Source: Eledone cirrhosa (lineage: Eukaryota). Taken from it: DNA of 64,000 nucleotides. The notes beneath the pieces are model-generated. The model was not told the DNA's origin, did no database searches, and was given only the letters and a program-made list of their open reading frames with translations. Each line of letters opens with the position of its first letter. Positions within the stretch are counted from its first letter, which is position 1. The stretch lies in NCBI GenBank assembly GCA_964016885.1, contig OZ024741.1:12338001-12402000 (forward strand), in the 5' to 3' direction. Position numbers and translations under genes: made by a program. This document shows, piece after piece, positions 1 to 64,000 of the stretch.

Positions 1-3000
1 AGAGATCACAGCTCTGATATTAAGGGTATGTGGTTAGAATGTCTCAGGAGATCAGAGAGTCACTCCAGGTAGAGCTGCTACTTCTCCGAATTGAGAGATC
101 ACAGCTCTGATATTAAGGGTATGTGGTTAGAATGTCTCAGGAGATCAGAGAGTCACTCCAGGTAGAGATGCTACTTCTCCGAATTGAGAGATCACAGCTC
201 TGATATTAAGGGTATGAGGTTAGAATGTCTCAGGAGATCAGAGAGTCACTCCAGGTAGAGCTGCTACTTCTCCGAATTGAGAGATCACAGCTCTGATATT
301 AAGGGTATGAGGTTAGAATGTCTCAGGAGATCAGAGAGTCACTCCAGGTAGAGCTGCTACTTCTCCGAATTGAGAGATCACAGCTCTGATATCAAGGGTA
401 TGAGGTCAGAATGTCTCAGCAGATCAGAGAGTCACTCCAGTTAGAGCTGCTACTTCTCCGAATTGAGAGATCACAGCTCTGATATTAAGGGTATGAGGTT
501 AGAATGTCTCAGGAGATCAGAGAGTCACTCCAAGTAGAGCTGCTACTTCTCCGAATTGAGAGATCACAGGTCTGATATTAAGGGTACGTGGTTAGAATAT
601 CTCAGGAGATCAGAGAGTCATTCCAGGTAGATCTGCTACTTCTCCAAATTGAGAGATCACAGCTCTGATATTAAGGGTATGTGGTTAGAATGTCTCAGGA
701 GATCAGAGAGTCACTCCAGGTAGAGCGGCTACTACTCCGAATTGAGAGATTACAGCTCTGATATTAAGGGTATGTGGTTAGAATGTCTCAGGAGATCAGA
801 GAGTCACTCCAGGTAGAGCTGCTACTTCTCCGAATTGAGAGATTACAGCTCTGATATTAAGGGTATGTGGTTTGAATGTCTCAGGAGATCAGAGAATCAC
901 AACAGGTAGAGCTGCTACTCCTCCGATTTGAGATATCACATCTCTGATATTAAGGGTATGTGGTTAGAATGTCTCTGGAGATCAGAGAGTCACTCCAGGT
1001 AGAGCTGCTACTTCTCCGACTTGAGAGATCACAGGCTCTCATATTAAGGGTATGTGGTTAGAATGTCTCAGGAGATCAGAGAGTCACTCCAGATAGAGTG
1101 GCTACTACTCCGAATTGAGAGATTACAGCTCTGATATTAAGGGTATGTGGTTAGAATGTCTCAGGAGATCAGAGAGTCACTCCAGGTAGAGCTGCTACTT
1201 CTCCGAATTGAGAGATCACAGGTCTGATATTAAGGGTCTGTGGTTAGAATGTCTCAGGAGCTCCGAGATTCACTCCAGGTAGAGCTGCTACTTCTCCGAA
1301 TTGAGAGATCACCGCTCTGATATTAAGGGTATGTGGTTAGAATGTCTCAGGAGATCAGAGAGTCATTCCAGGTAAAGCTGCGACTTCTCCGAATTGAGAG
1401 ATCACAGCTCTGATATTAAGGGTATGTGGTTAGAATGTCTCAGGAGATCAGAGAGTCACTCCAGGTAGAGCTGCTACTTTTCCGACTTGAGAGATCACAG
1501 CTCTGATATTAGGGGTATGTGGTTAGAATGTCTCAGGAGATCAGAGAATCACTCCAGGTAGAGCTGCTACTTCTCCGAATTGAGAGATCACAGCTCTGAT
1601 ATTAAGGGTATATTGTTAGAATGTCTCAGGAGATCAGAGAGTCACTCCAGGTAGAGCTGCTACTACACTGAATTGAGAGATCACAGCTCTGATATTAAGG
1701 GTATGTGGTTAAAATGTCTCAGAAGATCAGAGAATCATTCCAGATAGAGCTGCTACTTCTCCGAATTGAGAGATCACAGCTCTGATATTAAGGGTATTTG
1801 GTTAAAATGTCTCAGGAGATCAGAGAATCATTCCAGATAGAGCTGCTACTTCTCTGAATTGAGAGATCACAGCTCTGATATTAAGGGTATGTGGTTAGAA
1901 TGTCTCAGAAGATCAGAGAGTCACTCCAGGTAGAGCTCCTACTACTCCGAATTGAGAGATCACAGCTCTGATCTTAAGGGTATGTGGTTAGAATGTCTCA
2001 GGAGATCAGAGAGTCACTCCAGGTAGAGCTGCTACTTCTCCGAATTGAGAGATCACAGCTCTGATATTAAGGGTATGTGGTTAGAATGTCTCAGGAGATC
2101 AGAGAGTCACTCCAGGTAGAGCTGCTACTTCTCCGAATTGAGAGATCACAGCTCTGATATTAAGGGTATGTGGTTAGAATGTCTCAGGAGATCAGAGAGT
2201 CACTCCAGGTAGAGCTGCTACTTCTCCTAATTGAGAGATCACAGCTCTGATATTAATGGTATGTGGTTAGAATGTCTCAGGAGATCAGAGAGTCATTCCA
2301 GGTAGAGCTGCTACTTCTCCGAATTGAGAGATCACAGCTCTGATATTAAGGGTACGTGGTTAGAATATCTCAGGAGATCAGAGAGTCATTCCAGGTAGAT
2401 CTGCTACTTCTCCGAATTAAAAGATCACAGCTCTGATATTAAGGGTATGTGGTTTGAATGTCTCAGGAGATCAGAGAGTTATTCCAGGTAGAGCTGCTAC
2501 TTCTCCAAATTGACAGATTACAGCTCTGATATTAAGGGTATGTGGTTAGAATGTCTCAGGAGATCAGAGAGTCACTCCAGGTAGAGCGGCTACTACTCCG
2601 AATTGAGAGATTACAGCTCTGATATTAAGGGTATGTGGTTAGAATGTCTCAGGAGATCAGAGAGTCACTCCAGGTAGAGCGGCTACTACTCCGAATTGAG
2701 AGATTACAGCTCTGATATTAAGGGTATGTGGTTAGAATGTCTCAGGAGATCAGAGAGTCTGTCCAGGTAGAGCTGCTACTTCTCCGAATTGAGAGATTAC
2801 AGCTCTGATATTAAGGGTATGTGGTTAGAATGTCTCAGGAGATCAGAGAGTCTGTCCAGGTAGAGCTGCTACCTCTCCGAATTGAGAGATCACAGCTCTG
2901 ATATTAAGGGTATGTGGTTAGAATGTCTCAGGAGATCAGAGAGTCACTCCAGGTAGAGCGGCTACTTCTACGAATTGAGAGATTACAGCTCTGATATTAA

Positions 3001-6000
3001 GGGTATGTGGTTTGAATGTCTCAGGAGATCAGAGAATCACAACAGGTAGAGCTGCTACTCCTCCGATTTGAGATATCACATCTCTGATATTAAGGGTATG
3101 TGGTTAGAATGTCTCTGGAGATGAGAGAGTCACTCCAGGTAGAGCTGCTACTTCTCCAACTTGAGAGATCACAGGCACTCATATTAAGGGTATGTGGTTA
3201 GAATGTCTCAGGAGATCAGAGAGTCACTCCAGATAGAGTGGCTACTACTCCAAATTGAGAGATTACAGCTCTGATATTAAGGGTATGTGGTTAGAATGTC
3301 TCAGGAGATCAGAGAGTCACTCCAGGTAGAGCTGCTACTTCTCCGAATTGAGAGATCACAGGTCTGATATTAAGGGTCTGCGGTTAGAATGTCTCAGGAG
3401 CTCCGAGATTCACTCCAGGTAGAGCTGCTACTTCTCCGAATTGAGAGATCACCGCTCTGATATTAAGGGTATGTGGTTAGAATGTCTCAGGAGATAAGAG
3501 AGTCATTCCAGGTAAAGCTGCTACTTCTCCGAATTGAGAGATCACAGCTCTGATATTAAGGGTATGTGGTTAGAATGTCTCAGGAGATCAGAGAGTCACT
3601 CCAGGTAGAGCTGCTACTTCTCCAAATTGAGAGATCACAGCTCTGATATTAGGGGTATGTGGTTAGAATGTCTCAGGAGATCAGAGAATCACTCCAGGTA
3701 GAGCTGCTACTTCTCCGAATTGAGAGATCACAGCTCTGATATTAAGGGTATATTGTAAGAATGTCTCAGGAGATCAGAGATTCACTCCAGGTAGAGCTGC
3801 TACTACACTGAATTGAGAGATCACAGCTCTGATATTAAGGGTATGTGGTTAAAATGTCTCAGAAGATCAGAGAGTCACTCCAGGTAGAGCTGCTACTTCT
3901 CCGACTTGAGAGATCACAGGCTCTCATATTAAGGGTATGTGGTTAGAATGTCTCAGGAGATCAGAGAGTCATTCCAGATAGAGTGGCTACTACTCCGAAT
4001 TGAGAGATTACAGCTCTGATATTAAGGGTATGTGGTTAGAATGTGTCAGGAGATCAGAGAGTCACTCCAGGTAGAGCTGCTACTTCTCCGAATTGAGAGA
4101 TCACAGGTCTGATATTAAGGGTCTGTGGTTAGAATGTCTCAGGAGATCAGAGAGTCACTCCAGATAGAGTGGCTACTACTCCGAATTGAGAGATTACAGC
4201 TCTGATATTAAGGGTATGTGGTTAGAATGTCTCAGGAGATCAGAGAGTCATTCCAGGTAAAGCTGCTACTTCTCCGAATTGAGAGATCACAGCTCTGATA
4301 TTAAGGGTATGTGGTTAGAATGTCTCAGGAGATCAGAGAGTCACTCCAGGTAGAGCTGCTACTTCTCCGACTTGAGAGATCACAGCTCTGATATTAGGGG
4401 TATGTGGTTAGAATGTCTCAGGAGATCAGAGAATCACTCCAGGTAGAGCTGCTACTTCTCCGAATTGAGACATCACAGCTCTGATATTAAGGGATTAAGG
4501 GTATCTTGTTAGAATGTCTCAGGAGATCAGAGAGTCACTCCAGGTAGAGCTGCTACTACACTGAATTGAGAGATCACAGCTCTTTTATTAAGGGTATGTG
4601 GTTAAAATGTCTCAGAAGATCAGAGCATCATTCCAGATAGAGCTGCTACTTCTCCGAATTGAGAGATCACAGCTCTGATATTAAGGGTATGTGGTTAAAA
4701 TGTCTCAGTAGATCAGAGAATCGTTCCAGATAGAGCTGCTACTTCTCGGAATTGAGAGATCACAGCTCTGATATTAAGGGTATGTGGTTAGAATGTCTCA
4801 GAAGATCAGAGAGTCACTCCAGGTAGAGCTCCTACTACTCCGAATTGAGAGATCACAGCTCTGATCTTAAGGGTATGTGGTTAGAATGTCTCAGGAGATC
4901 AGAGAGTCACTCCAGGTAGAGCTGCTACTTCTCCGAATTGAGAGATCACAGCTCTGATATTAAGGGTATGTGGTTAGAATGTCTCAGGAGATCAGAGAGT
5001 CGCTCCAGGTAGAGCTGCTACTTCTCCGAATTGAGAGATCACAGCTCTGATATTAAGGGTATGAGGTTAGAATGTCTCAGGAGATCAGAGAGTCACTCCA
5101 GGTAGAGCTGCTACTTCTCCGAATTGAGAGATCACAGCTCTGATATTAAGGGTACGTGGTTAGAATATCTCAGGAGATCAGAGAGTTATTCCAGGTAGAG
5201 CTGCTACTTCTCCAAATTGACAGATTACAGCTCTGATATTAATGGTATGTGGTTAGAATGTCTCAGGAGATCAGAGAGTCACTCCAGGTAGAACTGCTAC
5301 TTCTCCAAATTGAGAGATCACAGCTCTGATATTAAGGGTATGTGGTTTGAATGTCTCAGGAGATCAGAGAGTCACTCCAGGTAGAGCGGCTACTACTCCG
5401 AATTGAGAGATTACTGCTCTGATATTAAGGGTATGTGGTTAAAATGTCTCAGAAGATCAGAGAATCACTCCAGGTAGAGCTGCTACTTCTCCGAATTGAG
5501 AGATAACAGCTCTGATATTAAGGGTATATTGTTAGAATGTCTCAGGAGATCAGAGAGTCACTCCAGGTAGACCTGCTACTACACTGAATTGAGAGATCAC
5601 AGCTCTGATATTAAGGGTATGTGGTTAAAATGTCTCAGGAGATCAGAGAGTCATTCCAGGTACAGCTGCTACTTCTCAGAATTGAGAGATCACAGCTCTG
5701 ATATTAAGGGTATGTGGTTAGAATGTCTCAGGAGATCAGAGAGTCACTCCAGGTAGAGCTGCTACTTCTCCGAATTGAGAGATCACAGCTCTGATATTAA
5801 GGGTATGTGGTTAGAATGTCTCAGGAGATCAGAGAGTCATTCCAGGTAGAGCTGTTACTTCTACGAATTGAGAGATCACAGTTCTGATAATAAGGGTATG
5901 TGGTTAGAATGTCTCAGGAGATCAGACAGTCACCCCAGGTAGAGCGGCTACTACTCCGAATTGAGAGATCACAGCTCTGATATTAATGGTATGTGGTTAG

Positions 6001-9000
6001 AATGTCTCAGGAGATCAGAGAGTCACTCCAGGTAGAGCTGCTACTTCTCCGAATTGAGAGATCACAGCTCTGATATTAAGGGTATGTGGTTACAATATCT
6101 CAGGAGATCAGAGAGTCATTCCAGGTAGATCTCCTACTTCTTCGAATTGAAGATCACAGCTCTGATATTAAGGGTATGTGGTTAGAACGTCTCAGGAGAT
6201 CAGAGAGTCATTCCAGGTAGAGCTGCTACTTCTCCAAATTGAGATATTACAGCTCTGATATTAGGGGTTTGTGGTTAGAATGTCTCAGGAGATCAGAGAG
6301 TCACTCCAGGTAGAACTGCTACTTCCCCAAATTGAGAGATCACAGCTCTGATATTAACGGTATGTGGTTAGAATGTCTCAGGAGATCAGAGAGTCACTCC
6401 AGGTAGAGCGGCTACTAATCCAAATTGAGAGATTACAGCTCTGATATTAAGGGTATGTGGTTAGAATGTCTCAGGAGATCAGAGAGTCACTCCAGGTGGA
6501 ACTGCTACTTCTCCAAATTGAGAGATCACAGTTCTGATATTAAGGGTATGTGGTTAGAATGTCTCAGGAGATCAGAGAGTCAGTCCAGGTAGAGATGCTT
6601 CTTCTCCGAATTGAGAGATCACAGCTCTGATATTAAGAGTATGTGGTTAGAATGTCTCAGGAGATCAGAGAGTCAGTCCAGGTAGAGATGCTTCTTCTCC
6701 GAATTGAGAGATCACAGCTCTGATATTAAGAGTATGTGGTTAGAATGTCTCAGGAGATCAGAGAGTCACTCCAGGTAGAGCAGCTACTTCTCCAAATTGA
6801 GAGATCACAGCTCTGATATTAAGGGTAGTGGGTTAGAATGTCTCAGGGGATCAGAGAGTCACTCCAGATAGAGTGGCTACTACTCCGAATTGAGAGATTA
6901 CAGCTCTGATATTAAGGGTATGTGGTTAGAATGTCTCAGGAGATCAGAGAGTCATTCCAGGTAGAGCTGCTACTTTTCCGAATTGAGAGATCACAGCTCT
7001 GATATTAAGGGTATGTGGTTAAAATGTCTCAGGAGATCAGAGAATCATTCCAGATAGAGCTGCTACTTCTCCGAATTGAGAGATCACAGCTCTGATATTA
7101 AGGGTATGTGGTTAGAATGTCTCAGAAGATCAGAGAGTCACTCCAGGTAGAGCTCCTACTACTCCGAATTGAGAGATCACAGCTCTGATATTAAGGGTAT
7201 GTGGTTAGAATGTCTCAGGAGATCAGAGAGTCTCTCCAGGTAGAGCTGCTACTTCTCCGAATTGAGAGATCACAGCTCTGATATTAAGGGTATGTGGTTA
7301 GAATGTCTCAGGAGATCAGAGAGTCACTCCAGGTAGAGATGCTACTTCTCCGAATTGAGAGATCACAGCTCTGATATTAAGGGTATGAGGTTAGAATGTC
7401 TCAGGAGATCAGAGAGTCACTCCAGGTAGAGCGGCTACTACTCCGAATTGAGAGATTACAGCTCTGATATTAAGGGTATGTGGTTAGAATGTCTCAGGAG
7501 ATCAGAGAGTCACTCCAGGTAGAGCGGCTACTACTCCGAATTGAGAGATTACAGCTCTGATATTAAGGGTATGTGGTTAGAATGTCTCAGGAGATCAGAG
7601 AGTCTGTCCAGGTAGAGCTGCTACTTCTCCGAATTGAGAGATCACAGCTCTGATATTAAGGGTATGTGGTTAGAATGTCTCAGGAGATCAGAGAGTCACT
7701 CCAGGTAGAGCGGCTACTTCTACGAATTGAGAGATTACAGCTCTGATATTAAGGGTATGTGGTTTGAATGTCTCAGGAGATCAGAGAATCACAACAGGTA
7801 GAGCTGCTACTCCTCCGATTTGAGATATCACATCTCTGATATTAAGGGTATGTGGTTAGAATGTCTCTGGAGATGAGAGAGTCACTCCAGGTAGAGCTGC
7901 TACTTCTCCGACTTGAGAGATCACAGGCACTCATATTAAGGGTATGTGGTTAGAATGTCTCAGGAGATCAGAGAGTCACTCCAGATAGAGTGGCTACTAC
8001 TCCGAATTGAGAGATTACAGCTCTGATATTAAGGGTATGTGGTTAGAATGTCTCAGGAGATCAGAGAGTCACTCCAGGTAGAGCTGCTACTTCTCCGAAT
8101 TGAGAGATCACAGGTCTGATATTAAGGGTCTGCGGTTAGAATGTCTCAGGAGCTTCGAGATTCACTCCAGGTAGAGCTGCTACTTCTCCGAATTGAGAGA
8201 TCACCGCTCTGATATTAAGGGTATGTGGTTAGAATGTCTCAGGAGATCAGAGAGTCATTCCAGGTAAAGCTGCTACTTCTCCGAATTGAGAGATCACAGC
8301 TCTGATATTAAGGGTATGTGGTTAGAATGTCTCAGGAGATCAGAGAGTCACTCCAGGTAGAGCTGCTACTTCTCCAAATTGAGAGATCACAGCTCTGATA
8401 TTAGGGGTATGTGGTTAGAATGTCTCAGGAGATCAGAGAATCACTCCAGGTAGAGCTGCTACTTCTCCAAATTGAGAGATCACAGCTCTGATATTAAGGG
8501 TATATTGTAAGAATGTCTCAGGAGATCAGAGATTCACTCCAGGTAGAGCTGCTACTACACTGAATTGAGAGATCACAGCTCTGATATTAAGGGTATGTGG
8601 TTAAAATGTCTCAGAAGATCAGAGAATCATTCCAGATAGAGCTGCTACTTCTCCGAATTAAGAGATCACAGCTCTGATATTAAGGGTATGTGGTTAAAAT
8701 GTCTCAGGAGATCAGAGAATCATTCCAGATAGAGCTGCTACTTCTCGGAATTGAGAGATCACAGCTCTGATATTAAGGGTATGTGGTTAGAATGTCTCAG
8801 AAGATCAGAGAGTCACTCCAGGTAGAGCTCCTACTACTCCGAATTGAGAGATCACAGCTCTGATCTTAAGGGTATGTGGTTAGAATGTCTCTGGAGATCA
8901 GAGAGTCACTCCAGGTAGAGCTGCTACTTCTCCGACTTGAGAGATCACAGCTCTGATATTAAGTTTATGTGGTTAGAATGTCTCAGGAGATCAGAGAGTC

Positions 9001-12000
9001 ATTCCAGATAGAGTGGCTACTACTCCGAATTGAGAGATTACAGCTCTGATATTAAGGGTATGTGGTTAGAATGTGTCAGGAGATCAGAGAGTCACTCCAG
9101 GTAGAGCTGCTACTTCTCCGAATTGAGAGATCACAGGTCTGATATTAAGGGTCTGTGGTTAGAATGTCTCAGGAGATCAGAGAGTCACTCCAGATAGAGT
9201 GGCTACTACTCCGAATTGAGAGATTACAGCTCTGATATTAAGGGTATGTGGTTAGAATGTCTCAGGAGATCAGAGAGTCATTCCAGGTAAAGCTGCTACT
9301 TCTCCGAATTGAGAGATCACAGCTCTGATATTAAGGGTATGTGGTTAGAATGTCTCAGGAGATCAGAGAGTCACTCCAGGTAGAGCTGCTACTTCTCCGA
9401 CTTGAGAGATCACAGCTCTGATATTAGGGGTATGTGGTTAGAATGTCTCAGGAGATCAGAGAATCACTCCAGGTAGAGCTGCTACTTCTCCGAATTGAGA
9501 CATCACAGCTCTGATATTAAGGGATTAAGGGTATCTTGTTAGAATGTCTCAGGAGATCAGAGAGTCACTCCAGGTAGAGCTGCAACTACACTGAATTGAG
9601 AGATCACAGCTCTTTTATTAAGGGTATGTGGTTAAAATGTCTCAGAAGATCAGAGCATCATTCCAGATAGAGCTGCTACTTCTCCGAATTGAGAGATCAC
9701 AGCTCTGATATTAAGGGTATGTGGTTAAAATGTCTCAGGAGATCAGAGAATCGTTCCAGATAGAGCTGCTACTTCTCGGGATTGAGAGATCACAGCTCTG
9801 ATATTAAGGGTATGTGGTTAGAATGTCTCAGAAGATCAGAGAGTCACTCCAGGTAGAGCTCCTACTTCTCCGAATTGAGAGATCACAGGTCTTATATTAA
9901 GGGTATGTGCTTAGAATATCTCAGGAGATCAGAGATTCACTCCAAGTAGAGCTGCTACTTCTCCGAATTGAGAGGTCACAGCTCTGATATTAAGTTTATG
10001 TGGTTAGAATGTCTCAGGAGATCAGAGATTCATTCCAGGTAGAGCTGCTACTTCTCCGAATTGTGAGATCACAGCTCTGATATTAAGGGTATGTGGTTAG
10101 AATGTCTCAGGAGATCAGAGAGTCATTCCAGGTAGAGCTGCTATTTCTCCGAATTGAGAGATCACAGTTCTGATATTAAGGGTATGTGGTTAGAATGTCT
10201 CAGGAGATCAGAGAGTTATTCCAGATAGAGTTGCAACTTCTCCGAATTGAGAGATCACAGCTCTGATATTAGGGGTATGTGGTTAGAATGTCTCAGGAAA
10301 TCAGAGAGTCATTCCAGGTAGAGATGCTACTTCTCCGAATTGAGAGATCACAGCTCTGATATTAAGGGTATGTGGTTAGAATGTCTCACGAGATCAGAGA
10401 GTCACTCCAGGTAGAGCTGCTACTTCTCCGAATTGAGAGATCACAGCTCTGATATTAATGGTATGTGGTTAGAATGTCTCAGGAGATCAGAGAGTCATTC
10501 CAGGTAGAGCTGCTACTTCTCCGAATTGAGAGATCACAGCTCTGATATTAAGGGTATGTGGTTAGAATATCTCAGGAGATCAGAGATTCATTCCAGGTAG
10601 AGCTGCTACTTCTCTGAATTGTGAGATCACAGCTCTGATATTAAGGGTATGTGGTTAGAATGTCTCAGGAGATCAGAGAGTCATTCCAGGTAGAGCTGCT
10701 ATTTCTCCGAATTGAGAGATCACAGCTCTGATATTAGGGGTATGTGGTTAGAATGTCTCAGGAAATCAGAGAGTCATTCCAGGTAGAGATGCTACTTCTC
10801 CGAATTGAGAGATCACAGCTCTGATATTAAGGGTATGTGGTTAGAATGTCTCACGAGATCAGAGAGTCACTCCAGGTAGAGCTGCTACTTCTCCCAATTG
10901 AGAGATCACAGCTCTGATATTAAGGGTACGTGGTTAGAATATCTCAGGAGATCAGAGAGTCATTCCAGGTAGATCTGCTACTTCTCCGAATTGAAAGATC
11001 ACAGCTCTGATATTATGGGTATGTGGTTAGAATGTCTCAGGAGATCAGAGAGTCACTCCAGGTAGAACTGCTACTTCTCCAAATTGAGAGATCACAGCTC
11101 TGATATTAAGCGTACGTGGTTAGAATGTCTCAGGAGATCAGAGAGTCACTCCAGGTAGAGCGGCTACTACTCCGAAATGAGAGATTACAGCTCTGATATT
11201 AAGGGTATGTGGTTAGAATGTCTCAGGAGATCAGAGAGTCACTCCAAGTAGAGCTGCTACTTCTCCGACTTGAGAGATCACAGGCTCTCATATTAAGGGT
11301 ATGTGGTTAGAATGTCTCAGGAGATCAGAGAGTCACTCCAGATAGAGTGGCTACTACTCCGAATTGAGAGATTACAGCTCTGATATTAAGGGTATGTGGT
11401 TAGAATGTCTCAGGAGATCAGAGAGTCACTCCAGGTAGAGCTGCTACTTCTCCGAATTGAGAGATCACAGGTCTGATATTAAGGGTCTGTGGTTAGAATG
11501 TCTCAGGAGCTCCGAGATTCACTCCAGGTAAAGCTGCTACTTCTCCGAATTGAGAGATCACCGCTCTGATATTAAGGGTATGTGGTTAGAATGTCTCAGG
11601 AGATCAGAGTGTCATTCCAGGTAAAGCTGCTACTTCTCCGAATTGAGAGATCACAGCTCTGATATTAAGGGTATGTGGTTAGAATGTCTCAGGAGATCAG
11701 AGAGTCACTCCAGGTAGAGCTGCTACTTCTCCGACTTGAGAGATCACAGCTCTGATATTAGGGGTATGTGGTTAGAATGTCTCAGGAGATCAGAGAATCA
11801 CTCCAGGTAGAGCTGCTACTTCTCCGAATTGAGAGATCACAGCTCTGATATTAAGGGTATGTGGTTAGAATGTCTCAGGAGATCAGAGAGTCACTCCAGG
11901 TAGAGCTGCTACTACACTGAATTGAGAGGTCACAACTCTGATATTAAGGGTATGTGGTTAAAATGTCTCAGAAGATCAGAGAATCATTCCAGATAGAGCT

Positions 12001-15000
12001 GCTACTTCTCCGAATTGAGAGATCACAGCTCTGATATTAAGGGTATGTGGTTAAAATGTCTCAGGAGTTCAGAGATTCATTCCAGATAGAGCTGCTACTT
12101 CTCCGAATTGAGAGATCACAGCTCTGATATTAAGGGTATGTGGTTAGAATGTCTCAGGAGATCAGAGAGTCACTCCAGGTAGAGCTGCTACTTCTCCGAA
12201 TTGAGAGATCACAGCTCTGATATTAAGGGTATGTGGTTAGAATGTCTCAGGAGATCAGAGAGTCTCTCCAGGTAGAGCTGCTACTTCTCCGATTTGAGAG
12301 ATCACAGCTCTGATATTAAGGGTATGAGGTTAGAATGTCTCAGGAGATCAGAGAGTCACTCCAGGTAGAGCTGCTACTTCTCCGAATTGAGAGATCACAG
12401 CTCTGATATTAATGGTATGTGGTTAGAATGTCTCAGGAGATCAGAGAGTCATTCCAGGTAGAGCTGCTACTTCTCCGAATTGAGAGATCACAGCTCTGAT
12501 ATTAAGGGTATGTGGTTAGAGTGTCTCAGGAGATCAGAGAGTCATTCCAGGTAGATCTGCTACTTCTCCGAATTGAAAGATCACAGCTCTGATATTACGG
12601 GTATTTGGTTAGAACGTCTCAGGAGATCAGAGAGTCATTCCAGGTAGAGCTGCTACTTCTCCGAATTGAGAGATCACAGCTCTGATATTAATGGTATGTG
12701 GTTAGAATGTCTCAGGAGATCAGAGAGTCATTCCAGGTAGAGCTGCTACTTCTCCGAATTGAGAGATCACAGCTCTGATATTAAGGGTATGTGGTTAGAA
12801 TGTCTCAGGAGATCAGAGAGTCATTCCAGGTAGATCTGCTACTTCTCCGAATTGAAAGATCACAGCTCTGATATTACGGGTATTTGGTTAGAACGTCTCA
12901 GGAGATCAGAGAGTCATTCCAGGTAGAGCTGCTACTTCTCCAAATTGACAGATTACAGCTCTGATATTAATGGTATGTGGTTAGAATGTCTCAGGAGATC
13001 AGAGAGTCACTCCAGGTAGAGCGGCTACTACTCCGAATTGAGAGATTACAGCTCTGATATTAAGGGTATGTGGTTAGAATGTCTCAGGAGATCAGAGAGT
13101 CACTCCAGGTAGAGATGCTACTTCTCCGAATTGAGAGATCACAGCTCTGATATTAAGGGTATGAGGTTAGAATGTCTCAGGAGATCAGAGAGTCACTCCA
13201 GGTAGAGCTGCTACTTCTCCGAATTGAGAGATCACAGCTCTGATATTAAGGGTATGAGGTTAGAATGTCTCAGGAGATCAGAGAGTCACTCCAAGTAGAG
13301 CTGCTACTTCTCCGAATTGAGAGATCACAGGTCTGATATTAAGGGTCTGTGGTTAGAATGTCTCAGGAGCTCCGAGATTCACTCCAGGTAAAGCTGCTAC
13401 TTCTCCGAATTGAGAGATCACCGCTCTGATATTAAGGGTATGTGGTTAGAATGTCTCAGGAGATCAGAGTGTCATTCCAGGTAAAGCTGCTACTTCTCCG
13501 AATTGAGAGATCACAGCTCTGATATTAAGGGTATGTGGTTAGAATGTCTCAGGAGATCAGAGAGTCACTCCAGGTAGAGCTGCTACTTCTCCGACTTGAG
13601 AGATCACAGCTCTGATATTAGGGGTATGTGGTTAGAATGTCTCAGGAGATCAGAGAATCACTCCAGGTAGAGCTGCTACTTCTCCGAATTGAGAGATCAC
13701 AGGTCGGATATTAAGGGTCTGTGGTTAGAATGTCTCAGGAGCTCCGAGATTCACTCCAGGTAAAGCTGCTACTTCTCCGAATTGAGAGATCACCGCTCTG
13801 ATATTAAGGGTATGTGGTTAGAATGTCTCAGGAGATCAGAGTGTCATTCCAGGTAAAGCTGCTACTTCTCCGAATTGAGAGATCACAGCTCTGATATTAA
13901 GGGTATGTGGTTAGAATGTCTCAGGAGATCAGAGAGTCACTCCAGGTAGAGCTGCTACTTCTCCGACTTGAGAGATCACAGCTCTGATATTAGGGGTATG
14001 TGGTTAGAATGTCTCAGGAGATCAGAGAATCACTCCAGGTAGAGCTGCTACTTCTCCGAATTGAGAGATCACAGCTCTGATATTAAGGGTATGTGGTTAG
14101 AATGTCTCAGGAGATCAGAGAGTCACTCCAGGTAGAGCTGCTACTACACTGAATTGAGAGGTCACAACTCTGATATTAAGGGTATGTGGTTAAAATGTCT
14201 CAGATGATCAGAGAATCATTCCAGATAGAGCTGCTACTTCTCCGAATTGAGAGATCACAGCTCTGATATTAAGGGTATGTGGTTAAAATGTCTCAGGAGT
14301 TCAGAGATTCATTCCAGATAGAGCTGCTACTTCTCCGAATTGAGAGATCACAGCTCTGATATTAAGGGTATGTGGTTAGAATGTCTCAGGAGATCAGAGA
14401 GTCACTCCAGGTAGAGCTGCTACTTCTCCGAATTGAGAGATCACAGCTCTGATATTAAGGGTATGTGGTTAGAATGTCTCAGGAGATCAGAGAGTCTCTC
14501 CAGGTAGAGCTGCTACTTCTCCGATTTGAGAGATCACAGCTCTGATATTAAGGGTATGAGGTTAGAATGTCTCAGGAGATCAGAGAGTCACTCCAGGTAG
14601 AGCTGCTACTTCTCCGAATTGAGAGATCACAGCTCTGATATTAATGGTATGTGGTTAGAATGTCTCAGGAGATCAGAGAGTCATTCCAGGTAGAGCTGCT
14701 ACTTCTCCGAATTGAGAGATCACAGCTCTGATATTAAGGGTATGTGGTTAGAGTGTCTCAGGAGATCAGAGAGTCATTCCAGGTAGATCTGCTACTTCTC
14801 CGAATTGAAAGATCACAGCTCTGATATTACGGGTATTTGGTTAGAACGTCTCAGGAGATCAGAGAGTCATTCCAGGTAGAGCTGCTACTTCTCCGAATTG
14901 AGAGATCACAGCTCTGATATTAATGGTATGTGGTTAGAATGTCTCAGGAGATCAGAGAGTCATTCCAGGTAGAGCTGCTACTTCTCCGAATTGAGAGATC

Positions 15001-18000
15001 ACAGCTCTGATATTAAGGGTATGTGGTTAGAATGTCTCAGGAGATCAGAGAGTCATTCCAGGTAGATCTGCTACTTCTCCGAATTGAAAGATCACAGCTC
15101 CGATATTACGGGTATTTGGTTAGAACGTCTCAGGAGATCAGAGAGTCATTCCAGGTAGAGCTGCTACTTCTCCAAATTGACAGATTACAGCTCTGATATT
15201 AATGGTATGTGGTTAGAATGTCTCAGGAGATCAGAGAGTCACTCCAGGTAGAGCTGCTACTTCTCCGAATTGAGAGATCACAGCTCTGATATTAAGGGTA
15301 TGAGGTTAGAATGTCTCAGGAGATCAGAGAGTCACTCCAAGTAGAGCTGCTACTTCTCCGAATTGAGAGATCACAGGTCTGATATTAAGGGTATGGGCTT
15401 AGAATATCTCAGGAGATCAGAGATTCACTCCAAGTAGAGCTGCTACTTATCCGAATTGAGAGATCACAGCTCTGATATTAAGGGTATGTGGTTAGAATGT
15501 CTCACGAGATCAGAGAGTCACTCCAGGTAGAGCTGCTACTTCTCCGAATTGAGAGATCACAGCTCTGATATTAATGGTATGTGGTTAGAATGTCTCAGGA
15601 GATCAGAGAGTCATTCCAGGTAGAGCTGCTACTTCTCCGAATTGAGAGATCACAGCTCTGATATTAAGGGTACGTGGTTAGAATATCTCAGGAGATCAGA
15701 GAGTCATTCCAGGTAGATCTGCTACTTCTCCGAATTGAAAGATCACAGCTCTGATATTATGGGTATGTGGTTAGAATGTCTCAGGAGATCAGAGAGTCAT
15801 TCCAGGTAGAGCTTCTACTTCTCCAAATTGACAGATTACAGCTCTGATATTAATGGTATGTGGTTAGAATGTCTCAGGAGATCAGAGAGTCACTCCAGGT
15901 AGAACTGCTACTTCTCCAAATTGAGAGATCACAGCTCTGATATTATGCGTATGTGGTTAGAATGTCTCAGGAGATCAGAGAGTCACTCCAGGTAGAGCGG
16001 CTACTACTCCGAAATGAGAGATTACAGCTCTGATATTAAGGGTATGTGGTTAGAATGTCTCAGGAGATCAGAGAGTCACTCCAAGTAGAGCTGCTACTTC
16101 TCCGACTTGAGAGATCACAGGCTCTCATATTAAGGGTATGTGGTTAGAATGTCTCAGGAGATCAGAGAGTCACTCCAGATAGAGTGGCTACTACTCCGAA
16201 TTGAGAGATTACAGCTCTGATATTAAGGGTATGTGGTTTGAATGTCTCAGGAGATCAGAGAGTCACTCCAGGTAGAGCTGCTACTTCTCCGAATTGAGAG
16301 ATCACAGGTCTGATATTAAGGGTCTGTGGTTAGAATGTCTCAGGAGCTCCGAGATTCACTCCAGGTAAAGCTGCTACTTCTCCGAATTGAGAGATCACCG
16401 CTCTGATATTAAGGGTATGTGGTTAGAATGTCTCAGGAGATCAGAGTGTCATTCCAGGTAAAGCTGCTACTTCTCCGAATTGAGAGATCACAGCTCTGAT
16501 ATTAAGGGTATGTGGTTAGAATGTCTCAGGAGATCAGAGAGTCACTCCAGGTAGAGCTGCTACTTCTCCGACTTGAGAGATCACAGCTCTGATATTAGGG
16601 GTATGTGGTTAGAATGTCTCAGGAGATCAGAGAATCACTCCAGGTAGAGCTGCTACTTCTCCGAATTGAGAGATCACAGCTCTGATATTAAGGGTATATT
16701 GTTAGAATGTCTCAGGAGATCAGAGAGTCACTCCAGGTAGAGCTGCTACTACACTGAATTGAGAGATCACAACTCTGATATTAAGGGTATGTGGTTAAAA
16801 TGTCTCAGAAGATCAGAGAATCATTCCAGATAGAGCTGCTACTTCTCCGAATTGAGAGATCCCAGCTCTGATATTAAGGGTATGTGGTTAGAATATCTCA
16901 GGAAATCAGAGAGTCACTCCAGGTAGAGCTGCTACTTCTCCGAATTGAGAGATCACCGCTCTGATATTAAGGGTATGTGGTTAGAATGTCTCAGAAGATC
17001 AGAGAATCATTCTAGGTAAAGCTGCTACTTCTCAGAATTGAGAGATCACAGCTCTGATATTAGGGGTATGTGGTTAGAATGTCTCAGGAAATCAGAGAGT
17101 CACTCCAGGTAGAGCTGCTACTTCTCTGAATTGAGAGATCACTGCTCTGATATTAAGGGTATGTGGTTAGAATGTCTCAGGGGATCAGAGAGTCATTCCA
17201 GATAGAGCTGCTACTTCTCCGAATTGAGAGATCACAGCTCTGATAGTTAGGGTATGGGGTTAGAATGTCTCAGGAGATCAGAGAGTCACTCCAGATAGAG
17301 CTGCTACTTCTCCGAATTGAGAGATCACAGCTCTGATATTAAGGGTATGTGGTTAGAATGTCTCAGGAGATCAGAGAGTCATTCCAGGTAGAGCTGCTAC
17401 TTCTCCGAATTGAGAGATCCCAGCTCTGATATTAAGGGTATGTGGTTAGAATATCTCAGGAGATCAGAAAGTCACTCCAGGTAGAGCTGCTACTTCTCAG
17501 AATTGAGAGATCACAGCTCTGATATTAAGGGTATGTGGTTAGAATGTCTCAGGAGATTCAGAGAGTCACTCCAGGTAGAGCTGCTACTTCTCCGAATTGA
17601 GAGATCACAGCTCTGATATTAAGGATATGTGGTTAGAATGTCTCAGGAGATCAGAGATTCACTCCAAGTAGAGCTGCGACTTCTCCGAATTGAGAGATCA
17701 CAGCTCTGATATTAAGGGTATGTGGTTAGAATGTCTCAGGAGATCAGAGAGTCATTCCAGATATAGCTGCTACTTCTCCGAATTGAGAGATCACAGCTCT
17801 GATATTAAGGGTATGTGGTTAGAATGTCTCAGGAGGTCAGAGAGTCATTCCAGATAGAGCTGCTACTTCTCCGAATTGAGAGATCACAGCTCTGATATTA
17901 AGGGTATGTGGTTAGAATGTCTCAGGAGATCAGAGAGTCATTCCAGGTAGAGCTGCGACTTCTCCGAATTGAGAGATCACAGCTCTGATATTAAGGGTAT

Positions 18001-18485
18001 GTGGTTAGAATGTCTCAGGAGGTCAGAGAGTCATTCCAGATAGAGCTGCTACTTCTCCGAATTGAGAGATCACAGCTCTGATATTAAGGGTATGTGGTTA
18101 GAATGTCTCAGGAGGTCAGAGAGTCATTCCAGATAGAGCTGCTACTTCTCCGAATTGAGAGATCACAGCTCTGATATTAGGGGTATGTGGTTAGAATGTC
18201 TCAGGAGATCAGAGAGTCATTCCAGGTAGAGCTGCGACTTCTCCGAATTGAGAGATCACAGCTCTGATATTAAGGGTATGTGGTTAGAATGTCTCAGGAG
18301 ATCAGAGAGTCATTCCAGATAGAGCTGCTACTTCTCCGAATTGGGAGATCACAGCTCTGATATTAAGGGTATGAGGTTAGAATGTCTCAGGAGATCAGAG
18401 AGTCATTCCAGATAGAGCTGCTACTTCTCCGAATTGGGAGATCACAGCTCTGATATTAAGGGTATGTGGTTAGAATGTCTCAGGA
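1..18485 (+). repeat. 93-bp tandem satellite (~199 copies, begins before window) derived from RTE-clade LINE ORF2
   Basis: Monomer AGAGATCACAGCTCTGATATTAAGGGTATGTGGTTAGAATGTCTCAGGAGATCAGAGAGTCACTCCAGGTAGAGCTGCTACTTCTCCGAATTG recurs every 93 nt. It translates EIRESLQVELLLLRIERSQL*Y*GYVVRMSQ. Confidence 0.97.
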
Positions 18486-18540
18486 AAGAACCACTGGACA
18501 GATTTTACGGGCAAAACGAACCGACAGGACACCCAGTGGT
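18486..18540 (+). mobile_element. RTE LINE remnant continuing from the last satellite monomer
   Basis: In frame with the last monomer: MSQERTTGQILRAKRTDRTPSG, similar to the dispersed copies at 42.4 kb and 63.9 kb. Confidence 0.75.
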
Positions 18541-18750
18541 GGTGGCCGTGGTACTGGTGGTGGTGGTGGTGATGATGACTTTAACGATAATGATGTGGTT
18601 GGTTCTACTGCTGGAGTTGATGATGGCGGTGGTGGTGGCAGTCGTCGCCTTCGTAATGGTGGTGATGGTGGTGGTGATGGAAATGATGATACTGATGATG
18701 ATGGGGTTGGTTCTACTGTTGCTGATGATTATGATGGTGACGGGGGGGGG
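18536..18750. repeat. GGT/GAT low-complexity tract
   Basis: Degenerate (GGT)n/(GAT)n with a duplicated GGTTGGTTCTACTG motif. Confidence 0.8.
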
Positions 18751-18953
18751 TGCAATGTGAAGCTGGAGGGGAACGTCCTTCTTCAGTCGTGATACTATTG
18801 TCTTTATGTTACATCAATAAAGAAAACTATTTTTTTCAAAGTTAAATTATTTCTCCAGAACAATTATATACGGAAATAATTAGAGGCGTAACGTGTATTA
18901 CTGGTACCTATTTCATCGATATGAAATAGGATTGTGATAAGACCAGCTGAGAT

Positions 18954-19020
18954 AAGAAGGAGAAGAAGAAGAAGAAGAAGAAGAAGAAGAAGAAGAAGAA
19001 GAAGAAGAAGAAGAAGAAGA

Positions 19021-19072
<52 letters not shown>
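18954..19072. repeat. Compound (GAA)n(AAT)n microsatellite
   Basis: Direct reading. Confidence 0.97.
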
Positions 19073-19073
<1 letters not shown>

Positions 19074-21515
19074 GATCCAGAACTCCAAACAGAACCAAAA
19101 GATAATACACAAGACTAACATAATTCTCAAAAACATTATCATCACAAACAAACTAAACATTACTGACTTAAATCATCTCTATTATGCATCGGCTAAAGTC
19201 ACCACTCACTTATGTGGAGTGAAGATGAAAAAACAAAGGAATTCCCACAAGAAATCTACTTGGCAAGAGAACATCAATCGCCAAATAAACCTTCTCCGAT
19301 CTGACATAGAAATTTTAACAAACTATAAAGTAGGTGAACATGTTAAACAAACTAAACTTAGAAAATTGAAAAAAAAGTACAGTATAAAATCAACATGTGA
19401 CATAGACATGCTGATAGAAATAATCAAGCAAAAAGTGTCGACCAAAACTGCTCGTATAAGGCGCTTTGAAAAACGATCTAGATTATATAAAGACAATAAT
19501 ATGTTCAAAAACAACCAAAGAAACTTCTACAGAAAAATTGGTAAGTCAACAATAACTGCTAAATCAATACCACCCAAGGAGGAAGTGCAAGAATTCTGGG
19601 AAAAGATCTGGGCCGAAGAAAAAGTTCATAACATACATGCCCCATGGATAGACAGACAAATGAAAGATACAGCTCACCTCGAGGAACAAATATGGGAAAA
19701 TATAACAGTTGAACAGTTGCGCTTGGCTCTAAGAAAAACCAGCAAATGGAAATCCCCAGGAAAAGACAAAATACAAAACTTTTGGATAAATGCCTTCACA
19801 GAGTCTCATGAGCTGTTAGCCCAACTTTACAATGAAATAGTTACGGAGCCAGAAAAGATACCATCATGGCTAGTTAACGGCATTACATTCCTGCTTCCGA
19901 AGAATGATGAGACAAACAATCCCAAAAATTACAGACCGATAACTTGCTTGACCACAATGTATAAAATTTTAACATCAGTCCTAACTGAGTACATATATGA
20001 CCACCTGATAACAAATGACCTATTTCCCATTGAGCAGAAAGGGTGTAAACGAGGCTCATATGGCTGTAAGGATCAGCTTCTGGTTAACAAAATGATACTG
20101 GAAGATTGTCATAATAGACACAAAAATCTATCGATTGCTTGGATAGATTATAAAAAAGCATTCGATAGTTTGCCACACAGTTGGATTGAAAAATGTTTAG
20201 AGATTTTCAAAATATCCCCCGTTGTCAGGAGGTTTCTGTCATTCTGTCATGAGGACATGGAAAACGACACTCCTTTTGAATAGTGAAACAAAATCACTGG
20301 AAGCTGGAGAAGTTAATATTAATTGTGGAATTTTTCAGGGTGACTCTTTATCACCGCTTTTATTCTGCATCGCACTTATACCATTAAGTAAAATGCTCAA
20401 TGAAACAAAACATGGATATAAAGTCTATGACAAAACCATTAATCACCTGTTCTACATGGATGACCTGAAACTATTTGCAAAAAATGATGAACAATTGCAA
20501 GGGCTATTATCCACTGTGGAGCAGTTCAGTGATGACATTAAAATGGAGTTTGGACTAAATAAATGCGCCAAAGCAACGTTCACCAGAGGAAAGCTGTTGA
20601 AGAGTTCAGACATTAATCTTGATCGGGGGAACGTGATAAGAGAACTTGATCAAGAAAAAATTTACAAATATCTAGGTGTTTGTGAAGGAGACGGAATCAA
20701 GCACTCGACAATGAGGGAAAGGATAAGGAAGGAATGTTACCTCAGAGTAAGAGCAATCTTAAGAACGGAATTGAATGCAAGGAATAGGATCGATGCCATA
20801 AACATGCTTGCCATACCAGTAGTAACCTACAGTTACAATGTCATCAACTGGTCAAGCACAGAGATCCGTAGGCTCGATACAAAAATTCGAAAATTCTTAA
20901 CCATGCACAGAATGCATCACCCTAAGACAGATATAGATAGAATATATCTCCCTAGGAAAGAAGGAGGACGTGGGTTAATCCAGTTAGACATTGCGTTGAA
21001 AACTGCAACAATTGGATTATCTACATATCTAAGGGAATCACATGATTGGATGATCAAACTCGTTTTGAAACACGAAAGCATCCAAAGATCATATTCCATT
21101 ACAAAAGATGCAACATCAACCACCTCCCATACTTGAAAAAGATCACATCTCAATCTTGTGGAACTTTAGCATCCAAACAGACCGAAAAATAGATGCAAAT
21201 AGACCTGATATAATATTGAAGGACTTTAAAAAGAGGTTATGCCTGCTAATTGATATGTCTGTTCCAATAGACAAGAATGTATCTATAAAAACATTTGAAA
21301 AATTGAGCAAGTATAAGGACCTGGAGATAGAAATTGGAAAAATGTGGAAATTGAGAACTAAAACAATACCAGTGATTGTAGGCGCTCTGGGAATGATACC
21401 TAAGGGGGCTAATGATTACATATCGCAAATCCCAGGAAACCCGCGTATAGGAGAAATACAAAAGATAGTACTAATGGGAACTGCCCATATACTAAGGAAG
21501 ATTCTGTCAATATAA
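19073..21515 (+). pseudogene. RT-RLE polyprotein split across three frames
   Basis: ORFs 18934-20283, 20222-21136 and 21108-21515 are colinear parts of one protein. The poly-R/N N-terminus comes from the microsatellite. Confidence 0.88.
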
Positions 21516-21658
21516 GTACATCACAAGTCTAAACACTAAAGATGCATGTGTGAGTATGTATGTTCTTTCTTGAACATGGCGGACCTTGTTGTCTCTTGAG
21601 GTCACTGGTTGTGACTTGGTGATAACTCGTATGAACATAAAGCAAGATAAATGCAACT

Positions 21659-21660
<2 letters not shown>
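19073..21660 (+). mobile_element. R4/Dong-clade non-LTR retrotransposon (RT + restriction-like endonuclease), 5'-truncated and disrupted
   Basis: RT motifs KSPGKD, YRPITCL, DYKKAFDS, QGDSLSPLLF, YMDD. C-terminal RLE ILWNFSIQTDRKIDANRPDII...IDMSVP...EKLSKYKDL. (AAT)n on both sides. Frameshift near 20240 and apparent deletion near 21110. Confidence 0.9.

Positions 21661-21717
<57 letters not shown>
21660..21717. repeat. (TAA)n tract shared by the 3' ends of two LINEs
   Basis: Direct reading. Confidence 0.95.
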
Positions 21718-21719
<2 letters not shown>

Positions 21720-22009
21720 TTTCATTTATTAGCTACAAGGGCCGACATGTAGGGGACAATACAAAGACAGGGACAGTGGGGGTTTACAATGAGGTCGAGT
21801 AAAAGTGCACAATGGCAAGACTAATTTAACAATGAAAATATAAAAGTATAAAATAAACTATGCAAAATATAATATAACAAAATATAACAAAATAAATTCC
21901 CCGATAGGGGGTGGACGACCCTGGGGTGATTCGGGTACCCCACCAATCCTGAACCACCCTGCGCTTCTAGGGCACCCAGGAGAGCACCCCTCTCCTCAAG
22001 TTAGCCAGC

Positions 22010-25000
22010 CTATAGGCGCATGGTCAGAGTAGGCCCATTCACACGAGCCATTCTCGCCACATTCACCCACCTTTTAGCAAATGTACTGGGGGGCAGCACT
22101 TCTCTCTCCACCCTCACCCTCCTTTCCAGGTGAAACTTGAAGAAGTTGATGAGGGATTGGCCGAAGAGAAAAGTGTCTGTCTTTAGTCCTTTCAACCTGG
22201 TCCACCATATAATCTCTTTCGTAACTGCCACCAGACAGAGGAAAATGTCCTGCTCTTCCTGACCTAAGGAAGGTGGCGGCTCGATCTTCACTATGGACTC
22301 GGCCGATAGCCGGATTCGTTCCACACGCGACAGTAGCTGTTCGACATAACTCCACAAGTCAGTAATGCACGGACATTGGACAAGTGCCTGCAGAACGGTT
22401 TCGTCGTTCTGTGCGCATCTGGGGCAGGTCCGTCTGACAGCACTTCCGTGCCTGTAGAGTTTATCCCGAACCGGCAGTGCCCCCCCCGGTAGCACTGCCA
22501 AGCGAGGGATTTCTGGAAATTGTCCATCGTCCCCGGCTCAAAAGTCCTCCGGTACAGACTGGTCAGTTCGACTTCGTCGAGGCCCAAAGCTTCTCCGAGA
22601 GCGTCATCGCACTTGCCCACCACTAATCCTCTATAGAACTCGAGAGTGGAAGTTCCACTGATCGCATTGCCCGCTTGGTAGAGGGCAGTGAGTGCCTGGC
22701 AACATTCCAGGTGCCAGTCACCCAGTCTCGGTCTCTTCTTGACCCAGGACTGCAGCTCAGTCAAAGAAATGAGCTGCGGAAAGGCCCATCTGATAAACGG
22801 CGACCACACCTGTTCACTATTGAGGCAGAATATCTGGAGATGTCGCAGCCTCAACGCATGTCTGCGCATCATTAGCCACGGCATGCCCAGCCCTCCGCGT
22901 AGAGGGTGCTGGCAGCAGATGGACCGCCTCACCAACGGAACTTGTCCCCTCCACAAGAATTTGAAGAGGAGCCATTCCAACTTGACGAGGCGCGGACGGG
23001 GGCAAGGCACGACGGTTAGGCGGTAATAGATGACGGACGCGATGTACGCATTCGCCACCTCCGCGCGACCTTTCAGTGATAGCTTCCTCCCAGCCCATTT
23101 TTGGGTGAGACTGGCTACTCTGCTCGTTACCTCGTCCCAATTCCTTTCCACCTGGAGGTCTGGTCCGAACCAAACCCCGAGCAACTTTACTGGTCCGTCC
23201 GTCCAGCGCCCCACGACGCTGTTGGACGGCATGGGCTTGCCTCTCCAGGTTCCGAGCTGCAAGCCCACCGACTTTTCCGGGTTAAGTTTGGCTCCTGTCA
23301 ACCTTTCATATTCCTTCAATAAGGTGCCGACCACTTCGATTTCTGAGGTGTTCGCCACCATCACGGTGATGTCGTCCGCATAAGCCGACACCGCCCTTCC
23401 ACGTCCCGGTTCGAGCGGGATGCCCTGCAACAGCTCCAGCTTCCGCAGTAAAGGCTCGAGAGTCAATACGTACAGAAGGGAAGAGAGAGGGCACCCTTGA
23501 CGGACCGATCGGGAGAGCCGAAATGGTTCCGAGAGGTGGCGATTAACCTTGACCACCGAGCGTGTGCTGCTGTGCATTGTAACGATCCAGCTTCTAAAGA
23601 CAGGGCCGAAGCCAGCTGCTTTGAGGACAAACTCCAGATACCGATGGTCGACCCTATCGAATGCTTTCGATTGATCTAAACTGATCAGTGCCCCACCCCG
23701 AAGCCAGGTTTACACCCTACCCTCTCTATGATGTATCGCATGAGGTGGAGATTATCGTGTATGGACCTGGCTGGGATTGCGCAAGTTTGCGCCTCCCCAA
23801 CCAAATCCTCGACGACAAGCGCCAATCTCTTTGCTAACACCTTGGCCAAAATCTTAAACTCTGTGTTGAGCAGAGTTATGGGCCTGAAGTTGTCTAATGT
23901 ATCCCTCTTGTTCTCGTCTTTCCTTATCAGCATCACCACTCCCCTGCTCACAGAACTGGGAATACTCCCATTCTGCTGCCAGTTACAGTAGAGTGCTTCG
24001 AGGAGTTCGGAGAACAAGTCTGGCATATTTACGTAAAGCTCGTAGGGCAGGCCATCCAAACCGAGTGACTTGCGCCTCATGCAGCCGACAAGGGCGTCCT
24101 GAATTTCGGCTGAAGTAATCGGCCTTTCGCAGCGCTCAGCGTCGACCATCGAGATGCGCGGCAAGCCGTCAAGGTAGGGACTGAAATCCGCTACTCTCTC
24201 TGACTCGCCACTCTCCCCGAACAACCGAGCAAAGTGCTGGCGAAAGGCCTCACACATCCGCTTGGAATCGCTTATCTCGTGTCCGTCTCGGTCCGCCAAA
24301 GACCGAATTGTGGTTTTGTTACCACACTGCGCCTCCGCCACGCGGGCCCATCGAACAGCTTTAGTTCCCTCGTTTCTCAGCGCACGCGCCTTAGCTCTGA
24401 CAATGCAACCTTCGTGTTTGGCATTGAAGAAATGGTCTAATGCCATTCTCGTCGCTAGCACGTCAGTTGCGATGCCACTACAAATAGCCTCGTCTAACTT
24501 ATCTACCAGCTCCCCCTCCTTTCTATTTTTCTCTAACGCTAGTTCTTTGCTGAACTCTATCGAAGTTACTCTAATCTCTCTTTTGAGAGCCCCCCACCAT
24601 CTGTTGTTGATGATCCCCCTGTCAACTTTTGCTTAACTAACTTATTGACTGGGTCCCTGTAAGCCTTACGTGCCGGAAATGACATGTTCAGCTTCCAGTA
24701 ACCCGGTCCTAACCTACGCGTTTTATTTAGGTCGACCGTACAGATCACAAATTTGTGATCTGAATAGGCGACCGTTTTAAAAAGTAGACAGCCCACACTA
24801 TTTCTATCTATTTTCCTAATGAAGATTCTGTCTATATACGATCTAGATGACCCCATTCGGTTGGTCCATGTCCATACTGGCACATTTGGGGAAATCTAGT
24901 CGATACCTGTCAGACAGTTGGAACTGGCTGAGTAGGTGCTTGAGGCTTTTGCACCCCCCGCTCCTATCGGCTACTCCCACATAATCCCAGCGTGCGTCTA

Positions 25001-25436
25001 AGATGCCATTCCAGTCCCCCGCTAACAGTAAAGGGCGAGACGTACCCAGAAAGGTCTCCAGGCGCCTAAAGAAGTCAGGTCGTCCGGCCCCTGTAGGGGC
25101 GTAGACGGCCAGCAGTCTAAAGGCACCACCTTCGCTACTGCTCACATCCAAGACCACCAACTTACCGTCCGGGTCCCGGAAGATCGACCTTACCTCGAGA
25201 TCCAGTCCTTTCCTAAACAGCACTGCCACCCCACCCCCAATTCCCGGCCTGCTAACAGATGCGAAGATCTGATAGTCGTCGAAAATGGGGGCTAGTGCAC
25301 GTGTGTCGGAAATTCTGGTCTCGCTTACGGCAATCACATCCATTTCCAGCGACCGGAGGTCATTGAGCAGGCGACCCTGCTTCCAGGGTGACCCCAGGCC
25401 GCGAACATTTAAACTTCCTACTCTTAATATGGCCAT
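22010..25436 (-). pseudogene. Tx1 ORF2 (APE endonuclease + reverse transcriptase), several frameshifts
   Basis: SLNVRGL, VSET, GDWN, IDRIF, SDH (APE). GLDGLP, RPITLLN, QGCPLS, YADD (RT). CPRC...ETVLQALVQC. Confidence 0.9.
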
Positions 25437-25445
25437 ATTGGTAAG

Positions 25446-27437
25446 CTAAGAGAGAGAGAGGGAAGGTTTACTTACCTCCCGGGTCTTGTGAAGGTCGGGT
25501 GGTTCGACCTCCATGGTTGGTGGGGTTTCTTTTGGGAACCCCTTTAAAAGTCTTGATGTGGGTTTCACATTCGGGTTTCCCACGTCTTGAGGAAAGCTCT
25601 CTCGAATTTCTTTGAAGGAATTGAGTGACATTCGGACCAGAAGCAAATCTTCTGGCACGCAAAATGTGCTCATTTCAAAAATCTCCCCCTCTGTTTGAAT
25701 GTCCTCGCTTCGCGCTAAGAGGGCCATCAGTTTATCGTTGGCCCTTCTGACAAGCACAAAGTTTTTAACATTTTGTTGGTGTGGTTTTATTTGTTTTCGT
25801 TTTGGTGAAGGTGGTGGCGATGGTTTTGGTGGTGTTGTTTCGGGTATGTCTATGTTTGTTGTAGGTGTAGTGTCTGCAATTTCAGGTATTTGTGTGTTTA
25901 TTTGTACTTGTGTTTGTTTAGGTTGTTTGCGTTTCGGGGATTGTGGAGGTGGTGTCGATGTTGCTGATGGTGCTGATGTTATTGGGGAAGTGTTTGCGTT
26001 AGTGGTGTCTGTATTTTTTGTTGTGTGTGTTTTTGTGTTTTGTTGGGGCTTTTTTTTTTGTGAGTTTTCTCTGTTTTTTTGCACTTTTGGGTTTTCCTTC
26101 ATCTTCGCTGCTGGAAGACAAAGGGTCTGTGTCTGTGAGTGTCTCTGTGTCTGTGTGTGCGTTTATTTTTTTTTTGTCTATGTATATAGTTGGGGGGTGG
26201 GGGTAGGGGGAGTGGGAGAGCTTTCCTCGTTTTCTCCTTGGATTGGTTTTGGTGTTGGTGGTGATCCGTCTGCTTTTGATGTTGGTGTCCGTGTTTTTGT
26301 TGATGTTGTTTTTGGTGGTGGTGGTGGTGCAGCTTTCCGTGCTGACACTGGCGTTGGCAACAAAGGAGGTTTGCGACCCCCTGCATTTTTGCGCTGAGGG
26401 CAGAAGGCTTGAAGATGCGTGGCTTCCCCGCAAACGAAGCAGCGTGGCCTTCTTCCGTCAATCATTAGTTGGATTGTTGTCCCGTCCTGCAGGCGGGCAA
26501 AATCTGGGATGTTATTTATATCCTCCGGTTTCATTTGGAGAAGAATCTCCAAATCCATTCCGGACCAGTCATCTCTCTCTGTCCTTTTGATGTCCAGGAG
26601 GGTGGTGTCTGTCCCCTCCTCGATTACGCATCCCAGCAGCCACCATATGTTCATTCCTGGTGGGATGCTGGGAATGCGTACCTTCACTGTCCTTTTACCC
26701 ATATAGGACGGATGCATGATAATGCGTTCCGTTCTGCAGGGGATCACCGAGTGCTTAATAGCGAGGGCCTCGGATTTGAACAGTACCGAGATGGTACCGA
26801 ACTGTTTGCCTCTTGCTTTGTACTCTATGTTACTTCCGATGTACTCCAAAGCAGCCTCTACCTCTGCTTGGCTCACAAGTTCCACTTTTCGTGTCTGCAC
26901 CGAAATACATCGAAAGAGCACCGTCCTCCTTTGCATGGCCGCTATTGCCTCGTCCGTGATGGTCAGGTTTGCCCAGGACTTCTCCCGTTTAATTAGCCTC
27001 CACGCTTTGGCCAACTGTTCGTCTTTATCGCTAATATCAATATCGATATTCAATAAGCGCTTTGTTTTTGCTGCTGCTGCTGCAGCAAATGTGGTGTTTC
27101 TGATGCTCTTATTGTTGTTGTTGTCATTCTTGCTGTTGCCACCGCCATCCTTGTTTACATTGAAGCTGTCGGTGTTTTTGTCGTTATTGCTCTGAGTTGT
27201 TGTTGTTGTTGTGGTGGTGGTGGTGGTGGTGGCGGTGGTGGTGATGTCGTTTTCAGATGATACTGCTGCTATGCCAGAAGGTTGTGATGGTAGCTTTTTA
27301 GTTTTGCCTTCACATTCAGTAGAGTGGATGACAGGCATGACTGTAGCCGTCGTAGTCGTGGTGGTGAAATCTGCAGTGGCTGCCTTTAAACTTTTGACCT
27401 GAACGTTGTTTACCGTTTCAAGGTCGAAAATTTCCAT
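25446..27437 (-). pseudogene. Tx1 ORF1 (gag-like nucleic-acid-binding protein), frameshifted
   Basis: CFVCGEATHLQAFC zinc knuckle and Pro/Thr/Lys-rich tail. Frames 27437-26178, 26433-25999 and 26102-25446 appear to join at homopolymer runs. Confidence 0.8.
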
Positions 27438-27700
27438 AATTTTCTTTGGGTGGGGAAGCGATTTTTTTCGAAGATTTTAAAAAATAAATCTGAATATTCG
27501 GGCTTAAAGCCCGAATATTGAGAGGTATCCCTCTCTTTAAATCAAGATGTGTACCTTAAAAAAAAAACACTTTAAAACAGCTTAAAGCTACGAACCTTTT
27601 CCCCCCGCAGACTTGTCTGTCTTCACACATGTGCATGGAACAATTTATGATAATAATAATAATAATAAGAAGAAGAATGTTGGCCAGGAGAAGTTTCAAG

Positions 27701-27739
<39 letters not shown>

Positions 27740-27875
27740 ATTCACAAGAATCAAAGCTATGTTCAAAGCATTTATTCACTTACAATTGTTTCATTCAAAC
27801 CTAGGCTTGGATTCTTCGGAGCATTTTTTAATGCTTGTACATATAATTGACCTCCTATCCAACGCAAGAGACATA

Positions 27876-27877
<2 letters not shown>

Positions 27878-27954
<77 letters not shown>

Positions 27955-27957
27955 ATA

Positions 27958-28000
<43 letters not shown>
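27878..28000. repeat. (CT)n(TA)n microsatellite
   Basis: Direct reading. Confidence 0.95.
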
Positions 28001-28004
<4 letters not shown>

Positions 28005-28963
28005 AAGTTTGTCCTCATCAGTGGCCTTCCAACCGTCGTAGGCATTTCGTCGCATTAAAGGCCATATACCTCAGGTTGGTGCGAGCAACGGCTAAAAAAA
28101 GTCGTTGGGACACGTAAATAAAGGGGACGCTAGGGTAAACAGACAAAATGGTTTAAGCAGCAGAAAGTGATGAAGAAGAAACAAGTCCCAGATTTCTATG
28201 AATATAAATTCGGTGGAATCGTGAACGAGAGAATAAAGACCATCAAACCTGGTTGAAATGTGAGCAAGGAAGGAATTTCGCACAGGTCTAACGGGAGGAA
28301 GAAGGGGTCTGGTCTGCGAATTCGGTAAACATAAGTTCTGTGAAGTCGCAGACGAGAGAGAGAGAAAAAAAAAATCATATTTACACATATATTTTTTCCT
28401 CCGCTGCCACCAGTCTGTTTCGTTCTTTGTGTCTTTACCCTTTCTAGCAGTCTCTCTCTCTCTCTCTGTTAGCCTCTTCCTCACCTTTCACTCACTCACT
28501 CTCTGTCACTACCTCTCCTCCTCCCCTTTCTTCCAGTTTGACCTGTCCGTAATCCTTTTCTCGCGGGCACTTCACCAAGCCGGTATGAATTTTTTTTCTC
28601 TCTCTCTCCTCTGCGACTTCACAGAACTTATGTTTACCGAATTCGCAGACCAGACCCCTTCTTCCTCTCGTTAGACCTGTGCGAAATTCCTTCCTTGCTC
28701 ACATTTCAACCAGGTTTGATGGTCTTTATTCTCTCGTTCACGATTCCACCGAATTTATATTCATAGAAATCTGGGACTTGTTTTTTCTTCATCACTTTCT
28801 GCTGCTTAAACCATTTTGTCTGTTTACCCTAGCGTCCCCTTTATTTACGTGTCCCAACGACTTTTTTTAGCCGTTGCTCGCACCAACCTGAGGTATATGG
28901 CCTTTAATGCGACGAAATGCTTACGACGGTTGGAAGGCCACTGATGAGGACAAACTTTTTCAT
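27999..28963. repeat. Long inverted repeat (arms ~27999-28379 and ~28583-28963, CT-rich spacer); probable Penelope-like pLTR fold-back
   Basis: Arms are near-identical reverse complements. Outer ends stop shortly after CTGATGAGGACA. (TA)n lies on both sides. Confidence 0.85.
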
Positions 28964-29002
28964 ATGTAACCCATTTGCAGCGCCGCAGCTCCATTATTAT
29001 CA

Positions 29003-29082
<80 letters not shown>

Positions 29083-29094
29083 AATAATGATATA

Positions 29095-29138
<44 letters not shown>

Positions 29139-29268
29139 CAATGGAGTGTAAACACAGAAAATATCTTAAAAAATAATAATAAATAATTAAATTCCCAAAA
29201 ATTCACTGTACTTACCATATGTGCCTTTATCCTTATATGTATTAATTACATATAGGACACATACTTTC

Positions 29269-29341
<73 letters not shown>

Positions 29342-29666
29342 TTTATTTATTTATTAAAATAACAGATTAAAGTTTAAGCAAAGAATCGCTGTTTTCACCC
29401 TTAACGGGATCTTCTGAAACTAAAAAAGTCAATCTGTGAACGCAGAAGTAAATATTTCAAAAAACGTTGCAACCGGAGTAAGACAGGAAGACGATACTTT
29501 GGTTCGTGGAAACGTTCCCTGGCAAAGAACGGGAAAAAATGAATATAATACGTCATTATTAGGAGCGGTGAATAACAATTACGCGCAAAGATAAAACCAC
29601 GTTTATGGTATAAAAGAAGTCGTTGACTAATATTGTTTGGATTTTAATCTTCAAATTTATTATTAA

Positions 29667-29780
<114 letters not shown>

Positions 29781-30145
29781 AGAGAGAGAGAGTGGATCAA
29801 ACTCTCGAACAAAAAGATAAAATAAATATCCTCTGGTTTTAAAAGAAATATCGAAGACTAATTTCCCATCTCATTCTTGTTTTTTAGATATTTGCAAAAG
29901 GAAATCCTGCCAAGCCGAGTTCGAATTCATTTAGATTTTTTCAAGGGTTGATAAAGAAATATCTTTTCTTATTTTTTTATGGATACTTCGAAACATACGT
30001 TGGTTGATTTTAATTATTTTTACATAATATTTCAGTTTATATAATTTACATGATATTTAAGTTTATATAATGAACAAGTGGCAGCAAATTTAATTATTTT
30101 GAGTTCGATATCAATCTTATCTTCCTTAAAATCCATTTTGATCTA

Positions 30146-30476
30146 CGGGGTCGATTGAAAAGTTCATAGGCTGACCAAGATACTCTCATGGAATGACCAC
30201 ATGAATTTTATTTTTCAACATAGTCCCTGCAAAGAAACAATGCAGCTATTAATATGAAATTAATACATGCAAGATTTTACAGCACTAGCATCACTTCTTC
30301 ATAGGTTGATCAAGATACTCCTAGGAGGGCCCAAATGAGGTTTATTTTTCAACATAGCCCCTGGAAAGAAACAATACTGTTACTAATAAGAAAAGTTGAA
30401 ATTAATGCATGCAAGATTTCACAGCTCTAGCATCACTCCTTCATAATCAGCCTATGAACATTTCAACCGACGCTCG
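30146..30476. mobile_element. Tc1/mariner-type MITE
   Basis: Imperfect ~30-bp TIRs CGGGGTCGATTGAAAAGTTCATAGGCTGA / TCAGCCTATGAACATTTCAACCGACGCTCG with TA on each side. Internal ~135-bp direct duplication. Confidence 0.8.
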
Positions 30477-30828
30477 TATATAATTAAAATAATATACTTA
30501 TATGATCAAGTAGCAGCAAGTTAATCCTTTTGAGCTCGATAGCAATTATATCTTCCTCAAAATACATTTCTATACATTCACTTAACCTATAAGACGAAGG
30601 TTCAACTGGAACCTTCGTCTGAGGCTCAGAATGCCTGAATATCTGCCAAACCCCTCCTCAAAGGAAACCTCACAGACTCCTTAAATGTTAGTCTCTCTCC
30701 TAGGCTCAACATTTTATATCTTGAATATATCCAGTTGCCTGCAACCATTGGTACCTCTGAACCAAATTATAAGTATGAACATCGTACTTCTCAAAATATA
30801 TACCTATAGTTTTATTAATGAGAAACAT

Positions 30829-30960
30829 CTATTAATAATTGTTTTTACTTTTGGCACAAGGCCAGCAATTATATCAGTGTATTACTGGTACTTTATTTTA
30901 TCGACACCGTAAGGATGAAAGGCAAAGTTAACCTCAGCGGGATTTGAACTCAGACCATAA
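30829..30960 (-). mobile_element. tRNA-derived SINE, partial
   Basis: Reverse complement GAGTTCAAATCCCGCTGAGGTTAACTTTGCCTTTCATCCTTACGGTGTCGATAAAATAAAGTACCAG matches the copies at 43.2-43.6 kb. Confidence 0.85.
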
Positions 30961-31331
30961 ATAGCCGTATAATGACTAAAATTTTAAATACGTTCTTTCA
31001 AAATAAGTTTCTTTGTAATTGTAACTCGAAATAAGATTCTCTCTAACCGCCATATAACTCTCACAAACAGCCGTCTCTTCTTCGTTGCCATACGAGAACT
31101 GTTTTAAAATTTTTTTTTTAAAATCTTTTAAACTTCTGCAACTGTCGCATTTTCGCATTCTGTAATTGTGACCATAATGAGTGTTTTAATGTAATACATT
31201 GTTATTGCGTTTGAAATATTAACGAAACCTTTAATAAACTCTGATGAAACCGGTCTCGAAGTGAATTTCTATAACGGCAGAAACATTTGTTAGATTGATA
31301 ATGCTTTGAATCTTCAGTGTTTCTGAAATTA

Positions 31332-31387
<56 letters not shown>

Positions 31388-31446
31388 GAAAGGTATAGAA
31401 AATATTGTAGCAAAAAGCCAACAGTATTCCATAATATATATATCGA

Positions 31447-34480
<3,034 letters not shown>

Positions 34481-34774
34481 TTGTCAGTTGTTATATATAT
34501 ATTGAGAGAGAGAGACAGAGAGAATCGAACACACAGGATGTATAGTAAGATAAATCAGTCGGTACATGTGCCCCTGAAAGGCTGGGCCAAAGAGAGGACC
34601 CTATCTTGTGACCTCCTCTCCAAAGCAACCTCGCAGCCCACATGAAATTAAGAACACAGACCATCCCCACGATACCCACCTCACCGGGACCCCGTTTAGC
34701 TTTCTAAGCCCTGCTGGATTACCAACCTAAAGGAACAAGTTACACCTCTCTGTTATTACTTCACTATAACAACA

Positions 34775-37700
34775 TTACTACAGCCATACTACAGCTATAC
34801 TACAGCTATACTAGAGCTATACTACAGCCATACTACAGCTATACTACAGTTATACTACAGCCATACTACAGCTATACTACAGCTATACTACAGCTATACT
34901 ACAGCCATACTACAGCTATACTACAGCCACACTACAGCTATACCACAGCCATACTACAGCTATACTACAGCTATACTATAGCTATAATACAGCCATACCA
35001 CATCTATACTACAGCCATACTACAGCCACACTACAGCTATACCACAGCCATACTACAGCTATACTACAGCTATACTACAGCTATACTACAGCCATACCAC
35101 AGTCATACTACAGCTATACTATAGCTATACTACAGCCATACCACATCTATACTACAGCTATAATACAGCCACACTACAGCTATACCACAGCCATACTACA
35201 GCTATACTACAGCCATACTACAGCCATACCACAGCCATACTACAGCTATACTACAGCTATACTACAGCCATACTACAGCTACACTACAGCTATACTAAAG
35301 CTATACTACAGCCATACCACAGCCATACTACAGCTATACTACTGCTACACTACAGCAATACTACAGCTATATTACAGCCATACTACAGGTATACTTCAGC
35401 TATACTACCGCTATACTACAGCTATACTACAGCCATACTACAGCTATACTACAGCTATACTACAGTCATACTACAGCCATACCACAGCCATACTACAGCT
35501 ATACTAGAGCTATACTACAGCCATACTACAGCTACACTACAGCTATACTACAGCTATACTACAGCCATACCACAGCCATACTACAGCTATACTACAGCTA
35601 CACTACAGCTATACTACAGCTATACTACAGCGATACTACAGCTATACTACAGTCATACTACAGCTATACTACAGCCATACTACAGCCATAACTAAGCCAT
35701 ACTACAGCCATACTACAGCCATACTACAGCTATACTACAGCTACACTACAGCTATACTACAGCCATACTACATCTATGCTACAGCTATAATACAACCATA
35801 CTACAACGATACTACAGCTATACTACAGCTATACTACAGCCTTACTACAGCTATACTACAGCTATACTACAGCCCTACCACAGTCATACCACAGCCATAC
35901 TGCAGCATACTACAGCTATACTGCAGCTATACTATAGCTATACTACAGTTATACTACAGCCATGCTACAGCCCTACCACAGTCATGCTACAGCTATACAG
36001 CAGTTATACTACAGCTATACTACAGCTATACTACAACCATACTACAGCTATTCCACATCTATACTACAAACATACGACAGCTATACTACAGCTATACTAC
36101 AGCTATACTACTGCCATACTACAGCTATACTACATCTACACTACAGCTATACTACATACATACTACAGTTACACTACAGCTATACTACAGCCATACTACA
36201 GCTATACTACAGTCATACTACAGCTATACTACAACCATACTACAGCCATACTACAGCCATACTACAGCTATACTACAGCTACACTACAGCCATACTACAG
36301 CCATACTACAGCTATACTACAGCTATACTACTGTCATACTACAGCTATACTACAGCCATACTACAGCTATACTACAGCTACACTACATCTATACTACATC
36401 TACACTACAGCTATACTACAGCAATATTATAGATACACTACAGCTATACTACAACCATACTATAACCATACTACAGCCATGCTACAGCTATACTACACCT
36501 GCACTACAGCCATACTACAGCCATACTACAGCTATACTACAGCTACATTTCTGCTATACTACAGCTACATTTCTGCTATACCACAGCCATACTACAGCTA
36601 CACCACAGCAATACTACAGCTATACTACAGCCATACTACAGCCATACTACAGCTATACTACAGCCATACTACTGTCATACTACAGCTCTACTGCAGCTAT
36701 ACTACCGCTATACTACAGCTATACTACAGCCATACTACAGCTATACTACAGCTATACTACCGCTATACTAGAGCTACACTACAGCTACACTACAAGTATA
36801 CTACAGCTATACTACAGCCATACTACAGCTATACTACAGCCATACTACTACCATACTACAGCTATACTACAGCTATATTACAGCCATACTACAGCTATAC
36901 TGCAGTTATACTACAGCTACACTACAGACATACTTCAGCTATACTACAGCCATACTACAGCTATACTACAGCTATATAACAGTCATACTACAGCCATACT
37001 ACAGTCAAACTACAGTTATACCTCAGTCATATTACAGTTATACTACAGCTATACTACAGCTATACTAACGCTATACTACAGTCATACTACAGTCATACTA
37101 CAGTTATACTACAGCTATACTACTGCCATGCAACAGCTATACTACAGCCATACTACAGCTATACTACAACTATTCTGCCGCTATTCTACAGTCATACTAC
37201 ATCCATACTACAGTCATACTACAGCTATACTACTGTCATACTACAGCTCTACTACAGCAATACTACAACCATACTACAGCTATACTACAGTTAAACTACA
37301 GCTATACTACTGTCATACTACAGCTATACTACAGCCATACTACAGCTATACTATAGCCATAACACAGTCATACTACAGCCATACTACAGCTATACTACAG
37401 CAATACTACAGCTATATTATAGCCATAACACAGCCATACTACAGTCATACTACAGCTATACTACAGCCATACTACAGCTATACTACAACTATCCTACAGC
37501 TATACTACAGCCATACTACAGCGATACTAAAGCGATACTACAGCAATACTAAAACTAAAGCAATACTAAAGCAATACTACAGTCATACTGGAGCTATACT
37601 ACAGCAATACTACAGCTATACTACAGCTATATTACATCTATACTACATCTACACTACAGCTATACTAGGGCCATACTACAGCTATACTACAGCCATACTA

Positions 37701-40362
37701 GAGCTATACTACAGCCATACTACAGCCATACTACAGCTATACTACTGTCATACTACAGCTATATTGAAGCTATACTACAGCTATAATACTGTCATACTAC
37801 AGACATACTACTGCAGCTATACTACAGCTATACTTCTGTCATACTACAGCTCTACTGCAGCTATGCTACAGCTATACTACAGTCATACTACAGCAATACT
37901 GCAGCAATACTACAGTCATACTACAGCCATGCTGCAGCCATTCTACAGACATACTACAGCAATACTACAGCAATACTACAGCTATACTACAGCTAAACTA
38001 CAACCATACTACAGCTATACTACAGCTATATTACAGCCATACTACAGCTATACTGCAGTCATACTACACCTATACTACAGCCATACTACAGATATACTAC
38101 AGCCATACTACAGCTATACTACAACCATACTACAGCTATACTACAGCCATACTGCACATATACTGCAGCCATACTACAGCTATACTAGAGCTATATTACT
38201 TCTATACTACATCTACACTACAGCTATACTATAGTCATACTACAGCTACACTACCGCCATATTACAACCATACTTCATTCATACTACAGCCATACTACAG
38301 CTATACCACAGCTATACTACTGTCATACTACAGCTGTACTACAGCCATACTACAGCTATACTACATCTATACTACATCTACACTAGAGCTATACTACAGC
38401 CATACTATAGAGACACTACAGCTATACTACAACCACACTACAGCCATACTACAGCCATACTACAGCTATACTACAGCTACACTACAGCCATAATACAGCC
38501 ATACTACAGTCATACTACAGTCATACTACAGGTATACTACAACTAAACTACTGTCTTACTACAGCTATACTACAGCCATACTACAGCTATACTACAGCCA
38601 TACTACCGCCATACTACTGCTAAACTGCAGCTATATTATAGCCATAACACATTCATACTACAGCCATACTACAGCTATACTATTGCTATATTACATCTAT
38701 ACTACATCTACACTACAGCTATACTACAGCCATAATAACGCTACACTACAGCTATACTACAGCCATACTACAGCTATGCTACAGTCATACTACAGTTATA
38801 CTACAACCATACTACAGGCCATACTACAGCCTTACTACAGCTATAATACAGCTACACTACAGCCATACTACAGCCATACTACAGCTATACTACAGCTATA
38901 CTACTGTCATACTACAGCTATACTACAGCCATACTACAGCTATACTACAGCTATACTACATCTATACTACATCTACACTACAGCTATACTACAGCCATAC
39001 TATCACTACACTACAGCTATCCTACAATAATACTACAGCCTTACTACAGTCATACTACAACTCTACTACAGCTGCAATACAGTCATACTACAGCCATACT
39101 ACAGCCATACTACAGTCATACTAAAGTCATACTACAGCTATACTACAGCTATATTACTGTCATACTACAGCTATACTACAGCTATACTACAGCCATACTA
39201 CAGCTATACTACAACCATACTGCAGCTATACTACAGTCATACTAGAGCCATACTACAGTCATACTAGAGTTATACTACTGTCATACTACAGCTATATTAC
39301 AGCTATACGACAGTCATACTACAGCTATACTATAGCCATAACACAGTCATACTACATTCATATTACAGTTATACTACAGCCATACTACAGCTATACTACA
39401 ACCATACTACAGCTATATTATAGCCATAACATAGTCATACTACAGTCATACTACATGTATACTACAGCCATACTACAGCTATACTACAACTATCTTACAG
39501 CTATACTATAGCCATACTACAGCGATACTACAGCAATACTACAGTCATATTACAGCCATACTACAGCTATAATACAGCCATACTAGAGCTATACTACAGC
39601 TATACTACAGCTATACTACAGCCATACTACAGCTATACTACAGCTATACTCCAGCTATACAATAGCCATACTACAGCCATACTACAGCTATACTAGAGCT
39701 ATACTACAGCCATACTACAGCCATACTACAGCCATACTACAGCTATACTACAGCCATACTACTGTCATATTACAGCTCTACTGCAGCTATACTACAGCTA
39801 TACTACAGTCATACTAGAGCCATACTGCAGCCATATTACAGTCATACTACAGTCATAATATAGCCATACTACAGCCATACTGCAGCCATACTACAGCCAT
39901 ACTACAGTCATACTACAGTCATACTATAGCCATACTACAGCCATACTGAAGCCATACTACAGCCATACTACAGTCATACTACAGTCGTACTATAGCCATA
40001 CTACAGTCATACTACAGCCATACTACAGCCATACTATAGCCATACTGCAGTCATACCACAGTCATACTGCAGCTATAATACAGCCATACTACAGCTCTAC
40101 TACAGCTATAATATAGCCATACTACAGCTATAATACAGCTATAATACAGCCATACTGCAGTCATACTGCATCCATACTGCATCCATACTACAGCTATACT
40201 ACAGCCATACTACAACCATACTACAGCTATACTACAGCAATACTACAACAATACTACAACCATACTACAGCTATAATACAGTCATACTGCAGCCAAACTG
40301 CAGCCATACTGCAGCCATACTGCAGCCATACTACAGCCATACTACAGCCATATTACAACCAT
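34775..40362. repeat. 11-bp minisatellite (CAGCTATACTA / CAGCCATACTA), ~500 copies
   Basis: Direct reading. The YYSYTTAILQ ORFs are artefacts of the repeat. Confidence 0.97.
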
Positions 40363-40371
40363 CATAAAATG

Positions 40372-40655
40372 CACCACCACCAACACCATCACTAACACAA
40401 CTACCAACACTATCACCAGTAATATCATCCTCCCACTACCACTACCACTACCATCACCACCACTAACACAAACATCGACACCACCATTACCATTGCTAAC
40501 ACCACTACCACCACCATCATCATCATCATCATCATCATCTGCAGAAGCAGTAGCGATACACCCAACAACACAGCTTCAATAACCGCCATCATTACCATGG
40601 TTACTGACGTCAATATTCCACTACACATACACTTAGTAGTAGTAGTAGTAGTAGT

Positions 40656-40717
<62 letters not shown>

Positions 40718-40925
40718 CAGTAGTAGTAGTAGTAATAGTAGTGGTGGGGGTAGTAGTGGTAGTAGTAGTAGTAGCAGTAGCAGCAGTAGTAGTAGTAACC
40801 ACAGCAGCAGTAGTAGTAGTAGTAGTAATAGTAGTAGTAGTAGTAGTAGCAGCAGCAGCAGCAGCAGTAGTAGACGTAGTAGTAGTAGTGGTGGTAGTAG
40901 TAGCAGCAGCGAGAGGAGGAGGAGG
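40372..40925. repeat. Mixed trinucleotide microsatellites (ACC, ATC, AGT, AGC)
   Basis: Direct reading. Confidence 0.9.
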
Positions 40926-41227
40926 ATAAAGAGGTGGTGAGAAGCGGGAGGGGAAGAGAAAGGGAGACTACTATTCATACATATAGTTGCGACCCCTCCC
41001 TCCTGATAGCCGAATTATCAATCTAGAGCATCCAATAAAGCGAAGCTGTGACATTTAGTTGGTTACCTCTTCACACGTGACCCTAAATACCATGGAAACG
41101 TTAAAAGCGATCACATGACGTCAAATCTTGCGTAAGCGATTTGTGGCTTCGGCCAATCACTCATTCTCCTTCCTCGCCCCCTTCCTTTCTTCCTTGCTTT
41201 TTATCTTTCGATTCTTTTGTCTCAGAC

Positions 41228-41660
<433 letters not shown>

Positions 41661-42239
41661 AAGTGCTGGTTGCTGTGTGTCTGTGTATGCCACTAGGTTC
41701 AGGAGGTGTTTCAACAATTCTAAAATGTATTGAATTATGTTAAATTATATTTACAGACATTCTCTAAACGGCAGTTATAATTGTTTGTTTGGTATAGATT
41801 ACCAAATGTTCAGCCAGAACATCTTCAGCCTCAATGTAATTCTAGATATATAGTACGTAATAGATAATACCCATCGAACGCTGACTTAACATCAACAAAT
41901 AGTGCAGAAATAGTATAAATGAGATTGACAGAAACCTACTTCAAAACCCGATATACTAGACACATCCATTCCTTTAATGATAAGAACAAAAGTAAATCAA
42001 AATTACAATATATTTGGTATCTCTACAACAAAGAGAAAACAATGCTGTTATATAATATGGCATGTCTGAGAAAGTAAAACCATACAACAGCTGTGACAGC
42101 AGATGATATTTATAAATATTTAAGAAGCTTATAAAAATAACTGCACCTACTATTATACTGAATTGGCGCAATTAAAACATTTATGCATGTTTGTACAGAA
42201 AAACTTCTTGGTTATTTTAAACATATTGGTCTATCTTGC

Positions 42240-42515
42240 TTGGGTAATGACCGAAAGAATACGATCGCGAATACAAGCGGCCGAAATGGAGGCCCTCCGC
42301 AGAGTCTTTGGAGTAACGTTACTCCAAATTGAGAAATCACAGCTCCGATATTATAGGCATGCGGTTATAATGTCTTAGGAAAGAATCGCTGGATATATTT
42401 TACGAGAAAAACCAACCGGCAGGAGACCCAGTAATAGACCCCGTCTCAGTTGGAGACGGTTGCTTCTGACATGACCCGCTGAGAATGAGTGTTTGAGGAC
42501 TTTGCCACCACAACC
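42240..42515 (+). mobile_element. Degenerate RTE LINE 3' fragment, same family as the satellite
   Basis: WVMTERIRSRIQAAEMEALRRVFGVT/LLQIEKSQLRYYRHAVIMS*ERIAGYILREKPTGRRPSNRP. The DNA aligns by eye with the monomer and its 3' flank. Confidence 0.85.
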
Positions 42516-42603
42516 CTCACAATTCAGCTGCTCCTGGACTGACAATCTCTAATTTAAAACTTGCGATATGTATGTGTATAATCCCTTCACACACACACAC
42601 ACG

Positions 42604-42687
<84 letters not shown>

Positions 42688-42789
42688 TGTATTTGTATAT
42701 ATATAGAGAGCGAGGGTGAGAGAGAGGGGGAAAGTGTGTGTTTGTGTGTACCAAAAGAGTGAGCCGTAGCTAATGCCCAACGGTCCTTT

Positions 42790-43232
42790 GGGTCATTTCT
42801 TTCTGCTTCAACTTTCCAACACCTGCCTTAGAATCCTTGCTGTTCCTAGCAAGACTCTTTTCTGCAACAATCCCATCCTGCTGGTAATTCCTAGCTTCTC
42901 AGATCATGCATCCAACCTTTTACAAACTGCTCCCAATACACCAACCACAATTGGTACCACTTCTACATGTCTAACCTTTTACAAACTGCTCCCAGTGTAC
43001 CAACCACAATTGGTACCACTTCTACATGTCTACCCTACTACTAACTACTCCCAGTACACCAACCACAATTGGTACCGTTTCTACATATCTGATTCTCCAC
43101 AGTTTCCTGATTTCTCTCTTCACCTCCTGGTATTTCTCAACTTTCTCACATTCCTTCTCATTCACCCTGTGGTCCCACGGTGAAGTAATATCCACAATAC
43201 TTGCCTTGTTATTCGTCTTTTCTACAACAAAA
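42790..43232 (-). mobile_element. 3' fragment of a second R4/Dong-type RLE retrotransposon with an internal 59-bp triplication
   Basis: Minus strand reads IVDITSPWDHRVNEKECEKVEKYQEVKREIRKLWRIR...VPIVVG.LG...LLQKRVLLGTARILRQVL*. Confidence 0.82.
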
Positions 43233-43239
43233 GTTTACA

Positions 43240-43421
43240 GCCCTATACATTCTGAGTTCAAATCTCACTGAGGTGAACTTTGCCTTTCATCCTTACGAGG
43301 TCGATAAAATAAAGTACCAGTCACTCACTGAGGTCGTTTTATCGACCCCCACCCCACCACCACCACCACCAAATTGCTGCCCTTGTGCCTATATAAGAAA
43401 CCATTATTATTATTATTATTA
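43240..43421 (+). mobile_element. tRNA-derived SINE, 5'-truncated
   Basis: B-box-like GAGTTCAAATC, core GCCTTTCATCCTTACGAGGTCGATAAAATAAAGTACCAG (resembles Deu/Nin-type central domains), (TTA)n tail. Confidence 0.85.
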
Positions 43422-43626
43422 TTGGCAGGATCGGTAGAGTGTCGGACGCCATGCTTTGCAGCATAGAGTTACGCCCCTTTACGGTCTGAGTTCAAATCCT
43501 GCCGAGGTTAACTTTGCCTTTCATCCTTATGTGGTCGATAAAATAAAGTACCAGTAATACACTGGGATAATTGCTGGCCTTGTGCTAAAAATAGAAACAA
43601 TTATTATTATTTTTTTTTTTTTTTTA
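43422..43626 (+). mobile_element. tRNA-derived SINE
   Basis: A-box-like TGGCAGGATCGG, B-box GAGTTCAAATCC, same core, (TTA)n/poly-T tail. Confidence 0.85.
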
Positions 43627-43804
43627 CCATGTTGCCCTATTCTGTTCTTTGTTATACAAAACCCATTTTCTCCATCACAATTCTCCCCATAATACAAATA
43701 CAACTCTTTGGAAAATATCTTTTCACAAATTTATATAATTTCTGGTGAATAACAGAAATACTAGAAAAAGGGGAACGACAAATTACTGTATGGAGATAAA
43801 TAAT

Positions 43805-44216
43805 GATAACTACAACAACAACAACAACCACAACAACAGCAGCCACAACAACTACCATAACAACAACATCAGCAGCCTCAACGACAACAACAATAACAAT
43901 AACATCAACAAGGACAACAACAACAACCATAACAACACCTCCACCGACAGCCACAACAACAGCTACAACAGCAATAACAACACCATCAACAACAACGAAA
44001 ACTACTACTACTACTACCACCAACGACAATAACACCTACAAACACAACCACAAAGACCAACAACAACCATAAACACATCAACAACTACAACCACAATAAC
44101 AATGACTAGAACAACAACAAAAAACTATGACAACAACTACAAGCATAACAACAGCACCACCTTCAACAACAACAACACCAACCTCAATAACAACATTAAT
44201 AACTATTACTACTACA
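43805..44216. repeat. Degenerate (AAC)n low-complexity tract
   Basis: Direct reading. Confidence 0.9.
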
Positions 44217-44658
44217 GCGGTTTCAATAAAACACTGAAACTACCATCGCAATGCCATCTTCATCATTCGTTGTATATTCATTGTAATGGCGGCCATGCCG
44301 TCTGCTGTTTGTTGGTGTTTGTTACACTTATCTTCCCAATGATTGGTCCCGTTATTTCAGCGATAAAACCAAATGGAAGAAAAAGATAAAAATTATTGTT
44401 TTGTTCAATCTGAATAAAAGAATTTAAAAAACTAATAACGTATTTAATGGAAAAGTGGTGATGAAGGCTGCCAAGCTACATGGGAGTGAGATTTTGAGGG
44501 GAAAACTGACGACGGCGAGTTTGTGATAATAAAAAAGAATATTGAAGAGACTTGATGGATAGTTGGAGAGGGCGACAGAGAGAAAGAAATGGTCAGGAAA
44601 TGATAGATTATGCAAATGATATAATATATGCATATATACATACAGACATACATATATG

Positions 44659-44715
<57 letters not shown>

Positions 44716-44825
44716 TATCGGAGGAAGATTTTAACGATGATTTTAGCGATATATATATATATCGAGCCCTGTTCGGATTTTAGTCTTTACATTTTTTATT
44801 ATTTCTATATATATATATATATATA

Positions 44826-45410
44826 CACGAGGTGGGTCAGAAAAGTTCCAGGACTGATATCATATTTCAAATCCAAACTTCACACTAAGAGTTTTCTCCT
44901 TCAAAGTAATCCCCCTGGAGTCTAATGCACTTTTCCATCCTTTTATGCCACGCTTGCATGCACTCCTGGAAGGATTCTTCCGGGATCCTCCGCAGTTCCG
45001 TCGTCACGGCCTTTTTGATGTCATCCATGTCTTCAAAACGGGTCTCCCCCTGGTCGTACTCGAAGATACATGAGTCATCACTGGTGATGACTGTCCCTAG
45101 CAAGTCTGGTTCGGTTTCAAGACGCTCGAGGATGTCCTGCCACACTTGCATGCGTCGACCCTTCTGGTCATCGTTCAGCAGTTTTGACACCATCTTCGCG
45201 CAGACTTTCCGCATGTCCAAATCTTCAGTGAGAATCTTCCAGACACTGTCCCGATTCATGCTCAGCTCATTTGCCATCAGTCGAACAGTCAGCCGACGAT
45301 CGCTACGCGCCATCTGCCTGACACGCTCAACGTTGACGTTGACCTCAGTCCTGGTTGTTGAGGGCCTTCTGCTCCTGGGGTCATCTTCCACATCCTCGCG
45401 TCCTTCTTAA
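44826..45410 (-). mobile_element. Mariner transposon remnant with internally deleted transposase
   Basis: DDPRSRRPST, SDRRLTVR, RKVCAKMVSKLL, VITSDDSCIFEYD fused to RFEDMDDIK...CIRLQGDYFE. TIR-like CACGAGGTGGGTCAGAAAAGTTCCAGGACT next to TA at 44826. Confidence 0.9.
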
Positions 45411-45578
45411 AGATGTGGGTTCGACTCCCATGTACGTCAATACTCATTTTTTTCCATTTCTCCGAGAGTTCTTAACCCCACTATCAGGCTAAATAATTTC
45501 TTTAATTTCTTTAGTCAAAATACGGCGATAGCTTACATTTCTAATAATTTCAAACCCACTCGCTGTTTCGAAAATATT

Positions 45579-45611
<33 letters not shown>

Positions 45612-45612
<1 letters not shown>

Positions 45613-45901
45613 CGTTTCTGAATTTGTTTAGCAAGATTTTTTATCTGAAATCGTGTGTTGAAACCGATATTGTTATACTTTGGGAGGGTCATGTTGCCAA
45701 TCACTGAAGAGGTCACAGAGTGTGTGACGAAAGGACTATGACTATATATAAACAACTATCTGGTTGTGGAACCAACCAACCAACCAGAAATTTATAAGTT
45801 TGTAAATTTGTAAATTTATAAATTTATAAATATATAATAAATTGAAGTGAAAGCAACTGGTGCGTGTGTTTCTTATTGGCAACATGACCCTCCCAAAGTA
45901 T

Positions 45902-45909
<8 letters not shown>
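45612..45909 (+). mobile_element. Penelope-like pLTR fragment with inverted 5' cap
   Basis: 35-bp inverted arms at 45667-45701 and 45875-45909, a hammerhead-like core between them, homology to 53890-54020, and (TA)n on both sides. Confidence 0.65.
45699..45743 (+). ncRNA. Minimal hammerhead ribozyme-like motif (imperfect)
   Basis: TCA-CTGAAGA-G-GTCAC-agagtgt-GTGAC-GAAA-GGAC-TA-TGA. Confidence 0.55.
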
Positions 45910-45997
<88 letters not shown>

Positions 45998-46935
45998 CAC
46001 CTTGATATATATATATATCCTAAACGGACGGTAGTCCGTTTAGTAATATTGTTGTGGTCGTGTTTTCGTTGGCAATCGTCTGTTTACGACAGTACAGCGC
46101 GGCTCTACTTTATTTAACTGAGATAAAACTTATATGAGCATGAACAGTAGATCATTACGCATCTTTTGGCTTAAAAATCTAGAAATTTGGTCCAGCGGGA
46201 AAAAGTTTATTATTGCTGATAAATCTTGTGTTCAAGTGAGTGAGTAGTAAGCGTGACGCTAGGGGAGGTAATCCAGAAATGACGAATTTTTTCGGCGGAA
46301 CTCTTGTGATTGTGATTACGTTAGTCAAATGTAGTCAAATCGCCGAATCCCCTCCTCCTAATTGACTACGTCATTTCTGAACGGCCCTACTTACGTCAGT
46401 GTGAAACATTACTACACTTTTCACTGCTAAAATGCTTTTTAAATACTTCGTTAAAAATTTATGTTTATTATCAAAGCTATTTTTTGTACCAATCTATCAA
46501 TAGTTTGCGAAAATATAGGTAAACATGTGAGTTAAATTTTTTTTAATCGCATTGATCGCTTTGTCGCACCGACTGTGACACTGTCTGACTGTCTGTCTGA
46601 CTGACACCTTTGTCGGACCGACACCTTTGTTCAAGCGGACAACTTTGTGTCACTGACACCTTTGTTCGTGCCGGCATCTCTGCGAAACACCGATGACAAC
46701 AACCAGACCAAAATGTCACTTCATTCTTCTTCAAGACCGATAGCCGACCGATCGTATCGGTTGCTCTTCATATACCAGGTATTCAACAGATAGTTTGCAC
46801 TTCTAGTATTATTAACAGTCGTGCGATTTGTTGTACCAATAGGTGCGAATAGTACGCTATATTTTTGTACCGATAGGTGCGAATCGTGTACAATATTTTC
46901 TGAGATTTGCATCCACTAATTTCGCTTAATTAAAA

Positions 46936-47727
46936 ATGATGTTTCGCGGCTTTTTGATCGGCTTATTCATTTTTTCCATGGCACGGAAATGGAGTATTTC
47001 CATTTCGAATCAAAACATTTCACTAAAATCGGGCAATTGGACTGATCAAATTCACATTCATGCCAGTTTTTACAAATCCATAATTAGAAATGTGGCGAAA
47101 TCGAATGACCAGAAGGTATAAAAATATTAATTCAAATGTATTTACTTATCATACCAACAAAAAACTTAGATATTTTGTATACCTGGGGTCCGTCAGGGCC
47201 AGGTAATGTTAATCGCCAACATTGTTATCTGTTGTCTTTTTGTGAAAGTATTGGTGGTTCATGTCGGCTCTAATGATCTGAATCCTCGTCGCACCGTTGG
47301 CACTACAAAGCTGTGCAAAGTAATACAATAATTTTTGCCCAAGTATTTTTTATTAATCATTTAATTTTAAATTAAGGACAAAGTGCCCATTTGAGGCACA
47401 AAACCGGAAAAACAGGGGAAGAGTCTCTTTGCAAGGCTACAGAAAATAGCGGAAAAGCACCACTGTACACCCATTTTCTACAGTGGTGTCATTCCACGTC
47501 CACAAAGTGTAATTGAAAATAAAAATGACTTGGGCAAGAGAAATTCTCGTTTGGAAAAGTTTAATTACTGCATGAAAGAAATGATTCAAAAATTGAACTT
47601 GCCCAATCTTCACATTGAAAATTGGCCAAAATTTGACAAATCTGACTTCAAACCAGATATGATTCATTTGAACAATGTTGGAAATCTTAAATTGACACAA
47701 ATCTTTGCCAATGTTTTTGCCACCTGA
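46936..47727 (+). pseudogene. SGNH/GDSL hydrolase-like gene with short introns, probably TE-borne
   Basis: Exons ~46936-47115 (YKSIIRNV), 47170-47319 (IPG...VLVVHVGSNDL) and 47416 or 47377 to 47727 (IFYSGVIPR...DMIHLNNVGNLKL). Phase-0 GT-AG introns. AATAAA at 47765. Confidence 0.7.
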
Positions 47728-47907
47728 TCCTTGTTCTATGGCTGACTGACTAATTTTGTGACTTAATAAAATGTCATCATACTATTAATGCACAATGGTC
47801 ATTTTTAAATTTAAATTTTATTAAATAGTTGTTGCTTGCATTGCCTTAAAATAGTAACAAGAATGTACACATACTTTTTAAAAATACATCATTATCAGTC
47901 AAATAAG

Positions 47908-48267
47908 TCAAATGTCACTAAAAGCCAGGTGGTCGATAACAACTTCTATAAGATTAGTTACATGCTCACACATTGGATCACCTCTCATCAATGGCATTGG
48001 GTGTCTGAGATAATCGTGGAGATAACTGATGAAGTCACAAATGAAGTGATGGTCTTCCAGTGTGAACAACTCCCTATATCCATTGATATATGTGATGGCT
48101 TCCGATTCATAGGTGTATTTTATGAGGAATTCCATGCATCCGATTTTCAGTGATTCAATGGGCATTTTATCAGAAATGATAAGGTATTTGACCAGGTTTT
48201 GCTTTGTAAGTAAATTGGAGAGAATCACTGCAGTCAAAGTCATTTCTTTGCATGGGTTTTTGTCCAT
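47908..48267 (-). CDS. Exon/ORF resembling the BACK helical region of SPOP-type BTB proteins
   Basis: LSNLLTKQNLVKYLIISDKMPIESLKIGCMEFL...INGYREL, preceded by an acceptor-like TTTTTAG. Confidence 0.45.
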   Translation of the reverse strand: MDKNPCKEMTLTAVILSNLLTKQNLVKYLIISDKMPIESLKIGCMEFLIKYTYESEAITYINGYRELFTLEDHHFICDFISYLHDYLRHPMPLMRGDPMCEHVTNLIEVVIDHLAFSDI

Positions 48268-48589
48268 TCTAAAAAGTTAAAATGATAAAGTATTACTACT
48301 ATATAACTTACATCTATTATTGTAACACCATTGAAATGCACAAGTTTCACCAATTCACTATTATGCACTAATCATCTCAAATGCATTCATGATTTACTAG
48401 CTTTGTCATTAAGCCAGTTTCCTCAACTAGATTGCAATTATACTCAAAAGAACTTTAAAATGTCAATCACTTGTCAGTAATTCACTATGATCATTTAATT
48501 ATTAGATAGTTGTTGCTTGCATTGCCTTAAAAAATAGTAGACCAGATAGAAAAATGTGTACAGCAAAAAAAAGTAATATTGTTGGAATA

Positions 48590-48722
48590 TAAACCTTTAA
48601 AAATACAGGACAAGAAACTAAAATAAAACTTTAAAAGAATAGGAGAAGAAACTAAGATAAAACTTTAAAAGAATAGGACAAGAAACTAAGATAAAACTTT
48701 AAAGAATTGGACAAGAAATAAA
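48590..48722. repeat. ~33-bp tandem repeat, ~4 copies
   Basis: AAACTTTAAAAGAATAGGACAAGAAACTAAGATA repeated. Confidence 0.85.
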
Positions 48723-49478
48723 AAAATTTACAATAATATTAGTGGCAAAATTTTTTTATTCGTTTCCTGTGCTATGCCCCAGTATCTTCTTGATTAGTGC
48801 ATAATAATTGTCATGCTCTCATTGTTCGTTGCCCCTGAGCGGTTGGTTCTGGTTGGGGTTGGTTGGCTGAGCAGTTCTGCTCCGTCAGAATGACCATTGC
48901 AAGAAGAATTGGCCGATGCAGCTGCAGGTCTCCTCCCAGAATGCACTTCTGGTCCCGCAACACCAGACGAAGATGGAGAAGACGACCGGGACAAGATGTC
49001 AACTCTGACCACCGACTATGGCACCTCCCTCAACCATCGGTCCTCCCTCCCTCTGTCCCGTCATCCTTCCAGTCCTCCTGCTCCCCCTTCCTGTACCAGA
49101 AATCTGTGGCACGCATTCATCTGGACTGCCGGACTTGAACTCAAGGACAAGATGCAAGGAGAAGATGGACGGGTTGGTCAAGATCAAGGATGAGCGGGAC
49201 AAGACCGTCCGCTGCTGCTCAAGATCAGTGCTCATGGGCCCATGGGTCCATTCACATTATGCATGACACATGAGGCGTGTCGCCGAATGATGAAATAGGG
49301 GTATGGTTATGGCCCAATTGGTGTTCAAACCAGGATCAAATGATCCCCCCGGTCTGGCGACGACCTCTGAATGTGGAACCCAGAGCCTATGAATGTGGAA
49401 CTCGATTTTTTACCAATAAAAATTTTGCCACTAATATTATTGTAAAATTTTTTATTTCTTGTCCAATTCTTTAAAGTT
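48694..49478. repeat. ~65-bp inverted repeat (48694-48760 / 49415-49478) around a GC-richer coding-like segment
   Basis: AACTTTAAAGAATTGGACAAGAAATAAAAAAATTTACAATAATATTAGTGGCAAAATTTT and its reverse complement. Confidence 0.85.
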
Positions 49479-49589
49479 ATATACATGTATATATCATGTA
49501 TATATCATGTAGATATGTATATATAATATATATATATATATAAATACATTATGTATATATGTATGTCTATATATGTATATATCTATATC

Positions 49590-49620
<31 letters not shown>

Positions 49621-49820
49621 GACATATATAGACATACATATATACATAATGTATTTTTATATATATAAATAACCGTCGAAACGGGTTGCGCTCTGCCGTC
49701 GGGGTCATACTTTTTCCTATTTCCCACTCTAGAAGATGGTTCGATAAGGATTATATATATATATAAATATATATAAAAACAGTAGAGCAAATATTTATTA
49801 AACTTTAATCTGTTATTTTA

Positions 49821-49901
<81 letters not shown>

Positions 49902-50065
49902 TGTGCGTGTGTGTGTGTGTGTGCGTGTGTGTGTGTGTTTGCGTGTGTGTGTGTGTGTGTGTGTTTAAAATGAAGGAAAACCAATATTAACAACTTAAAC
50001 CCATTCTTTAATTCAATTCCTACGTACTCTGAATATCTTCAGGAATTACAAAAAGGTTTAAAGTT

Positions 50066-50240
50066 TGCCTGCCTCATCTCATCCTCATATCTGAGCGTCG
50101 GGGGTCATGGACTTATGGATCAGCACTCTCCATCTTTTCCTGTCTCTTACAATTGCCATACATTCCACCAAACTCCTTCCTGTTCATTCCCTAATATCAT
50201 CTGTCCATCTCCTTTTCTGTCGTCCCCTGGCCCTTTTCTC
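50066..50240 (-). mobile_element. RTE (BovB-like) LINE 3' end fragment
   Basis: Minus strand reads KRARGRQKRRWTDDIRE*TGRSLVECMAIVRDRKRWRVLI. Confidence 0.8.
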
Positions 50241-51881
50241 TTGTATTAAAATTTAACCAAATTCAAATTATAACAATAGATACAATATCAAATTCTGGAC
50301 GTTTCCAGGCATAAAATTGACTGAACATGAAATGGCCAAGTTGTAAATATAAAAGTGCAGGTACAAACCAAAGAAAAGGGCAATTAACACAATATGGAAT
50401 CTGGAATGGTTTATATCGAGAGTTTTCTTTATCTCCACATTACCAGTGGTTTCATGACGTAAACATGTCTGCCATACACTATGTCTTGATTGCTCTTTCC
50501 TTTCGTATCTGCCCGCACCCGTACAACTGCTGAAACTATTGTCTTGAAACAGCTGATAATGCGGAAATAACCCAATATATGTGGTTATTTATTTGTCAGA
50601 ACTCTTTAGTTACATATACTGTAACCTTCTCAATGACTTTCTCCTTTGTGTTTTCTCTTCGATTTGATTTTGTTTTATTTGCCCCATCTTGTATTTCCCT
50701 GTGGTGGCTGCAGTATGCGTGTTTTATTTAAATATGTATGTACTGTAAGAGGAAAATTACTCAGTAATTTTTTATAAATAAATAAATAAAGATACTTTTA
50801 ATGAAACAGAGAGAAAGTGGCGTCAAGTAACTTTCAATCCCCAACTAACTTACCCTCTGGATCCCAGTCGATATAATGGAGAATATATTACCCTGGAGGA
50901 TGTCGAAGGAGTGGTACTGGTTTAGCCAATACACCTGAAGAGGTTCGGACCTGCGGGCGACCAACTCCGCTCCGATGTTCTGTTAGTTCGTGTTTAGGTA
51001 TAATATGTGTTGTGTTCTGTTTCATAAAGTTTTAGAGAACATAAAACGATATTAGAGCGAATATTTTTCTAAACTATATATAAGTCCTCAAAGAGAATTC
51101 TAGAAGATTAGCTATGGAAGATTTCATAATAGTTTTGAATGGAACTGCGGGTTCGATGGTGATTGTTCCAGTTGTTCGATTAAAGGATCAACCTACTCAT
51201 GACATTAAGGTATAAGTAGTTGAGCATTGCACAAGCACGTGTATACCAACAGTTAAACACTAGCCAAAAATCAACACACGTTGATGTAATATGAATGTAA
51301 CTGAGTCAACATTTAAAATAGTTTGATATAGGTGGCACAATAAAGTGTAGCGCCACACTAAAATGTACACACAGTTATGAAATCTTTGTTATATTGTATT
51401 TCTGTTGATATGACGTTGTTTTATTTCATTTTTTATACCAGCGTCTTACCAACAGAAATTTTAATTCAGTAGTTCGGGCTAGCCTTAAATTCATGGTACT
51501 CCCTTTTTACCGTGCGAAACTGTGTCAGGTTAGAAGGAAGCTGATGAGGTCATTACTACGCTATAGTTATATATTTCTCTTTGGCTTACATTCTTCATCC
51601 TTTCTCCACTGTTTTTACTGTTTCGTAATTCTCCAAAATGAAAGGATTTGAACTCGCAACGTAAAGGTAGAAATAAAGTCATAAGCAGACTAAAAGTGAG
51701 AAACAGACACACACACACATACACACACGCACACATAAACAAACACACACACATAAACAAACACAGGCACGAACACATACACACAAACAAACAAACACTC
51801 GCACACATGTATAGATATGTGTGTGTGCGCAAGTGCGTGGGTATCCGTACACACACACACACACACATATATAGATATGTA

Positions 51882-51921
<40 letters not shown>

Positions 51922-52060
51922 AATATAAATATATATATATATTTATAAGTTGAAAAAAATGAAAACGAAATTTCATTTCTCACTCTTAGTATTGCACTTA
52001 CTTAAATGTAAGTATGTGTGTATACGTACATACATATATGTATACAGACGTACAGTAGCA

Positions 52061-52146
<86 letters not shown>

Positions 52147-52309
52147 TACATATATACATACAGGTACACATACATATATGCACGCATCAGTGTAGCGGAC
52201 GCTTATTATAACGCCGCTTTGTTCGTTTGTCAACAAACTGAACAGCCTGAATTTATGCCATACGGTGTTAAGGCAACCACGTCACCTTTTGGTTCAACAC
52301 TGACACAGG

Positions 52310-52354
52310 AACGATGTACTAGTTTCAAGCTTGTTAGCTATCATCAGCACCGTT
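52310..52354 (-). ncRNA. Minimal type I hammerhead ribozyme
   Basis: Exact reverse complement of 52822-52866. Confidence 0.85.
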
Positions 52355-52519
52355 TACCCATCTGCCAGATAGTTGAACGTTCGAAAGTATATACTTAACA
52401 CCGTATGGCATAAATTCAGGCTGTTCAGTTTGTTGACAAACGAACAAAGCGGCGTTATAATAAGCGTCCGCTACACTGATGCGTGCATATATGTATGTGT
52501 ACCTGTATGTATATATGTA

Positions 52520-52587
<68 letters not shown>

Positions 52588-52821
52588 TGCTACTGTACGT
52601 CTGTATACATATATGTATGTACGTATACACACATACTTACATTTAAGTAAGTGCCATACTAAGAGTGAGAAATGAAATTTCGTTTTCATTTTTTTCAACT
52701 TATCGTTTTCGGTATGCCTGACCGATTTAACTCACTCAATATGCAAATTAGGCTGCTCAGCCGTTAATTTTCATAAGGAAAGTATATACTTTCGAACGTT
52801 CAACTATCTGGCAGATGGGTA

Positions 52822-52866
52822 AACGGTGCTGATGATAGCTAACAAGCTTGAAACTAGTACATCGTT
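52822..52866 (+). ncRNA. Minimal type I hammerhead ribozyme
   Basis: AACGGTG-CTGATGA-T-AGCT-aaca-AGCT-T-GAAA-CTAG-TA-CATCGTT. 7-bp stem I and palindromic ACTAGT stem III. Confidence 0.85.
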
Positions 52867-52970
52867 CCTGTGTCAGTGATGAACAAAAAGGTGACGTGGT
52901 TGCCTTAACACCGTATGGCATAAATTCAGGCTGTTCAGTTTGTTGACAAACGAACAAAGCGGCGTTATAA

Positions 52971-54020
52971 TATTCTGTGTCTTTTATATCGGTAATTTAA
53001 TTTATTCGGTCCTCAATGTTGCCATTGACTGACCAACGGTTAAAAACACAGATACAATATAGACACAAACACATATATATAGTTTATCAAAGTTCTCTCG
53101 TTGCACATCTGCAGCATCGTCAGTGGTGCTATTGTTTCTATGTATTTTCTACGCCATCTTTATTTAGTCTGTTTATATATATATATATATATATTTTTTT
53201 TTGTCTCCTTTGCGCATGCGTTTGCGTGTGTGTATAGTGTTTTGTTTGATGTGTGTTCGTGATTGGGTGACTGTGTATTGGTTAATGTATTCTATCTTTA
53301 CTAGTGTGTGTTTATATGTGTTTGTTGTTATTGTGCTTGTGTATGTATTTATTTATTTATTTTTTCTATTTATTTATTTATTTATTTATACTTCTCTTAA
53401 GTCAGTGTTGTTTGTTTGAGTGTTGTTGTTATTCCATTCATTTTTTCTGTTTAGCCTTGGCCTTCTAAGTTCTATTTCACTGGCCTCTCTGATTTGCCTA
53501 TCTGCTGGGTCATTTCTATGTTTAGATATTATTCTAATTTCTATGTTGTCTATGTTACCGTGGTGTTGTTGTCTGGCATGTTCGTATAGTACTGAACCTT
53601 TTTTTCGTCCTTTTAGTTGCCCCCAGTGTTGGTCAATCCTTTCACCTATGGTACGAGCTGTCTCGCCTATGTATGTTGTTGTCATATTTCTGCAAGTACC
53701 CTCTGTACATCTTATGCTATAGACTACGTTTCTAGTTTTACAGTTTATCCGGGGGTTTACCTTACATATAATACATTTCCTATTAGTACAGTGGGTTTTC
53801 TTAAGAAAACCCACTTTTGACCGTTGGTCAGTCAATGGCAACATTGAGGACCGAATAAATTAAATTACCGATATAAAAGACACAGAAGCGAGAAGCGAAA
53901 ACCAACGAAACAGTGAGTGTGTTCTGTTATTAATTATGGCAATATTACACAAATATGACCCTCCCCAAGTATAACAATATTTGTTTCAACACACGATTTC
54001 ATATCAAAAACCTCGCAAAA
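52971..54020 (-). mobile_element. 5'-truncated Penelope-like element with inverted pLTR
   Basis: GIY-YIG ORF, degenerate hammerhead at ~53085-53127 (minus strand), and inverted arms 52973-53044 / 53815-53887. Confidence 0.88.
53386..53792 (-). CDS. Penelope-type GIY-YIG endonuclease C-terminal fragment
   Basis: CTNRKCIIC...NCKTRNVVYSIRC...YIGETARTIGERIDQH...YEH...RQIREASEIELRRPRLN. Confidence 0.9.
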
Positions 54021-54235
54021 CTATATATATATATATATATACAGTACATGCATAAATATACAAATACACACACAAACATATATAATATATATATATATAT
54101 ACATGTAAAGTTATATTTAAAATTGTTGGGTTACAACTAGTAAATATTTATAACTGATATAAAAGCACTCGACAAATATTTGGAGTATATTTACAATATT
54201 AAATAAATGGAAAACTATATTTATAAAACCATATT

Positions 54236-54301
54236 TATTTCATTATATATATTTCGGGGATATCATATTAACAATATGCTATGCCTTCATCAGACAAAAT
54301 A
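54236..54301 (-). ncRNA. Type I hammerhead ribozyme
   Basis: Reverse complement of 54742-54807. Confidence 0.75.
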
Positions 54302-54741
54302 CAATATAAACAGTTTTATAGATAAATATATTCGACATACCGTAATAAACATCAACTTCATTTGAAGAGGTTCACTCTAGCAGTGAAAATACAGAGAGAA
54401 AGAAAGAGAGAGACTACCTAATTTTTCTATATCTATATTTATATATGTATCTATCTCTATTTCCTCTCTCTCTCTATATATATATATATCTCTTTCGGTC
54501 TCTTTACATGAAGCTCTTCGCTTTATCTATTTTTCCATCTCTCTATTTTGTCCCATTCATTTCTTCTTTTTCTTCTTTTTCTTCCTTTTCTTCGTTTTGT
54601 CTTTCTTTCTTTCTTATTTCCCTCTTTTCTCTCTCTTTTTCTTTCTCTCTGTATTTTCACTGCTAGAGTGAACCTCTTCAAATGAAGTTGATGTTTATTA
54701 CGGTATGTCGAATATATTTATCTATAAAACTGTTTATATTG

Positions 54742-54807
54742 TATTTTGTCTGATGAAGGCATAGCATATTGTTAATATGATATCCCCGAAATATATATAA
54801 TGAAATA
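54742..54807 (+). ncRNA. Type I hammerhead ribozyme
   Basis: TATTTTGT-CTGATGA-AGGCATAGCATATT-gtt-AATATGATATCCCC-GAAA-TATATA-TA-ATGAAATA. Confidence 0.75.
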
Positions 54808-54845
54808 AATATGGTTTTATAAATATAGTTTTCCATTTATTTAAT

Positions 54846-54903
<58 letters not shown>

Positions 54904-54914
54904 ATATTTTTCAG

Positions 54915-55152
54915 GGTATGTCAATATTTATTTATTTATAAAACTAATCTATATTATATTTTATCTCATGAAAACGCACCATAATCTGCCTTGGTGGCCC
55001 TTGAAATATGTATAATTAAATAAATATGGTTTTATAAATATAGTTTCCATTTGTTAATATATTGTATATTTACTCCAATAATTTGTTGAGTTCTTTACAT
55101 CAGTTATAAAAAGATTTTGCTTGTTGTATCCCAACAAATTAAATATAACCTC

Positions 55153-55157
<5 letters not shown>
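54915..55157 (+). mobile_element. Diverged copy of the same pLTR family with a mutated hammerhead (54957-55022)
   Basis: Aligns with 54702-54851 and the reverse complement of 54101-54190. Core reads CTCATGA...CACCA/TGGTG...GAAATATGTATA. Confidence 0.7.
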
Positions 55158-55231
<74 letters not shown>

Positions 55232-55375
55232 ATATATATATATATATGTGTAGGAGGTGAGTTTTATTGTAGTACAATAAAGCAATGCAGATATCGGATA
55301 AGTAGCAATCTACAGTTTGTAGGACTGGAGTATAAATAATATATAAGATCAAAAGATGGTTAAAAGAGTTCCATG

Positions 55376-55445
55376 TATTTTATTATGCGCATTTCAAAAA
55401 CAAATATCATCATGGATAACATTTGCGTTTTCGTCAGATAAAATA
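55376..55445 (-). ncRNA. Type I hammerhead ribozyme
   Basis: Mirror of 55564-55633. Confidence 0.85.
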
Positions 55446-55563
55446 GGGAGACATGATATGAAGGTTAAAAAACACTTGTGAATAGTGCAGTTTTAAATCA
55501 ACATATGTTGATTTAAAACTGCACTATTCACAAGTGTTTTTTAACCTTCATATCATGTCTCCC

Positions 55564-55633
55564 TATTTTATCTGACGAAAGCGCAAATGTTATCCATGAT
55601 GATATTTGTTTTTGAAATGCGCATAATAAAATA
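55564..55633 (+). ncRNA. Type I hammerhead ribozyme
   Basis: TATTTTAT-CTGACGA-AAGCGCAAATGTTATC-cat-GATGATATTTGTTTTT-GAAA-TGCGCA-TA-ATAAAATA. Perfect 8-bp stem I and palindromic ATGCGCAT stem III. Confidence 0.87.
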
Positions 55634-55673
55634 CATGGAACTCTTTTAACCATCTTTTGATCTTATATATTAT

Positions 55674-55910
55674 ATATATATATATATGTGTGTACGTATC
55701 TTGGTGTGCATGTCTATATATATCTGTGTGTCTGTATGTATGCATGTATGCATCTATATCTGTATGTGTGTATATGCATGTATATATGTATGTATGTGTG
55801 TATGTATGTATGTATGTATGTATCTATGTATGTATGTATGTGTGTATGTATGTGTCTATGTGTGTATGTATGTGTCTATGTGTGTGTGTATGTATGTGTG
55901 TGTGTGTTTG
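55674..55910. repeat. (TATG)n/(TG)n microsatellite
   Basis: Direct reading. Confidence 0.9.
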
Positions 55911-55996
55911 TAAAGGTGTTTGAAATCTGACAGAAATTCGTTGCTAAGGAAGTGAGGCAAAACCAAATAGAGATAAAAACAAACAAATATATAAGT

Positions 55997-57100
55997 CAAC
56001 ACCCCACCCAACCTCTTCCACCCTACCTCCACTCACCCCACTCCCACTCCACCCCACCAACACCCACCCCACCACCACCCACCCCACCACCACCCACCCC
56101 ACAAACACTCCACCCACACATAACCCAGCCCCACAACCACTCCACCCAACCAGCACCCTCCCCACAACCACTCCACCTACCACCGCCCACCCCACCAACA
56201 CTCCACCCCACCACCACCCACCCCACCACCACTCCACCCAACCATCACCCTCCCCACAACCACTCCACCTACCACCGCCCACCCCACCATCACTCCACCC
56301 CACCATCACTCCACCCCACCACCACCCACCCCACCACCACTCCACCCAAACAGCACCCACCCCACAACCACTCCACCCAACTATCATTCACCCCACCATC
56401 ACTCCACCCAATACCCACCCCACCCAACACCAGCCGACCACTACACAACCTTAGCCCCAACCCATATACACCACTACTACAATTCGACACTTACATACCC
56501 ACCACCACCACCACCAGCACCATTAAACACTCCCCCCATAGCCTCCACCACCACCACCACCACCACCACCACCACCACCACCATAACACACTCACCCCGT
56601 AGCCTCCACCACCACCATCACCACCAGCACCTTTTACACACGCCCCCCATTGCCTCCAACACCACCAACACCACCATAACACACTCCCCCCGTAGCCTCC
56701 ACCACCACCAGCACCATTACACACGCCCCCTATAGCCTCCAACACCACCACCACCACCATTACACACACCCCCATAGCCTCCAACACCACCACCACCACC
56801 ACCATAATACACTCCCCCCATAGCCTCCAACACCACCACCACCATTACACACTACCCCATAGCCCACAACACCACCACCACCACCATTACACACTCCCCC
56901 CATAGCCTCCAACACCACCACCACCACCAACATTACACACTACCCCATATCCTCCAACACCACCACCACCAACACCATTACACACTCCCCCATAGCCTCC
57001 AACACCACCACCACCACCAGCACCATTACACATCTCCCCCATAGCCTCCAACACCACCACCACCACCACCATTACACACTCCCCCCATAGCCTCCAACAC
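55997..57100. repeat. C/A-rich low complexity followed by a ~40-50-bp minisatellite
   Basis: ACCATTACACACTCCCCCATAGCCTCCAACACCACCACC repeated from ~56500. Confidence 0.85.
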
Positions 57101-60100
57101 CACCACCACCACAACCAACACCACCACAACCAACACCACCTCAACCAACACCACCACCACCACCACCACAATCAACACTACAACCAACACCAGCACAACC
57201 AACACCACCACAACCAACACCACCAAAACCAACACCACTACAACCAACACCACCACAACCAACACCACCACAACCAACACCACCTCAACCAACACCACCA
57301 CCACCACCACCACAACCAACACTACAACCAACACCATCACAACCAACACCAGCACAACCAACACCACCACAACCAACACCACTACAACCAACACCAGCAC
57401 AACCAACACCACTACAACCAACACCACTACAACCAACATCACCACAACCAACACCACCACAACCAACACCACTACAACCAACACCACTACAACCAACACC
57501 ACCACAACCAACACCACCACAACCAACACCACTACAACCAACACCACTACAACCAACACCACCAAAACCAACACCACTACAACCAACACCACCACAACCA
57601 ACACCACCTCAACCAACACCACCACAACCAACACAACCACAACCAACACCACTACAACCAAGACCACCACAACCAACACCACCTCAACAAACACCACCAC
57701 AACCAACACCACCACAACCAACACCACTACAACCAACACCACCACAACCAACACCACCACAACCAACACCTACTACAACCAACACCACAACCAACACCAT
57801 CTCAGCCAACACCACTACAACCAACACCACCTCAACCAACACCACCACAACCAACACCACTACAACCAACACCTACTACAACCAACACCACAACCAACAC
57901 CACCACAACCAACACCTACTACAACCAACACCACAACCAACACCACCACAACATCAACATCAACAACCACCATCACCACAACCAACACCACTACAACCAA
58001 CACCCCAACCAACACCACCACAACCAACACCACTACAACCAACACCACAACCAACACCACCTCAACCAACACCTACTACAACCAACACCACAACCAACAC
58101 CACCTCAACCAACACCACTACAACCAACACCACCACAACCACCATCACCACAACCAACACCACTACACCAACACCACAGCCAAACCCACCACCACCACCA
58201 CTACCACCACCATTACCACGATTACCACCAACACCACCACCACTACCACCACCACACCACCACCATCACCACTAACACCACCACAACCAACACCACCACA
58301 ACCAACATCACCACAACCAACACCACCACAACCAACACCACCACAACCAACACCACCACAACCAACACCACCACAACCAACACCACCACAACCAACACCA
58401 CTACAACCAACACCACCACAACCAACACCACCTCAACCAACACCACCACAACCAACACTACCACAACCAACACCACTGCAACCAACACCACCACAGCCAA
58501 CACCACTACAACCAACGCCACCACAACCAACACCACCACAACCAACACCACTACAACCAACACCACCACAACCAACACCACCACAACCAACACCACTACA
58601 ACCAGCACCACAACCAACACCACCACAACCAATACCACCACAACAACAACATCAACATCAACAACTACCACCACCATCACCACAACCAACACCACTACAC
58701 CAACACAACAACCAACACCACCACAACCAACACCACTACAAACAACACCACCACAACCAACACCACCACAACCAACACCACCACAACCAACACCACCACA
58801 ACCAACACCACTACAACCAACACCACCACAACCAACACCACTAACACCACTACAACCAACAGCACCACAGCCAACACCACTACAACCAACACTACCACAA
58901 CCAACACCACTACAACCAACACTACCACAACCAACACCACTACAACCAACACCACCACAACCAACACCACTACAACCAACACCACTACGACCAACACCAC
59001 CACAAGCAACACCACTACAACCAACACCACCACAACCAACACCACCACAACCAACACCACCACAACCAACACCACTACAACCAACACCACTACAACCAAC
59101 ACGACCATAACCAACACCACCACAACCAACATCACCACAACCAACACCACCACAACCAGCACCACTACAACCAACACCACCACAACCAACACCACTACAA
59201 CCAACACCACCACAAACAACACCACCACAACCAACACAACCACAACCAACACAACCAGCACCACTACAACCAACACCACCACAACCAACACCACTACAAC
59301 CAACACCACCACAACCAACACCACCACAACCAACACCACCACAACCAACACCACTACAACCAACACCACCACAACCAACACCACTACAACCAACACCACC
59401 ACAACCAACATCACTACAACCAACACCACCACAACCAACACCACTACAACCAACACCACCACAACCAACACCACCACAACCAACACCACCACAACCAACA
59501 CCACCACAACCAACACCACCACAACCAACACCACCACAACCAACATCACTACAACCAACACCACCACAACCAACACCACCACAACCAACATCACCACAAC
59601 CAACACCACCACAACCAACACCACCTCAACAAACACCACCACAACCAACACCACCACAACCAACACCACTACAACCAACACCACCACAACCAACACCACC
59701 ACAACAAACACCACCACAACCAACACCACCACAACCAACACCACTACAACCAACACCACCACAACCAACACCACCACAACAAACACCACCACAACCAACA
59801 CCACCACAACCAACACCACTACAACCAACACCACCACAACCAACACCACTACAACCAACACCACCACAATCAACACCACCTCAACAAACACCACCACAAC
59901 CAACACCACCGCAACCAAGACCTACTACAACCAACACCACCACAATCAACACCACCTCAACAAACACCACCACAACCAACACCACCACAACCAACATCAC
60001 TACAACCAACACCACCACAACCAACACCACCACAACCAACATCACCACAACCAACACCACCACAACCAACACCACTACAACCAACACCACTACAACCAAC

Positions 60101-61960
60101 ACCACCACAACCAACAACACCACAACCAACACCTACTACAACCAACACCACAACCAACACCACCTCAGCCAACACCACTACAACCAACACCTACTACAAC
60201 CAACACCACAACCAACATCACCACAACCAACACCACCACAACCAACACCACTACAACCAAACCACTACAACCAACACCACCACAACCAACACCACCACAA
60301 CAAACACCTACTACGACCAACACCACAAACAACACCACCTTAACCAACAGCACTACAACCAACACCACCTCAACCAACACCACCACAACCAACACCACCA
60401 CAACCAACATCACCACAACCAACACCACCACAACCAACACCACTACAACCAACACCACTACAACCAACACCACCACAACCAACATCACCACAACCAACAC
60501 CATTACAACCAACACCACTACAACCAACAACACCACAACCAACACCACTACAACCAACACCACCACAACCAACACCACCTCAACCAACACCACCACACCC
60601 AACACCACCACAACCAACATCACCACAACCAACACCACCACAACCAACACCACTACAACCAACACCACTACAACCAACACCGCCACAACCAACATCACCA
60701 CAACCAACACCACCACAACCAACACCACTACAACTAACACCACTACAACCAACAACACCACAACCAACACCACTACAACCAACACCACCACAAGCAACAC
60801 CACTACAACCAACACCTACTACAACCAACACCACAACCAACACCACCACAACCAACACCTACTACAACCAACACCACAACCAACACCACCACAACCAACA
60901 CCACTACAACCAACACCTCAACCAACACTACCACAACCAACACCACTACAACCAACACCACAACCAACACCACCTCAACCAACACCTACTACAACCAACA
61001 CCACAACCAACACCACCTCAACCAACACCACTACAACCAACACCACCACAACCAACACCACTACAACCAACACCACCACAACCAACACCACCACAACCAA
61101 CACCACCACAACCAACACCACTACAACCAACACCACCACAACCAACACCACTACAACCAACACCACCACAACCAACACCACCTCAACCAACACCACCACA
61201 ACCAACACCACCACAACCAACACCACTACAACCAACACCACCACAACCAACACCACCACAACCAACACCACCACAACCAACACCACTACAACCAACACCT
61301 CAACCAACACCACCACATCCAACACCTACTACAACCAACACCACAACCAACACCACCTCAGCCAACACCACCACAACCAACACCTACTACAACCAACACC
61401 ACAACCAACACCACCTCAACCAACACCTACTACAACCAACACCACAACCAACACCACCACAACCAACACCTACTACAACCAACACCACCTCAGCCAACAC
61501 CACCTCAACCAACACCACTACAACCAACACCTCAACCAACACCACCACAACCAACACCACTACAACCAACACCTCAACCAACACCACCACAACCAACACC
61601 ACTACAACCAACACCTCAACCAACACCACCACAACCAACACCACTACAACCAACACCACCACAACCAACACCACCTCAACCAACACCACCACAACCAACA
61701 CCTACTACAACCAACACCACAACCAACACCACCTCAGCCAACACCACCACAACCAACACCTACTACAACCAACACCTCAACCAACACCACCTCAACCAAC
61801 ACCACTACAACCAACACCACAACCAACACCACCTCAACCAACACCTACTACAACCAACACCACAACCAACACCACCTCAACCAACACCACTACAACCAAC
61901 ACCACCACAACCACCATCACCACAACCAACACCACTAAACCAACACCACAACCAAACCCA
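57100..61960. repeat. 15-bp minisatellite (ACCAACACCACCACA / ACCAACACCACTACA)
   Basis: Direct reading. The poly-V/L ORFs are artefacts. Confidence 0.96.
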
Positions 61961-63018
61961 CCACCACCACCACTACCACCACCATTACCACCATTACCAC
62001 CAACACCACCACCACTACCACCACCACACCATAACCACCACCACTAACACTACCACGACCACCACCACAACCATTACCACTACCACCACTACCACCACCA
62101 CCACCAACACCACCACCATTCCTACCATCATCAACTCCACCACCACTAACAATACCCCCCCTCCACCACCACTATCACTACCACTACAGTTATGATGTTC
62201 CCTCCCCTTCTCTCCAGGCCTACACACCACCGCCACCACCAACTCCCAGCACACAGCGCCCCCATAAATGTAAGCAATTAATCACCATCACCATCACCAT
62301 TATCACCATTGTTACAACCATCCTAACTACCACACAAGCAACACCACTACTGCCACCTATAATCTCAACAATCACCACCATCACCACCATCACCATCACC
62401 ACCACCACCATCACCACCACCACCGACAACACCATCACCATCACCACCACCACCATCACCACCACCACCGACAACACCATCACCATCACCATCACTACTG
62501 CCACCTATAATCTCAACAATCACCACCATCATCATCACCACCACCACCATCACCGACAACACCATCACCATCACCATCACTACTGCCACCTATCATCTCA
62601 GCAATCACCACCATCATCACCACCATCACCATCACCACCACCACCACCACCACCAACAACAACAACAGAATCACCAAAACCATCACTACTGCCACCTATA
62701 ATCTCAACAATCACCATCATCACCACCACTACCACCACCACCACCATCACCACCACCGACAACACCATCACCATCACCATCACTACTGCCACCTATAATT
62801 TCAACAATCACCACCACCACCACCGCCATCACCACTACCACCACCATCACCACTATCGTCAAGAAGAAGAAGAACCGGGAAAAGGAAGAGGAAAAGGGAA
62901 AGAAAGATGAACAACAGAAACGACAACGACGACAACAACAACAATGATAACAACAACAACGATAACAACAACGACGGCAACAACAACAACAACAACAACG
63001 TCAACGACAGCAACATCA
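61960..63018. repeat. (ACC/ATC/AAC) low complexity with a recurring CACTACTGCCACCTATAATCTCAACAATC unit
   Basis: About 5 copies between 62345 and 62810. Confidence 0.85.
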
Positions 63019-63863
63019 AGTCATTTATTTAATAAAGTGCAAACGACAAGTCCATCAGTCCATAAATATGTCGACATTCATCCATTTTGTCTGCTGCTGT
63101 CGGCAACCACCGCCATCTGCCGGTAAAAAGACGTTTCGGATGATAAAGCGGAAGTGTAAAAAGAAAAAAGAAATGGCGTCGTCGTTGTCGTCTGTTCGGT
63201 GATGGTGTTGGTTATGGTGTTGGTCGTGATTACGGCCTGTATGTAGCAGGTAGTGGGGATTGGGTTGTTTGCGATTGCTTTCACTTGTGTTGTTTTAACC
63301 GACGGAACAATACAAACAATCAAATATACACAGATTTTCCATCTTGCCAACTTTTCTATCAATCTTCTATTTATTTCATTCTCTTCTCTTTCTTTTCTAT
63401 TCCTTCTTTATTCAGTTATTTATCTCGTTACTTATTTACACTTATTTCTTTCCTTTCTTTCGTTTGGCATTCAATCTTTGTTTTTGTCTTTTTTTTTTTT
63501 TTTCACGCATTTATCGATGTTTTTTTTAATATATTATGTTTACCTCTTTCCAATCTTTCTTTCGGTTTTTGTTTCTCAAAGTTTCTATTTTTCTAGTTTA
63601 TCAAGTTTTATTTTTATTTTTCTATATTCTTTCTAATTTTTCATCTAATCTATTTATCGTTCCTTCTTTCTTATTTTCATAGTATCTTTTGTTTCCCAAC
63701 ATTTACATCTAACTTGCTGTCGAGGTGTCAATATGTCGACATCATCTTCCTCACTAAATAAGTCCATCATACACTGTTTCCAGTTCCCGTATTATTGGCT
63801 TCAGTCTCGCTTACATCTCGGTTAATACCGTTGGGAAGAAAGACATAGGAAGGTATCACAGAA

Positions 63864-63935
63864 TAGATTTTACGGGCAAAACCAGTCGGCAGGAGACACA
63901 GAGGTAGACCGTGAACATGATAGTTGGATAACAAC
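63864..63935 (+). mobile_element. Short RTE LINE fragment, same family as the satellite flank
   Basis: AGATTTTACGGGCAAAACCAGTCGGCAGGAGACACAGAGGTAGACC encodes ILRAKPVGRRHRGRP. Confidence 0.7.
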
Positions 63936-64000
63936 CGAACCTTCAATACCGAGTTTTAATATTCATTCTATGAAGGCTAAATAGTGAGCCTTGTTGCTCT

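Follow-up and report, generated by a model that had tools for sequence, protein, structure and literature searches.

What kind of element leaves two identical hammerhead ribozymes on opposite strands of a repeat with no credible ORF, and by what route was it copied? The question is posed by positions 51945-52972 of a 64,000-nucleotide stretch of the Eledone cirrhosa genome (assembly GCA_964016885.1, contig OZ024741.1; hereafter the window), for which a first-pass annotation had proposed a young, non-coding derivative of a Penelope-like element (PLE) carrying minimal hammerheads. Comparison with related copies elsewhere in the genome provides a partly different answer. The locus is a single truncated, two-armed insertion of a non-coding, hammerhead-bearing repeat family with units of ~470 nt, and the family is likely to be copied by Penelope-type retrotransposon enzymes.

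The layout of the locus is given in Table 1. The two arms are joined head-to-head with a 3-nt overlap and the direct repeat in the right arm has a period of 510 nt, confirming the inverted-plus-tandem structure initially described. The 3' end of the right arm has been lost at unit position 113, at its fusion with an insertion of a different family, PLE B (52972/52973). The arms differ from each other at three bases and in the number of TA units, the internal (TA)n being variable in length as had been noted. The 193 nt around each hammerhead are 99% complementary to the opposite arm, so that a read-through transcript would be likely to bury the ribozyme in a duplex. As the two hammerheads lie on opposite strands, the locus has no same-strand tandem pair and, with one hammerhead per strand, cannot release a unit RNA; together with its self-complementary arms, this makes the copy a likely dead end. 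ATG-started frames in the unit are no longer than 113 amino acids and mostly span the TA run. The earlier statement that the repeat has no ORF thus holds for the unit but not for the insertion abutting it at 52973, which retains the remnant of a GIY-YIG ORF (53386-53802, minus strand).

Table 1. Features of the hammerhead-bearing insertion and its PLE B neighbour (window coordinates)
Feature	Position	Strand	Prediction
Target flank rich in (TA)n, at long 3' end of element	51867..51944	.	
Left arm, 452 nt, 5'-truncated; terminus at fixed 'long' 3' site (51945)	51945..52396	-	
TA-rich run inside left arm, 37 perfect TA units	52064..52160	-	
Type I hammerhead core, left arm; extended motif about 52295-52368	52310..52354	-	predicted cut after 52317
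Right arm, 579 nt (one 510-nt unit plus 69-nt direct repeat)	52394..52972	+	
TA-rich run inside right arm, 28 perfect TA units; long hairpin predicted	52506..52584	+	
'Tail' separating the two 3' end sites, the short at about 52639 and the long at 52703; this copy continues across it	52639..52703	+	
Octamer-like ATGCAAAT, within conserved predicted hairpin	52741..52748	+	
Extended type I hammerhead, right arm	52808..52881	+	predicted cut after 52859
Two-armed insertion of EN+ PLE 'B', other family, 5'-truncated	52973..54023	.	
PLE B minus arm, bears GIY-YIG ORF end 53386-53802	52973-53804	-	
PLE B plus arm, terminating in (TA)n	53815-54023	+	

The 45-nt motifs of the two arms (52310-52354, minus strand; 52822-52866, plus strand) are identical, as first reported, each comprising the CUGAUGA, GAAA and GUA core words and an ACUAGU palindrome. 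A type I descriptor finds six motifs in the interval 50001-56000 and none in any of 200 dinucleotide shuffles. The family hammerhead extends beyond this 45-nt core to flanks that include an internal loop and a helix-I extension, the order in the right arm being helix-I extension, loop 1 (GUAA/UCCU), 6-bp helix I, CUGAUGA, helix II with a U·U base and a UAACAA loop, GAAA and ACUAGU. Stem I, previously given as 7 bp, has six conserved pairs in a survey that covered 81 distinct variants in 308 occurrences, loci that overlap having entered this total repeatedly. The seventh pair, A-U, is replaced by U-U in many variants and represents the first base of loop 1. Positions 10.1/11.1, at the base of helix II, are U·U rather than G-C in family A and G-C in the sister family E. 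Elsewhere in this genome, U·U is also found at this position in a PLE pLTR and in a 310-nt repeat that is unrelated to the family, and it occurs in the axolotl hammerhead HHR_Amex2, which cleaves 22% as a monomer and more as a dimer (PMC7229834); it can therefore be considered a natural variant.

The stem covariation that had been anticipated among genomic copies is found. In an alignment of 12 representative variants, five of 15 pairs are altered on both sides and 95% of cells are paired, versus 84% when shuffled and 30-46% when slid; the 12 were hand-picked from the 81, are related (about three lineages) and supplied the structure itself, so that these figures are support and not a probability. 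ACUAGU is kept in all 12, though the variants were selected with it, and a looser search that did not require ACUAGU still returned mostly this family. The contact bases of the Schistosoma hammerhead have counterparts in loop 1, where UCCU faces GUAA or GUAU, and in the hexaloop's 3' A. Energies calculated on fixed core structures are -16.4 kcal/mol for a double hammerhead versus -3.6 kcal/mol for two singles, and the minimum-energy folds of the 45-mer and of an artificial dimer differ from the hammerhead fold. The unit RNA is predicted to self-cleave, a dimer-type cut being plausible from the energies. An Rfam scan of the whole window reported no hammerhead; with 201 nt as input, a sub-threshold match to HH9 was obtained (18.5 bits versus a cut-off of 52).

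Judged by its sequence, the hammerhead is a canonical metazoan, Schistosoma-like type I ribozyme with covariation across subfamilies. The original description of it as a minimal hammerhead typical of PLE pLTRs does not stand, since the motif is of the canonical retrozyme type (PMC7229834). It resembles PLE minimal hammerheads in being type I, in the palindromic 15.2-16.2/loop 3 region and in its predicted dimer cleavage (PMC4209133). The minimal class is, however, defined by a helix II of 7-8 bp after a bulged base, a helix I of 4-5 bp and a G10.1-C11.1 pair, whereas here helix I has 6 bp and a defined loop 1, helix II has four positions and a hexaloop, and there is neither a G10.1-C11.1 pair nor a bulged base before a long helix II (PMC4209133); assignment to this class was rejected. 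Compared with the full-length hammerhead of Schistosoma Sm-alpha (PMC2632901), the internal loop 1 is alike (UCC(U):GUA(A/U) here, UCCA:GUAC there), and the hexaloop 2 ends in a 3' A in both (UAACAA here, CAAAUA there). The family copy differs from Sm-alpha in having helix II closed by U·U, and the position of the extrahelical pyrimidine is A in the copy at 52808-52881 and U in most other subfamilies (PMC2632901).

How abundant is the family, and what is its unit? A 31-nt core has 10,718 exact copies in the 3.0-Gb genome (control 0), with a looser core pattern giving 31,729 matches (control 5). Arrays of at least ten units are present, including one at C2:176.98 Mb with ten same-strand units spaced 471-477 nt apart, and subfamily A2 and family E also form tandem arrays. 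Unit lengths are 466-539 nt in A1, 420-433 nt in A2-A4 and 466-469 nt in E, with identities of about 81% for A2-A4 and about 60% for E. The units are short and non-coding, with a GC content of 35-39% (under 50%). Predicted circular folds are more stable than shuffles in seven of seven units (z -4.7 to -12.5; 25 shuffles each), z still being -9 in family E, which lacks a long TA run, and a similar hairpin series appears in the circular folds of three units. The octamer ATGCAAAT is present in 38 of 46 distinct units. Newt satellite 2 has an snRNA-type internal promoter with an octamer and a proximal element (PMC2220036). Among ten U1/U2 upstream regions of the Eledone genome, the octamer was found in one and a convincing proximal-element match in none, and such a promoter role for the octamer is unsupported by this comparison. 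The family or its A2 subfamily was found in three of four contig sets of unspecified kind and not in the fourth, which has no bearing on expression. The (TA)n inside family A units also serves as a target, with family E and other repeats inserted in it (L013, L370, L031, L277, L278).

By its sequence-testable features, the family is likely to be a non-LTR retrozyme. In common with the metazoan non-LTR retrozymes described to date, it has tandem non-coding units with one canonical type I hammerhead each, low GC, a stable predicted circle and co-existence with PLEs (PMC7229834; bioRxiv 10.64898/2026.07.22.740005). Its 466-539-nt unit is longer than the 170-400 nt given for retrozymes in PMC7229834 but inside the 51-972 bp of bioRxiv 10.64898/2026.07.22.740005. 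It stands apart from the retrozymes described in those two sources by its internal (TA)n of variable length, its use of (TA)n as a target, its two fixed ends and its insertions with two arms joined head-to-head. In the literature searched (subscription journals and repeat databases were outside its scope) there was no description of this family or of two-ended retrozyme insertions.

It is the insertion ends that point to the copying machinery. Across 14 reference units, copies terminate at two fixed sites 62-65 nt apart, the short and long sites of Table 1. Ends were mapped in 232 of 260 fetched loci, most of them picked by end pattern, 28 overlapping loci having been dropped. These contain 143 head-to-head pairs, 99 resolved and 44 unresolved (30 with an unassigned end, 14 running off the fetched stretch). 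Among the resolved pairs, 93 are long+short, and the six that break this rule are short+short (five) and long+long (one), a distribution with p about 1e-21 versus independent ends. The 57 loci chosen without reference to end pattern give 18 long+short pairs out of 20, with one short+short and one long+long, and 67 of 71 ends in these loci adjoin TA repeats. A further 116 arms have no mapped partner, partly owing to mapping breaks. The window accepted for a short end was wide (-8 to +15) because alignments run on into TA. Exact end patterns identify 666 long and 785 short ends genome-wide, both figures being variant-specific lower bounds. The ends lie within (TA)n, where target-site duplications, which in non-LTR retrozymes are longer than 4 bp when present, would be hidden.

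The arms also carry a record of their template. In 175 end-picked loci the predicted cut site is crossed by 174 of 281 arms and at least twice by 51; 5' ends do not pile up there, no arm of the 281 stopping within 3 nt and four stopping within 12 nt without crossing. Arms of the same insertion are 86-100% alike in 71 of 74 overlapping pairs and never as far apart as the 81% subfamily level; often they are at least 99% alike whilst being only 89-92% identical to the reference unit.

Two fixed ends with a tail on one arm match the PLE-type integration footprint. As in EN+ PLEs, there is 5' truncation, an inverted head-to-head copy, targeting of AT-rich or microsatellite sequence and a tail on one end, attributed in PLEs to two reverse transcriptase (RT) start sites (PMC11167929, PMC8557442, PMC3846280). 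The tail of 62-65 nt compares with 30-40 in EN+ PLEs (PMC11167929, PMC8557442, PMC3846280) and 59 in the local PLE B. Differences from EN+ PLEs are the lack of an ORF, the canonical rather than minimal hammerhead and the lack of homology to the local pLTRs examined. The earlier view of the family as young, non-coding and linked to PLEs is supported by the exact core copies, the PLE-type ends and the subfamily covariation.

We consider it probable that the family is a retrozyme, its RNA being predicted to cleave itself as a dimer and to form a circle, and that a Penelope-like RT/endonuclease inserts its copies into (TA)n by priming from both DNA strands. Tandem arrays would be transcribed, and adjacent hammerheads would pair through their ACUAGU palindromes and cut after GUA to release unit RNAs, which would then be ligated into circles, by analogy with the coral, mussel and axolotl retrozymes. 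A PLE protein would nick both (TA)n strands, and each strand would prime reverse transcription at its own fixed site within the RNA, the two sites being 62-65 nt apart; for this step the ends are observed, the PLE enzyme and both-strand priming being what we infer. Both cDNAs, made from the same template variant, would pass the cut site, end variably and join head-to-head, a pattern observed in the genome. For one PLE, in vitro work has demonstrated a pair of RT start sites, nicking of both strands and a preference for AT (PMC11167929), and PLE copies with a tail at one end have been described (PMC8557442, PMC3846280). More tentatively, each two-armed insertion may be the work of two Penelope RTs on one circular ribozyme RNA, each primed from one of the nicked DNA strands, starting at the long and short sites and able to roll round it several times. 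If so, these insertions would be a natural record of double-primed rolling-circle retrotransposition in which the ribozyme circle and its helper are unrelated in sequence.

The main rival replaces the circle with an uncut linear multimer transcript of the array, from which PLE-driven insertion would proceed with a weak hammerhead and no circular intermediate. Hammerhead cleavage was dispensable in the PAc assay, where uncleaved RNA was the main substrate (PMC11167929), and read-through of the cut site is accordingly as compatible with a linear multimer as with a circle; a transcript of a homogeneous array likewise predicts both read-through and common private variants. The U·U at the base of helix II also favours this reading, as does the inactivity of most Xenopus dimers, eight of nine predicted retrozyme dimers having failed to cleave in vitro (bioRxiv 10.64898/2026.07.22.740005). 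We nevertheless judge it unlikely: the hammerhead, its tertiary bases and the stable circular fold have been retained across about 40% divergence, and amongst 21 private variants common to all units of a locus there are six A>G and no T>C changes (p=0.012), a signal that is weak and partly non-independent, with single-unit loci displaying no bias.

A second alternative concerns the inverted arm: priming might occur only once, with fold-back or self-priming then producing this arm in place of second priming at the short site. In its favour, PLE inversions have been ascribed to self-priming as a proposal (PMC3846280), palindromes or overlaps occur at several junctions and private variants are common to both arms. 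It is made improbable by the second arm, which ends at a different fixed site in 93 of 99 pairs, can comprise many units and in most cases begins at a distance from the 5' end of the first arm.

If both-strand priming by a PLE is the preferred reading, which PLE might be responsible? The neighbour of the hammerhead insertion provides one candidate. The 138-amino acid remnant of PLE B is 96% identical to a 1,171-amino acid open frame elsewhere in the genome that has RT and GIY-YIG signatures and a CX4CxxC linker as named for Neptune; Pfam missed the GIY-YIG domain, which was detected with a local profile, and a PDB search returned nothing useful. The best-scoring 150 PLE B matches are 96-100% identical and stop-free, and PLE B has two ends of its own, 59 nt apart in (TA)n targets, in the same pattern as the hammerhead family. 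PLE B is a young, coding PLE in this genome. At 52972/52973 neither of the abutting arms has its proper 3' end, a state consistent with a deletion that joined two nearby insertions. The PLE B pLTR has a hammerhead of the minimal type (helix II of 6 bp) at 53085-53123 (minus strand), in which GAAA reads GAGA; the GAAA word is intact in loci L081 and L082.

Hybrid head-to-head junctions with other PLE-type families account for three of the 116 unpaired arms, the partners being B (L263), another GIY-YIG family (L095) and a B-related repeat (L354). They are too few and too mixed to name the helper PLE, and nesting in TA hot spots could account for them. At L095 (1273-2124 and 3546-4396) an A4 arm lies head-to-head with the other GIY-YIG PLE via a short microhomology, and this chimeric junction is itself duplicated in inverted form. 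A Neptune-like PLE family (L106-L133, L233-L262; 940 pattern matches), with (TA)n between its two 3' ends, has a pLTR hammerhead with a U3-A8 core variant, a U·U helix II and an ACCGGU helix III.

The same search bears on whether the repeats might be solo or tandem pLTRs of an autonomous PLE not found here, a reading for which we see little chance. It draws on the PLE-type ends and on Xenopus, where 24 of 57 retrozyme families matched known transposable elements, 21 of the 22 elements hit being PLEs (bioRxiv 10.64898/2026.07.22.740005), and the comparison covered a sample of the tens of thousands of loci, namely 55 of PLEs and 260 of the family. Within that sample, no RT plus GIY-YIG ORF is flanked by the unit, and among the matches listed no pLTR homologous to the unit occurs in the 55 PLE loci, nor is there unit homology in PLE B, three Neptune-like groups or others; descent from a PLE, as the word 'derivative' had implied, is not supported. 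The arrays have no ORF between units, the unit directly follows an ORF in none of four loci checked by coordinates, and the hammerhead is canonical, unlike the minimal ones in the pLTRs of PLE B and N1 (N1 has the U·U helix-II layout of the unit but no common sequence). With the initial set of PLE proteins as queries, 14 of 260 family loci gave a match, with families and orientations mixed; an additional PLE peptide query matched more of these loci, at low identity. The element is better classed as a non-LTR retrozyme using PLE machinery than as a PLE derivative. That it is a DNA-level satellite or MITE-like element with a relic hammerhead, as the long homogeneous arrays might suggest, is barely credible and largely refuted by the end mapping, given that 3' ends are fixed and 5' ends variable, that arms lie head-to-head, that a terminal inverted repeat of set size is lacking and that the RNA structure shows covariation.

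By itself, the copy at 51945-52972 is an ordinary dead copy. PLE mobilisation of animal retrozymes has been proposed from co-occurrence, hammerhead type and pLTR phylogeny, without end mapping in the accounts concerned (PMC7229834; bioRxiv 10.64898/2026.07.22.740005). The present results are genomic evidence for that already proposed route, the footprint being the addition: it is carried by the ends of the retrozyme insertions themselves, located with a precision of a few nucleotides, in a family that is young, numbers more than 10,000 copies and lives alongside PLEs with long open frames. In vitro work thereby gains a defined RNA with two predicted RT start sites, as well as a target and candidate enzymes, for addressing the entry of ribozyme circles into genomes and the formation of PLE inversions.

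Several other elements of the window and genome deserve mention. A candidate scrambled (S-G-C) hammerhead lies at 51492-51560 (plus strand; GGUA about 51495, GAAA 51516, CUGAUGA 51541). Its helices I and III can be paired on inspection, and the older repeat to which it belongs has 40 scored matches of 74-86%. A second inverted pair of type I hammerheads, from another family, occupies 54236-54301 (minus) and 54742-54807 (plus) within 228-nt inverted arms and has a long helix II and a AUAUAUAU helix III, whilst a third, with a CUGACGA core and a AUGCGCAU helix III, occupies 55376-55445 (minus) and 55564-55633 (plus) in a perfect 348-nt palindrome. At 45590-45760 a hammerhead-like motif (CUGAAGA core at 45704) is found in a repeat with the short 3' end sequence of PLE B that recurs in L354 and L366. 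A broken transposase fragment at 44885-45406 (minus), with HTH_32 below cut-off, we take to be mariner-like. Long satellites comprise a 93-bp repeat x198, an 11-bp repeat x508 and a CCA-rich 15/45-bp array (1-18485, 34776-40357, 56499-62853). Outside the window, L399 (C1:53.42 Mb) is an unrelated 310-nt tandem array of at least nine units, each with a U·U-closed type I hammerhead.

Follow-up and report, generated by a model that had tools for sequence, protein, structure and literature searches.

Several hammerhead motifs, apparently built on the same plan except for their stems II, lie side by side in the 64,000-nt stretch of DNA analysed here (the window, hereafter). Are they independent ribozymes held to one shape by selection, or related parts of something larger? 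An earlier note, made from the letters of the DNA, had described three of them on the plus strand, with a shared stem I, a palindromic stem III, an AUA cleavage triplet and a hairpin in the position of stem II, and had attributed them to one hammerhead family. These motifs are all present as described (A, 54742-54807; B, 54957-55022, with the core CTCATGA; C, 55564-55633), and two inverted twins on the minus strand (54236-54301 and 55376-55445) bring the total to five. Our reading, which we consider probable, is that these type I hammerheads belong to the 3' ends of three stacked, 5'-truncated insertions of sister Penelope-like elements (PLEs) and are cut rarely, as predicted dimers, in the transcripts of the source elements.

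In hammerhead A, stem I (54742-54749 with 54800-54807) encloses the core (54750-54756), a stem II at 54757-54787 with an A.C first pair and an unpaired C54760 opposite C54784, then GAA at 54788-54790 and the palindrome at 54791-54798, with the predicted cut after A54799. Its minus-strand twin is identical in sequence, with the predicted cut between 54244 and 54243. Hammerhead C has the core CTGACGA at 55572-55578, stem II at 55579-55613 (unpaired C55582 opposite U55610), the palindrome at 55617-55624 and the predicted cut after A55625; its twin differs at a single position, 55428, and would be cut between 55384 and 55383. Hammerhead B, with its unpaired C54975 opposite C54999, is decayed: G5 is C at 54967, the third stem II pair is broken at 54974 and a U.U stands in stem I at 55017. 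The core order CUGANGA...GAAA...NUH is thus intact in four of the five motifs, B being the exception by its G5 to C change. An AATAAA is present at or just after the cut site. By eye, stem I may extend by about 7 bp past a one-base bulge in lineages A and B (54734-54741 with 54808-54814), and past a 6-nt bulge in lineage C.

The attribution to one family stands, since a covariance model built from family members (40 of them, including three of the five window motifs) recovers exactly these five in the 64-kb window, at 63-74 bits, the next match scoring 18.5. The Rfam hammerhead models gave no match to the five motifs at E<=10, in scans of the window and of 52.2-55.7 kb, although such a match is not what defines a type I hammerhead.

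What carries these motifs? We regard it as practically certain that they are PLE 3' ends. Elsewhere in the genome, each motif type is found 0.8-1.9 kb 3' of a frame coding for RT plus GIY-YIG, or of its endonuclease end (loci L176-L180 for lineage A1; L059-L061 and L064 for C; L181, L188 and L190 for B, that is, 3 of the 15 extended B loci, where the B-type end follows a related Hydra-type endonuclease). L176 is a tandem with a unit of 3,969 nt and an ORF of 736 aa, and in L060 a frame of 821 aa lies about 1 kb upstream of a C-type motif; judged by their motifs, both have the single ORF with RT and C-terminal GIY-YIG of an EN+ PLE upstream of the hammerhead, and the tandem or inverted pLTRs, the 5' truncation and the optional tail of such elements are found as well. 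Identity to the A1 protein is 73% for the B fragment (only the C-terminal part of the lineage B protein was recovered), 52% for C and 41% for the endonuclease of a second group of motifs (L274). Between endonucleases, the lineages of 54742 and 54957 are 72-73% identical and that of 55564 46-52%.

The proteins contain RWR or RWT, DKT, CNCR....C (CxCx5C), and CxxC and CxH around a conserved E and N, with no CCHH. An RWK-like motif with DKT, the CxCx5C linker, and CxxC/CxH around E and N are diagnostic of the Hydra clade (PMC8557442), and on a comparison by eye with the alignment published there (section 11 and supplement) we assign the elements to this clade. Pfam, run on 13 frames, gave no RT or GIY-YIG match for the A and C frames. 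The Hydra-clade preference for (TA)n is also found: a run of (TA)>=4 lies within 220 nt of 163 of the 171 sampled motifs with enough flank, against 1040 of 3000 and 70 of 375 control windows. The distance to (TA)n has two peaks, at 30-50 and 120-140 nt, and the insertions stop at (TA)n some 40 or 130 nt past stem I, frequently in the form of inverted pairs.

The locus itself can be read as three insertions with (TA)n between neighbours, which bears out the idea of separate insertions that landed next to each other. Insertion A follows a TA-rich microsatellite (54022-54101). Its left arm (54102-54413, minus strand) comes from the 3' end of a lineage A1 element, inverted and truncated on the 5' side; it bears the long terminus, or tail, at 54102-54185, and over 312 nt it shows 99.7% identity with the corresponding end of the full-length L176 element. 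The right arm (54414-54850, plus strand) consists of 437 nt of 3' UTR/pLTR with the short terminus, ends in (TA)n, and is 97.3-97.5% identical to L176 and 99.5% to L140. Over 54630-54850, all 40 scored copies are 100% identical after rounding. The (TA)n at 54850-54899, a likely target site, leads to insertion B (54907-55155, plus strand), a 5'-truncated 3' end of sister lineage B1 with the long terminus, 94-97% identical to the 39 nearest scored copies; a 13-nt AT-rich stretch at 54896-54908 may, weakly, be its inverted stub. After another (TA)n (55156-55247) comes insertion C, of which the left arm (55248-55504, minus strand, lineage C) has its long terminus at 55248-55330, a tail also present in other lineage C copies, and is 98-99% identical to its nearest copies; its identity to the full-length L060 element, at the 3' end, is 91.8%. 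The right arm of C (55505-55678, plus strand) has the short terminus and forms with 55331-55504 a 348-nt palindrome, that is, an inverted repeat of 174 nt; the corresponding repeat of insertion A measures 228 nt (54186-54413 with 54630-54857), and both are 99% complementary. To judge by these identities, A and C are young and B is older; the TA tracts on either side of B were thus probably the landing sites of A and C. The published layout of PLEs likewise includes an inverted, truncated copy and, at one end, a tail (PMC8557442, PMC3846280).

Two observations on the arms may be added. An ACTC...GAGT motif, which might form the base of a hairpin between the two termini, is common to the tails of all three lineages, A, B and C (54102-54185 and 55248-55330 in the window), and something similar lies just before the start codon of the tandem element (L176:4620-4770); we regard it as a candidate RT start or protein-binding site. 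In the B-lineage loci L087-L115, substitutions private to an insertion were found in both of its arms at 7 of 16 loci (8 such substitutions, about 0.6 being expected from sharing between loci), which suggests that a single template gave rise to the two arms, or that one arm was converted by the other.

Are the stems II really unrelated, as the earlier note had it? We do not think so. What it had quoted as differing entirely were the upper hairpins; lower down, the stems can be aligned, and this basal part is common to all three motifs, which follow the same plan of three basal pairs, an unpaired C and an upper stem. The DNA around 54742 and 54957 is 78.5% identical over 340 nt, and in an alignment of 40 motifs, hand-picked from 177 distinct ones to span the types, we found intermediates between the A and B stems, and these fall into their clades on a tree made only from 82 nt of flanking sequence (a rough tree, from a short alignment). 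Eight of the nine stem II pairs change on both sides. Pairing holds in 95.0% of stem II cells, compared with 87.7% after shuffling (reached in none of 500 shuffles), and the covariation score is 0.362, compared with 0.228 (again none of 500) and with 0.035-0.158 in slid registers; this shuffle ignores the relatedness of the sequences, and two of the five measures, the counts of double-change pairs (116/500) and of pair types (294/500), do not rise above it. RNAalifold, given no structural input, recovers stem I and five stem II pairs. Stem II has diverged stepwise, by compensatory changes around the unpaired C. None of the eight stem I pairs changes on both sides within the first group (the search pattern fixed much of this stem), but from the first group to the second this stem does vary on both sides; stem III is self-complementary in all 23 representatives, including A-U/G-C changes at positions left free in the search.

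Counts over the 3.0-Gb genome tell where selection may have acted. With a pattern that fixes stem I, the core and the ends of stem III and leaves stem II free, motifs with a pyrimidine at core position 7 give 61,589 exact matches (reversed-pattern control, 0) and those with a purine another 9,233, in amplified subfamilies; the related second group, defined by a different stem I closing pair, gives 22,195 (control, 382). The model trained on the first group finds the second-group motifs at 27-42 bits in 7 of 8 loci, L258 being weak at 18 bits. Position 7 is a tolerant position of the hammerhead, and here all four bases occur at it in amplified subfamilies. G5 is essential to the hammerhead; matches with another base there number 890, or 1.4% of the intact count, and are scattered over all lineages among the 100 matches listed. 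These counts need the rest of the motif to be intact, so that a lineage losing the motif wholesale would be invisible in them. A free position 7 and scattered G5 mutants argue for selection on the source elements, and not at the window locus, with neutral decay of the copies afterwards, a scheme that fits the counts. The earlier note is thus half right in its interpretation: the structure-level selection that it put forward is supported by the covariation of stem II, but would have acted on the source elements before insertion and not in this place, and the stems and subfamilies are not independent. The same G5 mutation is found in both arms of some insertions (L090, L112, L113), and opposite-strand pairs with the same G5 mutation number four among the 100 matches listed; a core-dead RNA may thus have been inserted at least once.

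The CTCATGA core of 54957 is confirmed as a mutation (G5 to C), and the copy is probably dead, as had been proposed. Against the column majority of 46 arms it carries these three substitutions only (54967, 54974, 55017), and we take it for an older, decayed copy. Among 45 arms whose cores were matched in the 30 nearest loci, 36 are intact, 6 read CTCATGA and 3 have other changes; the six come from four loci, a class favoured by the use of 54957 as query. We considered a dead CTCATGA subfamily and rejected it, as the four loci share no other substitution.

The unpaired C in stem II deserves attention of its own, the more so as the fourth base of this stem was left free in every search pattern that collected motifs. 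All 40 aligned motifs have C at this position (no step on the tree, compared with 2-6 for its neighbours), as do 170 of the 177 distinct ones, and the partner is C, U or A. Among 23 representatives drawn from the two groups, position 4 never pairs (0/23), whereas position 3 always does (23/23, as G-C, A-U, U-A or G-U) and position 5 nearly always (21/23); a scan of the second group gave C.C in 30 of 31 rows, two of the rows being first-group copies. Genome-wide, a base other than C is found 2,413 times and a closed C-G pair 249 times, with patterns slightly looser than that of the 61,589 matches, and both kinds of variant are scattered over subfamilies among the 100 matches listed for each. 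We saw no C.C/C.U mismatch of this kind in the hammerhead tables of PMC8557442 (File S2) or in the consulted part of those of the PMC4209133 supplement, and our searches of the openly accessible literature on type I hammerhead stems II, including the consulted part of PMC3088659, gave no precedent. Position 4 sits where loop II lies in canonical type I ribozymes, which by analogy suggests a tertiary or protein contact. One may go further, tentatively, and see here a distinct subtype in which the invariant unpaired C, as a 1x1 C.C/C.U loop, is a cleavage switch (through docking with stem I in place of the loop II contact, or through binding of the RT-endonuclease), with ribozyme activity required for Penelope amplification in vivo and not for a single insertion; we think this rather doubtful. 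If true, the about 90,000 genomic copies would amount to a natural mutational scan of the need for a ribozyme in amplification. In any case, the unpaired C is one conserved non-catalytic feature that is open to mutation.

How would such hammerheads work? The earlier note had predicted cleavage by 54742 and 55564, which we find doubtful for isolated monomers and for read-through RNA of the locus. Stem III is not stable in the monomer, with P(A15.1-U16.1) at 0.001-0.002, and in the youngest lineage, A1, the first stem II pair is A.C, the predicted fold is weak and the probability of stem I is 0.05. In a read-through RNA of the locus, the sense motifs are predicted to pair with their twins over their whole lengths of 66 and 70 nt, so no activity is expected here. 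Dimers are another matter: self-duplexes of the 8-nt palindrome are predicted at -2.2 to -10.5 kcal/mol. We propose that same-strand hammerheads of a tandem copy (such as L176) pair through these palindromes, possibly with the assistance of the protein that the element encodes, and that two cuts would release a unit-length RNA of 3,969 nt with a 187-nt leader before the 736-aa ORF. Reverse transcription would start downstream of the 3' hammerhead, uncut or religated, as the inserted copies keep an intact motif with 40-130 nt beyond it. Lineages that lose the core would not amplify, and the window copies would be by-products, with no expected function where they are. Metazoan PLE hammerheads, whose cleavage in vitro is weak, have been suggested to work as such dimers (PMC4209133), and AUA is a natural but slower triplet (PMC1636495). 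In Poseidon_Ac, cleavage needs the protein, unprocessed RNA is the main substrate, and there are two internal RT start sites (PMC11167929), which the two termini of our insertions match. We lean towards a role of cleavage in the spread of these elements.

The role of the hammerhead in PLEs is debated, and published views run from the processing of tandem RNA to mere parasitism. It could be, in particular, that the elements are as we describe them and catalysis is dispensable, the motif being kept as a protein-binding fold, through overlapping signals such as AATAAA, or as a passenger. This explanation is clearly the less probable one, in our opinion, and yet it has serious arguments: in Poseidon_Ac, the only PLE that has been tried in vitro, catalytic mutants did not affect insertion, its cleavage depends on protein, and no RNA-seq reads ended at its cut site (PMC11167929), while the Naiad PLEs thrive without canonical hammerheads, their authors raising parasitism (PMC8557442). 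In our own data, the G5 mutations common to paired arms and the sequence of stem I, fixed within the first group (in part by the search pattern), go in the same direction. A mere protein-binding fold or passenger would not, however, lead one to expect variation that tracks catalytic tolerance, position 7 being free and G5 not, nor a stem I that changes on both sides between groups and a stem III that stays palindromic. A young and very large family, with intact coding copies, this contrast between position 7 and G5 and the conserved unpaired C, makes a good test system.

The other explanations concern what the motifs are, and we find them much weaker. That independent subfamilies with unrelated stems II were held to one shape by selection, possibly in a meaningful local cluster, is improbable. 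The upper stems II of the three motifs do look dissimilar, and different lineages do lie close together: in a sample of the first 100 matches of contig 1 (68 insertions, with lineages labelled by eye), 8 pairs are within 2.6 kb of each other, for 1.6 expected if uniform (P=0.009; about 0.03 with local nulls), and 4 within 1.5 kb, for 0.9 expected (P=0.047; about 0.1). But the flanks and proteins are homologous, stepwise intermediates link the stems, and the three insertions differ in age; the clustering is modest (local P of 0.03-0.11) and expected from a shared (TA)n target, and the locus itself is ordinary transposon stacking. A non-autonomous retrozyme or SINE-like family without a coding parent is more improbable still. 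It would account for the short, non-coding window copies, and retrozyme-like tandem hammerhead repeats of other families do occur in this genome, with units of 310 nt (L065:205-1177) and 469 nt (L275:4574-5981). The sequences studied here, however, run into full RT-EN elements (at 99.7% for A; L176, L060), their 5' ends vary, and in place of short non-coding tandem units we find inverted, truncated ends of coding elements. As to chance matches in AT-rich sequence, or palindromic assembly artefacts suggested by the near-perfect inverted repeats, we can hardly give them credence: a descriptor search of 51.9-56 kb gave 6 matches (four of the five window motifs and a neighbouring pair from another family), against a mean of 0.001 and a maximum of 1 in 1000 dinucleotide shuffles, the reversed-pattern control is about as empty, and inverted pairs recur genome-wide with an asymmetric tail, 28 of the 68 sampled insertions carrying two or more motifs. 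We therefore return to the stacked 3' ends of sister PLEs as the preferred reading.

The neighbourhood contains other repeats. Another hammerhead family, with a GUA triplet, a 6-nt palindrome, 7 bp in stem I and 4 bp in stem II, is present at 52822-52866 (plus strand) and 52310-52354 (minus strand), in a complex inverted insertion at about 51945-52972, for which we found no parent element; Rfam HH9 matches this pair at E=0.5, and similar motifs occur in 6 other loci among those extracted from the genome. At 52973-54020 lies the truncated, inverted 3' end of another PLE family, which we take to be Neptune-like, with ORFs of more than 1,000 aa with asparagine-rich inserts and 37,371 candidates. 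Its ORF at 53386-53859 (minus strand) has a C-terminal GIY-YIG, although Pfam gives no RT or GIY-YIG match for this frame; we rejected the fragment as a parent of our motifs, for blastp relates it to neither the A nor the C proteins, and it is not consistently linked with the motifs. At about 53095-53125 (minus strand), the 3' UTR of this PLE includes a hammerhead core that has a 6-bp stem II, but stems I and III are not evident. Farther away are a 93-nt satellite (1-18485; 198 copies, 93% matches), a frameshifted RT element (18925-21515, plus strand; Pfam RVT_1), presumably LINE-like elements (22010-27476 and 31734-34468, both minus strand), what we assume to be a SINE-like repeat (43235-43564) and a mariner-like fragment (44885-45406, minus strand), and long arrays of 11-nt and 15/45-nt tandem repeats with strong strand skew (34776-40357 and 56499-62853).

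We found no account of these families in the literature on octopus and cephalopod hammerheads (Repbase and Dfam may already hold them), and the consulted part of PMC13282606 does not mention ribozymes. Much of what we see is, on the other hand, familiar. Variable, covarying PLE hammerheads with a palindromic stem III and inverted pairs have been known since 2014 (PMC4209133), and those of the Hydra clade were described in 2021 (PMC8557442). Our elements resemble the latter in the C-terminal GIY-YIG, in RW, DKT, CxCx5C, CxxC and CxH, in the (TA)n target, in the 3' type I hammerhead with a short palindromic stem III, and in the inverted truncated copy and tail. They differ from them in unit length (3,969 nt, compared with under about 3 kb) and in tail length (about 85 nt, compared with 30-40), and none of the 26 Hydra-clade hammerhead rows of File S2 shows the stem I or the 3-bp-plus-C.C stem II of the window family (PMC8557442). 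Poseidon_Ac of Anolis also has two termini past the hammerhead (a tail), an AT-rich target and intact inserted hammerheads, but it belongs to another clade, and its ORF starts inside the hammerhead and not 187 nt after the cut site (PMC11167929). The animal non-LTR retrozymes have type I hammerheads related to PLE pLTRs as well; those are short non-coding tandem units, whereas the window copies are truncated ends of coding elements (bioRxiv 10.64898/2026.07.22.740005).

A further parallel is offered by the metazoan PLE min-hammerheads, which sit in pLTRs, form many covarying consensus families per genome, have a long stem II, a palindromic stem III and predicted dimers, and occur as opposite-strand pairs 100-700 bp apart; with the D. 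willistoni row, the window family shares its 8-nt palindrome and its AUA layout (PMC4209133). Their G10.1-C11.1 pair with an extra nucleotide is not conserved here, where A-U is commonest and A.C and U.U occur, and the window family has in addition an 8-bp stem I and the conserved C.Y mismatch. It also counts more than 70,000 exact matches, compared with about 9,000 in Xenopus tropicalis, the highest figure noted from that work (PMC4209133). What sets the window family apart from these known systems is its copy number, its clear selection pattern and its unexplained conserved mismatch.
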